33,387 nucleotides of DNA. Source: Ignavibacteria bacterium. Its GTDB lineage: Bacteria; Elusimicrobiota; Endomicrobiia; PHAN01. Made by a program: the position numbers and the translations under genes. Under the pieces are notes generated by a model. It did not search any database and was not told the origin of the DNA. It saw only the letters and a list, made by a program, of their open reading frames with translations. The stretch is from positions 1 through 33,387 of the forward strand of contig JBGFRZ010000063.1 in the NCBI GenBank assembly GCA_041694835.1, given 5' to 3'. Positions 1-33,387 of this stretch are shown here, in pieces (positions within the stretch are counted from its first letter, which is position 1; the number at the start of each line of letters is the position of its first letter).

Positions 1-516
1 GACGCCGCGCTCATTCACCCGCTCGTTGGCGCCACGAAGGGAGACGACATACCGCCCGAAATCAGAATGAAGTGTTATGAAACGTTGCTTGGCGGTTATT
101 TCCCGAAGGATAGGGCGTTTTTGGTCGTCAATCCCGCGTACATGAGATACGGCGGCCCCCGCGAAGCGATTTTCCACGCTTTAATAAGGAAAAACTACGG
201 ATGCACCCATTTTATCGTTGGAAGAGATCACGCCGGAGTCGGGAATTACTACGGGCCATATGACGCTCAAAAAATATTTTCCGAGTTTCAAGATGAAGAG
301 CTTGGCATTACGCCTCTCTTTTTTGAAAACTCGTTCTGGTGTCAGGCATGTGAGGGTATGACATCTCGTAAGACCTGCCCCCATCCGAGCGAAAAACATT
401 TAAACTTAAGCGGAACAAAAGTGAGAGAAATGCTAAAATCCGGGAATATCCCTCCGCAGGAGTTTACGAGGCCCGAAATTGCTAAAATCCTGATGGAATG
501 GGCTAAAAACGGGTAG
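1..516 (+). CDS. sat: Sulfate adenylyltransferase (ATP sulfurylase), 5'-truncated by the window edge
   Basis: The frame is open from base 1 ([18 protein letters not shown]). Motifs [34 protein letters not shown], CxxC...CPH and [10 protein letters not shown] are present. Confidence 0.96.
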
Positions 517-520
517 TTTT

Positions 521-1495
521 ATGTATATTATACTTTTGGCTTTAACCGCGGTTTTATGGGCGCTCAATATGGGGGCGACCAACTTTGCCATCTCATTCTC
601 TCCTTCCGTCGGCAGCAAAATTATTAAAAAAAACAGAGCATTGATTTTGTTCGCCGCATTCGTTTTGGCGGGTGCCGTTCTTATAGGCGGGAACGTCGTA
701 AGAACATTGAGCGGCAGAATCATTCCCAAAGAATTTTTGGGCAGGGAAGTTGTCCTGATAATACTTTTTTCCGCGGGCATTTCTCTTCATACGGCGAATT
801 TTATGAAGATACCCGTGTCGACGAGCATAACGATAGTGGGTTCGTTCGTAGGTGCGGGAATGTATTTTGGAGCACTGAATTATATGTTTATATTAAAGAT
901 GGTTTTCATCTGGGTATCTGTCGGCGCCGTTGCTTACTTTCTGACATATTATCTGACGAAACTATTCTATCCGCCGACCAACAAGAATTTATGGATTTAC
1001 GAAAAACTATTCAAGCACGAAGAAAAACTGAAAAAATGGACTCTTTATACAGATTGCTACAGCGCATTCGGCGACGGCTCAAACAACGTTCCCAATGTCG
1101 TCGGACCTCTTGTCGCCGTGGGACTACTGAGTCAGATGGCGGGCTTTTGGATTTTTGCGCCACTTTTCGCTTTGGGTGCGTTTCTTTTCGGAAGGGGGGT
1201 TTTAAGTACGGTAAGCGAAGAAATCATCCCTCTTGGAGTGCTATCCTCATCCGTTGTTTCGCTGATGATTTCTTCTTTTACTGTTTTTTGTTCTCTCTTA
1301 GGGATACCCGCTCCGAATGTCGTGTTTTCGGCGATGTCGATTCTCGGCGTTCAGACGGCCAAGGAAGAATCCAAACACGCTCAGCTTTTTATTCATCCTG
1401 TCACGAAAAAGATACTGATGGTTTGGCTGATTACGCCTCTTGCGGCTCTGTTTTTGACATATATAACGCTCTCTATCGCGGGACCGCCGAAATGA
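521..1495 (+). CDS. PiT/PHO4-family anion transporter, probably a CysP-like sulfate permease
   Basis: Multi-TM protein with PiT repeat motifs (NMGATNFA, IPVSTS, GDGSNNVPNVVGP, WLITP). Substrate is inferred from its position next to sat. Confidence 0.8.
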   Translation: MYIILLALTAVLWALNMGATNFAISFSPSVGSKIIKKNRALILFAAFVLAGAVLIGGNVVRTLSGRIIPKEFLGREVVLIILFSAGISLHTANFMKIPVSTSITIVGSFVGAGMYFGALNYMFILKMVFIWVSVGAVAYFLTYYLTKLFYPPTNKNLWIYEKLFKHEEKLKKWTLYTDCYSAFGDGSNNVPNVVGPLVAVGLLSQMAGFWIFAPLFALGAFLFGRGVLSTVSEEIIPLGVLSSSVVSLMISSFTVFCSLLGIPAPNVVFSAMSILGVQTAKEESKHAQLFIHPVTKKILMVWLITPLAALFLTYITLSIAGPPK

Positions 1496-2001
1496 TAAAA
1501 ATTCCAAAAGAAATTTTAACACACATCGTTGAACACTGTAAAAAGGAAGTTCCCTCTGAAGCGTGCGGAATTTTGGCAGGGCGTCGGGGTTGGAGTAGGG
1601 GATGTAGGGGCTTTAGCCCCGTAAATAACGAGCGTAAACGTTCTACTCCAGAGGCAATCGTGACTAAAGTATATAAAATGGAAAATATTTCAGAGAGCCC
1701 TGAGACTTGTTATTTTATGAAACCAGAAGAGCAACTGAAAGTTTTCAAGGAAATGCGTAAATCGGGGATAGAAATGCTTGGCATATACCACTCGCATTAC
1801 AAGGTTGCCGCAGAGCCGTCTTTGAGAGACATAGAACTCGCTTTCTATCCCGAAGCGGTTTATATTATTGTCTCGCTGGATTTGAAACAAGAACCCGGGG
1901 CGGGAGTTTTTTTGAAAAAAGAAAACGCAGCAATCAGAGGTTTTGGAATAACGGATAAAAAAATTTCCGAGGAAAAAATAGAAGTTATCAGCAAGAAATA
2001 A
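1492..2001 (+). CDS. JAB/MPN (M67) metalloprotease, Mec/HcyD-like sulfur-carrier processing peptidase, with a 20-aa in-frame insertion
   Basis: ATG at 1492 overlaps the upstream stop (ATGA). EACG and the intact JAMM motif HSH-x7-S-x2-D (HSHYKVAAEPSLRD) are present. Confidence 0.9.
   Translation: MIKIPKEILTHIVEHCKKEVPSEACGILAGRRGWSRGCRGFSPVNNERKRSTPEAIVTKVYKMENISESPETCYFMKPEEQLKVFKEMRKSGIEMLGIYHSHYKVAAEPSLRDIELAFYPEAVYIIVSLDLKQEPGAGVFLKKENAAIRGFGITDKKISEEKIEVISKK
1591..1650. repeat. 60-bp REP-like palindromic element inserted in frame in the JAB gene
   Basis: Terminal inverted repeats TGGAGTAG / CTACTCCA. Internal hairpin GGGGCT-TT-AGCCCC at 1607-1620 follows a GTAG. Exactly 20 codons, starting on a codon boundary. 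Confidence 0.8.
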
Positions 2002-2017
2002 TACGAATAAAAAATTG

Positions 2018-2517
2018 ACCACGAAGACACGAAACAAATTGTTTTTTGTCTTTGTAATCTTGTAAATCTGCGTTCATCTGCGTTCAATTATTTTTTAGGA
2101 CGCAGATTTTCGCAGATTTGGTAGATATGCCAATCTTGTCAAGAACGGCATTGAGCTGCGTCCAAAAATAAAAAAGCGGTTGTAGAAATAGGACGCAGAT
2201 TTTCGCAGATGAGTTTATAGTTGCTTTAATCTGCGTTTATCAAAGTTGTTTCTGCGTTCATCTGCGTTCAATTGCTTTTGGTTTTTTAGGACGCGGATAA
2301 AGACCGATGTATCGGGATTAAAAAACTTTACTACGGAAGCACGAAACTTGTAATCGGGGATTAAAATTTTTTTTCGTGCTTTCCAACTTTCGTGTTTTGT
2401 GGCAAAGAAAAAATAAACCACAGATGAATACGGATGGAGACAGATATTACGGAAAAAAATTCGTGTAATTCGTGGTTACGTTTTTTAATCTGCGTATATC
2501 TGCGTTTATCCGTGGTT
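2018..2517. repeat. Intergenic mosaic of periodic inverted-repeat elements (ACGCAGAT type in reverse orientation, CACGAAA type, CACAGAT type)
   Basis: 2190-2273 is the reverse complement of the 84-bp unit at 19418-19501 and 25239-25322. 2415-2517 resembles 8095-8187. The cacgaaa/tttcgtg arms at 2018-2034 and 2330-2402 resemble 7621-7690. Confidence 0.9.
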
Positions 2518-2557
2518 TCATAGAGTAATTTCGTTTAAAGATAAATTCTAAAACGAT

Positions 2558-3217
2558 ATGATTAGAATAGGTATTCGTCCAAGCATCCTTGCACAAAGAC
2601 AGGCGGAAGAAATTATACAAATGTATAAAATCCAGAAATACAAAATTATAAAATACAAAACGGCAGGGGATTTTGATAAAAAAACTCCTCTTTCCGAAGT
2701 GCCCGATGGCTCCGATTTTTTCACTGACACGATAGAGAGGGCTCTGCTTGACGGAGAAATCGACATCGCCGTCCACAGCGCGAAAGATTTACCGGGCAAA
2801 ATCCCCGACGGGCTTGAAATCGTCGCGCTCACTCAAGGCATAAATCCTTATGACGCCTTTGTTTCAAGAAAAAATATTTTTTTGGAAAAATTGCAGCGCG
2901 ACTCCAAAGTCGGAGTGTGCAGTATGAGGCGAAAAAAACAACTGGCAAATTATAATCCTTATATTAAAATAACGGATGTTCGCGGCAATATAAATGAACG
3001 ACTCCAGCTGCTCGACAACGGTATTGTCGACGGGCTGATATTGGCAGCAGCCGCTCTTATGAGGCTGGGATTAGAAAATCGACTCACACAGTTTCTACCT
3101 CTTGAGGTTTTTGCGCCACATCCGATGCAGGGTCGTCTTGCCGTAGAGTCATGCTCCGACAATCATCGCGTAAGGGAAATTTTTTGTGAAAAAAGTCAAG
3201 TTAATCAAACACTATAA
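2558..3217 (+). CDS. hemC: Hydroxymethylbilane synthase (porphobilinogen deaminase), short form without the C-terminal domain
   Basis: Motifs IRIGIRPSILA, KTAGD, DIAVHSAKDLP, DVRGNINERL, LAAAALMRLG and QGRLAVE. The protein ends at 219 aa. Confidence 0.88.
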   Translation: MIRIGIRPSILAQRQAEEIIQMYKIQKYKIIKYKTAGDFDKKTPLSEVPDGSDFFTDTIERALLDGEIDIAVHSAKDLPGKIPDGLEIVALTQGINPYDAFVSRKNIFLEKLQRDSKVGVCSMRRKKQLANYNPYIKITDVRGNINERLQLLDNGIVDGLILAAAALMRLGLENRLTQFLPLEVFAPHPMQGRLAVESCSDNHRVREIFCEKSQVNQTL

Positions 3218-3827
3218 ATCAGGAAAAAAAGCCATTGCGATCAGGATTAAAGAATTTAAAAATAAAAATAATTCCGACGATAAAGATATCTTCAAAGAAT
3301 TGTGCTTTTGCATACTTACCCCGCAGTCAAAAGCGAAGGTTTGCTGGGCGGCGATAGAAAAACTCAGTCAAGACAACATTCTTTATGCAGGGAATTTTTT
3401 TGAAATCAGAAATAAGTTATACGGCGTAAGATTTAAAAACAACAAAGCAAGATATATTCTGGCGGCGCGGAATTTTTTCAAAAAAAATCAAAAACTCGAT
3501 ATAAAATCTGTTATAAAAAATTTTGGCAAAGATTATACAACCTTGCGGGATTTTTTGGTTAAGAATATCAAAGGTTATGGCTATAAAGAAGCGAGTCACT
3601 TTTTAAGAAATATTGGATTGGGTGGAAGTTTTGCAATACTTGATAGACACATACTGAATAATTTGGTAAGATGTTCTGTGTTGGAAAAATATCCGAAGAG
3701 TCTAAGCAGAAAACTCTATTTGGATATTGAGGATAAGATGAAAGCATTTTCAAAAAAAATAAAGATACCAATGGAAGAGTTGGATTTGCTTTTCTGGTCG
3801 CAGGAAACTGGCGAGATATTCAAATAA
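3186..3827 (+). CDS. ogg: N-glycosylase/DNA lyase (8-oxoguanine DNA glycosylase, archaeal/Thermotoga-type HhH-GPD)
   Basis: Motifs [37 protein letters not shown] and LDLLFW. Confidence 0.88.
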
Positions 3828-3843
3828 AACAGGCGGAGGCATT

Positions 3844-4065
3844 ATGAGAGAAAAAGTCGAAGAGGCGCTTAAAAAAGTCAGGCTCATGCTTCAGAGAGAC
3901 GGCGGAGATGTTGAACTTGTCGATGTTACCAACGAGGGCGTTGTCAAAGTAAAACTGACCGGGGCATGCGGCTGTTGTCCCATGAGCCAGATGACGCTCA
4001 AGATGGGGATAGAGAGGATTCTTAAACAGGAAGTTCCTGATGTGAAGTCCGTCGAAGCGTTATGA
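3844..4065 (+). CDS. NifU C-terminal domain (Nfu-type) Fe-S carrier protein
   Basis: Motifs [11 protein letters not shown] and [24 protein letters not shown] just upstream. Confidence 0.92.
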
Positions 4066-4331
4066 GAGTGAAATGTCCAGGTAATTTACAGTCAAACATT
4101 AGGGCCGAGACGATTATATGCCCGGAATGTCACTACATGGTGGAGATTTTTTCCGATGAGACATGGCGCAAATGCCCGAGATGTAAAACAAAAGTTGAAA
4201 GGGCTCTTTTGCCCTCATGTGTCGAATGGTGCCCCGCCGCAAAATCGTGCATTGGGACTGTAAAATGGGCGGAAATCCAGAAAGATAAAGGAGGCAACAA
4301 TGAAGGTAAAAAGAAAGATAATAAAGATTGA
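4062..4331 (+). CDS. Small Cys-rich (zinc-ribbon or Fe-S) hypothetical protein
   Basis: CPG, CPEC..VEIFSDE..CPRC, SCVEWC..AKSC. ATGA coupling with the Nfu gene. Confidence 0.75.
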
Positions 4332-5100
4332 TGAGGAAAAATGCAACGGATGCAGTTTGTGTATTCCTTCATGTCCCGAAGGAGCGCTTGCTATTGTCGA
4401 GACGCCAAAGGGACCGAAGGCACGTTTAGTGAAGGAGAATTTTTGCGATGGACTCGGGGCGTGTCTCGGCGATTGTCCTGTGGATGCTCTGAAAGTTGTC
4501 GAGTCGGAAGTAGAAGAATACGACGAAGAAGGGGTTATCCAACACATAAAAGAAACCGCGCCCGAAAAACTTGAAAAACATCTTAAACATTTAAAAGAGC
4601 ATTCTGACGAACTGCCGAAAGCGCATCATAGTAAAGAGTCGCCATGCGGATGCCCTTCGGCTCAGATGCTTTCATGGGATGAGATTGAAAAAATCAGTAA
4701 ACCTTTGGAAAGAGTCGAGGTTTCATCCAAATTGAGACAGTGGCCTGTTCAGATAAAACTCGTCAACCCCCTGGCGCCTTATTTTTCCCGCCCCGGCGGG
4801 ACCGATTTGCTTGTCGCAGCCGACTGCGTTCCGTTTGCATATGGAGATTTTCATCAAGATTTTTTAAAAGGCAAGACAGTGGTTGTCGGCTGCCCCAAAC
4901 TTGATGATATTGATTATTATATTCAAAAACTTGCAGATATTTTTAAGACAGCCGATATAAAATCCGTTGAGACAATAATAATGGAAGTGCCGTGCTGTTC
5001 GGGGCTTAACTATGCGACTGAAGAGGCGCTCAAGTTGAGCGGAAAAAAAATTCCTCACAAAAATACGATTATCGGAATTAAGGGCGATAAAAAAATTTGA
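4300..5100 (+). CDS. 4Fe-4S dicluster ferredoxin-like iron-sulfur protein
   Basis: CNGCSLCIPSCP and CDGLGACLGDCP, followed by GCP, QWPVQI, AADC, GCPKLD and MEVPCC. RBS GGAGG upstream. Confidence 0.88.
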   Translation: MKVKRKIIKIDEEKCNGCSLCIPSCPEGALAIVETPKGPKARLVKENFCDGLGACLGDCPVDALKVVESEVEEYDEEGVIQHIKETAPEKLEKHLKHLKEHSDELPKAHHSKESPCGCPSAQMLSWDEIEKISKPLERVEVSSKLRQWPVQIKLVNPLAPYFSRPGGTDLLVAADCVPFAYGDFHQDFLKGKTVVVGCPKLDDIDYYIQKLADIFKTADIKSVETIIMEVPCCSGLNYATEEALKLSGKKIPHKNTIIGIKGDKKI

Positions 5101-5129
5101 AGCATTAGTTGTTTATAGTCGCATATTTA

Positions 5130-7430
5130 ATGTTCAAAATACCTCAGAAAGTAAAAAGCGAATCTTTAAGGTTCTCGGAAAATCTCAACAAACTTATTAA
5201 AGGAGAATTAAAAGAACCCTTTTTTAAAGGCATTCGCGTTCCGTGGGGATTTTATTCTCAACGCGGCGGCCGGGCGCTGATGTCGCGCCTGCGCGTCCCC
5301 GGAAGTATTTTATCGCCGAGGCAGATAAAAGCCGTCGGAAATGCTGCCGAAAATTTTGCAAGTGGAAAACTTCACATCACGACCCGACAGGACATACAAA
5401 TACACGACTTGCCTTACGCAAATGTCTCAAGAGTTATAGAATTCTTGGGAGATTATGAAATTTCTCCCCGAGGCGGCGGAGGGAATACCGTCAGAAACAT
5501 AACCACTTGCCCCCTTTCGGGCATATGCCCCAAAGAAAAAATTGAAGTCAACCGGCTTGTGATTCCCATTACGGAATATTTGCTTTCAGTCGATGATTCC
5601 TTCAATCTTCCCAGAAAATTAAAATTCGCTTTTTCGGGATGTCAAAAGGACTGCGCATCCTGCGGAGTCAACGATGTCGGGTTTGTGGCAACGCAAGACG
5701 GGTTCAAAGTTCTTTGCGGCGGGGGTCTTGGAGCGAAGAGTTCCGTCGGAAGAGTCCTTGCCGGGAATGTTCCCGCCGACGAAGTGATATACATACTGCG
5801 CGCCGTGATGAGTGTTTTCAACAAATACGGCGACAGAAAAAACAGACACCGCAACCGCCTCAGATTTTTGATTGAAGATTTGGGTTGGGAAAAATTTAAG
5901 GAACTCTATAACGGAGAATTCGAAAAAGTAAAAAACGAAGAGTATATTTTCTTAGACATAAAAGATAATTTGCCGTCTCTATCTCAAAGAGCGCCTTCCG
6001 CAGGGCGGGAATATTGCGACGAATCTTTCAATGAGTTTTTGAAATTCAGCACGGGCAGACAGAAGCAAAGCGGATATAGTTACGCAACGCTCAACGTGTC
6101 GTTCGGCGAGATTGCCGCCGACAAACTCTTCAAACTTGCGGATTTGGAACAAATTTTTCCCGCTCTTATTTTCAGAACAACGCAGAGACAAAATATAATC
6201 CTTACAAATATACCTTCGGAGAGATTATATGAACTTTACAGCGAACTAAAACTGATACTGACTGATTTTTTGTATCCTGACACGATTTACGATATTGTTT
6301 CCTGCAAGGCCGCAACGACCTGCAATCTCGGAATCTGCGACGCTATGTCGCTTGCGCCGGTTTTAGTCGGTGAACTTAAAAAATTGAAACCGGATTTAGA
6401 GAAATTCAAGAATTTTAAAATCAACATCAACGGATGTCCGAATGCCTGCGGGCAACATCCTTTGGGGAATTTGTCGTTTTCCGGCGCGGCGAAGAAAGTA
6501 TTTGACAGGACAGCCCCTTTTTACAAAGTTTACATAAACGGTTCTGCCTCCTCCGAAAATACCCGCCTTGCCTCTGATATTGGAATTATCCCCGCCAGGA
6601 ATATTCCGATTTTCTTTTCCGAACTTATATCCGCTCTTCCGGGTGCCGACACTATTAACGAATCGGAGGCGAAGACATTGATACGAAAGCACTCTCACAT
6701 CCCTTCCTATGACGAAGACCGCGAGTATTATGTGGATTTTGGCAAAACCGGGGACTTTTCACTTGAAGGGTTGTCTCAGGGAGAGTGCGGCGCCGGCGTA
6801 ATAGATATGCTCGAGTCGGATATAGAATCTGCCAGACAGTCGCTTGCGAAAGCCCGAGACAACGACTACGCTATGCCCGAAATTAAAAACGCCGTTGTTT
6901 TCGCCGCGCGTGCTCTCCTTGTTGTAAAAGGCATAGATGCAACAGGCGACATTGAAGCGGTAAAAAGTTTTAGCGAAAAATTCCCGGCAAGCGGAATAGT
7001 AAAACCGGATTTTAAAAATATCGTCGAAGTTTATGAAAAAATTGTCTCAGAAGACATTAAACCTGAGGATGCTTTCAAATACGCCTCCGCGCTTTTTGAA
7101 GAAGTGACAACAGTCTATTCCGGGATGGACGCCAACTTCAATTTTAAGCCACGTTTCGCTTCGGAAGTTAAACGAGATTCAAAATATGAAGAAAAAGTTT
7201 CGTCAACATACGACCTGCGTGGAACCCCATGCCCCATTAATTATGTCAAGACCAAACTAATGCTCGAAGAAATGTCCGCGGGAGATATTTTGGAGGTCCT
7301 GCTTGACGAGGGCCCACCGATAGAAAATGTGCCGAAAAGCCTAAAAAATGACGGACAAGAAATACTAAAAATCGAAAAATCGCAAAATTTCTATAAAATG
7401 CTGGTTAAAAAGAGAATCAGCCACGGATGA
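5130..7430 (+). CDS. Siroheme sulfite/nitrite reductase with a HEPN-like helical domain and a C-terminal TusA/SirA domain
   Basis: HITTRQDIQ, NLPRKLKFAFSGC, RTTQRQNI and INGCPNACGQH. C-terminal DLRGTPCPINYVKTKL is a TusA CPxP-like motif (about 7209-7430). ATG at 5130 is preferred over TTG at 5109. Confidence 0.9.
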   Translation: MFKIPQKVKSESLRFSENLNKLIKGELKEPFFKGIRVPWGFYSQRGGRALMSRLRVPGSILSPRQIKAVGNAAENFASGKLHITTRQDIQIHDLPYANVSRVIEFLGDYEISPRGGGGNTVRNITTCPLSGICPKEKIEVNRLVIPITEYLLSVDDSFNLPRKLKFAFSGCQKDCASCGVNDVGFVATQDGFKVLCGGGLGAKSSVGRVLAGNVPADEVIYILRAVMSVFNKYGDRKNRHRNRLRFLIEDLGWEKFKELYNGEFEKVKNEEYIFLDIKDNLPSLSQRAPSAGREYCDESFNEFLKFSTGRQKQSGYSYATLNVSFGEIAADKLFKLADLEQIFPALIFRTTQRQNIILTNIPSERLYELYSELKLILTDFLYPDTIYDIVSCKAATTCNLGICDAMSLAPVLVGELKKLKPDLEKFKNFKININGCPNACGQHPLGNLSFSGAAKKVFDRTAPFYKVYINGSASSENTRLASDIGIIPARNIPIFFSELISALPGADTINESEAKTLIRKHSHIPSYDEDREYYVDFGKTGDFSLEGLSQGECGAGVIDMLESDIESARQSLAKARDNDYAMPEIKNAVVFAARALLVVKGIDATGDIEAVKSFSEKFPASGIVKPDFKNIVEVYEKIVSEDIKPEDAFKYASALFEEVTTVYSGMDANFNFKPRFASEVKRDSKYEEKVSSTYDLRGTPCPINYVKTKLMLEEMSAGDILEVLLDEGPPIENVPKSLKNDGQEILKIEKSQNFYKMLVKKRISHG

Positions 7431-7744
7431 ACACTGATAAACATAGAAAAAATCCGTGATTTCCATGTCAAGATTTTATAATTTAATGTCTGCTGCCGCT
7501 ACACCAAAATGTTAATTACCACAAAGACGCGGAGAAAAATGAGGTAGTTCAAGAACTACCCCGATTGTCATCGGGAAAATTACCGACGGAGATGTAAGTT
7601 CCGTGTTATTAAAACTCTGAACCACGAAGACGCGAAAACGCGAAATCGGAGACTTTTTTCGTGATTTCTAACTTTCGTACTTTCGTGGTAAAGTTTTTTC
7701 TCTGTGTCTCTGTGGTGAGTTTTAGCGAAGCGTCAGTGAACCCT
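7420..7744. repeat. Mosaic of palindromic elements downstream of, and overlapping the end of, the sulfite reductase gene
   Basis: cacggat...atccgtg at about 7422-7458. GGTAGTTC-AA-GAACTACC at 7543-7560. CCCGAT..ATCGGG at 7560-7575. accacgaa...ttcgtggt at 7621-7689. 7711-7744 matches 19684-19717 at 33 of 34 nt. Confidence 0.8.
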
Positions 7745-7827
7745 GATTTACAGACACTGCATAGTCCTTGAGGGTATTGAAGACACAAAATTACATAGAG
7801 AAAAAAAGTTCAGAGTATCTGGTAAAG

Positions 7828-8187
7828 TTTTTAATCTGTGTTTATCCATGTTAATCTGTTAAAGAATCAAAAAATATGAAACCACAGATGGACACAGATA
7901 TTACGGAAAAAAATTCATGTAATTCGTGGTTACGTTTTTTAATCTGTGTTTATCCGTGTTAATCTGTTAAAGAATCAAAAAATATGAAACCACAGATGGA
8001 CACAGATATTACGGAAAAAAATTCATGTAATTCGTGGTTACGTTTTTTAATCTGTGTTTATCCGTGTTAATCTGTTAAAGAATCAAAAAATATGAAACCA
8101 CAGATGGACACAGATGTTACGAAAAAAAAATCGTGTAATTCGTGGTTGCGTTTTTTAATCTGTGTGTATCTGTGTTTATCCGTGGTT
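7828..8187 (+). repeat. Tandem repeat, period 108 bp, about 3 copies, made of CACAGAT/ATCTGTG palindromic elements
   Basis: aaaccacagatggacacagat starts at 7879, 7987 and 8095. Copies 1 and 2 are near-identical; copy 3 has several substitutions. Confidence 0.95.
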
Positions 8188-8200
8188 AAAAAAAAGTTTT

Positions 8201-9754
8201 ATGAAAAAAGGAAAAGTTTTTTTTATCGGCGCAGGCCCTTATCCGCCGGATTTAATAACGGTTAGGGGATTTAATATATTAAAACAAGCCGATGTAATAG
8301 TTTACGATTATCTGCTTGACAAAAACATACTCGGATTTGCCAAAAAAGACGCTCTGCTCATTTCAACAGACGAACTTCCGGGCGGCCGATATTCCGACGG
8401 CTCGTCAAAAAATCAGAAAGCCATCAATGATGTGCTGATAAAAAAAGCGTCAGAGGGGAAGAGTGTCGTTCGTCTTAAAAACGGCGACCCGTCAATTTTC
8501 GGGCGACTCTGCGAAGAACTCTCGGCTCTTAAAGACGAGGGTATAAATTTCGCCGTTATTCCGGGTGTTACCGCGGCGAGCGCGGCCGCGGCATTTAGCG
8601 GAATTCCTCTTACGGCGCGTGGCATCTCATCGGCTCTTGTTCTTACGACGGGACACGAATCGCCTGGAAAAAAAGATGGCTATGTGAATTGGAAGAACGT
8701 AGCGGTTCTCGACACTATATCGCTCTATATGTCGCATGAAAATTTGTTCGCTCTCTCAAACATTTTAATTGACTGCGGCAAGCCGCCATCGACTCCTTCG
8801 GCGGTCATATCAAGGGTCGGTTCTTACGAGCAGAAAATTGTCACAGGAACTTTAAGAGATATCGCAAAAAAAGCGCGAAAAAATAATTTAGAATCCCCCG
8901 CGATTTTCGTTGTAGGCGAGGTTGTAAAAAAAGAGAAAGAATTTAACTGGTTCAAGAAAACAAAAAAGTCGCTTTTTACAGGAATTTCCGACGAAAGATA
9001 TTTTGAAGAAAAGTTATATTTTCATATACCGCTTATAGAAATCAAACCGTTAGATGATTATGCGGAACTTGACAACTGGATTAAAAAGATTTCAAATAGC
9101 CATAAACGAACAACCATAAACCCCATTAAAAGTTATACAACGATGTATAAAGATAAAAAGGAACCTTCGGCATCAAACTCACAATCACAGAACACTTCTA
9201 ACGGGGTAAACTATAAACCATTCTTTGACTGGCTTGTCTTTACAAGCCGTTTTGGAGTGTATTATTTTTTTGATAGATTGCTTAAATCCGGTTCGGACGC
9301 GCGGTCTCTTAACGGAATAAAAATAGCCGCAATAGGAAGTTCGACCGCGAACAAACTTAAAGAATATGGCATAATCGCCGACCTTGTGCCGAAAAATGAA
9401 TGTTCGGAAGGACTTTTAGAAGAATTTAAAAATGTCATTCGTTCAACATTCAAAGTTCAAAGTTCAATAAAAATTCTATTGCCCCGCTCAGATATCGCTG
9501 ATAAAGGTTTATCTGATGGTTTAAGAGAACTTGGCGCTGAAGTTTTTTCCTGTGTTGCGTATAGAAATGTTATGCCTAAGGATTTGCCTGATATAGATTT
9601 TAGTTTTTTTGATGAGATAATATTCAGCAGTCCTTCGTGCGTAGGGAATTTTATAAAAAGATACGGCTGCTTGCCACCGGGAAAAGTTAAAATAAAGTCA
9701 ATCGGTCCCGTTACGAAAAAGGAATGCGAAAAATATGGTATTTCCGTTAAATAG
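8201..9754 (+). CDS. cobA: Fused uroporphyrinogen-III C-methyltransferase / uroporphyrinogen-III synthase (CobA-HemD)
   Basis: FIGAGP, ADVIVYDYL, RLKNGDPSIFGR, VIPGVTAA and GIPLTAR, then HemD motifs DWLVFTS, IAAIGSSTA, FSSPS and SIGPVT. ATG at 8201 is used because the 8162 start lies within the repeat. Confidence 0.92.
   Translation: MKKGKVFFIGAGPYPPDLITVRGFNILKQADVIVYDYLLDKNILGFAKKDALLISTDELPGGRYSDGSSKNQKAINDVLIKKASEGKSVVRLKNGDPSIFGRLCEELSALKDEGINFAVIPGVTAASAAAAFSGIPLTARGISSALVLTTGHESPGKKDGYVNWKNVAVLDTISLYMSHENLFALSNILIDCGKPPSTPSAVISRVGSYEQKIVTGTLRDIAKKARKNNLESPAIFVVGEVVKKEKEFNWFKKTKKSLFTGISDERYFEEKLYFHIPLIEIKPLDDYAELDNWIKKISNSHKRTTINPIKSYTTMYKDKKEPSASNSQSQNTSNGVNYKPFFDWLVFTSRFGVYYFFDRLLKSGSDARSLNGIKIAAIGSSTANKLKEYGIIADLVPKNECSEGLLEEFKNVIRSTFKVQSSIKILLPRSDIADKGLSDGLRELGAEVFSCVAYRNVMPKDLPDIDFSFFDEIIFSSPSCVGNFIKRYGCLPPGKVKIKSIGPVTKKECEKYGISVK
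9100..9220. repeat. In-frame nested insertion in the HemD domain: a 90-bp inverted-repeat element inside a heptamer tract
   Basis: Inverted repeats ACCCCATTAAAAGT (9120-9133) and ACTTCTAACGGGGT (9194-9207) match at 12 of 14 nt, with TAAA at both ends. Removing 9121-9210 gives CCATAAA-CGAACAA-CCATAAA-CTATAAA-CCA. Confidence 0.75.
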
Positions 9755-10793
9755 ACAAAGACGGTTCCGTCGCACCCCGGCATTAAGAAAACTTTTTGCG
9801 GAGACGAGCTTTTCCGCGTCGGATTTGGTGGCGCCTTTGTTCGCAATAGATGGAAAAAATCTTGCAGAGCCGATAATGTCAATGCCGGGCGTTTTAAGAT
9901 ACTCCGTCGATAACCTTATTAGAGAAACGGAGGAAATTTATAAACTCGGGATACCCGCGGTTTTGATTTTTGGAGTTCCTGAAAAAACGACAGCCCTCAG
10001 AAGAAAACGCTCCAAGGAACAATTTGAAAACGCTCTGTATGACGAAAACGGGCTCGTGCAAAAAGCGGTCCGCGAAATCAAAAGAGCAATTCCCGAAATC
10101 ATCGTAATGACTGATGTCTGCTTGTGCAGTTACACATCTCACGGTCACTGCGGTATTTTAAGAAATCAGAAGTCAGAAAGCAGAAGCAAAAAGAAAAAAT
10201 TTAACAGTTGTCAATCGCCAATTTATTATGAAATTGACAATGATAAAACGATAGACATATTGGCAAAAATAGCTCTTTCGCACGCGGAAGCCGGGGCGGA
10301 CATTGTTGCGCCTTCGTCAATGATGGATGGGCAGGTAAAATATATACGCGAAGCGCTCGACGGAAAAAATTTCCAAAATACAATGCTCATGTCTTATTCC
10401 GTCAAGTACGCTTCAAATTTTTACACTCCTTTCAGAGAGGCGGCAAATTCCAAACCCGCTTTCGGCGACAGGAAAAGTTACCAGCTTGACTTTCGCAATG
10501 TGCGGGAAGCGTTAAGAGAAGTTGAATCCGATATAAACGAAGGCGCCGATATCATCATGGTAAAACCCGCGATGGCTTATCTTGATGTGCTCAAAGAAAT
10601 AAAAAATAATTTTAATACACCTCTTGCGGCATACAGCGTAAGTGGCGAGTATTCAATGGTCAAGGCGGCATCTGCAAATGGATGGCTGAATGAAAAAGAA
10701 GTCGCCATGGAGATAGCCTCTTCAATAAAGAGAGCCGGCGCCGACTTGCTCATTACTTATTGGGCAAAATGTCTGGCTGAATGGATAAAATAA
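9735..10793 (+). CDS. hemB: Porphobilinogen synthase (ALA dehydratase), Zn-type
   Basis: Motifs DVCLCSYTSHGHCG, APSSMMDG, FYTPFREAA, MVKPAMAYLD and AYSVSGEYSM. Confidence 0.96.
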   Translation: MVFPLNRQRRFRRTPALRKLFAETSFSASDLVAPLFAIDGKNLAEPIMSMPGVLRYSVDNLIRETEEIYKLGIPAVLIFGVPEKTTALRRKRSKEQFENALYDENGLVQKAVREIKRAIPEIIVMTDVCLCSYTSHGHCGILRNQKSESRSKKKKFNSCQSPIYYEIDNDKTIDILAKIALSHAEAGADIVAPSSMMDGQVKYIREALDGKNFQNTMLMSYSVKYASNFYTPFREAANSKPAFGDRKSYQLDFRNVREALREVESDINEGADIIMVKPAMAYLDVLKEIKNNFNTPLAAYSVSGEYSMVKAASANGWLNEKEVAMEIASSIKRAGADLLITYWAKCLAEWIK

Positions 10794-12061
10794 AGAAAAA
10801 TTTATTATCGCAATCTATAAAATGTTTTCCGGGCGGAGTAAATTCACCTGTGCGCTCATTCGCGGCCGTTGGCACAAATCCGATTTTTGTATCCAGAGCA
10901 TCGGGAAGCAAAATTTACGACACGCGTGGCAATGATTATATAGATTTTATAAACGGTTGGGGCAGTTTGATTTTTGGACACTCGGCTCAATTTACGGTCG
11001 GCGCTCTCAAAAAGCAATTAAAAAATGGTTTTTTGTACGGGATAAGTTCGGAATATGAAATGAGGTTTGCAAAAAAACTTATGGAGTCGTATCCGTCGAT
11101 GGATATGGTGAGGTTTACAAATTCGGGCACCGAAGCTGTAATGTCGGCGATTCGCACAGCACGGGCATATACGAAAAGAGAAAAAATAGTAAAATTTGAG
11201 GGCTGTTATCACGGCCATGCCGATTATCTGCTTGTAAAAGCCGGTTCCGGCGCGACTACTTTTGCCGTTACAAATTCCGGGGGAGTGCCCGACGATTTTG
11301 TAAAAAATACAATAGTCTTTCCATACAACGAAATAGATTCTTTGAAAAATTATATAAGAAATAATCGTGGAGAAATTGCCTGTATTATTGTCGAGCCGGT
11401 GGCGGGAAATATGGGAACGGTTTTGCCGAAAAAAAATTTCTTGAGCGATTTGAGACGCATTTCAACCAAATACGGCTCCGTTTTGCTCTTTGACGAAATA
11501 ATAACAGGATTTAGAGTCGCCCGCGGCGGCGCTCAAGACGCTTTCGGAATAAAACCTGATATGACTTGCCTCGGCAAAATAGCAGGAGGCGGACTGCCAT
11601 TCGGAGCTTTTGGCGGCAAAAAAGAGATAATGGCATTGGTTTCCCCCCTCGGAAAAGTTTATCAGGCGGGAACTTTCAGCGGAAATCCTTTGACAATGGC
11701 TGCCGGACTTTCGGTTATAGAACGATTAAATGAAAAAATTTATAAACTGCTTGATGAAAAAACCGATTATCTTACGACGGAAATAATAAAACTTGGCAAA
11801 AAATTTGGTATGATTGTAAGGGTAAATAAAATAGCATCAATGTTCACTGTTTTTTTTACATCCGACGAAGTAACGGACTTGAAAAGCGCCATGTCGTCGG
11901 ATGTTAAAAAATATGTAAGGTTTTTTAATTTGCTTTTTAAAAAAGGTGTTTTGTTTCCACCGTCGCAGTTTGAGAGCTGTTTTTTGTCGCAAGCCCATAC
12001 GGACGAAGATTTGGAAAAAACTTTGAACGCGGTTTCAGACGCTTTTAAAAACATAAACTGA
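10781..12061 (+). CDS. hemL: Glutamate-1-semialdehyde 2,1-aminomutase
   Basis: Motifs PGGVNSPVR, NSGTEAVM, FEGCYHGH, FDEIITGFR, GKIAGGGLP, YQAGTFSGNP and PPSQFE. Confidence 0.96.
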   Translation: MDKIKKNLLSQSIKCFPGGVNSPVRSFAAVGTNPIFVSRASGSKIYDTRGNDYIDFINGWGSLIFGHSAQFTVGALKKQLKNGFLYGISSEYEMRFAKKLMESYPSMDMVRFTNSGTEAVMSAIRTARAYTKREKIVKFEGCYHGHADYLLVKAGSGATTFAVTNSGGVPDDFVKNTIVFPYNEIDSLKNYIRNNRGEIACIIVEPVAGNMGTVLPKKNFLSDLRRISTKYGSVLLFDEIITGFRVARGGAQDAFGIKPDMTCLGKIAGGGLPFGAFGGKKEIMALVSPLGKVYQAGTFSGNPLTMAAGLSVIERLNEKIYKLLDEKTDYLTTEIIKLGKKFGMIVRVNKIASMFTVFFTSDEVTDLKSAMSSDVKKYVRFFNLLFKKGVLFPPSQFESCFLSQAHTDEDLEKTLNAVSDAFKNIN

Positions 12062-12077
12062 TTCTATGAGGTGCTCT

Positions 12078-13202
12078 ATGGAAATCATCGTGAACGGAAA
12101 AAAAGAAATAATAAATGAAGGAATAACGATTAATGAATTTCTTGGTAACAAAAAAATAAGACCCGAAGTTGTAACAATTGAACTCAACGAAGTTATATTA
12201 AACCGCGCTGAATATGAAAGCGTTAAAATCAGAGCTGGCGACAAACTCGAAATAGTGTTTTTTATGGGCGGCGGAAAAAGTGAGATTTGTCAAAGAATCC
12301 ATCAGTTAATCGGCAGAACCCCCGTAATAAAAATAGGGAATCTCACAGACGAAAACTCTGCCGAGATTCTTGCCAAGTTAGAGTTCTTTAATCCCGGCGG
12401 CAGCGTAAAAGACAGAATAGCGATTTCAATGATTGAAACCGCGGAAAAAGAAGGAGTTTTAAAAAGAGGTGGGACGGTGATTGAAGCGACGAGCGGAAAC
12501 ACCGGAATAGGTTTAGCTATGACTTGCGCTTCAAAAGGATATAGATGCGTGATAACTATGCCGGAGTCGATGAGTCTTGAGAGGGTTTATATTCTGAAAA
12601 GTTATGGTGCGGAGGTTATCCTGACTAACGCCGCCGAGGGGATGACAGGGGCGCTGAACAAGGCAAAACAGATATTATCCAAAAACACAAACGCATTTAT
12701 GTCGTCTCAGTTTAACAATCCCGCAAATCCCGATATTCACAGAAAGACAACAGCCCGCGAAATAATAGAAGCGACTGAAGGAAAAATAGACGCATTTGTC
12801 GCAGGGGTGGGAACGGGCGGCACCATAACCGGCGTCGGCGAGGTTCTGAAAAAATTTAATAAAGATATAAGAATTATCGCCGTTGAACCCGCAACGAGCG
12901 CCGTTTTATCGGGAAAACCCGCCGGGCCTCACAAGATTCAGGGGATAGGAGCGGGCTTTATCCCGGCCGTTTTGAATTTGAAGGTAATTGACGAGATAAT
13001 AACCGTCACAGACGCCGATGCGTATGACCAGTCCGTCGAAATATCAAAAAAAGAAGGAATTTCCGTCGGGATTTCATCGGGGGCAGCATTTTGGGCAGCC
13101 CGACAAGTGGCGTCAAGATTCCGCAAAGGGAAAACAGTCATAACAGTTTTTCCCGACAGCGGAGAAAGATATTTCAGTATCGCTCAGTATTTCAACATGT
13201 AG
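12078..13202 (+). CDS. cysK: ThiS-like sulfur carrier (66 aa, ending MGGG) fused in frame to a CysK/CysM-family cysteine synthase
   Basis: RBS GAGGTG at 12068 and ATG at 12078. The ThiS domain MEIIVNG...GDKLEIVFFMGGG ends at 12275. Then LIGRTP, KLEFFNPGGSVKDR (PLP Lys), TSGNTG, GVGTGGT, HKIQGIG and DSGERY. Confidence 0.93.
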   Translation: MEIIVNGKKEIINEGITINEFLGNKKIRPEVVTIELNEVILNRAEYESVKIRAGDKLEIVFFMGGGKSEICQRIHQLIGRTPVIKIGNLTDENSAEILAKLEFFNPGGSVKDRIAISMIETAEKEGVLKRGGTVIEATSGNTGIGLAMTCASKGYRCVITMPESMSLERVYILKSYGAEVILTNAAEGMTGALNKAKQILSKNTNAFMSSQFNNPANPDIHRKTTAREIIEATEGKIDAFVAGVGTGGTITGVGEVLKKFNKDIRIIAVEPATSAVLSGKPAGPHKIQGIGAGFIPAVLNLKVIDEIITVTDADAYDQSVEISKKEGISVGISSGAAFWAARQVASRFRKGKTVITVFPDSGERYFSIAQYFNM

Positions 13203-13210
13203 AGCACGGA

Positions 13211-13383
13211 GTGGTTCTTGAACCACATAGCCCCTGAATTTATCCGATGGATGTAACTGCTTCACTGAATGCATCTTATTTAGGTAGAAAGGTAAAAAGG
13301 TAGATGGGTAGAAGGGGGGCAGAGCGCTCTACTTTCTACCCACTTTATAGGCGAGTCCCGATTTATCGGGGGATAAACTCCGC
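13211..13383. repeat. Intergenic palindromic mosaic (hairpin, octamer arms, CCCGAT-TT-ATCGGG)
   Basis: GTGGTTC-TT-GAACCAC at 13211-13226. AGGTAGAA-AGGTAAAA-AGGTAGAT-GGGTAGAA at 13282-13313 with a complementary arm CTACTTTCTACCCAC at about 13329-13343. CCCGATTTATCGGG at 13357-13370. Confidence 0.75.
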
Positions 13384-13398
13384 AAATAGGAGGCAATT

Positions 13399-14205
13399 GT
13401 GCCTTTAACAGAATCTCAAATTGAAAGATATTCGCGTCAGATTATTCTCCATGAAATAGGCGGCCGCGGCCAGCATAAAATTTTCAATGCAAAGGTGCTT
13501 GTCATAGGCACGGGAGGGCTCGGCTCACCGTGCACATATTATCTTGTCGCCGCCGGAGTGGGGACATTGGGCATTGTTGATTCGGACAATGTTGAAATCA
13601 ACAATCTTCAAAGGCAGATAATCCACTCGATGAAAAATGTCGGGAAGCCGAAGGTCGAGTCCGCCAGGCATCGCGCCGAAGAACTCAATCCCGATGTAAA
13701 AGTAATCCCACACAAAATAAGAGTTACATCCGGAAATATTATGGATTTAATAAAGAGCTACGATATAGTTGTCGACGGTTCCGATAATTTTCCGACGAGA
13801 TATCTAGTCAATGACGCATGCGTCATTGCGAAAAAACCGCTTGTCCACGCGGGAATTTTAAGATTCGACGGTCAGATAATGACGATAATTCCACACGACG
13901 GGCCGTGTTACCGATGTCTCTTCCCCGAGCCGCCGGCACCCGGAATGGTTCCGAGTTGTCAGGAAGCCGGAATTCTCGGCGCGGCAGCGGGTATCTTCGG
14001 AGTTCTTCAAGCGGCAGAAGTCATGAAACTCATTCTTCACATGGGAGAACCGCTTAAAGGCCGTCTTCTTATAGGGAATTTACTTGATATGAGTTTCAGA
14101 GAAGTAAAGATAAAGAGAAACCTACGATGTCCCGTCTGCGGTGAAAATCCAACCATAAAACGTCTCATGGATTATGAAGAGTTCTGCAGCCTCATAAAAA
14201 AATAG
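13399..14205 (+). CDS. moeB: MoeB/ThiF/HcyF-family sulfur-carrier adenylyltransferase (E1-like), no rhodanese domain
   Basis: Motifs ERYSRQII, GTGGLGSP, NLQRQ, DGSDNFPTRYLVND, CYRC, SCQEAG and CPVC. RBS AGGAGG and GTG start. Confidence 0.93.
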   Translation: MPLTESQIERYSRQIILHEIGGRGQHKIFNAKVLVIGTGGLGSPCTYYLVAAGVGTLGIVDSDNVEINNLQRQIIHSMKNVGKPKVESARHRAEELNPDVKVIPHKIRVTSGNIMDLIKSYDIVVDGSDNFPTRYLVNDACVIAKKPLVHAGILRFDGQIMTIIPHDGPCYRCLFPEPPAPGMVPSCQEAGILGAAAGIFGVLQAAEVMKLILHMGEPLKGRLLIGNLLDMSFREVKIKRNLRCPVCGENPTIKRLMDYEEFCSLIKK

Positions 14206-14244
14206 TCATTAGTGTTTGGCCGCGCCATTATTCCCCGACCGATT

Positions 14245-14272
14245 TTGTTTTAATTTTTGAAAATGATAAAAT
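14245..14272 (+). promoter_or_regulatory. Putative sigma70 promoter for aspS with a very short leader
   Basis: TTGTTT-16-TAAAAT with an extended TG. The ATG lies 10 nt downstream and has no SD sequence. Confidence 0.4.
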
Positions 14273-14282
14273 CACATATCTT

Positions 14283-16034
14283 ATGTATAGAACTCACTAC
14301 TGTGGAGATCTGATTTCCGGTGACATAGGGAAAAACGTTGTCGTTTCAGGATGGGTGCATTCGCGTCGCGATCACGGCGGGGTGATATTTATTGATATGA
14401 GGGATATCAAAGGTCTTCTTCAGGTGGTCTTTAATCCGGATAAACCGATATTTAAGACGGCGGAAGATTTAAGATCGGAGTATGTCGTAAAGGTGGAAGG
14501 GATTGTAAGGCGTCGCCCCGAGGGGACTGAAAATCCTAAATTGCCGACGGGTGAAGTCGAGCTTTTGGCCGATAAACTCGAAATTTTAAACGATTCGCAA
14601 CCGCTCCCCTTCTCACTTTCCGCCTACACCGATGTCTCGGAAGATGTTCGGCTAAAATACAGATATTTAGATTTGAGAAGAACTTCCATCCGGGAAAACT
14701 TTCTATTTCGCGACAATCTTCTTACAATCACCAGAAATTTTTTTCACAAGCATGGTTTTGTGGAAATCGAAACCCCGTTTCTAACGAAATCCACACCTGA
14801 AGGAGCCCGGGATTTTCTTGTTCCGTCGCGTCTTACGCCCGGAGCGTTTTACGCTTTGCCACAGTCTCCACAGCTTTTTAAGCAAATACTTATGGTTGCG
14901 GGCTTTGACAGATACTACCAGATAGTCCGTTGCTTCCGTGACGAGGATCTAAGGGCGGACCGTCAGCCTGAGTTCACTCAGCTCGATCTTGAGATGTCAT
15001 TCGTAGAAGAAGAAGACGTAATAAATATAATCGAAAAACTGCTCGCTGAAATTTTTGAAAAACTTCTGGGAAAAAATCTCAAGACCCCTTTTAACAGGAT
15101 GGCATATTCCGATGCCATGCTCAAATATGGCTCTGATAAACCGGACACGCGTTTCGGTCTTGAAATAGTCGATCTGACGGCGGATCTTAAAGGCACAAAA
15201 TTCAAAGTCTTTGCTGATGCAATAGCGAAGAAAGGGTGCATCCGAGCGATATGCGTCAAAAAAGGCGCCGAATTTTCAAGAAGCGAAATTGACGCTCTTA
15301 TCGGCAAATCGATAGAGTTTGGAGCGAAGGGTCTTGCATGGATAAAACTGTTCTCCGGTGGTTTTGAGTCGAATATCGTGAAGTTTTTTTCTGCCGAAGA
15401 ACTTGGCAAAATAAAAGCGAAATTAAACGCCTCCGATGGCGATTTGATTTTGTTTGTTGCCGACTCTTCTAAAATCGCCCCGGTCGCATTGGGACAACTT
15501 AGATTGTTTCTCGGCGAAAAGTTGAATCTTATAGAAGAAGGATACAAGTTTTTATGGGTGGTCGATTTTCCTCTTCTTGAGCGGGACGATTTGGAAAATA
15601 GATGGACATCAATACACCATCCTTTCACGTCGCCCAAAGAAGACATAATGTCGATTTCACTTGACAAAGAAACCCTCTCGGGCATCAGGGCGAGAGCATA
15701 TGATATTGTTTTAAACGGCATTGAACTCGGCGGCGGCTCGATAAGAATAAATAAAACCGATGTCCAAAAAAAAATTTTTGAGCTCCTGAATATTCCAGAC
15801 GAGGAAAGTCGGATTAAATTTGGTTTCTTGCTTGACGCATTGAATTTCGGGGCACCACCCCACGGAGGTATCGCGCTCGGTGTAGATCGTTTAATAGCGA
15901 TTTTGAGAGGGGAGACGTCGATAAGGGAGGTTATAGCTTTCCCAAAAACTCAGAGAGGGATATGCCCTCTTACTGGCGCTCCTTCTTCTGTGACCGATAA
16001 GCAATTGAAGGAGATTTACATTAAAACGATGTAG
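14283..16034 (+). CDS. aspS: Aspartate--tRNA ligase, probably non-discriminating (Asp/Asn)
   Basis: Motifs MYRTHYCG, RRDHGG, LKYRYLDLRR, ALPQSPQLFKQ, FRDEDLRADRQPEFTQ and GAPPHGG. The His in RRDH and the Gly in RPEG fit the non-discriminating type. Confidence 0.97.
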   Translation: MYRTHYCGDLISGDIGKNVVVSGWVHSRRDHGGVIFIDMRDIKGLLQVVFNPDKPIFKTAEDLRSEYVVKVEGIVRRRPEGTENPKLPTGEVELLADKLEILNDSQPLPFSLSAYTDVSEDVRLKYRYLDLRRTSIRENFLFRDNLLTITRNFFHKHGFVEIETPFLTKSTPEGARDFLVPSRLTPGAFYALPQSPQLFKQILMVAGFDRYYQIVRCFRDEDLRADRQPEFTQLDLEMSFVEEEDVINIIEKLLAEIFEKLLGKNLKTPFNRMAYSDAMLKYGSDKPDTRFGLEIVDLTADLKGTKFKVFADAIAKKGCIRAICVKKGAEFSRSEIDALIGKSIEFGAKGLAWIKLFSGGFESNIVKFFSAEELGKIKAKLNASDGDLILFVADSSKIAPVALGQLRLFLGEKLNLIEEGYKFLWVVDFPLLERDDLENRWTSIHHPFTSPKEDIMSISLDKETLSGIRARAYDIVLNGIELGGGSIRINKTDVQKKIFELLNIPDEESRIKFGFLLDALNFGAPPHGGIALGVDRLIAILRGETSIREVIAFPKTQRGICPLTGAPSSVTDKQLKEIYIKTM

Positions 16035-16050
16035 CCCCGATTTATCGGGG
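16031..16050. repeat. GTAG-REP-like hairpin overlapping the aspS stop codon
   Basis: GTAG followed by CCCCGAT-TT-ATCGGGG. The same core occurs at 13357-13370. Confidence 0.7.
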
Positions 16051-16072
16051 TGAGCGGAGCGAATGGAAACAA

Positions 16073-17104
16073 ATGAAAAAATTTAAAGTTGCCGTGGTCG
16101 GCGCAACGGGTGCGGTGGGACAGGAAATGCTGAAGATGCTTGAGGCAAGGAATTTTCCCACATCCGAAATTTACGCGCTTGCCTCGGAAAAATCGGCCGG
16201 CAAAGAGATAAATTTCAGAGGCAAAAAAACAGAGATAAAGAGTTTGAGCGAATTCGCAAAAAATATTTCAGAGCACTCCCCGGATATCGCCCTTTTCAGC
16301 GCTGGTGCGAGCGTCTCTAAGGAATACGTCCCCGTTTTTGCGAAAAACAGCTGTTTTGTTATAGACAACTCCTCGGCTTTTAGGATGGACCCCACTGTTC
16401 CCCTTGTCGTTCCCGAAGTGAACGGCGACGTTTTGTCTGGCGATAAAAAAATAATCTCGAATCCCAACTGTTCGACGATACAGATGGTAGTCGTGCTAAA
16501 TCCCATACATAAAAGAGCAAAGATAAAGAGGATTATAGTTTCAACTTATCAGTCCGTTTCCGGGGCGGGCGGGAGAGCCATTGAAGAGTTGAAAGAACAG
16601 ACCATTGCAATCGCTAACGGTGTAAAAGTCCCTCCTCCGTCTAAATTCCCGTATCAGATAGCTTTTAATTTAATTCCCCAGATAGACATTTTTATGGAAA
16701 ACGGCTACACGAAGGAAGAGATGAAGATGAGCAACGAGACCAAAAAAATCATGAGAGACGAATTGATAAATGTCTCGGCCACGTGCGTAAGAGTTCCCGT
16801 GATAAGGAGCCATTCCGAGGCCGTATGGATAGAAACGGAGGACGAAATTTCTCCGGACGAAGCGAGGGATATTCTTAAGAAATCACCCGGCGTAGAGATA
16901 ATGGACGACCCCCAGAATAAAATTTATCCTATGCCTCTTTATGCCGAAAATAAACAAACCACTTATGTTGGCAGAATCCGCAGGGACATCTCCGCAAAAA
17001 AAGCCTTGACTTTTTGGGTGGTTTCTGATAATTTATTAAAAGGCGCTGCTTTGAACGCTGTCGAGATTGCCGAAGAGTTGACAAAAAGGAAAGTTTTGAT
17101 ATAA
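16073..17104 (+). CDS. asd: Aspartate-semialdehyde dehydrogenase
   Basis: Motifs VVGATGAVG, DNSSAFRM, NPNCSTIQ, STYQSVSGAG, CVRVPV and DNLLKGAALN. Confidence 0.97.
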   Translation: MKKFKVAVVGATGAVGQEMLKMLEARNFPTSEIYALASEKSAGKEINFRGKKTEIKSLSEFAKNISEHSPDIALFSAGASVSKEYVPVFAKNSCFVIDNSSAFRMDPTVPLVVPEVNGDVLSGDKKIISNPNCSTIQMVVVLNPIHKRAKIKRIIVSTYQSVSGAGGRAIEELKEQTIAIANGVKVPPPSKFPYQIAFNLIPQIDIFMENGYTKEEMKMSNETKKIMRDELINVSATCVRVPVIRSHSEAVWIETEDEISPDEARDILKKSPGVEIMDDPQNKIYPMPLYAENKQTTYVGRIRRDISAKKALTFWVVSDNLLKGAALNAVEIAEELTKRKVLI

Positions 17105-17105
17105 T
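17078..17105 (+). promoter_or_regulatory. Consensus sigma70 promoter within the 3' end of asd
   Basis: TTGACA (17078-17083), 16 nt, TATAAT (17100-17105), with an extended TG. Confidence 0.75.
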
Positions 17106-17134
17106 ATACATTACTCTGTAACAGAACACTAACT

Positions 17135-17824
17135 ATGTCCAAGAAACTTATAATAAATGCTGATGACATGGGTTTGCGTGAATCCATAAATAAGGGAATA
17201 ATCACCGCTTACAAAAATGGCGTTGTGAAGTCTGTGAGTTTGACTGTGGAAGGGGATGGCGTTGAAGACGCCATAAGACAACTGAAGGAAAATCCCTGCC
17301 TCGGAACGGGGGCGCACATCAATATGGATAAATTCTTTAACATCGACCACGGCAGGGGTTCTGTAATGGGTTTTATATCTCCCAAACCGTCGCCGGAAGA
17401 AATAAGGGGAGAGATTAGAAGGCAGATTGAAAAATATTTTTCATTCGGCCTTCCTTGCGATCATCTTGATTCTCACCACCACAGTCACCTGAATCAGGAA
17501 GTATTTCCGCTCGTCTGCGAAGTCGCAAAAGAATTCAAGATTCCTTTTGTAAGACTCCCCCAGAAGATTTTCTCGAACTACTCCGATTTTGAGCATCTCA
17601 AAAAAATTTTAGAGTCAAACGGCGTAAGGTTTATAGATCATTTTATAGAAGGATGGTACTGGGGGAATGTCGATGAAAACTACAAAATCGCCGAACTTAT
17701 GACCCACCCAGGCTACGGGGAACTCTGGAGAGAAGCAGAACTTGCCCACTGCTGCCAGCCGCAATTAAAGCAATACTTCACTGACCAAAAAATTGAACTC
17801 ATAAAATTTGCCGATTTGCTGTAG
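17135..17824 (+). CDS. ChbG/YdjC/HpnK-family carbohydrate deacetylase
   Basis: Motifs LIINADDMG, HLDSHHHSH and ELMTHPG. Confidence 0.9.
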   Translation: MSKKLIINADDMGLRESINKGIITAYKNGVVKSVSLTVEGDGVEDAIRQLKENPCLGTGAHINMDKFFNIDHGRGSVMGFISPKPSPEEIRGEIRRQIEKYFSFGLPCDHLDSHHHSHLNQEVFPLVCEVAKEFKIPFVRLPQKIFSNYSDFEHLKKILESNGVRFIDHFIEGWYWGNVDENYKIAELMTHPGYGELWREAELAHCCQPQLKQYFTDQKIELIKFADLL

Positions 17825-18083
17825 TTGCCGATTCGCCCCGTTTAAAAATATTCCACAACTTTGTTAAATTTTGTTAAGCAGCCCGACGGAGTGATTTTTT
17901 AAGTCCGAGGGATTTTTGGTAAAATTTATAGTTCTTTGTAATCCAGTCAGCAGTTGTGTTAGAATTAAGTTTTCGGAATAATTCTAACTGTTGTCCCATA
18001 GTTTTAGGTTTAGTCAGGAAGATTTAAATTGAACCCCAAGACAACTTTTGTAAAAAAGTAAAGGGTAAGGAGTGAAGAAAAAT

Positions 18084-19202
18084 ATGAAAATTCAGCTCGT
18101 TGATTTGTCCGCAGGTTATCATGAAATAAGAGACGAAATAGAAACCGCCGTCAGGAAAATTCTCGACAAAACGAACTTCGTGCTCGGCGAGGAGGTGGAC
18201 CAATTTGAAAAAGAATTTGCCGCTTTTTGCGGCAGTAAATATGCTGTCAGTGTGGCGAGTGGAACTGACGCTTTAAAAATAGCGCTGTTGGCTGCCGGAA
18301 TTGAAAATGGCGACGAAGTAATAACGACACCCAGCACTTTCGTTGCGACCACAGAAGCAATTGTTCAAAGTAAAGCAGTGCCAGTTTTTGCGGATGGGCT
18401 TCTTGACACATATAACTTAAATCCAAATGAAGTTGAAAAGAAACTCACCAAAAAAACAAAAGCAATACTGCCAGTTCATCTTTACGGTCATCCATCCGCT
18501 ATGGACGAAATTATCCGCATCTCGCAAAAATACAATTTACAAATTATTGAGGACTGCGCTCAATCGTTTACGGCGCAATATAAAAATTCAGACGGAAAGT
18601 GGCGCTATACAGGGACATTGGGCGTTGCGGGGTGTTTTAGTTTTTTTCCGGCAAAAAATTTAGGGGCATTCGGCGACGGCGGGATGCTCGTCACCGACGA
18701 CGAAAAACTTTACGACAATGCAAAGGCATTAAGAAGTCACGGCAGCCATGTGAGATATTATCACGACTTTGACGGCTTTAACTCCCGTCTTGATACTATT
18801 CAAGCAGCAATACTTTCTGTCAAGTTGAAACATATTACCAGATGGACGAAAATGAGAAATGATGTCGCCAGGAAATACAACGAGTTGCTCGGCGGTTCGG
18901 TCATAGTTCCCGTCAGTAAAGAAAATTGTAGACACTCTTTCAATTACTATAACATCAGATTTGCGAATAAGCACAGCAGAGATAAAGTTCAAAAAGCGTT
19001 GCTCGATAACGGGGTTGCTTGTCAGATTTATTATCCTTTGCCCCTTCACCTTCAGAAGGCGTATGTTCATTTAGGTTATAAAAAAGGCGATTTTCCCGTT
19101 GCAGAAAAAATATCCGACGAAACACTCGCTTTGCCGATGTATCCCGAATTATCTGATGAGCAGATAAGATACATTGTGAAGGTTGTCAAAAGCAATTTGT
19201 AG
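18084..19202 (+). CDS. DegT/DnrJ/EryC1/StrS-family sugar aminotransferase
   Basis: Motifs SGTDAL, PVHLYG, IEDCAQS, FSFFPAKNLGAFGDGG, NSRLDTIQAA and LPMYP. GTG at 18072 is an alternative start. Confidence 0.93.
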   Translation: MKIQLVDLSAGYHEIRDEIETAVRKILDKTNFVLGEEVDQFEKEFAAFCGSKYAVSVASGTDALKIALLAAGIENGDEVITTPSTFVATTEAIVQSKAVPVFADGLLDTYNLNPNEVEKKLTKKTKAILPVHLYGHPSAMDEIIRISQKYNLQIIEDCAQSFTAQYKNSDGKWRYTGTLGVAGCFSFFPAKNLGAFGDGGMLVTDDEKLYDNAKALRSHGSHVRYYHDFDGFNSRLDTIQAAILSVKLKHITRWTKMRNDVARKYNELLGGSVIVPVSKENCRHSFNYYNIRFANKHSRDKVQKALLDNGVACQIYYPLPLHLQKAYVHLGYKKGDFPVAEKISDETLALPMYPELSDEQIRYIVKVVKSNL

Positions 19203-19205
19203 TTT

Positions 19206-19582
19206 AATTGGACGCAGATAAAGGTGGATAAACGCAGATTAAAGCAACCATAAAATCATCGCCGATTACTACACTCGGGGGCAGGTTCTGCGTTCATCCT
19301 GTAAATCTGCGTCCTAAAATTTATCAGGAACATTTCTAATGGGACGCAGATAAACGCAGAAAAGACAGGATTAAGAATTATCTGCGTTAATCTTGTAAAT
19401 CTGCGTCCTAAAAAACTAATTGAACGCAGATGAACGCAGAAATAACTTTGATAAACGCAGATTAAAGCAACTATAAACTCATCTGCGAAAGTCCGCGTCC
19501 TAAAAAACTAATTGAACGCAGATATACGCAGAAAAAACAGGATTTAAGAATTATCTGCGTTAATCTTGTAAATCTGCGTCCT
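19206..19582 (+). repeat. Array of four palindromic units with 9-nt periodic arms (G[G/A]ACGCAGAT...ATCTGCGTCCT)
   Basis: Units at 19206-19315, 19342-19409, 19418-19501 and 19510-19582, joined by A-rich linkers. Two interior subtypes alternate. Confidence 0.93.
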
Positions 19583-19585
19583 AAA

Positions 19586-19616
19586 TATTACTTGAACCAT
19601 ATATCATCACCTCTAT
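19586..19616. repeat. Exact 31-bp copy of 20478-20508 (5' UTR, RBS and first five codons of the antitoxin gene)
   Basis: TATTACTTGAACCATATATCATCACCTCTAT at both positions. Flanking bases differ on both sides. Confidence 0.95.
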
Positions 19617-19618
19617 GA

Positions 19619-19657
19619 CCCCCGATTACTACACTCGGGGGCAGGTTCTATCGGGGG
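19619..19657. repeat. CCCCCGA-TTACTACAC-TCGGGGG-CAGGTTCT hairpin element
   Basis: 28 bp identical at 19262-19289 and 19622-19649. A variant lies at 20817-20845 and a partial reverse copy at 22122-22136. Confidence 0.85.
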
Positions 19658-19822
19658 TTTTTCTCTGCGCTCTCTGCTCCCCTTGTGGTGAGTTTTAGCG
19701 AAGCGTCAATGAACCCTATTTCACACTTTGATTGTGGTTGCCGGAAGCGGATATGAATTTGTTATTGAATCACCAATGAGACGGCCGTGCGGGCGCTCTT
19801 GTGGTTAAAGATTTTTCAGGAA

Positions 19823-20212
19823 TTATATAGTTGATATTGAAAAGAGTGCAACAATTTCTCTCAATACAGAGTCGAAGGCGGGCTCATTAGTCGGAAGAAC
19901 ATCATCTTCACTTTTAAAGTGCTTATGGTGGGGAAATGTGCTAATTGCTTTATAATGAGGGGCGTTATCATAACGAAAAATAATTTTTCCAGTTCTTGTT
20001 TGGTAATGATACGAATATTGAATTTTATTGTGTTGTGTTGAATCGATTATTTCCAGCAGGTAAAGCTTTGAGATATCAATAAATGTAATGTGCCCTTTTA
20101 CTTTTCCTAAACTGGTTGAGCGGGATTCAAAGATGATTGTTTCGGATAAAATGAAAGGTGAGAAGTTTTTCAGGGAATGTCGTATCTTATCGAAATATTT
20201 TTCAATCAGCAA
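19823..20212 (-). CDS. DUF6516/TumE-like toxin of a type II toxin-antitoxin pair
   Basis: Motifs YSYHYQ, IFRYDNAPHY and TFPHHKH. TTG at 20212 overlaps the antitoxin end; 20236 is an alternative start. Confidence 0.78.
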   Translation of the reverse strand: MLIEKYFDKIRHSLKNFSPFILSETIIFESRSTSLGKVKGHITFIDISKLYLLEIIDSTQHNKIQYSYHYQTRTGKIIFRYDNAPHYKAISTFPHHKHFKSEDDVLPTNEPAFDSVLREIVALFSISTI

Positions 20213-20492
20213 ATTTAATCTCTCGAATTTCGGCAAGTTTGTTTTTCAATCTGTTAAGAATTTCTTTTTCGCCAGCCCATTCAATAAAATCAATTTTATC
20301 ACCCAGAAGTCCCTGTTGAAACTTTTTGTAGAAGGAGTCTGTTTTCATCTTGTAATGTTTTTCAAATTGTTCAAGAATCTTTTTTGTCTGATTGATAGCA
20401 ATTTTAAGAGAATATTCTCTATTTCTGACCGTTTCTTCAAGGAGAACCCGAATGTTTTTTTTGTTATTGGGTTCGATTATTACTTGAACCAT
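20202..20492 (-). CDS. TumA-like antitoxin
   Basis: FEKHYKMKTDSFYKKFQQGLLGDKIDFIEW signature. RBS GAGGTG. It lies upstream of and overlaps the toxin gene. Confidence 0.75.
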   Translation of the reverse strand: MVQVIIEPNNKKNIRVLLEETVRNREYSLKIAINQTKKILEQFEKHYKMKTDSFYKKFQQGLLGDKIDFIEWAGEKEILNRLKNKLAEIREIKFAD

Positions 20493-20515
20493 ATATCATC
20501 ACCTCTATAAAGACG

Positions 20516-20544
20516 ATTATAATAAAAATATATAAAAAAGTCAA
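20516..20544 (-). promoter_or_regulatory. Sigma70 promoter of the TA operon
   Basis: On the minus strand: TTGACT (20544-20539), 17 nt, TATAAT (20521-20516). Predicted +1 is at about 20508-20509. Confidence 0.8.
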
Positions 20545-20632
20545 AAAGGCAAATTCCGTATATTCTGTTCGTCGATTGATTGAAGATGTTGAGTCCGCTT
20601 TTTTATCTGACATTTGGCATAAAGAAATAAAG

Positions 20633-20902
20633 ACAGCGAATAGCAAATAGCAATAGCGAATAGTGATTGACGACCGGTGATAGGTGTTGTAGTTGCCGAC
20701 CTGCCCCGTTATGGCAGGGTTTATCGGCTATGTAGCGCGAATGGATTTCCGATACAGAGATTCGGGAATGACAAGACAAAAAAACGAAAATTGTAGCGGC
20801 ACAGTTCCCCGACAACGACCCCCGATTACTACATTCGGGAACAGGCATTCGGGGACAATCTTTACGGTGACTATATGTTGCACCACAAGGCGGCGCTGCT
20901 AC
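20633..20902. repeat. Nested REP-like mosaic upstream of the GT4 gene
   Basis: AGCGAAT/AGCAAAT heptamers at 20635-20663. GCCGA..CCTGCC..GGCAGG..TCGGC at about 20694-20728. TGGATT..CGGGAATGACA at 20742-20773. GTAGCGGC...GCTGCTAC at 20793-20902 encloses the CCCCGATTACTAC element. Confidence 0.7.
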
Positions 20903-20926
20903 GATTGCGTATGACAAAATGATTTT

Positions 20927-22006
20927 ATGTCGAAACCCAAAATATTTTGTCTCTCAACAAGTTTAAACATCGGCGGAGCGGAAAAATTTTTAACGACGGT
21001 TGTAGAAAAATTAGGACATAGATACGATTTTACCGTCGGGTATTTGAAAGATAGGGGCTATTACGGCAAATATCTTTCCGACGAGAAAGGCATAAAAGTA
21101 ATAAAATTTAACTGCCCGTGGTCGCTTAAAAATTATTTGCTTGAGAATGACTTTCGCATTCTGCACACTTTTCTTTATCGCGCCAATATATTCGGTCGTT
21201 TTTCGGGAAAACTCGCCGGGTCGCCGCACATAATTTCAACTCAACTTGCAATCGATAAATGGAAAAGATGGTACTATGTACTTCTTGACAGATGGACTGC
21301 CAGATGGTGTTCTACAATCATTGCCAATTCCGAGTCGGCAAAAATGACTCTGATATGCCGCGAAAAAATCCCCGCGAAAAAAATCAAAGTAATATATAAC
21401 GGTTTAGATTTTGATAAAATAATAGCGGTTAAACCGTCGGAAGAAATAAGAAAAGAGTTTGGACTCAATGAAAGTGAGCCGGTAATAATTTGTGTTACAA
21501 GATTGCACTATGAAAAAGGGACGGACTTACTGCCGTCTATCGCATCAAAAGTTAAAAATGGTATTTTTCTGATTGTGGGTGATGGTCCCCAGAGGAATAA
21601 GTTGGAGGTTGTGGTAAGAGAGCGGGGATTAAGCGATAGATTTCGGATTCTCGGCTGGCGTAAGGACGTCTTGGCGTTGCTGAAAATCTCCGACATATTT
21701 CTTTTACCTTCAAGGGAAGAGAGTTTTTCGCAGGCCTTGCTTGAGGCGTTTTCCGCGGGTCTCCCCGCAGTTGTTTCAAATGTCGGCGGCATAAAAGAGT
21801 TGGTAGAAGACGGCAAAACAGGATTTCTGATAAAGCCCGGCGCTCTCGACGATTTCAGTGGTAAAATAAATTTTCTTATTGAAAATCCGTCAGAGGCGAA
21901 GAAAATGGGTACAGCGGGGTTTGAAAAAGCGAAGGATTTTTCTGAGGACAAAATGATTGCTGCCGTCGACACCTTATACGACGATTTATTGGTTTTAAAA
22001 AGATAA
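20927..22006 (+). CDS. Glycosyltransferase family 4 (GT-B)
   Basis: Motifs IGGAEK, IYNGLD, VGDGP, PSREESFSQALLEA and VGGIKELV. Confidence 0.92.
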   Translation: MSKPKIFCLSTSLNIGGAEKFLTTVVEKLGHRYDFTVGYLKDRGYYGKYLSDEKGIKVIKFNCPWSLKNYLLENDFRILHTFLYRANIFGRFSGKLAGSPHIISTQLAIDKWKRWYYVLLDRWTARWCSTIIANSESAKMTLICREKIPAKKIKVIYNGLDFDKIIAVKPSEEIRKEFGLNESEPVIICVTRLHYEKGTDLLPSIASKVKNGIFLIVGDGPQRNKLEVVVRERGLSDRFRILGWRKDVLALLKISDIFLLPSREESFSQALLEAFSAGLPAVVSNVGGIKELVEDGKTGFLIKPGALDDFSGKINFLIENPSEAKKMGTAGFEKAKDFSEDKMIAAVDTLYDDLLVLKR

Positions 22007-22018
22007 AAGAAAAGATTG

Positions 22019-22160
22019 AACCACAGATGGACGCAGATGTCATTCCAGTCAGAATGGTTTTATCGGGGAACGGGGAACCCCGTTTGCACGGGGACGATGT
22101 CTATGATTATGGATTCTAAATAGAACCTGTCCCCGAAATTTGTATGTAAATCTGCGTCCT
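22019..22160. repeat. Single palindromic unit whose arms enclose about 105 bp of other hairpin fragments
   Basis: Left arm AACCACAGATGGACGCAGAT at 22019-22038 and right arm TGTAAATCTGCGTCCT at 22145-22160. Inside are GTCATTCC, AACGGGG-AA-CCCCGTT and AGAACCTGTCCCCGA. Confidence 0.8.
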
Positions 22161-22196
22161 AATAGTTTTTGACGATAATAAAGAGGATGAGAGTAT

Positions 22197-23465
22197 ATGA
22201 AAGACAATTACAAAATCGCCGTTATAGGTCTTGGGTATGTCGGGTTGCCGCTTGCGCTTGAGTTTGCAAAAAACGGAATCGAGGTTCTTGGTATAGACAC
22301 GGACGAAAAGAAAACCGACATGATAAATCGCGGAAAAAGTTATATAACCGATGTTCCGATGGCGGGAATTAAATCCGCTGTTGGCAAAAGAAAATTATCG
22401 GCAACGTCTGATTTTTCCAAATTGAGAAAATATGATGTTATAATAATCTGCGTGCCAACACCTTTACGGAAATCGAAAGAACCAGATGTTTCATATGTCG
22501 TCTCAGCCGCTCAAGAGGTTAAAAAGTATTTGAGAAAAGGCCATCTTGTGATTCTTGAGTCGACCACATATCCCGGAACCACGAGAGAACTCGTTTTGCC
22601 TATGTTTGAAGAAACAAGACTGAAATGCGGCAAGGATTTTTATTTAGCGTTTTCGCCCGAGCGAGTTGACCCCGCAAATAAAATCTATAAAATTCACAAC
22701 ACCCCGAAAATAGTCGGCGGCATAACTAAAAAATGTACAGATATGGCTTATGCTCTCTACTCCAGAATTATCGAAAAAGTGCTCAAGGTTTCGTCCAGCG
22801 AATCGGCGGAGATGGTTAAACTCCTTGAAAACACATTCAGGGCGGTGAACATAGCTCTCGTGAACGAGGTCGCACTTATGTGTGAAAAATTGAAAATTGA
22901 TGTCTGGGAGGTTATCAGCGCCGCAGCCACAAAACCCTTTGGTTTTATGCCGTTTTATCCCGGCCCCGGAATAGGGGGGCATTGCATTCCTTTAGACCCT
23001 CATTATCTTTCCTGGAAGTTAAAGACGCTAAATTTTTTCTCTCGATTTATTGAACTTGCTGGCGATATAAACTCGAACATGCCCGAGTATGTGGTTAGAA
23101 GAATTTCGGCGATTTTCGACAAAAAAAGCAAAACAGTTAATGGCTCAAAAATTCTTATTCTTGGAGTCGCATACAAACCAAATGTCAGCGATTGGCGGGA
23201 GTCGCCTGCTATAGACATAATAAAACTGTTGAAAGAAAGGAACGCCTTTGTGGATTATTGCGACCCTTTTGTGCCTGTGCTTGATGAGACAAAAATGAAG
23301 TCGAAAAAATATCTCCATTCTTTGTTCGGAAAATATGATTGCGTGGTTATAGTGACCAATCACAGCGATTTTGACATCGCCGCTCTTGTGAAAAGTTCAA
23401 AACTTATTTTCGACGCAAGAAATGCGACACATGGCATAGATGACAAGAAAATTACAAGATTATAA
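22197..23465 (+). CDS. UDP-N-acetylhexosamine 6-dehydrogenase (WbpA/WecC/TviB family)
   Basis: Motifs GLGYVGLP, CVPTP, ESTTYPGTT, SPERVDP, KLLENTFR, GGHCIPLDP and AYKPNVSDWRESP. Confidence 0.94.
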   Translation: MKDNYKIAVIGLGYVGLPLALEFAKNGIEVLGIDTDEKKTDMINRGKSYITDVPMAGIKSAVGKRKLSATSDFSKLRKYDVIIICVPTPLRKSKEPDVSYVVSAAQEVKKYLRKGHLVILESTTYPGTTRELVLPMFEETRLKCGKDFYLAFSPERVDPANKIYKIHNTPKIVGGITKKCTDMAYALYSRIIEKVLKVSSSESAEMVKLLENTFRAVNIALVNEVALMCEKLKIDVWEVISAAATKPFGFMPFYPGPGIGGHCIPLDPHYLSWKLKTLNFFSRFIELAGDINSNMPEYVVRRISAIFDKKSKTVNGSKILILGVAYKPNVSDWRESPAIDIIKLLKERNAFVDYCDPFVPVLDETKMKSKKYLHSLFGKYDCVVIVTNHSDFDIAALVKSSKLIFDARNATHGIDDKKITRL

Positions 23466-24972
23466 TCTATATCTCGTTTCAATTTTACTTATCGGTTTTG
23501 TTTTGAGAATAACAGGCATCAACTGGGGGTTGCCGCTTAAACATCTACATATAGATGAATCCGTTGTTATATTTTATTCGGTCAGGATGTTGACTGGGAA
23601 TCTGAATCCCGCGCCTTTTTTCGACTACCCGTCACTTTTTCTCTATATACTCTTTTTCACCTACGCAGCCGTGTTTTTGCTCGGCAAAACTTTTGGCTTT
23701 TATGGAAGTTTGGACGAATATGTCGGGCTTTACAAAAATTTTGACCCGTCAATTTTTTATCTTACGGGAAGATTTCTGAATGTGATTTTTTCCGTCGCCA
23801 CGATATATCTGGTTTATAAGATAGGGGAAAAACTGAGTGGCAAAAAAGCCGGACTTATCGCCTCTTTTATGTTTTCAATCGCACCGCTTCATGTTTTACA
23901 TTCGCATTATGCCACAGTGGATGTCCCCGCTCTTTTTTTTGCCATTCTTTCTTGCTACTTCATTATATCTTATCACTTGAGCGGTAGAATTAGAGAATTT
24001 TTTATGGCAAGTTTTTTTCTGGGTCTCGCCGTGTCTACAAAATATTATCCGGTAATTTTTATTTTGAATCTTTTCGCTGCTTTGGTCATAAACGTTAAAA
24101 AACAAAAATTGTCGCCAAACAAATTGTTTCCTTTGGGTGGCGTCTCTTTTATTTTGATTTTATTTGGTTTTTTTGCAGGCACTCCGTTCGTCGTTATAGA
24201 TTTTAAAAACTTTTCAAACAGATTTTCTCATATTTTCGAAAATGTGATTTTTGGAGATAGAATTTTTAATTTGTTTTATTTTGGCAGGGACTTTTTATTG
24301 GGATTAAAGACTGCATTTTTAGGACTCATCGATGGTCTCGGATTGTTTTTATTCGTCGTTTCTTTGATGGGAGTTATCTGGTCTCTTGTGAAGTTTAAGA
24401 AAAATTCATTGTTTTTCCTGACCTTGCCTGCGGTGTTTATTTTTTTTGTCAGTTTTTGGAAAGTATTGTCGGCCCATTACTTGTTTCCAATTCATCCTTT
24501 TTTCTTGATATCGGGAGCAATTTTACTCGGCGATATGGCGAACAAAAAATCCCGCATTATCTTGATGGTTGTTTTGACGACATTGTCAACCCTGCCCAAA
24601 ACGGCATATTCGGTTTATCTTTTGACGCGTCCGGACACAAGAGTGGAAGCTTATAGATGGATTAAAAAAAATATCCCGGCAGGAACCAATATTTTAAGAA
24701 GTCCGTCCACGCCCAACTTCAGCTCAAAAGATCCTTACCGAGTCACGTGGGACGGCGAATGGAAAATATTCGACAAAATGTGCTCGCGTATTTTGGAAAA
24801 ATACGATTATATTCTCATGACACTCAATCCGGAATTTGAAAAAAGATTTTCGGAAAATCTCATTTCTCTTAATGAGTTTAGCAGGGTGAAATTTGCACCA
24901 CATCACAACCCGACTGTAAAAATATATAAAGTTGCAAATATGAAACCACAGATGAACACAGTTGAGCACTGA
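23440..24972 (+). CDS. GT-C fold (ArnT/PMT-like) membrane glycosyltransferase
   Basis: N-terminal TM followed by WGLP..HIDE, FDYPSL, SHYATVD and STKY. The last ~10 codons derive from a repeat arm. Confidence 0.82.
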   Translation: MTRKLQDYNLYLVSILLIGFVLRITGINWGLPLKHLHIDESVVIFYSVRMLTGNLNPAPFFDYPSLFLYILFFTYAAVFLLGKTFGFYGSLDEYVGLYKNFDPSIFYLTGRFLNVIFSVATIYLVYKIGEKLSGKKAGLIASFMFSIAPLHVLHSHYATVDVPALFFAILSCYFIISYHLSGRIREFFMASFFLGLAVSTKYYPVIFILNLFAALVINVKKQKLSPNKLFPLGGVSFILILFGFFAGTPFVVIDFKNFSNRFSHIFENVIFGDRIFNLFYFGRDFLLGLKTAFLGLIDGLGLFLFVVSLMGVIWSLVKFKKNSLFFLTLPAVFIFFVSFWKVLSAHYLFPIHPFFLISGAILLGDMANKKSRIILMVVLTTLSTLPKTAYSVYLLTRPDTRVEAYRWIKKNIPAGTNILRSPSTPNFSSKDPYRVTWDGEWKIFDKMCSRILEKYDYILMTLNPEFEKRFSENLISLNEFSRVKFAPHHNPTVKIYKVANMKPQMNTVEH

Positions 24973-24977
24973 AAATC

Positions 24978-25420
24978 AATTGGACGCAGATAAACGCAGA
25001 AAAACAGGATTTAAGAATTATTTGCGACAATCTGCGAAAATCTGCGTCCTAAAAAACTAATTGAACGCAGATGAACGCAGAAACAACTTTGATAAATGCA
25101 GATTAAACATTCATAAAATCATCCGCGACAATCTGCGTCCTAAAAAATAATTGAACGCAGATGAACGCAGAAACAACTTTGATAAACGCAGATTAAACAT
25201 TCATAAAATCATCCACGACAATCTGCGTCCTAAAAAATAATTGAACGCAGATGAACACAGAAACAACTTTGATAAACGCAGATTAAAGCAACTATAAACT
25301 CATCTGCGGAAATCTGCGTCCTAAAATTCATTAGTAACATTTCTAATGGGATGCGGATGAACGCAGATTGACGGGATAATAAACGAAAAAATCCGTGTTA
25401 ATCTTGTAAATCCGCGTCCT
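24978..25420 (+). repeat. Array of five palindromic ACGCAGAT/ATCTGCGT units; the central three have a 90-bp period
   Basis: Units at 24978-25050, 25059-25141, 25149-25231, 25239-25322 and about 25348-25420. Confidence 0.95.
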
Positions 25421-25436
25421 AAAGGATTAAAAAAGT

Positions 25437-26192
25437 ATGATTGAAAATCACAAAATGAAGGTTATTGTTGTCCTGCCCGCTTACAACGCTTCAAAGACAC
25501 TTGAAAAAACCTTAAAACAACTTCCCGGGGGTTGCTACGACGATGTAATACTTATCGACGATGCGTCTGCCGACAACACGGTTGAGATTGCGAAAAAATT
25601 AGGTTTAAAAATTTTCACTCATCCTAAAAATCTGGGTTATGGCGGGAATCAAAAAACATGTTATGCCGAAGCGCTCAAAATGGGAGCGGATATAATTGTA
25701 ATGGTTCATCCTGATTATCAATACGATCCGCGAGTCGTTCCTTATATGGTGGGACTCATAAAAGATGGGATTTGCGATATCGTTTTAGGCAACAGGATAA
25801 GGACTCGCAGAGAGGCGCTTTATGGAGGAATGCCAGTCTATAAGTATTTTGCAAACAGATTTCTTACAATAATAGAGAATTTTTTTCTTGGACAGAATCT
25901 CGGTGAGTTTCACACCGGTTTGAGAGCTTTTCGTCGAGGGGTCCTTGAAAAAATAAACTGGCAACTTAACTCTAACGATTTTGTTTTTGATCAGGAGATA
26001 CTTGTGCAGGCGGTTTTCTTTGGATACAGGATCGGAGATGTGCCTGTTCCCACAAAATACTTTCCGGATGCTTCGTCGATAGATTTTTCAAGAAGCATAA
26101 AATACGGACTTTCCACGCTATTGGCGGTTGTGAAGTTTTTCCTTCACAAGAAGGGGCTGACGAAATTTAAAATATTCGAACCCAGAGTATGA
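25437..26192 (+). CDS. Glycosyltransferase family 2 (polyprenol-phosphate glycosyltransferase, DPM1-like)
   Basis: Motifs VLPAYN, IDDASAD, NLGYGGNQK, HPDYQYDP and EFHTGLRAF. Confidence 0.92.
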   Translation: MIENHKMKVIVVLPAYNASKTLEKTLKQLPGGCYDDVILIDDASADNTVEIAKKLGLKIFTHPKNLGYGGNQKTCYAEALKMGADIIVMVHPDYQYDPRVVPYMVGLIKDGICDIVLGNRIRTRREALYGGMPVYKYFANRFLTIIENFFLGQNLGEFHTGLRAFRRGVLEKINWQLNSNDFVFDQEILVQAVFFGYRIGDVPVPTKYFPDASSIDFSRSIKYGLSTLLAVVKFFLHKKGLTKFKIFEPRV

Positions 26193-28093
26193 ATTTTCTT
26201 TTTGCCCACTTTTACTCCTTCCTCCCCGTGCCTTTAATCATCTTTTCAATAATCATAATTGGAAGGTTTTTTCTGAAATATATTGGAAATTTCGAAGGAA
26301 GTGAATCGCTCATCTTTTCTTATGCCTTAGGTTACGGCATAGTCTCTCACATATTTTTTATTTTCGGGATATTTGGATTTTACAATAAATTCGCGGCATG
26401 GTTTTTTGCCGTCGGTGTAATCCTGATTTTGCATCGTGTATCAAAAAAAGTTTTTTTGGAAATACTCGGCCATATAAATAATTTTAGACATTTATTGAAG
26501 CGCAATATTTTTATTTCGACGCCGATTATTCTGTGTTTATGTGCCGCTTTTGCTCTTTCATTTATGCCGCCGCATTACTATGATTCTCTTGTCTATCATC
26601 TTGCTTTGCCGTCGGAATACATAAAAAACAATTCGATAAGACCGCTTGGATACAATTTGTATTCGCATTTTCCTCAAAACGCCGAGATGACATTTTTGTT
26701 CTCTCTTCTTGCGGGAGACGAAATAACGGCCAATATAATCACTTTTTTCACTTCCATGTTTTTGCTGGCATCGTTATATACATTCACAAAGAAACATACG
26801 GTTGACGAAAAAACAGGCATTTTATCGGTATTTTTTATGGTCTCTTCTACTTTTTTTATGCTTCTTTCGGCATCGACATATGTTGAATTGCACATCGCCT
26901 TTCTCTGCTTCGTCGCGGTTTGGCTTTTTCTGCGATACGTTCGTACGAAAGAAAACGACTCTCTTTTGCTGTCTGCGGTTATTTCGGGACTCGCCATCGG
27001 TGTAAAATACACGGGCTTTTCGAATCTCATTGCCATAAATATTCTTCTTATCATTTTTTCGATAAAAAACAAAGAAGGCATTATAAACATTTCTTCAAAA
27101 ATATTTTCTTTTAATCTTGCGGCCTTTGTTTCCAGCGCTATTTGGTTTGTAAAAAATTCGATTTATACAGGGAACCCTGTTTTCCCGTTTTTTTACAATA
27201 TCCTGGGTTATGGAGATGCAGGGTGGAATCGTTCTAGCGCCTCGGGCTATTTTGAGATGCTTACGGAGTATTCGCATAAGAGTTCGATTTTTTTTGAACT
27301 GTTCTTGCTGCCGTATAATGTTATCTTCAATCCCGTGAAATTCGGTGGCGGGATAGATGTGCTCGGTGATTTCGGTTGGACACTCCTTTTGCTTTCCTTC
27401 CCGCTAATATTTTTTTTCAAGAAGAAGCTCTCAAATTCGCTTTATCCGATTGTCTATTGCACCGTTGTTTTTTTGATATGGTTTTTCACGAAACCCGTTT
27501 TGAGATTTTTGGTGCCGCTTGCGGGAATGCTCGCCGTAATTTCTGCTCTCTCAATATATGAGTTCTATCGCAGAGCATCTTTTATATCTAAATTTTTACT
27601 CGTTTCTTTGGTATCGGGCATCACTCTCGTAAATATGTGGTATTTTTTCTTTATAGCAGGGATATTCCAGCCGACGGGTGTGATAACCGGATTTGAAAGC
27701 AGGGGAGGATATCTTGGCAGAATTTTAAAAAACTCTCCGTATCCCGCATTTGAGTATATCAATAAATATTTATCGAAAGAAAGCAGAATTTTTTTTGTGG
27801 GAGAACAACGTACATTTTACTGTGACGCAAAAATGGTCGCAACAAATGTATTCGCTCCCAACCCACTCATTTCATGGGCAAATGATTCCTCAACCGCCGA
27901 CGAGCTTCACAAAAAAATAAAATTACAAAATTTCGATTATATTTTCTATAATATATCGGAAGCGGAGCGCTTGAGGCCTTACGGCATTTTCGATTTTACG
28001 GATAAAGGTCTCGGGAATTGGCGCGGGCTTCTGAAAAAATTGGAAAGCAGAATCGTTTTTTATCAAAAGGGTCTGGCGATATATAAACTTTAG
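26189..28093 (+). CDS. Polytopic membrane protein, GT-C-like glycosyltransferase
   Basis: Many TM segments. Motifs YDSLVYHL, GVKYTG, TGNPVFPF and RFLVP. Confidence 0.72.
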   Translation: MNFLFAHFYSFLPVPLIIFSIIIIGRFFLKYIGNFEGSESLIFSYALGYGIVSHIFFIFGIFGFYNKFAAWFFAVGVILILHRVSKKVFLEILGHINNFRHLLKRNIFISTPIILCLCAAFALSFMPPHYYDSLVYHLALPSEYIKNNSIRPLGYNLYSHFPQNAEMTFLFSLLAGDEITANIITFFTSMFLLASLYTFTKKHTVDEKTGILSVFFMVSSTFFMLLSASTYVELHIAFLCFVAVWLFLRYVRTKENDSLLLSAVISGLAIGVKYTGFSNLIAINILLIIFSIKNKEGIINISSKIFSFNLAAFVSSAIWFVKNSIYTGNPVFPFFYNILGYGDAGWNRSSASGYFEMLTEYSHKSSIFFELFLLPYNVIFNPVKFGGGIDVLGDFGWTLLLLSFPLIFFFKKKLSNSLYPIVYCTVVFLIWFFTKPVLRFLVPLAGMLAVISALSIYEFYRRASFISKFLLVSLVSGITLVNMWYFFFIAGIFQPTGVITGFESRGGYLGRILKNSPYPAFEYINKYLSKESRIFFVGEQRTFYCDAKMVATNVFAPNPLISWANDSSTADELHKKIKLQNFDYIFYNISEAERLRPYGIFDFTDKGLGNWRGLLKKLESRIVFYQKGLAIYKL

Positions 28094-28106
28094 CTGCCAA
28101 TAAGAT

Positions 28107-29144
28107 ATGGCTTACTTTACTTTGTACATCCTTGCTTTTTTTTTAGCGTTCTTTTCTTCTTTTATTTTTACACCGATTGCAAGGAAGTTGGCAAAAAAAG
28201 CAAACGTCTACGATTATCCCCACACCAACATTAAAACTCACAAGGAACCCGTGCCCTATTTTGGGGGGCTGGCGATAGTGGCGTCTTTTTATTTAACCAT
28301 GCTTGTTATACGTCTGTCCACGGATTTTCCTACGGGAACACTCAGATCGCTCAGGGGAATTTTCGCCGCCGGTTTTTTTGTTTTTTTGCTGGGCATAATT
28401 GACGATATAAAGCATAAAGGACTTCATTTCAGTCAGAAGTTTGCATTTCAGCTTATTTCATCCGTCGTACTGATTTTTTACGGTATTAAGATAAACTTTA
28501 TATCGCCCGATTGGTTTGCCGTCTTAGTCACGGTCGTGTGGATTGTAGGGATAACAAATGCATTCAACATAATCGATATAATGGATGGGCTTTCAAGCGG
28601 CACGGCGGTAATCGCCGCATTGGCTTTTTTCTTCGTAGGCATTCCGGCTGAGGAGCAAATCTATGTCAATTTTGCAGCCATCGGTCTTGCAGGTGCCATC
28701 TTAGGATTTATGCCTTTCAATTTATCTAAGAAATATAAGATATTCATGGGCGATGCGGGGAGTCTTTTTATAGGAGTTGTTCTTTCGGCGATAGCCCTTG
28801 GGACCAATTACACGCAGTCAAACCGACTTGGGGTTCTTGCTCCGATTTTAATTCTGGCTATACCGATTTACGATACATTGTTCGTTATGTATGTGCGTTA
28901 TAAAAAAAGGCTTTCCCCGTTTCTCGGGAGCAAGGATCATTTTGCATTGAGATTGAGAGCGGTCGGTTGCTCCGACAAGGGGATTTTGCTTAGGGTTTAT
29001 CTTGCGGGGATAATTTTGTTGTTCGGCTCATTTATTGTTTCAAAGGTCGAGAGGGAATTTGAAGCGGCGTTGATTTACTTCTTTTTTATGGTTGTCATAA
29101 TTTTGATATCCCGCTATTTGTACAAAATCAAGATTTCGCTATAA
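28107..29144 (+). CDS. MraY/WecA-family undecaprenyl-phosphate GlcNAc-1-phosphate transferase
   Basis: Motifs PYFGGLAI, GIIDD, NAFNIIDIMDGL, IFMGDAGS and DHFALR. Confidence 0.92.
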   Translation: MAYFTLYILAFFLAFFSSFIFTPIARKLAKKANVYDYPHTNIKTHKEPVPYFGGLAIVASFYLTMLVIRLSTDFPTGTLRSLRGIFAAGFFVFLLGIIDDIKHKGLHFSQKFAFQLISSVVLIFYGIKINFISPDWFAVLVTVVWIVGITNAFNIIDIMDGLSSGTAVIAALAFFFVGIPAEEQIYVNFAAIGLAGAILGFMPFNLSKKYKIFMGDAGSLFIGVVLSAIALGTNYTQSNRLGVLAPILILAIPIYDTLFVMYVRYKKRLSPFLGSKDHFALRLRAVGCSDKGILLRVYLAGIILLFGSFIVSKVEREFEAALIYFFFMVVIILISRYLYKIKISL

Positions 29145-29168
29145 AAAATCCCAAATAATGCAAGAATA

Positions 29169-30770
29169 ATGAAAAAGGAATTAATGATATTAATTGGTCT
29201 TTTAATTCTCATGCTCCTTCCTTTTTTGAGCAGGCCGTTTTTTATCGACGATTATTATCATTTTCTTATGGCGAAAGGAATTTTAGAGCATCCTCTTAGA
29301 CCTTATGATTTTCTTGCCGACGACGCCGGCCCCGATAACGCCGGATGGGAGCGGGGAAAACCTCCAAGAATGGTGAATCCGCCGCTTACGCACTACTATT
29401 TGGCCGGCGTAATAAAACTTTTCGGAGATAAAGAGCGGACGCTACACGCAAGTTTTATGTTGTTTTCTTTAATGAGCGTTGTTTCAATGTATTTTTTGAG
29501 CGGGACTTTTGTGAAAAATCATATCTTTGCGACGCTTCTTTTTATGGTGAATCCTGTTTTTTGGATAACTTCAAACGGTTTTATGCTCGACTCTCCCAAG
29601 CTTTCTTTTTATCTGCTGTCGTTGACATCTCTCGTCTATGGTCTTAAAAATGAAAATAAACCGCTTTTGTTTACAAGCGGCATCGCTATGTCGCTGTCTC
29701 TGCTTTCAAAATACACCGCCATTAGTTTACTACCCGTGGCTTTTATTTACATGTTCTTAAGTAAGAAAGATTGGCACAAATATCTTTGGATATTTCTTAT
29801 CCCCCTGGCGGCTTTGTTTTTTTGGTCTTTTTGGAATATTATAGTCTATGGCGCACCGCACATGTTGGCAGCTTCAAGAAGAGCTGGTCCGTCGTCTTAT
29901 TTAATGAAGTTGTCTGTTATTCTTATATTCTTGAGCGGTTCTACAATTTTTCTGATTGGAGCATTTTTCTTGCTTGTTAAAAACAGATTGTTTATTTTTC
30001 TGGCGCCGCCGGTTTTTCTTTTTATCGGTTTATTGTTGTCGTCTGAGAGAGGCGGATTTTCTTTGACTCAAAGTTTTCTTATTTCATTCTGGCTTCTGGC
30101 GTCCGCGAGTTTTTTTTACGCTTTATTTTTAAACGCCGGAGTTTTTTCCGGCAGGAACGGGCTATTTCTTATCATCTGGTTTTCTTTAGCGATATTTATA
30201 GCCATTTTCGCCATGGGATGGACATCGGGTAGATATTTTATGAGCGTTATATCGCCGCTGTCGCTGATGTTTGTAAAAATCGTTGAGAACAAGTTTAGCG
30301 AAAAAAAGACGAAGTTGTTTTTGGCAGCGACTCTGGTCGTAACTTTTACCTTCGGGGCTTTGCTTGCCTACACCGATTATGTGCAGGCGAATGTCAACAA
30401 AAATATAGCGGATGATTTGAAATCCGCCGACGTTCCCCCCGGTTTTTTTAAAGGGGAATCCTTTGTGGGTGTAACGGCATATCTTAAAGAAAACGGCTGG
30501 CATACAACATTTCCGAATTCCACATTGCGGCCGGGCGATTTGTTTCTTGAGGGAACAATTTCTTCGCCTACCGTTTGGCTTTTCCCTCCGAAGATTGAAG
30601 GAAAACTTCGTTTGGTAAAAGAATTTAAATATAAAACCATGCTTCCGTTCCGGGTTATGAGCGTCCCTGATTCAGCGGGTTTTTATGCGACGTGCTGGGG
30701 CGCTCTTCCGTGGTCTATATCAGAATTGCCACTTGAAAGGTATAAATTGTATGTCGTCGAAAAAATATAA
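29169..30770 (+). CDS. GT-C fold (ArnT/PMT-like) membrane glycosyltransferase
   Basis: PFFIDD after the first TM, NPPL, MLD and LSKY. Many TM segments. Confidence 0.78.
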   Translation: MKKELMILIGLLILMLLPFLSRPFFIDDYYHFLMAKGILEHPLRPYDFLADDAGPDNAGWERGKPPRMVNPPLTHYYLAGVIKLFGDKERTLHASFMLFSLMSVVSMYFLSGTFVKNHIFATLLFMVNPVFWITSNGFMLDSPKLSFYLLSLTSLVYGLKNENKPLLFTSGIAMSLSLLSKYTAISLLPVAFIYMFLSKKDWHKYLWIFLIPLAALFFWSFWNIIVYGAPHMLAASRRAGPSSYLMKLSVILIFLSGSTIFLIGAFFLLVKNRLFIFLAPPVFLFIGLLLSSERGGFSLTQSFLISFWLLASASFFYALFLNAGVFSGRNGLFLIIWFSLAIFIAIFAMGWTSGRYFMSVISPLSLMFVKIVENKFSEKKTKLFLAATLVVTFTFGALLAYTDYVQANVNKNIADDLKSADVPPGFFKGESFVGVTAYLKENGWHTTFPNSTLRPGDLFLEGTISSPTVWLFPPKIEGKLRLVKEFKYKTMLPFRVMSVPDSAGFYATCWGALPWSISELPLERYKLYVVEKI

Positions 30771-32049
30771 CACCGTAATACTCGGCGGAGGACTTACGGG
30801 ACTATCGTGCGCCTATAGACTTAAAGGCGATTACATCGTCATTGAAAAGGAAAGCGAAGTTGGCGGGCTTTGCAGGTCCATGGAAAAAGACGGCTTTACT
30901 TTCGACTGCACGGGGCATCTTTTGCATATACACGCCGAAAAGATAAAAAATTTGATATTCGAAATGATGAAAGACAATATATCAAAGATTGAAAGAGCGG
31001 CATGGATTTACTCGCAAAAAACGTTTACGAAATATCCATATCAGCTCAATCTCTACGGTTTGCCACGAAAAACAGTTTTGGAATGTGTGATGGGCATTAT
31101 AAATTCGCAGTTGGGAAAAACAAGGAATGGTAAAACAAAATCGTTGGACATGTCATTCTATGAATGGTCGCTGAAAACTTTCGGAGAGGGTATAACACGG
31201 TATTTTTTGAAGCCTTACAACGAGAAGATATGGAAAGTGAGTTTAAGAAAACTTACTGCCGCCTGGGTCGGGAAATTCGTTCCGACGCCTAAAATTTCAG
31301 ATGTCATAATGGGCGCTTTCAGTGATTACGGAAAGAAAATAGGATACAACGCTTTTTATTATTATCCGAAAAATGGAGGGATTCAGTCGTTGATTGACGC
31401 TTTTGCAAAAAATGTAGAAGAAGTTAGATGCGAGATTTATCCCCAGAAGATAGATATTAAAAAAAATGAAATTCTGCTTTCAAACGGTGAATCGATAAGG
31501 TACGAGAATCTTGTTTCCACAATTCCGCTGCCGGAGTTGATGGATGTTTTGTCGCTGAAAAAAATGAAAGGACTTTTGAATTGGACATCTGTTTTGTGTT
31601 TTAACATTGGGATTAAAGGTTTGCCCGGTCATAAGAAGCAGTGGATATATTTTCCCGAAAGGAAATACCCTTTCTACAGGGTGGGATTTTATTCGAACAT
31701 TAACGATAATTTGGCGCCAAAAGGTCATTATTCCATATACGTTGAAGTGAGTCACAACTCCTGCGAGAAACCGGATGTCTTAAGCGTTTTGGAAAAATCC
31801 GTGTCCATGCTGGTTTCTCTTGGACTTTTGAGTTCGAGAAAGAATATATCGACTTTAAATGTAATTCCGATTAAATACGCTTATGTAATTTATGACGCGA
31901 AAAGAAAAATCGCGATGGAAGAAGTTCAAAAAGAACTCAAAGCAAGCGGGATTCATCTCGCGGGTCGATATGGTTCCTGGAAATATTCATATATGGAAGA
32001 ATCAATATTTGAGGGATTGGCGCTTGCGGAAAAAATAAATAATTTATGA
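30751..32049 (+). CDS. FAD-dependent oxidoreductase (HemY-like / UDP-galactopyranose mutase-like)
   Basis: Motifs ILGGGLTGL, EKESEVGGLCRS, FDCTGHLLH, PYNEKIW, YYPKNGG and GRYGSWKY. ATG at 30751 is preferred. Confidence 0.85.
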   Translation: MSSKKYNTVILGGGLTGLSCAYRLKGDYIVIEKESEVGGLCRSMEKDGFTFDCTGHLLHIHAEKIKNLIFEMMKDNISKIERAAWIYSQKTFTKYPYQLNLYGLPRKTVLECVMGIINSQLGKTRNGKTKSLDMSFYEWSLKTFGEGITRYFLKPYNEKIWKVSLRKLTAAWVGKFVPTPKISDVIMGAFSDYGKKIGYNAFYYYPKNGGIQSLIDAFAKNVEEVRCEIYPQKIDIKKNEILLSNGESIRYENLVSTIPLPELMDVLSLKKMKGLLNWTSVLCFNIGIKGLPGHKKQWIYFPERKYPFYRVGFYSNINDNLAPKGHYSIYVEVSHNSCEKPDVLSVLEKSVSMLVSLGLLSSRKNISTLNVIPIKYAYVIYDAKRKIAMEEVQKELKASGIHLAGRYGSWKYSYMEESIFEGLALAEKINNL

Positions 32050-33251
32050 GAAAGATAAAAGTGATTCATGTTATAACTAAGCTTGAGCTTGGCGGTGCCC
32101 AGGTCAACACCCTCTATACTGTCAAAAATTTAAACCGGGATAGATTCGAAGTGTCGCTGCTCGCCGGTCCCGGCGGTATTCTCGACGACAATGCCAGGGA
32201 GATAAGCGACTTAAAGCTTTATTTTATCCCCGAGCTTGCAAGAGCCGTGAATCCGCTCAAGGATTTAATAACCATCTTTAAACTCGCGAGACTCTTTAGA
32301 ATCGAAAAACCTGACATAGTTCACACGCATTCCTCAAAAGCCGGAATTCTTGGCCGCTGGGCATGTTTTCTATTCAAATTTTTTCATTCCATCTCCTCTC
32401 GCTCCTCTCCTCCCGCCCCTAAGATAATCCATACATTCCACGGTTTTGGATTCAATAGATATCAGAAAATGCCTGTAAGATTTCTTTTCGTTCTGGCTGA
32501 AAAAATGGCGGCGACGATTTCCGACATGTTGATTTTTGTGTCAGAGTCAAACTTATCTGAAGCAAAATCAAGAAAAATAGGCAATCCCGCTAAGTATTTT
32601 CTGATAAGGAGCGGCATAGACATAGGTTTTTTCAAAAACACCCAAGTCGACAAAATTTCAAAAAAAAAGGAGATTAAAATAAATTCGGAAGATTTTGTGA
32701 TAACCACAATCGGTCCTTTTAAAAAACAAAAAAATCTCTCCGATTTTTTGATTATCGCTAATTTACTAAAATATAGAGGCTTAAAATCCAAGTTTCTAAT
32801 AGTGGGCGACGGCGAAGAGAGAGAAAAGTTAAACGTTATCAGGGAAGCGCTTGAACTGACGGACGAAGTCCGGTTTATGGGATGGCTTAAAGAAAAGAAG
32901 GAAGTCGCCGAAATCTTGAAGATTACAGATGTTTTTGTGATGACGTCGTTATGGGAGGGGCTGCCGCGCTCGATACTCGAGTCGATGGCCGCCGGGGTTC
33001 CTGTGTGCGCTAATGCCGTAGATGGAGTAAAGGACGTAGTAAAAGACGGCGATACAGGTTTGTTGGCAGAACCGTTCGACACAAAGCGCATGGCGGAAAA
33101 CATACTCAGAATTTTGAAAGAAGAGGGTCTTGGAAAAAGAATAACCGTCAACGCATTGAAAATGCTTGACGAAAGTTTTGATATCGGTAAAATGGTAATA
33201 CGGCAGGAAAATCTTTATGCGAATTTGACAAAAAACAGTCGGGGTTTTTAA
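32046..33251 (+). CDS. Glycosyltransferase family 4 (GT-B) with a short low-complexity insertion
   Basis: Motifs LGGAQ, HTHSSKAGILGR, IHTFHG, VGDGE and SLWEGLPRSILE. Confidence 0.93.
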   Translation: MRKIKVIHVITKLELGGAQVNTLYTVKNLNRDRFEVSLLAGPGGILDDNAREISDLKLYFIPELARAVNPLKDLITIFKLARLFRIEKPDIVHTHSSKAGILGRWACFLFKFFHSISSRSSPPAPKIIHTFHGFGFNRYQKMPVRFLFVLAEKMAATISDMLIFVSESNLSEAKSRKIGNPAKYFLIRSGIDIGFFKNTQVDKISKKKEIKINSEDFVITTIGPFKKQKNLSDFLIIANLLKYRGLKSKFLIVGDGEEREKLNVIREALELTDEVRFMGWLKEKKEVAEILKITDVFVMTSLWEGLPRSILESMAAGVPVCANAVDGVKDVVKDGDTGLLAEPFDTKRMAENILRILKEEGLGKRITVNALKMLDESFDIGKMVIRQENLYANLTKNSRGF

Positions 33252-33341
33252 AACCCGCGAAATTTTGTATTATGAGAGCGTTGAAAAACCCTCTTTAGTT
33301 CTTTGAAATAATTCTCGTCGGTAAATCCGACGATAAAACAT

Positions 33342-33370
33342 TTGCATTTTCTCTCCGGAATTGCTATAAT
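33342..33370 (+). promoter_or_regulatory. Sigma70 promoter for a gene beyond the window
   Basis: TTGCAT, 17 nt, TATAAT, with an extended TG. The hairpin TCGTCGG-TAAAT-CCGACGA lies just upstream at 33315-33333. Confidence 0.75.
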
Positions 33371-33387
33371 ATTTCTGACGAAAACAA

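Follow-up and report, generated by a model that had tools for sequence, protein, structure and literature searches.

A recurrent in-frame fusion of a ThiS-type sulfur carrier to the cysteine synthase CysK, and its probable processing after Gly-Gly by a JAMM protease

A single open reading frame (12078-13202, forward strand) in the 33,387-nt stretch of DNA analysed here, referred to below as the window, was found to encode a full ThiS-type sulfur-carrier domain ending in FFMGGG, followed without an intervening stop by a full cysteine synthase of the CysK type, as the original prediction had described. The fusion recurs far beyond chance: it was present in 54 of 80 related loci taken from species-representative genomes, the other 26 carrying the same domain as a standalone gene, and 11 further database proteins showed the same ThiS plus PALP architecture. 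The domain order, how well it is conserved, which genes surround it and how it is spread across taxa point to a precursor polyprotein, for which each chemical step is proposed from homology and context. We consider it probable that the product is cut after Gly-Gly by the JAB-type protease encoded at 1492-2001 and that the released carrier then feeds cysteine synthesis. The precursor-cleavage interpretation offered earlier for this gene is supported, as far as sequence comparison reaches. No description of a ThiS-CysK fusion was found in the open-access literature.

The frame listed for the window extends from 12066 to 13202 (+, 378 aa). ATG 12078 is the likelier start when compared with the upstream end of the frame, because GAGGTG is located 4 nt upstream of it and the resulting MEIIVNGKK matches the family N-terminus; translation from this codon gives 374 aa, and domain positions are quoted in the 378-aa numbering. 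The first 66 aa (12078-12275, +) constitute a ubiquitin-fold sulfur-carrier domain, matched by Pfam ThiS PF02597 at residues 11-70 (profile positions 13-76 of 76, 34.7 bits, cut-off 22.5) and by NCBIfam thiS TIGR01683 at residues 7-70 (61 bits, cut-off 37.45), with both matches stopping exactly at the final Gly of FFMGGG. At each of the 21 columns that are invariant in the subfamily alignment (A2), the domain has the conserved residue. Nearest solved relatives were the ThiS structures 2k5p/3cwi, 1tyg_B and 1f0z, and no CysO chain was found among the PDB matches of the ThiS profile; the domain is ThiS-like. It is a beta-grasp domain above both model cut-offs, and the Gly-Gly that in the ThiS family forms the very C-terminus of the polypeptide is here followed by 308 residues, so that a free ThiS C-terminus would exist only after cleavage.

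These 308 residues plus stop (12276-13202, +), which have no start codon of their own, were matched by PALP PF00291 (residues 79-364) and by cysK TIGR01139, the O-acetylserine sulfhydrylase A type (residues 79-373, 435 bits, equivalog cut-off 351). The match is full-length, and both the PLP-lysine K111 (SVKDR) and the TSGNTG loop (T138-G143) are in place, being invariant in 56 fusions including the window's own. Alignment to a standalone Endomicrobia CysK was gap-free at 68% identity, starting from residue 13 of the standalone protein. Scores against CysM models fell below their cut-offs (TIGR01138, 291 vs 394; NF008735, 280 vs 413), and the best PDB matches were CysK-type enzymes such as 2q3b (4e-105).

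The junction (GGG/KS, 12267-12281, +) stands in the sequence GTG TTT TTT ATG GGC GGC GGA / AAA AGT GAG ATT TGT, i.e. VFFMGGG/KSEICQRIHQLIGRTP, which places the predicted scissile bond between Gly66 (12273-12275) and Lys67 (12276-12278). A recoded stop was considered and rejected, there being no stop codon at this position. MGGG was kept in 80 out of 80 related loci, and none of the 56 aligned fusions had lost it, a loss that would have spoken against a precursor. Immediately after GGG conservation ends: columns there reach an entropy of 2-3 bits in the 56 aligned fusions, the linker varies in both length and sequence (8-28 residues from GGG to the invariant Thr of xTP), and the first residue past GGG in the 54 fusions was M in 16, S in 10, E in 9, L and A in 4 each, C in 3, G and Q in 2 each, and T, I, R and N once each. 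The first in-frame ATG, GTG or TTG past GGG is ATG 12429, which lies beyond the codon of the PLP-lysine (12408-12410) and rules out separate synthesis of CysK from the fusion gene; internal initiation was rejected on the same ground, no start codon being available before that lysine. The earlier claim that no in-frame start precedes CysK therefore holds for the linker, but not for the last ThiS strand, which contains an ATG (Met, 12264-12266) and a GTG (Val, 12255-12257).

Unfused orthologues were informative about processing. Only 3 out of 26 end exactly at GGG, and the others carry 1-28 extra residues after it (N, C, YAF, RYAF, ENG and others; one is a broken fusion), which suggests that trimming after Gly-Gly is general in the subfamily. 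Mapping of the fused and unfused states onto the CysK tree required at least 3 changes, 11 by parsimony, and a single origin of all fusions was rejected for this reason. Since the system already includes a protease specific for Gly-Gly, losing the stop between thiS and cysK would cost nothing, and such cost-free loss would explain both the repeated gain and the reversal of the fusion.

The protease that had been proposed at 1492-2001 (+) proved to be a JAMM/MPN+ metalloprotease of 169 aa (Prok-JAB PF14464, 6e-21) with the JAMM motif intact (Glu 23 in EACG, followed by HSHx7SxxD; HSHYKVAAEPSLRD), and it is a candidate for both processing and adduct hydrolysis. HxHx7SxxD was kept in 49/49 same-strand JAB ORFs among the loci, with H100, H102, S110 and D113 invariant in the JAB alignment (A3), and the nearest solved structures were 2kks (1.6e-44) and PfJAMM1 5lda/5ld9 (4e-19). 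Directly upstream lie a CysP-type sulfate permease (521-1495, +; PF01384, with NF053884 below its cut-off) and an ATP sulfurylase whose 5' end is lost at the contig end (1-516, +; PF01747), an order shared with three other loci (L045, L074 and L081). A sulfite reductase hemoprotein (5109-7430, +; NIR_SIR, NIR_SIR_ferr and TusA domains) ends in a TusA/SirA domain with the Cys-Pro motif TPCPIN and is the likely sulfur source for the carrier. Downstream of the fusion, with no terminator-like site found between the two genes, is an E1-like adenylyltransferase of the ThiF/MoeB family (13399-14205, +; 268 aa; PF00899, 1.5e-83), which had MoeB/UbaA-like NCBIfam matches and no rhodanese domain. Both E1 and a TusA match were present in 30/30 fused loci with at least 6 kb of downstream sequence. 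The four parts of a thiocarboxylate-type cysteine or homocysteine synthesis system, namely carrier, E1, JAMM protease and sulfhydrylase, are encoded together in the window, as they are in 21 of the 22 loci that extend 8 kb or more in each direction. An Rfam search of the window gave no matches.

Taken together with known chemistry, this context suggests the following sequence of events. Translation from ATG 12078 would produce ThiS-GGG-KS-CysK (374 aa), and the JAMM protease (1492-2001) would hydrolyse Gly66-Lys67, releasing a 66-aa ThiS that now ends in a Gly-Gly carboxylate, together with CysK as a protein of 308 aa. The E1 (13399-14205) would then adenylate the C-terminal glycine of ThiS, which sulfur from the sulfite reductase-TusA protein would turn into a thiocarboxylate. 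CysK would form aminoacrylate from O-acetylserine, the thiocarboxylate would attack it, and, following S-to-N acyl transfer, cysteine would be released and ThiS recycled by that JAMM protease; this is the chemistry of CysO/CysM/Mec+. Freed ThiS would probably also act as carrier for thiazole synthesis by ThiG/ThiH. A role of JAB beyond trimming fits its distribution, since the gene was also seen in 9/11 unfused loci and stands directly upstream of tail-less carriers in two of them (L049 and L053), a place expected of Mec+-like adduct hydrolysis; processing of the fusion would then probably be a by-product of that role.

The identity of the synthase counts against the carrier-fed part of this reading, as its nearest matches are enzymes that use sulfide, M. 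tuberculosis CysK1 (2q3b) being an example. The genome (97% complete) contains cysE and sulfite reductase and makes both O-acetylserine and sulfide, hence CysK could work without any carrier. ThiS and CysK may accordingly not be chemical partners after cleavage, ThiS serving thiazole synthesis or other thiolations only and CysK using free sulfide, with the fusion a neutral accident of neighbouring co-regulated sulfur genes that is tolerated where a Gly-Gly protease exists. The thi operon without thiS, for which a carrier is needed anyway, agrees with this, as does the number of fusion and fission changes on the tree, which is what would be expected of a near-neutral trait. Clustering of ThiS, ThiF, CysK and CysI around thiazole synthase genes, described in the relevant part of a preprint (10.1101/2025.09.23.678117), points in the same direction. 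We nevertheless regard this explanation as unlikely. Fusion or immediate adjacency of thiS upstream of cysK, seen in at least 72 of the 80 loci and across many phyla, is tighter than co-regulation requires, and the position of JAB beside tail-less carriers suggests hydrolysis of a carrier-amino-acid adduct. Moreover, in the nearest relative (G001) a ThiS of the same carrier type, ending in GGGR, has a MetY-like sulfhydrylase, E1, JAB and sulfite reductase as neighbours, a layout which we take to be that of the characterised homocysteine system of Wolinella.

Cleavage after Gly-Gly might also be carried out by another protease, or by self-processing, rather than by the JAB at 1492-2001. That gene is 10 kb away from the fusion in the window, and among 21 fusion genomes with too little flank at the locus JAB was detected elsewhere in 14 and not found, even with a dedicated profile, in 7 assemblies that may be incomplete. 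In addition, the protease acting on M. tuberculosis MoaX is reported as unidentified in the part of PMC4326299 that deals with it. Against this, the co-occurrence foreseen by the original prediction was complete wherever flanking sequence sufficed (JAB in 28/28 fused loci whose upstream sequence reaches 6.5 kb or more), and in 7/7 of the JAB-less assemblies the contig ends less than 3 kb upstream of thiS, in the region where JAB normally sits. ThiS is not known to contain a motif for self-processing. A linear MoaD-MoaE fusion has also been shown to be cut by a JAMM protease, going by the relevant section of PMC8832034, and we hold a different protease to be quite improbable.

The disfavoured alternative raised along with the original prediction is that ThiS stays tethered and serves CysK as a docking or regulatory module, for example by recruiting E1 or the sulfite reductase-TusA protein, and never acts as a thiocarboxylate carrier. 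CysK generally tolerates N-terminal extensions. Ubl domains fused to ThiF were reported to coexist with solo ThiS, from which a different role was suggested, in the portion of PMC1779556 concerned with them. An invariant MGGG with a freely varying linker behind it would be unnecessary for such a module, and the same domain occurs standalone in 26 of the 80 loci. E1, conserved in all of the fused loci with adequate flank, has free C-terminal glycines as its only known substrates. The genome would also be left with thiG and thiH but no usable ThiS: its thiG-thiH-thiE operon lacks the thiS that the nearest relative carries between thiH and thiE, and, although it encodes ThiG and ThiH, its only ThiS-type carrier is the fused domain, which therefore has to be released in order to function. 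Permanent tethering is, on this evidence, very unlikely.

An assembly or sequencing artefact joining two truly separate genes can hardly be credited. In its favour are the absence of the fusion from 40/40 relatives belonging to the same family or class, the single assembly in which the contig occurs, and a long CysK branch (0.67). Against it, the join preserves the reading frame, is free of N (as is the whole window), has conserved residues on both sides and is followed by a gap-free alignment to standalone CysK; the architecture is real in 54 independent assemblies, and two further carrier genes of the same genome are fused in frame, which independent errors would not produce. On the CysK tree the window's sequence was placed, with weak support (SH-aLRT 88), next to a fused gene from Ratteibacteria rather than among the unfused Endomicrobia sequences.

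Returning to the precursor reading, relatives and the rest of the genome offer further context. The cysK-linked ThiS subfamily occurred in 7 of 40 relatives, all 7 of them with JAB; the protease was present in 10/40 overall and in 0/20 genomes of family f4. All four of the genome's ThiS/MoaD domains have sequence after Gly-Gly, and the two other fused carrier genes run into downstream neighbours at a point where relatives have a stop; the full downstream partners of the three fused carriers are CysK, a NIL domain and a CoA-binding protein, separate genes in close relatives. No cysK other than the fusion is present, which alone gave a cysKM match above cut-off, and single copies of Prok-JAB and of a ThiF-family E1 scored above cut-off, both in the window. 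A wider proposal, which we put forward as possible rather than probable, is that one JAMM protease matures all four carriers, that CysK-released ThiS is the sole thiazole carrier, and that, with such a protease at hand, loss of the stop codon behind any carrier gene is selectively neutral or even useful. Fixed stoichiometry or folding might then be the use of the fusion, with polyproteins recurring by 1-nt changes, and the arrangement would be a bacterial counterpart of eukaryotic ubiquitin-fusion genes.

Further Ubl precursors are known in the form of eukaryotic ubiquitin-ribosomal protein fusions, and a system of comparable layout is presumably that of Wolinella succinogenes (HcyS-HcyD-HcyF-MetY-Sir), which makes homocysteine. 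The closest parallels for the junction are the natural D. radiodurans MoaD-MoaE fusion DR2607, cleaved by DRJAMM (DR0402) according to the pertinent part of PMC8832034, and M. tuberculosis MoaX, which in the corresponding part of PMC4326299 must be cut after Gly82. In these, as in the window, a Ubl carrier is N-terminal to its partner enzyme with a conserved Gly-Gly at the junction and a JAMM protease in the genome, and cleavage after the last Gly is needed there for activity. Unlike in those molybdopterin proteins, the window's carrier is ThiS-type and not MoaD-type, its partner is a PLP-dependent cysteine synthase and not MoaE, the pathway is sulfate assimilation with cysteine and probably thiamin synthesis, and cleavage is predicted. 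JAMM processing of ThiS/MoaD fusions was itself predicted in 2006 (PMC1779556, in its treatment of such fusions). The thiocarboxylate-dependent cysteine synthesis of M. tuberculosis (CysO/CysM/Mec+/MoeZ; covered in parts of PMC3227635 and PMC1779556) likewise combines a clustered Ubl carrier ending in Gly-Gly with E1, JAMM protease and an O-acyl- or O-phosphoserine sulfhydrylase, and the same chemistry is proposed here. It differs in that CysO is MoaD-like and separately encoded whereas the window's carrier is ThiS-like and fused, that CysM belongs to a distinct O-phosphoserine-specific branch whereas the window's enzyme scores as CysK and below CysM cut-offs, and that MoeZ has a rhodanese domain, absent from the window's E1, where TusA on sulfite reductase is the likely sulfur relay.

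Residues after the carrier Gly-Gly are shared with QbsE/QbsD, CxnE/CxnF and the Wolinella Hcy system, where a cluster-encoded JAMM protease removes them (for QbsE and CxnE, the section of PMC5925218 on their tails); those tails have 1-10 residues, whereas the window's 'tail' comprises an entire enzyme of 308 aa. Sulfite reductase and sulfate-assimilation genes in the cluster are a feature in common with Wolinella Hcy and with operon type 4e, as outlined in part of PMC1779556. Archaeal Ubl precursors (CsUb-pre with CsRpn11, CsSAMP precursors with CsJAMM) are cut exactly after Gly-Gly by JAMM proteases that also remove Ubl from conjugates, in the account given in part of PMC6043591. Unlike ubiquitin and these archaeal protein modifiers, nothing in the window suggests conjugation, and no E2- or E3-like gene was seen in it.

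That a JAMM protease can cleave a natural fusion of carrier and enzyme has been demonstrated before, and the pairing of a ThiS carrier with a cysteine synthase is new; the known chemistry of thiocarboxylate-dependent sulfur transfer is unchanged. If the precursor reading is correct, thousands of proteins annotated as 'cysteine synthase A' in uncultured phyla, Omnitrophota among them, contain a hidden sulfur carrier released by proteolysis, and genomes seemingly without thiS, like the window's, do not in fact lack it. With only two soluble proteins, the fusion and its JAB would be a simple system in which to test how bacteria process precursors specifically at Gly-Gly, and a natural case of a pre-existing protease letting neighbouring genes fuse and split freely.

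A search with the N-terminal 100 residues of the fusion returned 2027 protein representatives at E<=0.001, about 8 of the top matches spanning the junction; since representatives were clustered at 50% identity, fusions are hidden under CysK clusters and counts of them from this search are uninformative. Purifying selection acts on the ThiS portion of fused genes, with a median dN/dS of 0.146 vs 0.062 for CysK (57/108 pairs with unsaturated dS, pairs not independent). Finally, the 1:1 yield of carrier and synthase that had been expected of cleavage stands for the window's gene but may fail in 16 of the 54 fusions, those in which the cysK ATG is retained directly after GGG. One pair of loci displays such a seamless junction in both states (unfused L035, GGA T ATG CCT TTT AGC; fused L036, GGA ATG CCT TTT TCT), and a cut after GGG in the latter would yield native ThiS and native Met1-CysK.

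The window is one entire contig of a 1.9-Mb genome (97% complete), and an open frame spans 12066..13202 on its plus strand, for which the ATG at 12078 is the likelier start, since GAGGTG lies 4 nt upstream of it and the usual N-terminus of the family is obtained. The third Gly of FFMGGG is the exact end of both the Pfam ThiS and the NCBIfam thiS matches, while the PALP and cysK matches start eight residues further on, cysK scoring 435 bits (cut-off 351); read directly, the junction has no stop, N or frameshift. The uninterrupted frame and these profile matches confirmed the original prediction of a ThiS domain continuing stop-free into CysK. The accompanying claim that no in-frame ATG, GTG or TTG precedes CysK held for the linker, the first in-frame start past GGG being an ATG at 12429, downstream of the PLP-lysine codon, but not for the end of the ThiS domain, where an ATG (Met63) and a GTG (Val60) lie just ahead of the junction. 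With no start codon between GGG and the PLP-lysine codon, CysK could be made only within the fusion.

A word-indexed search with residues 1–100 returned 11 further proteins of 374–386 aa, all ThiS plus PALP, in the alignment of which FMGGG was invariant and the linker after it was not. Species-representative genomes were surveyed with a profile restricted to the ThiS domain, and the best 80 of 88 confirmed loci were used. Among these best 80, thiS was fused in frame to cysK at 52 loci, the fused frame ran off the contig end at two, and 26 were unfused, including one fusion broken after 132 residues. The ThiS-PALP architecture is thus recurrent (54/80 loci fused), and homologous fusions that had lost the GG motif were looked for and not found, MGGG being present in 80/80 loci. 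At the broken locus (L059, 2259 onward) the stop lies 132 residues past GGG, and the same assembly also holds an intact fusion (L085); at another locus (L068), a run of N near 6540 directly follows the junction.

Across 56 aligned fusions, M63-G64-G65-G66 was invariant and the columns right after it had 2–3 bits of entropy, GGG being separated by 8 to 28 residues (14 in the window) from the Thr that is invariant in the ‘xTP’ motif of CysK. The residue after GGG was almost free in the 54 fusions of the best 80 loci (M16, S10, E9, L4, A4, C3, G2, Q2, T1, I1, R1, N1). Only three of the 26 unfused carriers in this set ended exactly at GGG; the others bore tails of one residue (N three times, C once), of 3–5 residues (YAF, RYAF, GYAF, ENG, ELF, ECPTN, QYNER) or of 8–28 residues. 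Purifying selection acts on the ThiS part of fused genes: median dN/dS was 0.146 versus 0.062 for CysK over those pairs (57 of 108) whose dS was unsaturated, the pairs being non-independent and dS often saturated. By database label, most fusions of the best 80 loci belonged to Omnitrophota (34 fused, 13 unfused), with single or few in Planctomycetota, Caldisericota, Saganbacteria/Margulisbacteria, Ratteibacteria, Zixibacteria, Nitrospirota and Dictyoglomota; all seven Elusimicrobiota-labelled loci were unfused.

Junction DNA placed only 1–4 nt between the two states. In an unfused Omnitrophota locus (L035), thiS ends GGG-YAF-stop and cysK begins at an overlapping ATG (GGA T ATG CCT TTT AGC); two loci with separate genes (L063, L068) have four bases ahead of the same ATG, and four fused loci (L036, L031, L084, L069) read GGN ATG CCT TTT TCT GAC, or GGG-MPFSD. 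Judging from these codons, a cut after GGG in L036-type fusions would return a native carrier and a native Met1-CysK. The cysK ATG right after GGG is kept in 16/54 fusions of the best 80 loci, so that free CysK might also be made from those; the linker has no start codon in 15/54, as in the window. In a CysK tree with 86 rows (matches aligned over at least 250 residues), the fused/unfused label changed 11 times by parsimony, at least three changes being forced by well-supported branches.

The window cluster, all on the plus strand, comprises genes for ATP sulfurylase, a CysP-type permease and then JAB, a Prok-JAB metalloprotease (1492–2001); hemC; a 773-aa sulfite reductase hemoprotein with a C-terminal TusA/SirA domain and Cys-Pro motif (5109–7430, annotated start TTG), a fusion also found in most related loci; siroheme and heme genes; and, downstream of the ThiS-CysK gene, a 268-aa ThiF/MoeB-family E1 without a rhodanese domain (13399–14205). 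Co-occurrence of ThiS-PALP with JAB, a check proposed at the outset, was borne out: within the best 80 loci, JAB was present in 28/28 fused and 9/11 unfused loci with at least 6.5 kb of upstream flank. With at least 6 kb of downstream flank, E1 was present in 30/30 fused and 19/20 unfused loci of this set, and TusA in 30/30 and 16/20, respectively. All 49 same-strand JAB ORFs of the best 80 loci kept HxHx7SxxD. Every one of the 22 fused loci without JAB in this set had <5.7 kb of upstream sequence; of their 21 genomes, 14 encoded a Prok-JAB elsewhere and seven, of unstated completeness and with contigs ending <3 kb upstream of thiS in 7/7, had none even with a dedicated profile. These seven genomes weigh neither for nor against. 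JAB is not specific to fusions, as it also lies directly upstream of carriers ending exactly at GGG (L049, L053), which argues, by analogy with Mec+, that its primary job would be hydrolysis of a carrier-cysteine adduct, precursor trimming coming free. The window's JAB, whose ATG overlaps the stop of the permease gene (ATGA), has two insertions missing from all 22 aligned orthologues, one of ~24 residues following EACGILAG (GWSRGCRGFSPVNNERKRSTPEAI) and one of ~11 residues near the C-terminal end.

Genome-wide, the fusion, JAB and E1 are the sole cysKM, Prok-JAB and ThiF-family matches above cut-off, and cysE and a PAPS/APS reductase are encoded elsewhere. The genome's thi operon (thiG, thiH, thiE; contig C73) has a thiH-thiE gap of 8 nt, and the nearest relative (G001) has the order thiG-thiH-thiS-thiE, with a thiS ending ...FMGGG-stop. 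The operon without thiS, together with the genome search, leaves the fused domain as the assembly's sole ThiS-type carrier. None of the genome's four ThiS/MoaD-family domains stops at Gly-Gly: the ThiS of the window continues into CysK (374 aa); a MoaD-like ...AIAGG into a NIL domain (177 aa; 1489–2022 of locus L001, contig C39), after a ThrC-like gene (247–1476 of that locus); a MoaD-like ...PIAGG into a CoA_binding_2 domain (232 aa; 1259–1957 of locus L002, contig C20); and ...LLIGGG into nine residues, HSSAQEHKA (90 aa; 1471–1743 of locus L004, contig C26, minus strand). MoaE was looked for in the genome and not found. The fourth carrier adjoins an SBP_bac_11 solute-binding protein.

Among 40 relatives of the same family or class, none had the ThiS-CysK fusion and ten had JAB, including 7/7 with the cysK-linked ThiS subfamily and 5/5 with a carrier-E1 fusion; one family of 20 genomes had neither JAB nor this subfamily and only ordinary short ThiS. 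These kin are not independent, and the distribution is therefore a pattern rather than a statistic. In two same-family relatives (G001, G002), the MoaD-like carrier stops at ...PPVAGG and the CoA-binding protein has its own gene downstream (M-DIPQILK versus GG-Q-T-DISKILK at the fused junction). The ThrC-adjacent carrier of five class-level relatives is instead joined to E1 (357 aa, ThiS plus ThiF, ...AIAGG-TELTEQQIERYSRQ), with an 86-aa NIL protein encoded separately after it. Both fusion types are preceded by a ThrC-like PLP enzyme that bears a zinc ribbon at its N-terminus, and the adjacent carrier may serve a second thiocarboxylate-dependent amino-acid pathway. One strand of G001 contig C10 (66000–75000) encodes CysK, an unannotated 149-aa ORF taken by eye for an Rrf2-type regulator, a ThiS ending FMGGGR, a MetY-like sulfhydrylase, E1, JAB (130 aa) and sulfite reductase, a layout like that of Wolinella. 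Because this CysK is only 56% identical to that of the window, the fused gene is perhaps not vertically orthologous to it.

The principle of a Ubl sulfur-carrier precursor, a JAMM protease and a linear carrier-enzyme fusion is already known and demonstrated in one case. Iyer, Burroughs and Aravind (PMC1779556) describe operon types with ThiS/MoaD, JAB, E1, cysteine synthase and sulfate-assimilation genes including SirA, and ThiS-ThiG, MoaD-MoaE, Ubl-ThiF and sulfite reductase-ThiS fusions, and predict JAMM cleavage for ThiS/MoaD fusions; a fusion of ThiS to cysteine synthase is absent from the passages of that paper drawn on here. The natural MoaD-MoaE fusion of D. radiodurans is cut by DRJAMM, the mutant of which accumulates cPMP (PMC8832034), and MoaX needs a cut after Gly82, by a protease reported as not yet identified (PMC4326299). 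JAMM proteases take 2- and 10-residue tails off QbsE and CxnE (PMC5925218), and CsRpn11 and CsJAMM cut archaeal Ub and SAMP precursors after Gly-Gly (PMC6043591). No description of a ThiS-CysK fusion was found in open-access full-text literature; CysK as partner, the commonness of the fusion in Omnitrophota and other uncultured phyla, its seamless 1-nt origin, and a genome whose sulfur carriers are all precursors, with the fused ThiS as its sole ThiS, all appear to be undescribed.

Of the two readings originally offered, a precursor cut by JAB or a tethered domain regulating CysK, the former is the best-supported. Architecture, conservation, selection, context and phyletic pattern were observed directly; the chemistry, in five steps, is inferred. 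JAB would cut the 374-aa precursor between Gly66 and Lys67; E1 would adenylate Gly66; a thiocarboxylate would form with sulfur that sulfite reduction supplies, the TusA cysteine probably acting as relay; CysK would take this sulfur, with O-acetylserine from CysE, and the same JAB would hydrolyse the resulting ThiS-Cys peptide; and the thiocarboxylate would also feed ThiG/ThiH. Cleavage after Gly-Gly is highly probable, JAB is probably the protease, and use of the thiocarboxylate by CysK is somewhat favoured. The main weakness of the CysK step is that the enzyme is CysK-type, most like sulfide-using enzymes and scoring under the CysM cut-offs; the carrier is also ThiS-like rather than CysO-like.

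A 266-aa protein encoded just upstream of the sulfite reductase (4300–5100) starts with a 2x[4Fe-4S] ferredoxin domain (first ~65 residues) and may donate electrons to that enzyme; its C-terminal ~200 residues matched no Pfam or NCBIfam family. The ~730 nt (7431–8161) that separate the sulfite reductase from a cobA/hemD fusion contained no ORF of at least 60 aa and gave no Rfam hit at the gathering score. From 18072 to 33251, the window's second half is a co-directional glycosylation cluster encoding a DegT-type aminotransferase, two GT4 and one GT2 glycosyltransferases, a UDP-sugar dehydrogenase, a GT family 4 (MraY/WecA-like) transferase, three large PMT_2 (ArnT/PMT-like) membrane glycosyltransferases and an amine oxidase-like flavoprotein.

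Follow-up and report, generated by a model that had tools for sequence, protein, structure and literature searches.

Gene-less hairpin units of an Elusimicrobiota genome as probable non-autonomous copies of a cassette carrying a GxxExxY nuclease gene

The window analysed here is a 33,387-nt stretch of contig JBGFRZ010000063.1 (assembly GCA_041694835.1, forward strand) from an uncultured bacterium with a genome of 1.9 Mb, labelled Ignavibacteria bacterium and placed in the GTDB lineage Bacteria; Elusimicrobiota; Endomicrobiia; PHAN01. It holds two arrays of palindromic units, array 1 at 19210-19581 and array 2 at 24982-25419 (Table 1). As the first-pass annotation had stated, no transposase, integrase or Cas gene was found among 30 ORFs scanned against Pfam; the window contained no PF13366 match either, and its units are gene-less. 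A solitary unit sits between the genes for GT4 and a UDP-sugar dehydrogenase. The annotation had missed this related unit and others throughout the 2002-2557 gap, as well as the array of ACACAGAT words at 7828-8183.

The two arrays are real. The window has 76 occurrences of the word ACGCAGAT with at most one mismatch, where 100 shuffles gave 21.4 ± 4.3 (largest 32), and all 13 window units folded more stably than shuffled sequences (z -2.2 to -7.3). The units begin with G(G/A)ACGCAGAT and end with ATCTGCGTCC(T) at the positions where the annotation had placed their boundaries, and the orders it had given, A'-B-A-B in array 1 and B-A-A-A-B' in array 2, were recovered. The joining of units by a 12-13-nt linker, TAAAAAA(C/T)(T/A)AATT, was likewise found as described, as was a long linker ending in ...aacatttctaatggg and common to both arrays (19303-19360 and 25310-25367, 90% alike over 58 nt). 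The long linker ...AACATTTCTAATG also stands before B units at three other places (contig C11; contig C39, 7475 and 19011). The two middle A units of array 2 represent a variant with 69% identity to the copy at 19411-19505. The inverted A unit was confirmed: over 91 nt, the complementarity of 2189-2279 reaches 96% with 25233-25323 and 95% with 19412-19502. The arm period, claimed to be 9 nt, is 10 nt for ACGCAGA (Tandem Repeats Finder, period 10 at six places). The same program detected a 90-nt period at 25030-25326 (3.3 copies, 92% matches), the copy number within the tandem part being that given by the assembly alone. In unit B', the outer words are altered in both arms in such a way that pairing survives.

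Table 1. Repeat units, linkers and possible target duplications in the window (fold energies in kcal/mol; z versus shuffles).
Feature	Position	Strand	Remarks
Unit A', 105 nt	19210..19314	+	Shared frame, A-like 5' interior, small inserted hairpin (CCGATTACTACACTCGGGGG type); RNA fold -37.7, z -5.2
Long linker, 27 nt, ...AACATTTCTAATG	19315..19341	+	Stands 5' of B-type units
Unit B, 67 nt	19342..19408	+	Fold -24.0, z -4.5
Short linker TAAAAAACTAATT between units	19409..19421	+	Sequence families D2, D3
Unit A, 79 nt	19422..19500	+	98.7% identical to copy on contig C31
Unit B, 68 nt	19514..19581	+	
Solitary unit	22029..22159	+	Same outer words, unrelated 111-nt interior; fold -50.4, z -4.8
Possible 9-bp target duplication TGAAAATCA, left copy	24970..24978	+	Includes stop codon of upstream gene
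Unit B, 68 nt	24982..25049	+	Interior corresponds to first codons behind 5' arm of GxxExxY cassettes
Unit A variant A2, 78 nt	25063..25140	+	A2 core also on contigs C82, C88
Unit A variant A2, 78 nt	25153..25230	+	Tandem copy of unit 25063..25140
Unit A, 79 nt	25243..25321	+	
Long linker, copy 2	25322..25348	+	Family D9, 90% over 58 nt
Unit B', 71 nt	25349..25419	+	Outer words GGATGCGGAT / ATCCGCGTCC; fold -31.7, z -6.7
Possible target duplication TGAAAATCA, right copy	25442..25450	+	
Unit with F-type interior (...TTGACAAGATTGGCATATCTACC...), inverted	2098..2163	-	F interior found at several loci
Unit A, inverted	2191..2269	-	100% identical to copies on contigs C85, C49, C14
Large unit, 219 nt	2289..2507	-	Nested hairpins in the interior, made of different words (CACGAA, CACAGAT)
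Tandem array, 108-nt period, 3.3 copies, 96% matches	7828..8183	.	Hairpin units of sister word ACACAGAT

The units belong to a family found at about 50 loci of the genome (50 clusters with at least three ACGCAGA words), nearly always intergenic and in either orientation relative to transcription. They share the frame GRACGCAGAT-GAACGCAGA...TCTGCGAAAATCTGCGTCC, in which the interiors are exchangeable, and the terminal inverted repeats TAGGACGCAGAT...ATCTGCGTCCTA; the end motif ATCTGCGTCCT was counted 84 times. Units measure 67-145 nt or more; each arm has two or three helices of 7-10 bp, and the interior spans 25-110 nt. Core counts were 29 for A, 23 for C, 6 each for B and D, and 2 for E. The 29 A-type copies lie on many contigs with a median pairwise identity of 94.9%, and the nearest relative of every window A copy is on another contig or tied with one there, in agreement with the earlier view that copying, permutation and inversion act on whole units. 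Within the genome, the arms varied too little for compensation to be demonstrated (position 7, contingency table 128, 7; 10, 3; p = 0.045). Uniform orientation was found in 23 of 35 multi-unit arrays, and at least three of the 'mixed' calls, those in the window, stem from a symmetric-ended first unit. Growth of the arrays follows three routes: insertion of new units next to existing ones or within them, which gives nested interiors; copying of multi-unit blocks; and local tandem duplication. A CRISPR array was rejected, since the interiors recur at many loci and no cas gene was present among the 30 ORFs scanned.

In the related genus g31, sister hairpins are gained and lost at the DNA level: about 32 kb of synteny contains nine orthologous sites that differ by the gain or loss of word hairpins, and one swapped interior. 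These hairpins often lie between the ribosome-binding site and the start codon. A clean target duplication accompanied only one of nine filled/empty comparisons (the 8-bp TATTTTAT around an insertion in genome G061); the other eight showed none. We infer that the same gain and loss takes place in the present genome. Three suggestive flank duplications of 8-9 bp were seen in it. Flank duplications are not in excess in this genome (mean longest shared string 5.55, against 5.43 in mismatched flank pairs), and the 9-bp duplication around array 2 is therefore only suggestive.

The annotation had linked such arms to GxxExxY genes, a family (PF13366 / TIGR04256) of the PD-(D/E)XK type. This link was borne out, as the same frame brackets these genes in another Elusimicrobiota genome and in other phyla. 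The cassette of the Elusimicrobiota genome G048 reads GGACGCAGATGAACGCAGAT-ORF-...AATCTGCGTCC, the frame GGACRCRGAT...ATCYGYGTCC was found at 9 of 80 loci from other phyla, and cassette frames also occur in viral contigs and in independent assemblies from many phyla. Around 24 Elusimicrobiota GxxExxY genes, C-R-C-R-R-A words were counted 71 times forward and 6 times reverse upstream, and 63 times reverse and 13 times forward downstream. The window units fit this arrangement, with sense C-R-C-R-R-A words 5', their complements 3' and the same outer frame. In 12 of 16 cassettes, the dominant words of the 5' and 3' arms were complements of each other (mean 3.8 and maximum 10 in 2000 permutations). 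Across phyla, inverted flanks exceeded the control's 95th percentile at 48 of 74 usable loci, and a score of at least 14 was reached by 31 loci and by no control. The catalytic residues E23, D62, E72 and K74 were invariant in 14 GxxExxY proteins, including that of the present genome. A literature search found no description of GxxExxY hairpin cassettes.

The two sets of sequences also meet in the interior of type B, which retains the first codons of a GxxExxY gene. Compared with the cassettes L111 and L120, 18 of 19 positions agreed at the expected place beyond the arm (score 26, with a shuffle maximum of 25-26), and a match to the L041 cassette was found as well. Attempts to trace the type A interior to a GxxExxY gene failed, and among types A to E a derivation from the gene was seen for B alone. 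The single PF13366 match of the genome (C61:38978-39316) is bracketed by ACACAGAT words, the word of the array at 7828-8183; the dominant ACGCAGA family is therefore without a cognate gene in this assembly. PF13366 was present in 5 of 7 genomes with at least six period-10 word pairs and in 16 of 144 others (Fisher p = 5.8e-4, the related genomes not being independent), while the hairpin-rich genomes G044 and G063 gave no PF13366 match.

The arrays probably consist of non-autonomous, gene-less copies of a hairpin cassette with word arms. The full form of this cassette carries the GxxExxY nuclease gene: two or three sense-strand words of the ACGCAGAT type, about 10 nt apart, form the 5' arm, the start codon lies inside this arm (cagATGaacgcagat), and the ORF is followed by a 3' arm of complementary words. 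The window units would have kept both arms and lost the gene, type B still with its first codons, and insertion would prefer positions a few bases upstream of start codons. The units fill intergenic gaps and appear to behave like miniature mobile DNA. The reading of the first-pass annotation is largely supported as regards the copying of whole units and the link to GxxExxY genes; mobility in this genome and a role as recombination sites acted on in trans are putative. We propose tentatively that the nuclease may recognise the arms and mobilise or maintain them. It is also conceivable, if rather doubtful at present, that an undescribed class of selfish elements, made up of GxxExxY genes with their word arms, extends across phyla and into viral contigs. 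The nuclease would then recognise the phased words of its own arms and direct insertion to sites immediately before start codons; resident hairpins would offer landing pads in their loops and at their edges, the modular arrays being a fossil record of repeated landings; and orphan gene-less families would outlast their nuclease.

MITEs are short, gene-less, multi-copy elements with inverted ends, and are internal-deletion derivatives of gene-bearing elements. The units are likewise short, gene-less and multi-copy with terminal inverted repeats, and type B is such a derivative. Unlike MITEs, they have no DDE transposase partner, their arms are periodic word arrays and they nest in one another's loops; a clean target duplication was seen in one of nine comparisons. 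The BIMEs of enterobacteria are mosaic arrays of REP-sized palindromic units with few recurrent linkers; mosaics and recurrent linkers are shared, whereas BIME units alternate in orientation and those described here are co-oriented and several times longer. It is highly improbable that the units are of the REP/BIME type and owe their mobility to a REP-associated Y1 (IS200-like) transposase. One Y1_Tnp gene is present in this genome, Y1_Tnp occurs in 7/7 word-rich genomes versus 71/144 others (Fisher p = 0.014), and genome G059 has such a gene at the site of a word hairpin in G044. However, none of 13 Y1_Tnp genes (1 in this genome, 10 in genus g31, 2 in G048) is flanked by the unit words, 12 of them have unrelated inverted ends of their own (most GGGGACG...), no unit lies within 300 nt of this genome's Y1 gene, and the same-family genomes G001 and G002 possess Y1_Tnp and lack the units. 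REP/REPIN-RAYT systems resemble the present family in their dispersed intergenic palindromes, an enzyme gene, mostly in single copy, with the same repeats on both sides, gene-less copies that far outnumber genes, and lineage-specific expansions. They differ in the fold of the enzyme (Y1, HUH, not PD-(D/E)XK) and in their inverted doublets, where our units stand mostly head to tail and the gene's start codon lies within the arm. Moreover, a REP is defined as 20-40 bp with one 8-9-bp stem, a loop of 4-5 nt and an unpaired GTAG or CGTC tag (PMC3733652), whereas the arms here consist of two to three phased words and the CGTC within ATCTGCGTCC is paired, leaving no free tag. Just as improbable is the idea that a host DNA-binding protein uses the units as phased sites, or that they are an assembly artefact. 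A 10-nt spacing puts each word on one helix face, but other cassettes space their words by 10-20 nt and every word has its complement in the opposite arm. Several contigs (C54, C84, C51, C81, C71) do end within units; the arrays, however, are internal to a 33-kb contig, between unique flanks, and the frame recurs in the independent assemblies and viral contigs mentioned above.

Two further readings are unlikely, though less remote. The nuclease could be site-specific, like that of Ssn/NTS pairs, the dispersed hairpins serving a cell-level role such as the control of incoming or single-stranded DNA and spreading by recombination, with the nuclease not acting as a transposase. In the system described by Chenal et al. 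(2025; PMC11893778), the gene of a small GIY-YIG single-strand nuclease is flanked by a hairpin motif (NTS/SRM) of which up to hundreds of dispersed copies exist, gene and motif occur together in different phyla, 42% of ssnA homologues have the motif on both sides and 81% of motif-rich genomes have ssnA. The inverted flanks at 48/74 genes, the GxxExxY gene in 5/7 word-rich genomes and the conserved catalytic residues agree with this layout. Against it, the associated gene is PF13366 / TIGR04256 with a PD-(D/E)XK and not a GIY-YIG fold, the units are 67-145-nt multi-helix hairpins of which at least one gene-less type derives from the cassette itself, and sister hairpins appear and disappear at operon junctions, which requires a DNA insertion process absent from an Ssn-like model; the role of Neisseria Ssn is given as modulation of transformation, not mobility (PMC11893778). 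It also seems improbable that the units act mainly as RNA, as long imperfect stems cut by RNase III that set processing, stability or translation of neighbours, like the ORF-bearing intervening sequences of 23S rRNA, whose complementary ends RNase III cuts (PMC4990558). Units stand between co-directional genes with stable folds, the genome encodes RNase III (C30:8179-8559), and the sister hairpins between ribosome-binding site and start codon would suit such a role. However, orientation relative to transcription is unbiased (19 arrays same, 17 opposite, binomial p = 0.87; 30 to 26 by end motif), type A folds much better on the untranscribed strand in both window arrays (e.g. -28.4 vs -17.6 kcal/mol), no unit matched an Rfam family and no terminator-like or promoter-like site was found within the arrays. 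The intervening sequences of Coxiella and Leptospira (PMC4990558) share with the cassette a small ORF between complementary ends forming a long stem, and differ in that the cargo here is GxxExxY, not S23p, with a word period of 10 nt. They lie in helix 25 or 45 of 23S rRNA, whereas the units lie between protein-coding genes and the window gave no rRNA match. The present genome also holds 12 full-length four-helix-bundle (PF05635) genes between arms of 7-8-nt period, and these share with the intervening sequences the layout of an ORF between complementary arms.

In both arrays of the window the hairpin units start with G(G/A)ACGCAGAT, end with ATCTGCGTCC and are joined by linkers of either 12-13 nt (TAAAAAACTAATT) or 27 nt with a terminal AACATTTCTAATG, which confirmed the architecture described in the first-pass annotation. 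With at most one mismatch, ACGCAGAT occurred 76 times in the window vs 21.4 +/- 4.3 times in shuffled sequences. The inverted copy of the type A unit was likewise found, positions 2189-2279 being complementary (95-96%) to 19412-19502 and 25233-25323. The words, short arm motifs of the ACGCAGA type, are spaced by 10 nt (GAACGCAGAT-GAACGCAGAA) and not by 9 nt as had been claimed. The units of variant A2 at 25063-25230 represent a local tandem duplication, and the A2 core is present on contigs C82 and C88, too. Scanning of 30 window ORFs revealed, as previously stated, no transposase, integrase or Cas gene; the ORFs correspond to housekeeping and sugar-pathway genes with the exception of a TumE/TumA toxin-antitoxin pair. 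A simple reading of the gaps in the sugar operon is that they were repeatedly colonised while the genes were left unbroken.

Repeat features of the window and their coordinates
Feature	Position(s)	Strand	First-pass annotation
Gap full of inverted units	2002-2557		absent
Array of ACACAGAT-word hairpins, 108-nt period	7828-8183		absent
Solitary related unit	22029-22159		absent
16-mer TGACGCTTCGCTAAAA	7720-7735 and 19693-19708	(-)	
TGAAAATCA match at the edges of the second array	24970-24978 and 25442-25450		

The genome to which the window (contig C74) belongs, G000 (1.9 Mb, 89 contigs, 42.5% G+C), contains 50 clusters with at least three ACGCAGA words and 84 occurrences of the end motif. Searches with the interior cores returned 29 copies of type A, 23 of C, six each of B and D and two of E, besides singletons, with the frame common to all. 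Type C is a second hairpin, built from CACGAAA words and nested within the frame loop, and further inserts are present in the long forms of B and D. In 11 of the 29 A copies a C unit with an identical linker directly precedes A, which indicates that multi-unit blocks are copied as well. The pairwise identity of the A copies has a median of 94.9% (range 87-100%), and the nearest relative of each window A copy lies on another contig or is tied with one there. The units avoid genes, 74 of the 84 end motifs being located outside ORFs (crude ORF calls covering 87% of the genome), and no orientation bias with respect to transcription was detected (30 to 26 by motif; 19 to 17 by array, p = 0.87). Word repeats with periods of 7 and 8 nt likewise occur in this genome. 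Nine ACGCAGA-type arrays lie inside the crude ORF calls; these could have been inserted in frame, or the ORFs could be spurious. Seven arrays (C39 7377-7569, C64 20801-21078, C52 3935-4013 and others) end with ...CCTAAAATAAT(C/G)AT-AGGAG, or in the case of the C64 array with ...AATC-AGGAG, 5-10 nt before the ATG of the next gene, and most of them start with AGGAG-ATGATATATTAAATGG. The element in these arrays apparently lies at the ribosome-binding site or provides it.

The association of such arms with GxxExxY genes (PF13366 / TIGR04256, PD-(D/E)XK-type), mentioned in the first-pass annotation, was borne out. The family was present in 21 of 151 Elusimicrobiota genomes, including G000, whose single gene (C61:38978-39316) lies between GATAAACACAGAT words and their complements. 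Around the 24 full-length Elusimicrobiota genes the arms are polarised: C-R-C-R-R-A words are predominantly forward upstream (71 vs 6 reverse) and reverse downstream (63 vs 13 forward). One cassette, i.e. a gene between word arms, exactly reproduces the frame of the window in G048, a genome from another family with 82 period-10 ACGCAGA word pairs. A search across phyla with the protein of this cassette as the single query revealed 80 loci with 61-74% identity in Desulfobacterota, Planctomycetota, Nitrospirota, Bacteroidota, Ignavibacteriota, Chloroflexota, Acidobacteriota and others as well as in one archaeon. Among the cultured carriers of related cassettes are Flavobacterium succinicans LMG 10402 and Draconibacterium orientale DSM 25947. 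Inverted flanks exceeded the 95th percentile of the controls at 48 of the 74 usable loci, and 31 of the 74 reached a flank score of at least 14 vs none of the controls. The frame GGACRCRGAT...ATCYGYGTCC was found at nine of the 80 loci, all with the start codon within the arm (cagATGaacgcagat). The arms co-vary across cassettes, the dominant words of both arms being complementary in 12 of 16 (permuted mean 3.8). The predicted catalytic residues are invariant across 14 aligned GxxExxY proteins. No relative of the nuclease was found in the PDB by phmmer, and the best profile match (3cae, 'Endonuclease I', E = 0.33) was not significant.

Within the gene-less type B units, AAACAGGATTTAAGAATTA aligns with AAACAGGATTTCA-AATTA just past the 5' arm of the cassette, at the expected position and at the top of 200 shuffles. 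This match identifies type B as an internal-deletion derivative of the cassette. The tie between the hairpins and the GxxExxY genes accounts for the mosaic repeats that fill intergenic gaps in G000 and similar uncultured genomes, and also for the assembly breaks at these repeats. Type A gave no comparable match, and its derivation from the 3' end of the ORF was rejected, since nucleotide alignments matched the arm word only and scored within the shuffle range.

The period-10 word pair was abundant (at least six hits) in only seven of the 151 genomes, namely G000 and six members of family f17; in G001, from the same family as G000, word repeats were almost absent in a 400-kb sample. The genome-specific end (ATCTGCGTCCTAAAA) occurred 71 times in G000 and at most once in each of 40 relatives. 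PF13366 was present in five of the seven word-pair-rich genomes vs 16 of the 144 others (p = 5.8e-4, an overstatement given the non-independence of related genomes). IMG/VR viral contigs contained gene-less units of this frame as well (13 stretches), no sequencing runs were listed for window positions 18400-26000, two pattern scans of metagenome contigs gave no match, and GenBank phages matched neither the array DNA nor the protein of locus L041 at E <= 1e-10. Such a patchy distribution, combined with arms that are nearly identical between phyla, speaks for horizontal transfer.

The comparison of filled and empty sites that had been proposed was made in four genomes of genus g31, which share the same word family (~32 kb synteny, 80-90% identity). 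At nine sites some genomes had a word hairpin where others had a 1-29-nt spacer, and seven of the nine inserts terminate 0-16 nt before a start codon. One orthologous hairpin kept its arms while the nested interior was swapped. In G061, TATTTTAT is duplicated on the two sides of an 86-nt insertion, whereas G044 and G063 have a single copy of it; a clean duplication was present at none of the eight other sites. General target duplication in G000 was not supported, as flank duplications showed no overall enrichment; 8-9-bp matches lie directly at the edges of three arrays, among them the second window array. In G059, a 41-nt palindrome (CCTGTTAGA...TCTAACAGG) lies in frame within a coding region (C45, L165 4463-4503) with a GGTTGAC duplication, and the empty site is kept in G044, G063 and G061.

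All 13 window units were more stable than shuffles on both strands (z -2.2 to -7.3), each arm forming two or three 7-10-bp helices with small internal loops between them. A role at the RNA level, similar to that of rRNA intervening sequences, is possible, though not favoured by the lack of strand bias of the units. For type A, the more stable fold is that of the strand opposite to the cassette sense (e.g. -28.4 vs -17.6 kcal/mol). The G-U pairs of this strand turn into A-C mismatches on its complement, and in both window arrays the transcribed strand is the weaker-folding one. No promoter-like or terminator-like sites were found inside the window arrays, the window had no Rfam match at gathering thresholds, and variation within G000 was too small for a signal of compensatory arm change.

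Mobilisation of the units by Y1 (IS200-like) transposases, as for REP elements, would agree with the frequency of these enzymes, which occur in 78 of 151 genomes including all seven word-rich ones. However, none of the 13 Y1 genes examined was flanked by arm words, 12 of the 13 had ends of their own, and the units fail the REP definition. The multi-copy Y1 genes (~230 aa; L190-L201, from g31 and G048) have inverted ends, most beginning with GGGGACG..., and these ends are a repeat family separate from the word units in the same genomes. For the GxxExxY enzyme itself, a role like that of Ssn/NTS is a live alternative; this system, in which a nuclease has cognate hairpins dispersed in the genome, offers the nearest published logic. 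If GxxExxY nucleases read their words, they would provide a natural collection of small nucleases specific for sequence or structure, which is what the Ssn family turned out to be. In a PD-(D/E)XK survey (PMC3424549) the large family PF13366 / TIGR04256 is classified as 'Unknown', and the tie to dispersed hairpins places this orphan family in a genomic context and offers a substrate that can be tested. The literature searched (main texts) contained no description of GxxExxY hairpin cassettes; the term itself was rare there, with a passing mention in one paper. New from the window are the exact cross-phylum frame, the deletion-derived unit type, the block-wise mosaic arrays, and the filled and empty sites with the test of the Y1 rival.

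A 163-aa Y1_Tnp gene (PF01797, 28.5 bits; L188 2187-2678 (-), G059:C115) occupies the junction of two ORFs and overlaps each of them by a few bases; by translation, these ORFs look like glycyl-tRNA synthetase subunits (glyQ-like and glyS-like). At exactly the same place G044 has a word hairpin and G063 a 15-nt spacer. The TumE/TumA pair (19823-20492 (-); PF20126 79.9 bits, NF045776 weak) lies on the opposite strand within the sugar operon, with a separate promoter-like site at 20544-20516 (TTGACT-17-TATAAT). The ribosome-binding site and start of TumA (20478-20508) recur as an exact 31-nt copy at 19586-19616, directly adjoining the first array. TumE/TumA as cargo between arms was rejected, the flanks being a mosaic of other repeat remnants with no matched arm pair. 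Many repeat mosaics have the 16-mer TGACGCTTCGCTAAAA at one edge, where it precedes the first hairpin arm by 10-20 nt; it occurs in both orientations relative to genes and does not match a sigma-70 promoter. With at most one mismatch it occurs 42 times in G000, 25 times in G061 and three to six times in five other genomes, and nearly all genomes possessing it are rich in word hairpins. Finally, G000 contains 12 full-length four-helix-bundle genes (PF05635, 23S rRNA intervening-sequence protein family; C52, C55, C8, C81, C6, C39, C7), each between complementary arms of words with 7-8-nt periods (e.g. AGAGCACAAG, GCGAATAGCAAATAG); these loci are a second cassette class within this genome.

What the first reader, a model, noticed from the sequence alone, without database searches (positions are those of the whole stretch)
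19586..20508. Exact 31-nt copy of the TA mRNA 5' end placed like a spacer at the end of the palindrome array
Seen: 19586-19616 is identical to 20478-20508. It starts 3 nt after the last array unit and is followed directly by the CCCCCGA hairpin. On the minus strand it reads ATAGAGGTGATGATAT-ATG-GTTCAAGTAATA: the RBS, start codon and next four codons of the antitoxin. Its boundary at 20508 is an A lying 7 nt past the TATAAT box, which is the predicted transcription start. Inference: (a) the match to +1 hints at capture from an RNA 5' end; (b) a + strand transcript running from degT through the array would carry a perfect antisense guide to the antitoxin RBS, flanked by hairpins that could define processing sites, giving array-encoded control of the TA pair; (c) the simpler alternative is the relic of a tandem TA duplication or deletion.
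Basis: partly seen in the sequence, partly recalled or inferred. Interest (0 to 1): 0.8.

Follow-up and report, generated by a model that had tools for sequence, protein, structure and literature searches.

The report
Leftover toxin-antitoxin start at insertion junction
The 31-base copy of a toxin-antitoxin gene start is real, but it is most likely a scar left when this small gene pair was spliced in next to an ordinary genome-wide repeat, not a captured CRISPR-like spacer.

Summary
The copy is real: 19586-19616 equals 20478-20508, occurs only twice in the genome, and is far shorter than the assembly's 121-base overlaps. It covers the ribosome-binding site and first five codons of a TumA-like antitoxin preceding TumE. 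The two copies bracket an 892-base unit. The 'array' is a dispersed intergenic repeat (66 clusters on 40 contigs), not CRISPR. No other cluster holds a gene-start copy, nothing is duplicated around the stub, the genome's type II-C CRISPR repeat is unrelated, and no reverse transcriptase was found. Related TumA-TumE pairs are bracketed by exact repeats of 20 or more bases in 10 of 69 loci (controls 2 of 200). One cable-bacterium locus has the same own-start copy behind tumE, with no promoter there, and its relatives hold orphan tumA stubs. [quoted passage not shown] Antisense control is untested (no RNA data) and unsupported. This scan noted similar gene-start stubs in other genomes before. Bolder but unproven: the pair moves in and out using its own start as an attachment site.

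The parts
18072..19202 (+). degT/DnrJ/EryC1/StrS aminotransferase gene, upstream of the repeat array; weak promoter-like match at 17936-17965
   Evidence: PF01041 E 1.7e-115; promoter scan 9 of 12, a count at chance level
19205..19585 (.). Mosaic of a genome-wide intergenic repeat: four inverted pairs of short cores forming nested hairpins; not a CRISPR array
   Evidence: cores at 19210/19342/19422/19514 and 19305/19399/19491/19572; 77 exact copies of the 13-nt end; 108 sites in 66 clusters on 40 contigs; fold z -6.8
19260..19289 (+). Mini-hairpin copy H1, inserted in the array; 28 nt identical to H2
19586..19616 (-). The stub: exact copy of tumA leader, RBS, ATG and four codons; opens an 18-codon dead-end frame into the array; left edge of the block that lies between the array and the glycosyltransferase gene
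19617..19658 (+). Mini-hairpin H2 (27-29-nt mobile palindrome) plus a second right arm; a family also found nested and in tandem in both sister genomes of the family
   Evidence: short hairpin pairing probability 0.99, alternative stem 0.01
19660..19721 (+). Second dispersed repeat family
   Evidence: 19 genome copies of its 27-nt core at up to 4 mismatches
19722..19822 (.). Unique 100-nt orphan segment, origin unknown
   Evidence: no convincing match in own genome or in 400 phylum genomes
19823..20236 (-). tumE toxin gene (DUF6516); ORF from its first TTG, true start probably a few codons in
   Evidence: PF20126 79.9 bits over cut-off 23.4; NF045777 E 5e-20 but under its cut-off; single copy in genome
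20202..20492 (-). tumA-like antitoxin gene, overlapping tumE
   Evidence: NF045776 E 4e-10, under its cut-off; 73% relatives with the same pair
20478..20508 (-). Source of the stub: 5' end of the operon; nearly the same stretch is the best-conserved block in relatives (28 of 29 nt)
20516..20544 (-). Predicted sigma-70 promoter of tumA-tumE
   Evidence: 11 of 12 consensus; similar promoter in L018/L019
20817..20845 (+). Mini-hairpin copy H3, nested in a larger hairpin
20927..22006 (+). Family 4 glycosyltransferase gene, probably the original downstream neighbour of degT and the array (inferred)
   Evidence: PF00534; similar arrays often end 9-42 nt before a same-strand gene start

Best explanation
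The stub is a DNA recombination scar. Shown: an 892-nt unit (tumA start, tumA, tumE, orphan, repeat, hairpin H2) is bracketed by two exact 31-nt copies and sits antisense at a repeat-rich gene junction. Inferred: the unit was briefly head-to-tail, joined at hairpin H2. Either it duplicated in tandem and the second copy was deleted up to the array end, or a circular or duplicated form recombined into an older tumA stub by a single crossover. The two routes give the same product and cannot be separated here. Perfect identity points to a recent event. The predicted consequence is that the pair can drop out by recombination between the copies, leaving promoter plus stub. The stub needs no function.
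For: Exact repeats of 20 nt or more bracket the pair in 10 of 69 related loci versus 2 of 200 shifted control windows. Aligned, most are 50-270 nt, 83-98% identical copies of host gene ends, gene starts or intergenic DNA. L134 has the same layout: a 52-nt, 92% copy of tumA RBS and first 13 codons, 3 nt behind the tumE stop. Five orphan tumA starts without the rest of the pair occur in 4 of its relatives (L142, L170-L173). The stub's two joints are with mobile or multicopy repeats. The own genome has another start stub, thrB on C75. Bracketing by long repeats without mobility genes is described for restriction-modification genes (PMC2853133).
Against: No empty-site or full-duplication relative of this locus was found, so the order of events is not shown. 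The own-start layout is rare: 1 of 80 other loci. In most bracketed loci the repeat is host DNA, not the cassette's own start. The 10 loci are not independent: two share one cyanobacterial repeat, two are Pseudanabaena, one (L115) is a CRISPR-like repeat. L142 differs from L134 more than about 45 nt upstream, so it is not a clean empty site. The match of the boundary to the predicted start site is left as coincidence.
Confidence: 0.7

Rival explanations
1. Short templated insertion: a replication or repair fork stalled at hairpin H2, switched to the tumA start 892 nt away, copied about 30 nt and switched back to the array. No full duplicate ever existed. (Template-switch models such as FoSTeS/MMBIR are recalled, not from a call.)
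For: The 6-mer that forms the hairpin's arm-loop border also lies at both ends of the source, nearly in register on the promoter side. A hairpin 6-mer near both ends occurs at 0.06% of 543,086 genome positions. The insert is short, exact and between two strong hairpins.
Against: The microhomology was noticed after the fact and is not exactly at the joints (clean overlaps are only 1-3 nt). It does not account for L134 or the bracketing of other loci.
Confidence: 0.15
2. Selected antisense control: a plus-strand RNA from degT, processed or terminated at H2, pairs with the tumA RBS and lowers antitoxin output.
For: Perfect duplex, -49 kcal/mol, by construction. The anti-RBS part is predicted mostly unpaired. 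An alternative stem followed by a U-run is 2.8 kcal/mol above the minimum.
Against: That stem has about 1% weight, and the scan lists no plus-strand terminator. L019 lacks the copy. It is 1 of 66 clusters. No Rfam match near a gathering score. Read-through to the glycosyltransferase would already be antisense to the entire operon (inference).
Confidence: 0.06
3. Spacer-like capture: off-target integration by the genome's type II-C Cas1-Cas2, or reverse transcription of the mRNA 5' end.
For: The genome has cas9-cas1-cas2 with 30-nt spacers, close to the stub's 31 nt, whose ends are ambiguous by 1-3 nt. Type II Cas1-Cas2 integrates off target at low level in vitro (PMC6895254). The boundary fits a predicted start site.
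Against: Full integration duplicates the target, and no duplication flanks the stub. The flanks do not resemble the CRISPR repeat. No PF00078 match in the genome. A source only 892 nt away in the same orientation is expected of local recombination, not of spacer sampling. L134 shows the same boundary with no promoter.
Confidence: 0.05
4. Assembly artefact at a repeat-rich junction.
Against: Contig-end overlaps of 121 nt are four times the repeat length, and both copies have distinct flanks inside one contig.
Confidence: 0.03

Closest known systems
Insertion with long target duplication (restriction-modification genes; Furuta, Abe and Kobayashi 2010, PMC2853133; passages and Discussion read)
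   Same: A small selfish gene unit with no transposase or integrase is bracketed by long direct repeats (their threshold is over 30 bp) that allow amplification or loss; gene fusions at the joint are also reported there, as with stub-TatD in L134.
   Different: Here the unit is a toxin-antitoxin pair and the repeat is the unit's own 5' end, not host DNA; no empty site was available to prove insertion.
TumE-TumA type II toxin-antitoxin family (Durairaj et al. 2023, PMC10584680; passages and section 8 read)
   Same: Bicistronic, antitoxin first, DUF6516 toxin second.
   Different: The parts read say nothing on flanking repeats or mobility; our proteins score under the NCBIfam cut-offs; activity untested.
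CRISPR spacers and regulatory mini-arrays (PMC6895254 passages; bioRxiv 10.1101/2023.03.03.530964 abstract and outline)
   Same: A ~30-nt piece matching the control region of a toxin-antitoxin pair, next to hairpins.
   Different: No repeat on both sides, not in a cas locus, perfect rather than partial match, no likeness to the genome's CRISPR repeat.
Dispersed hairpin repeats: NTS/SRM (dRS3) of Ssn nucleases (PMC11893778; abstract and first quarter of Results read); REP/BIME/REPIN mosaics (recalled)
   Same: Hundreds of intergenic hairpin repeats in clusters; the mini-hairpin nests in dRS3-like hairpins in sister genomes. The genome has one Y1 transposase and two GIY-YIG fragments.
   Different: The array core is a different sequence; which enzyme, if any, moves it was not determined.

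Membership tests
CRISPR spacer or mini-array | Spacer flanked on both sides by the same repeat | tested here: not met
   longest shared word 6 nt; 9 of 36 identical
CRISPR spacer or mini-array | Flank resembles the genome's CRISPR repeat | tested here: not met
   best 16 of 36, background median 18
CRISPR spacer or mini-array | Located in a cas locus | tested here: not met
   cas genes are on C77; none among the 30 window proteins scanned
CRISPR spacer or mini-array | Length near the system's spacer length | tested here: met
   31 nt versus 30-nt spacers
RNA-derived spacer capture | Reverse transcriptase in the genome | tested here: not met
   no PF00078 match; genome 97% complete, so absence not proven
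RNA-derived spacer capture | Boundary equals the mapped transcription start | not testable with these tools
   only a consensus promoter; no run was listed
Insertion with long target duplication | Direct repeats over 30 bp bracketing a unit under 20 kb | tested here: met
   31 nt, 892-nt unit
Insertion with long target duplication | No transposase or integrase in or beside the unit; repeat not multicopy | tested here: met
   none among 30 window proteins; 2 copies in the genome
Insertion with long target duplication | Relative with an empty site holding one copy | tested here: inconclusive
   no close relative among 40 and 400 genomes; only the analogous L142, not a clean empty site
TumE-TumA | DUF6516/TumE toxin domain | tested here: met
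   PF20126 over cut-off; NF045777 under cut-off
TumE-TumA | Small partner gene directly upstream | tested here: met
   96 aa, overlapping; NF045776 E 4e-10, under cut-off
TumE-TumA | Toxicity and neutralisation | not testable with these tools
   needs expression in E. coli
Antisense RNA regulator | Discrete stable transcript, conserved complementarity in relatives | tested here: inconclusive
   no RNA data; copy absent in L019; no Rfam family near gathering score

The most novel reading that the evidence does not exclude
TumA-TumE pairs cycle in and out of chromosomes without a transposase by using their own 5' end as an attachment site. Loss leaves a promoter-plus-RBS stub, and a small promoterless circle closed just upstream of the RBS later recombines back into such a stub, giving start-pair-start. 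This locus and L134 would be integrated states, and the orphan stubs in cable bacteria would be the waiting targets, one of them kept as the start of TatD.
Probability: 0.15. Interest if true: 0.6.

Novelty: new member of a known kind. Interest (0 to 1): 0.22.

Why it matters
As a scar it matters little: it records a recent gain of a toxin-antitoxin pair at a repeat-rich junction. The useful by-product is the family-wide count: about one in seven TumA-TumE pairs is bracketed by a long direct repeat, which bears on how such pairs spread through chromosomes without mobility genes, and gives a PCR-testable pop-out. If the pair really homes to its own leftover starts, that would be a self-contained mobility route for two-gene cassettes. 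I did not see that described in the listings of three literature searches.

Tried and rejected
Sequencing runs: none was listed, so neither assembly nor expression could be checked. Close relatives: 40 genomes gave only short matches; TumE was found in 13 of 400 other phylum genomes and in neither genome of the family. Viral contigs: 0 of 38 candidates confirmed. The first genome-wide screen for captured segments missed its own positive control and was discarded; the redo recovered it. C81:29996-30653 and C67:38296-38895 looked like downstream stubs but are internal repeats of long surface-protein genes at contig ends. L060's apparent tumA-start copy is the start of another gene. L042, L065 and L132 start-window hits were not examined further. 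In one search, 12 of 97 loci had no TumE ORF under my profile and 4 had no partner; they were dropped. The terminator-like stem was mis-indexed and redone. The idea that the array is the arm of GxxExxY cassettes was not followed up: the one PF13366 gene lies on C61, away from the listed clusters. The 100-nt orphan gave only chance-level peptide matches. Rfam: four matches at E 0.78-0.98, all far below gathering scores. No PAM test was done. Supplements of the papers were not read; those of PMC10584680 could hold context tables that mention flanking repeats.

Full report
Observation. The two 31-nt stretches are identical and have different flanks. Across the 1.9-Mb genome in 89 contigs they are the only two places even at 8 mismatches; chance expectation is about 1e-9. 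Read on the minus strand, the copy holds the leader, RBS, start and four codons of the 96-aa ORF 20202-20492. An 11/12 sigma-70 match ends at 20516. Of 178 contig ends, 123 match elsewhere and 81 of those overlap by exactly 121 nt, so a 31-nt repeat inside a contig is unlikely to be an assembler product. No sequencing run was listed.

The gene pair. The downstream ORF is TumE (PF20126, 79.9 bits, cut-off 23.4), single in the genome. Both proteins hit the NCBIfam TumA and TumE models below their cut-offs. TumE-TumA is a validated translation-targeting type II system in other bacteria (PMC10584680; passages and section 8). Two metagenome contigs carry the pair at 74-75% nucleotide identity with a similar promoter. 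Their best-conserved block, 28 of 29 nt, is almost exactly the stub. L019 has 311 nt downstream without a copy; L018 ends inside tumE. The pair's region is AT-rich (GC 0.31 versus 0.42 for the genome) and lies antisense between degT and a glycosyltransferase gene.

The array. Its 13-nt end occurs 77 times exactly, and 108 times at one mismatch in 66 clusters on 40 contigs. By crude ORF of 66 lie outside long ORFs, and many end a few tens of bases before a same-strand gene start. So the block 19586-20926 looks like material added after a resident array, and the stub is its left edge (inference). The hairpin after the stub is one of three copies in the locus and belongs to a 27-29-nt palindrome family found nested and in tandem in both sister genomes. 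A third repeat family covers 19660-19721. The 100 nt at 19722-19822 remain unexplained.

Test of capture. All 66 clusters with 120-nt flanks (21,142 bases) were scanned for exact matches to non-array sites. Of 2,155 matches of 16 nt or more, 12 were 20 nt or more and low-copy, and only this one is a gene-start copy. The other 11 are 20-28 nt and looked by eye like rarer repeat variants or chance; I did not check each. An earlier version of the screen missed the positive control and was discarded. The genome has a type II-C locus on C77 with 36-nt repeats and 30-nt spacers. Its repeat matches the region no better than background, and nothing is duplicated around the stub, whereas spacer integration duplicates the repeat (PMC6895254 passages). 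The similar length, 31 versus 30, is the one point in favour. No reverse transcriptase was found.

Related loci. I fetched 80 TumE loci from named genomes (alignment) and 14 from the phylum. Of 97 loci examined, 12 had no TumE ORF under my profile and 4 no partner; 81 were scored, including this one. In a stricter test on the 69 loci with 300 nt on both sides, exact repeats bracketing the pair reached 20 nt in 10 of 69, against 2 of 200 shifted windows in the same loci; at 14 nt the counts were 13 of 69 and 6 of 200. Aligned, they are mostly 50-270-nt copies of host gene ends (L062, L081, L089, L133), gene starts (L107; also L095, 374 nt, wider bracket) or intergenic DNA (L060, L076, L126). 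Kin are included and L115's repeat is CRISPR-like, so about 7 independent cases remain. This is the pattern called insertion with long target duplication for restriction-modification genes (PMC2853133; passages and Discussion).

The matching case. L134, titled Candidatus Electronema nielsenii by the tool, has a 52-nt, 92% copy of the tumA RBS and first 13 codons 3 nt behind the tumE stop, fused in frame to tatD. Its tumA overlaps the end of the upstream gene, so this stub cannot start at a transcription start. A separate scan of 112 loci for copied RBS-plus-ATG returned only L134 and one spurious row. Among 119 genomes of its family, 45 matched the query; four genomes hold five orphan tumA starts ending 12-22 codons in (L142, L170-L173), and L142 has stub-tatD with no pair. 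L142 is not a clean empty site because its upstream DNA differs beyond about 45 nt. In the own genome, C75 has a 51-nt, 92% thrB start stranded 2.6 kb upstream of intact thrB.

Mechanism. Shown: two exact copies bracket 892 nt; both joints of the stub are with repeats. Inferred: a head-to-tail intermediate joined at hairpin H2, followed by truncation at the array, or a single-crossover return into an older stub (0.70 together). A short template switch is the main rival (0.15): a hairpin 6-mer lies at both ends of the source, seen at 0.06% of 543,086 positions, but this was noticed after the fact. Antisense control (0.06): the anti-RBS part is predicted mostly unpaired, and a stem with a U-run lies 2.8 kcal/mol above the minimum but has about 1% weight. 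The local fold is not unusual (z -1.1), Rfam gives nothing, and read-through from degT would be antisense to the whole pair anyway, as in noncontiguous operons (PMC11034616; search listing only). Cas or RNA capture 0.05; artefact 0.03.

Novelty. Gene-start stubs at insertion joints are a known kind of scar, and this scan has noted several in other genomes (unchecked AI notes, not counted as support). Three searches for toxin-antitoxin pairs flanked by such repeats (listings only) showed no paper on own-start copies or on TumA-TumE bracketing; the library lacks most subscription journals and no supplements were read. Regulatory mini-arrays were compared from an abstract and outline, Ssn/SRM repeats from the abstract and first part of Results. 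REP/BIME/REPIN, FoSTeS/MMBIR and the gene labels thrB, tatD, rarA, TPR and cas9 are recalled from the sequences and come from no family search. Verdict: observation confirmed, spacer reading not supported, new member of a known kind, interest 0.22. The self-homing reading stands at probability 0.15, interest 0.6 if true.

Noticed in passing
L115:2535-3750: A TumA-TumE pair sits between CRISPR-like repeats (36-37 nt, period 65): one repeat upstream, an array of at least six downstream.
   Followed up: no
L134:1757-2597 and L142:1004-1855: The tumA start stub serves as the in-frame N-terminus and RBS of tatD in two related genomes, replacing the N-terminus seen in other relatives.
   Followed up: partly
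L148, behind the tumE stop: A 12-nt copy of the tumA RBS region follows tumE and heads another small antitoxin-like gene; cassettes seem to stack at this RBS.
   Followed up: no
G000:C75:199-2886: 51-nt thrB start stub upstream of a 2.6-kb block of extra genes, intact thrB downstream.
   Followed up: partly
G000:C77:147-5186 (L190): Compact type II-C CRISPR locus: 1078-aa Cas9-like ORF, cas1, cas2, three 36-nt repeats and two 30-nt spacers with no close match in the smaller contigs tested.
   Followed up: partly
window 19823-20544 within 18072-22006: The pair with its own promoter lies antisense inside a probable degT-glycosyltransferase operon, a noncontiguous-operon-like layout; no plus-strand promoter or terminator was listed between them.
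   Followed up: no
window 20468-20489: The first codons of tumA form an imperfect 7-bp palindrome, a possible operator; not kept in L018/L019.
   Followed up: no
window 19722-19822: Unique 100-nt segment between tumE and the repeats, origin unknown.
   Followed up: yes
G000:C41:8790-9122 (L017): Single Y1 (REP-associated-type) transposase gene flanked by its own inverted repeats, unlike the array core.
   Followed up: no
several clusters, e.g. G000:C52:4002, C65:24862, C71:3623: The array end runs straight into a shared AGGAG-containing leader and the next gene's start, so the repeat may supply ribosome-binding sites.
   Followed up: no
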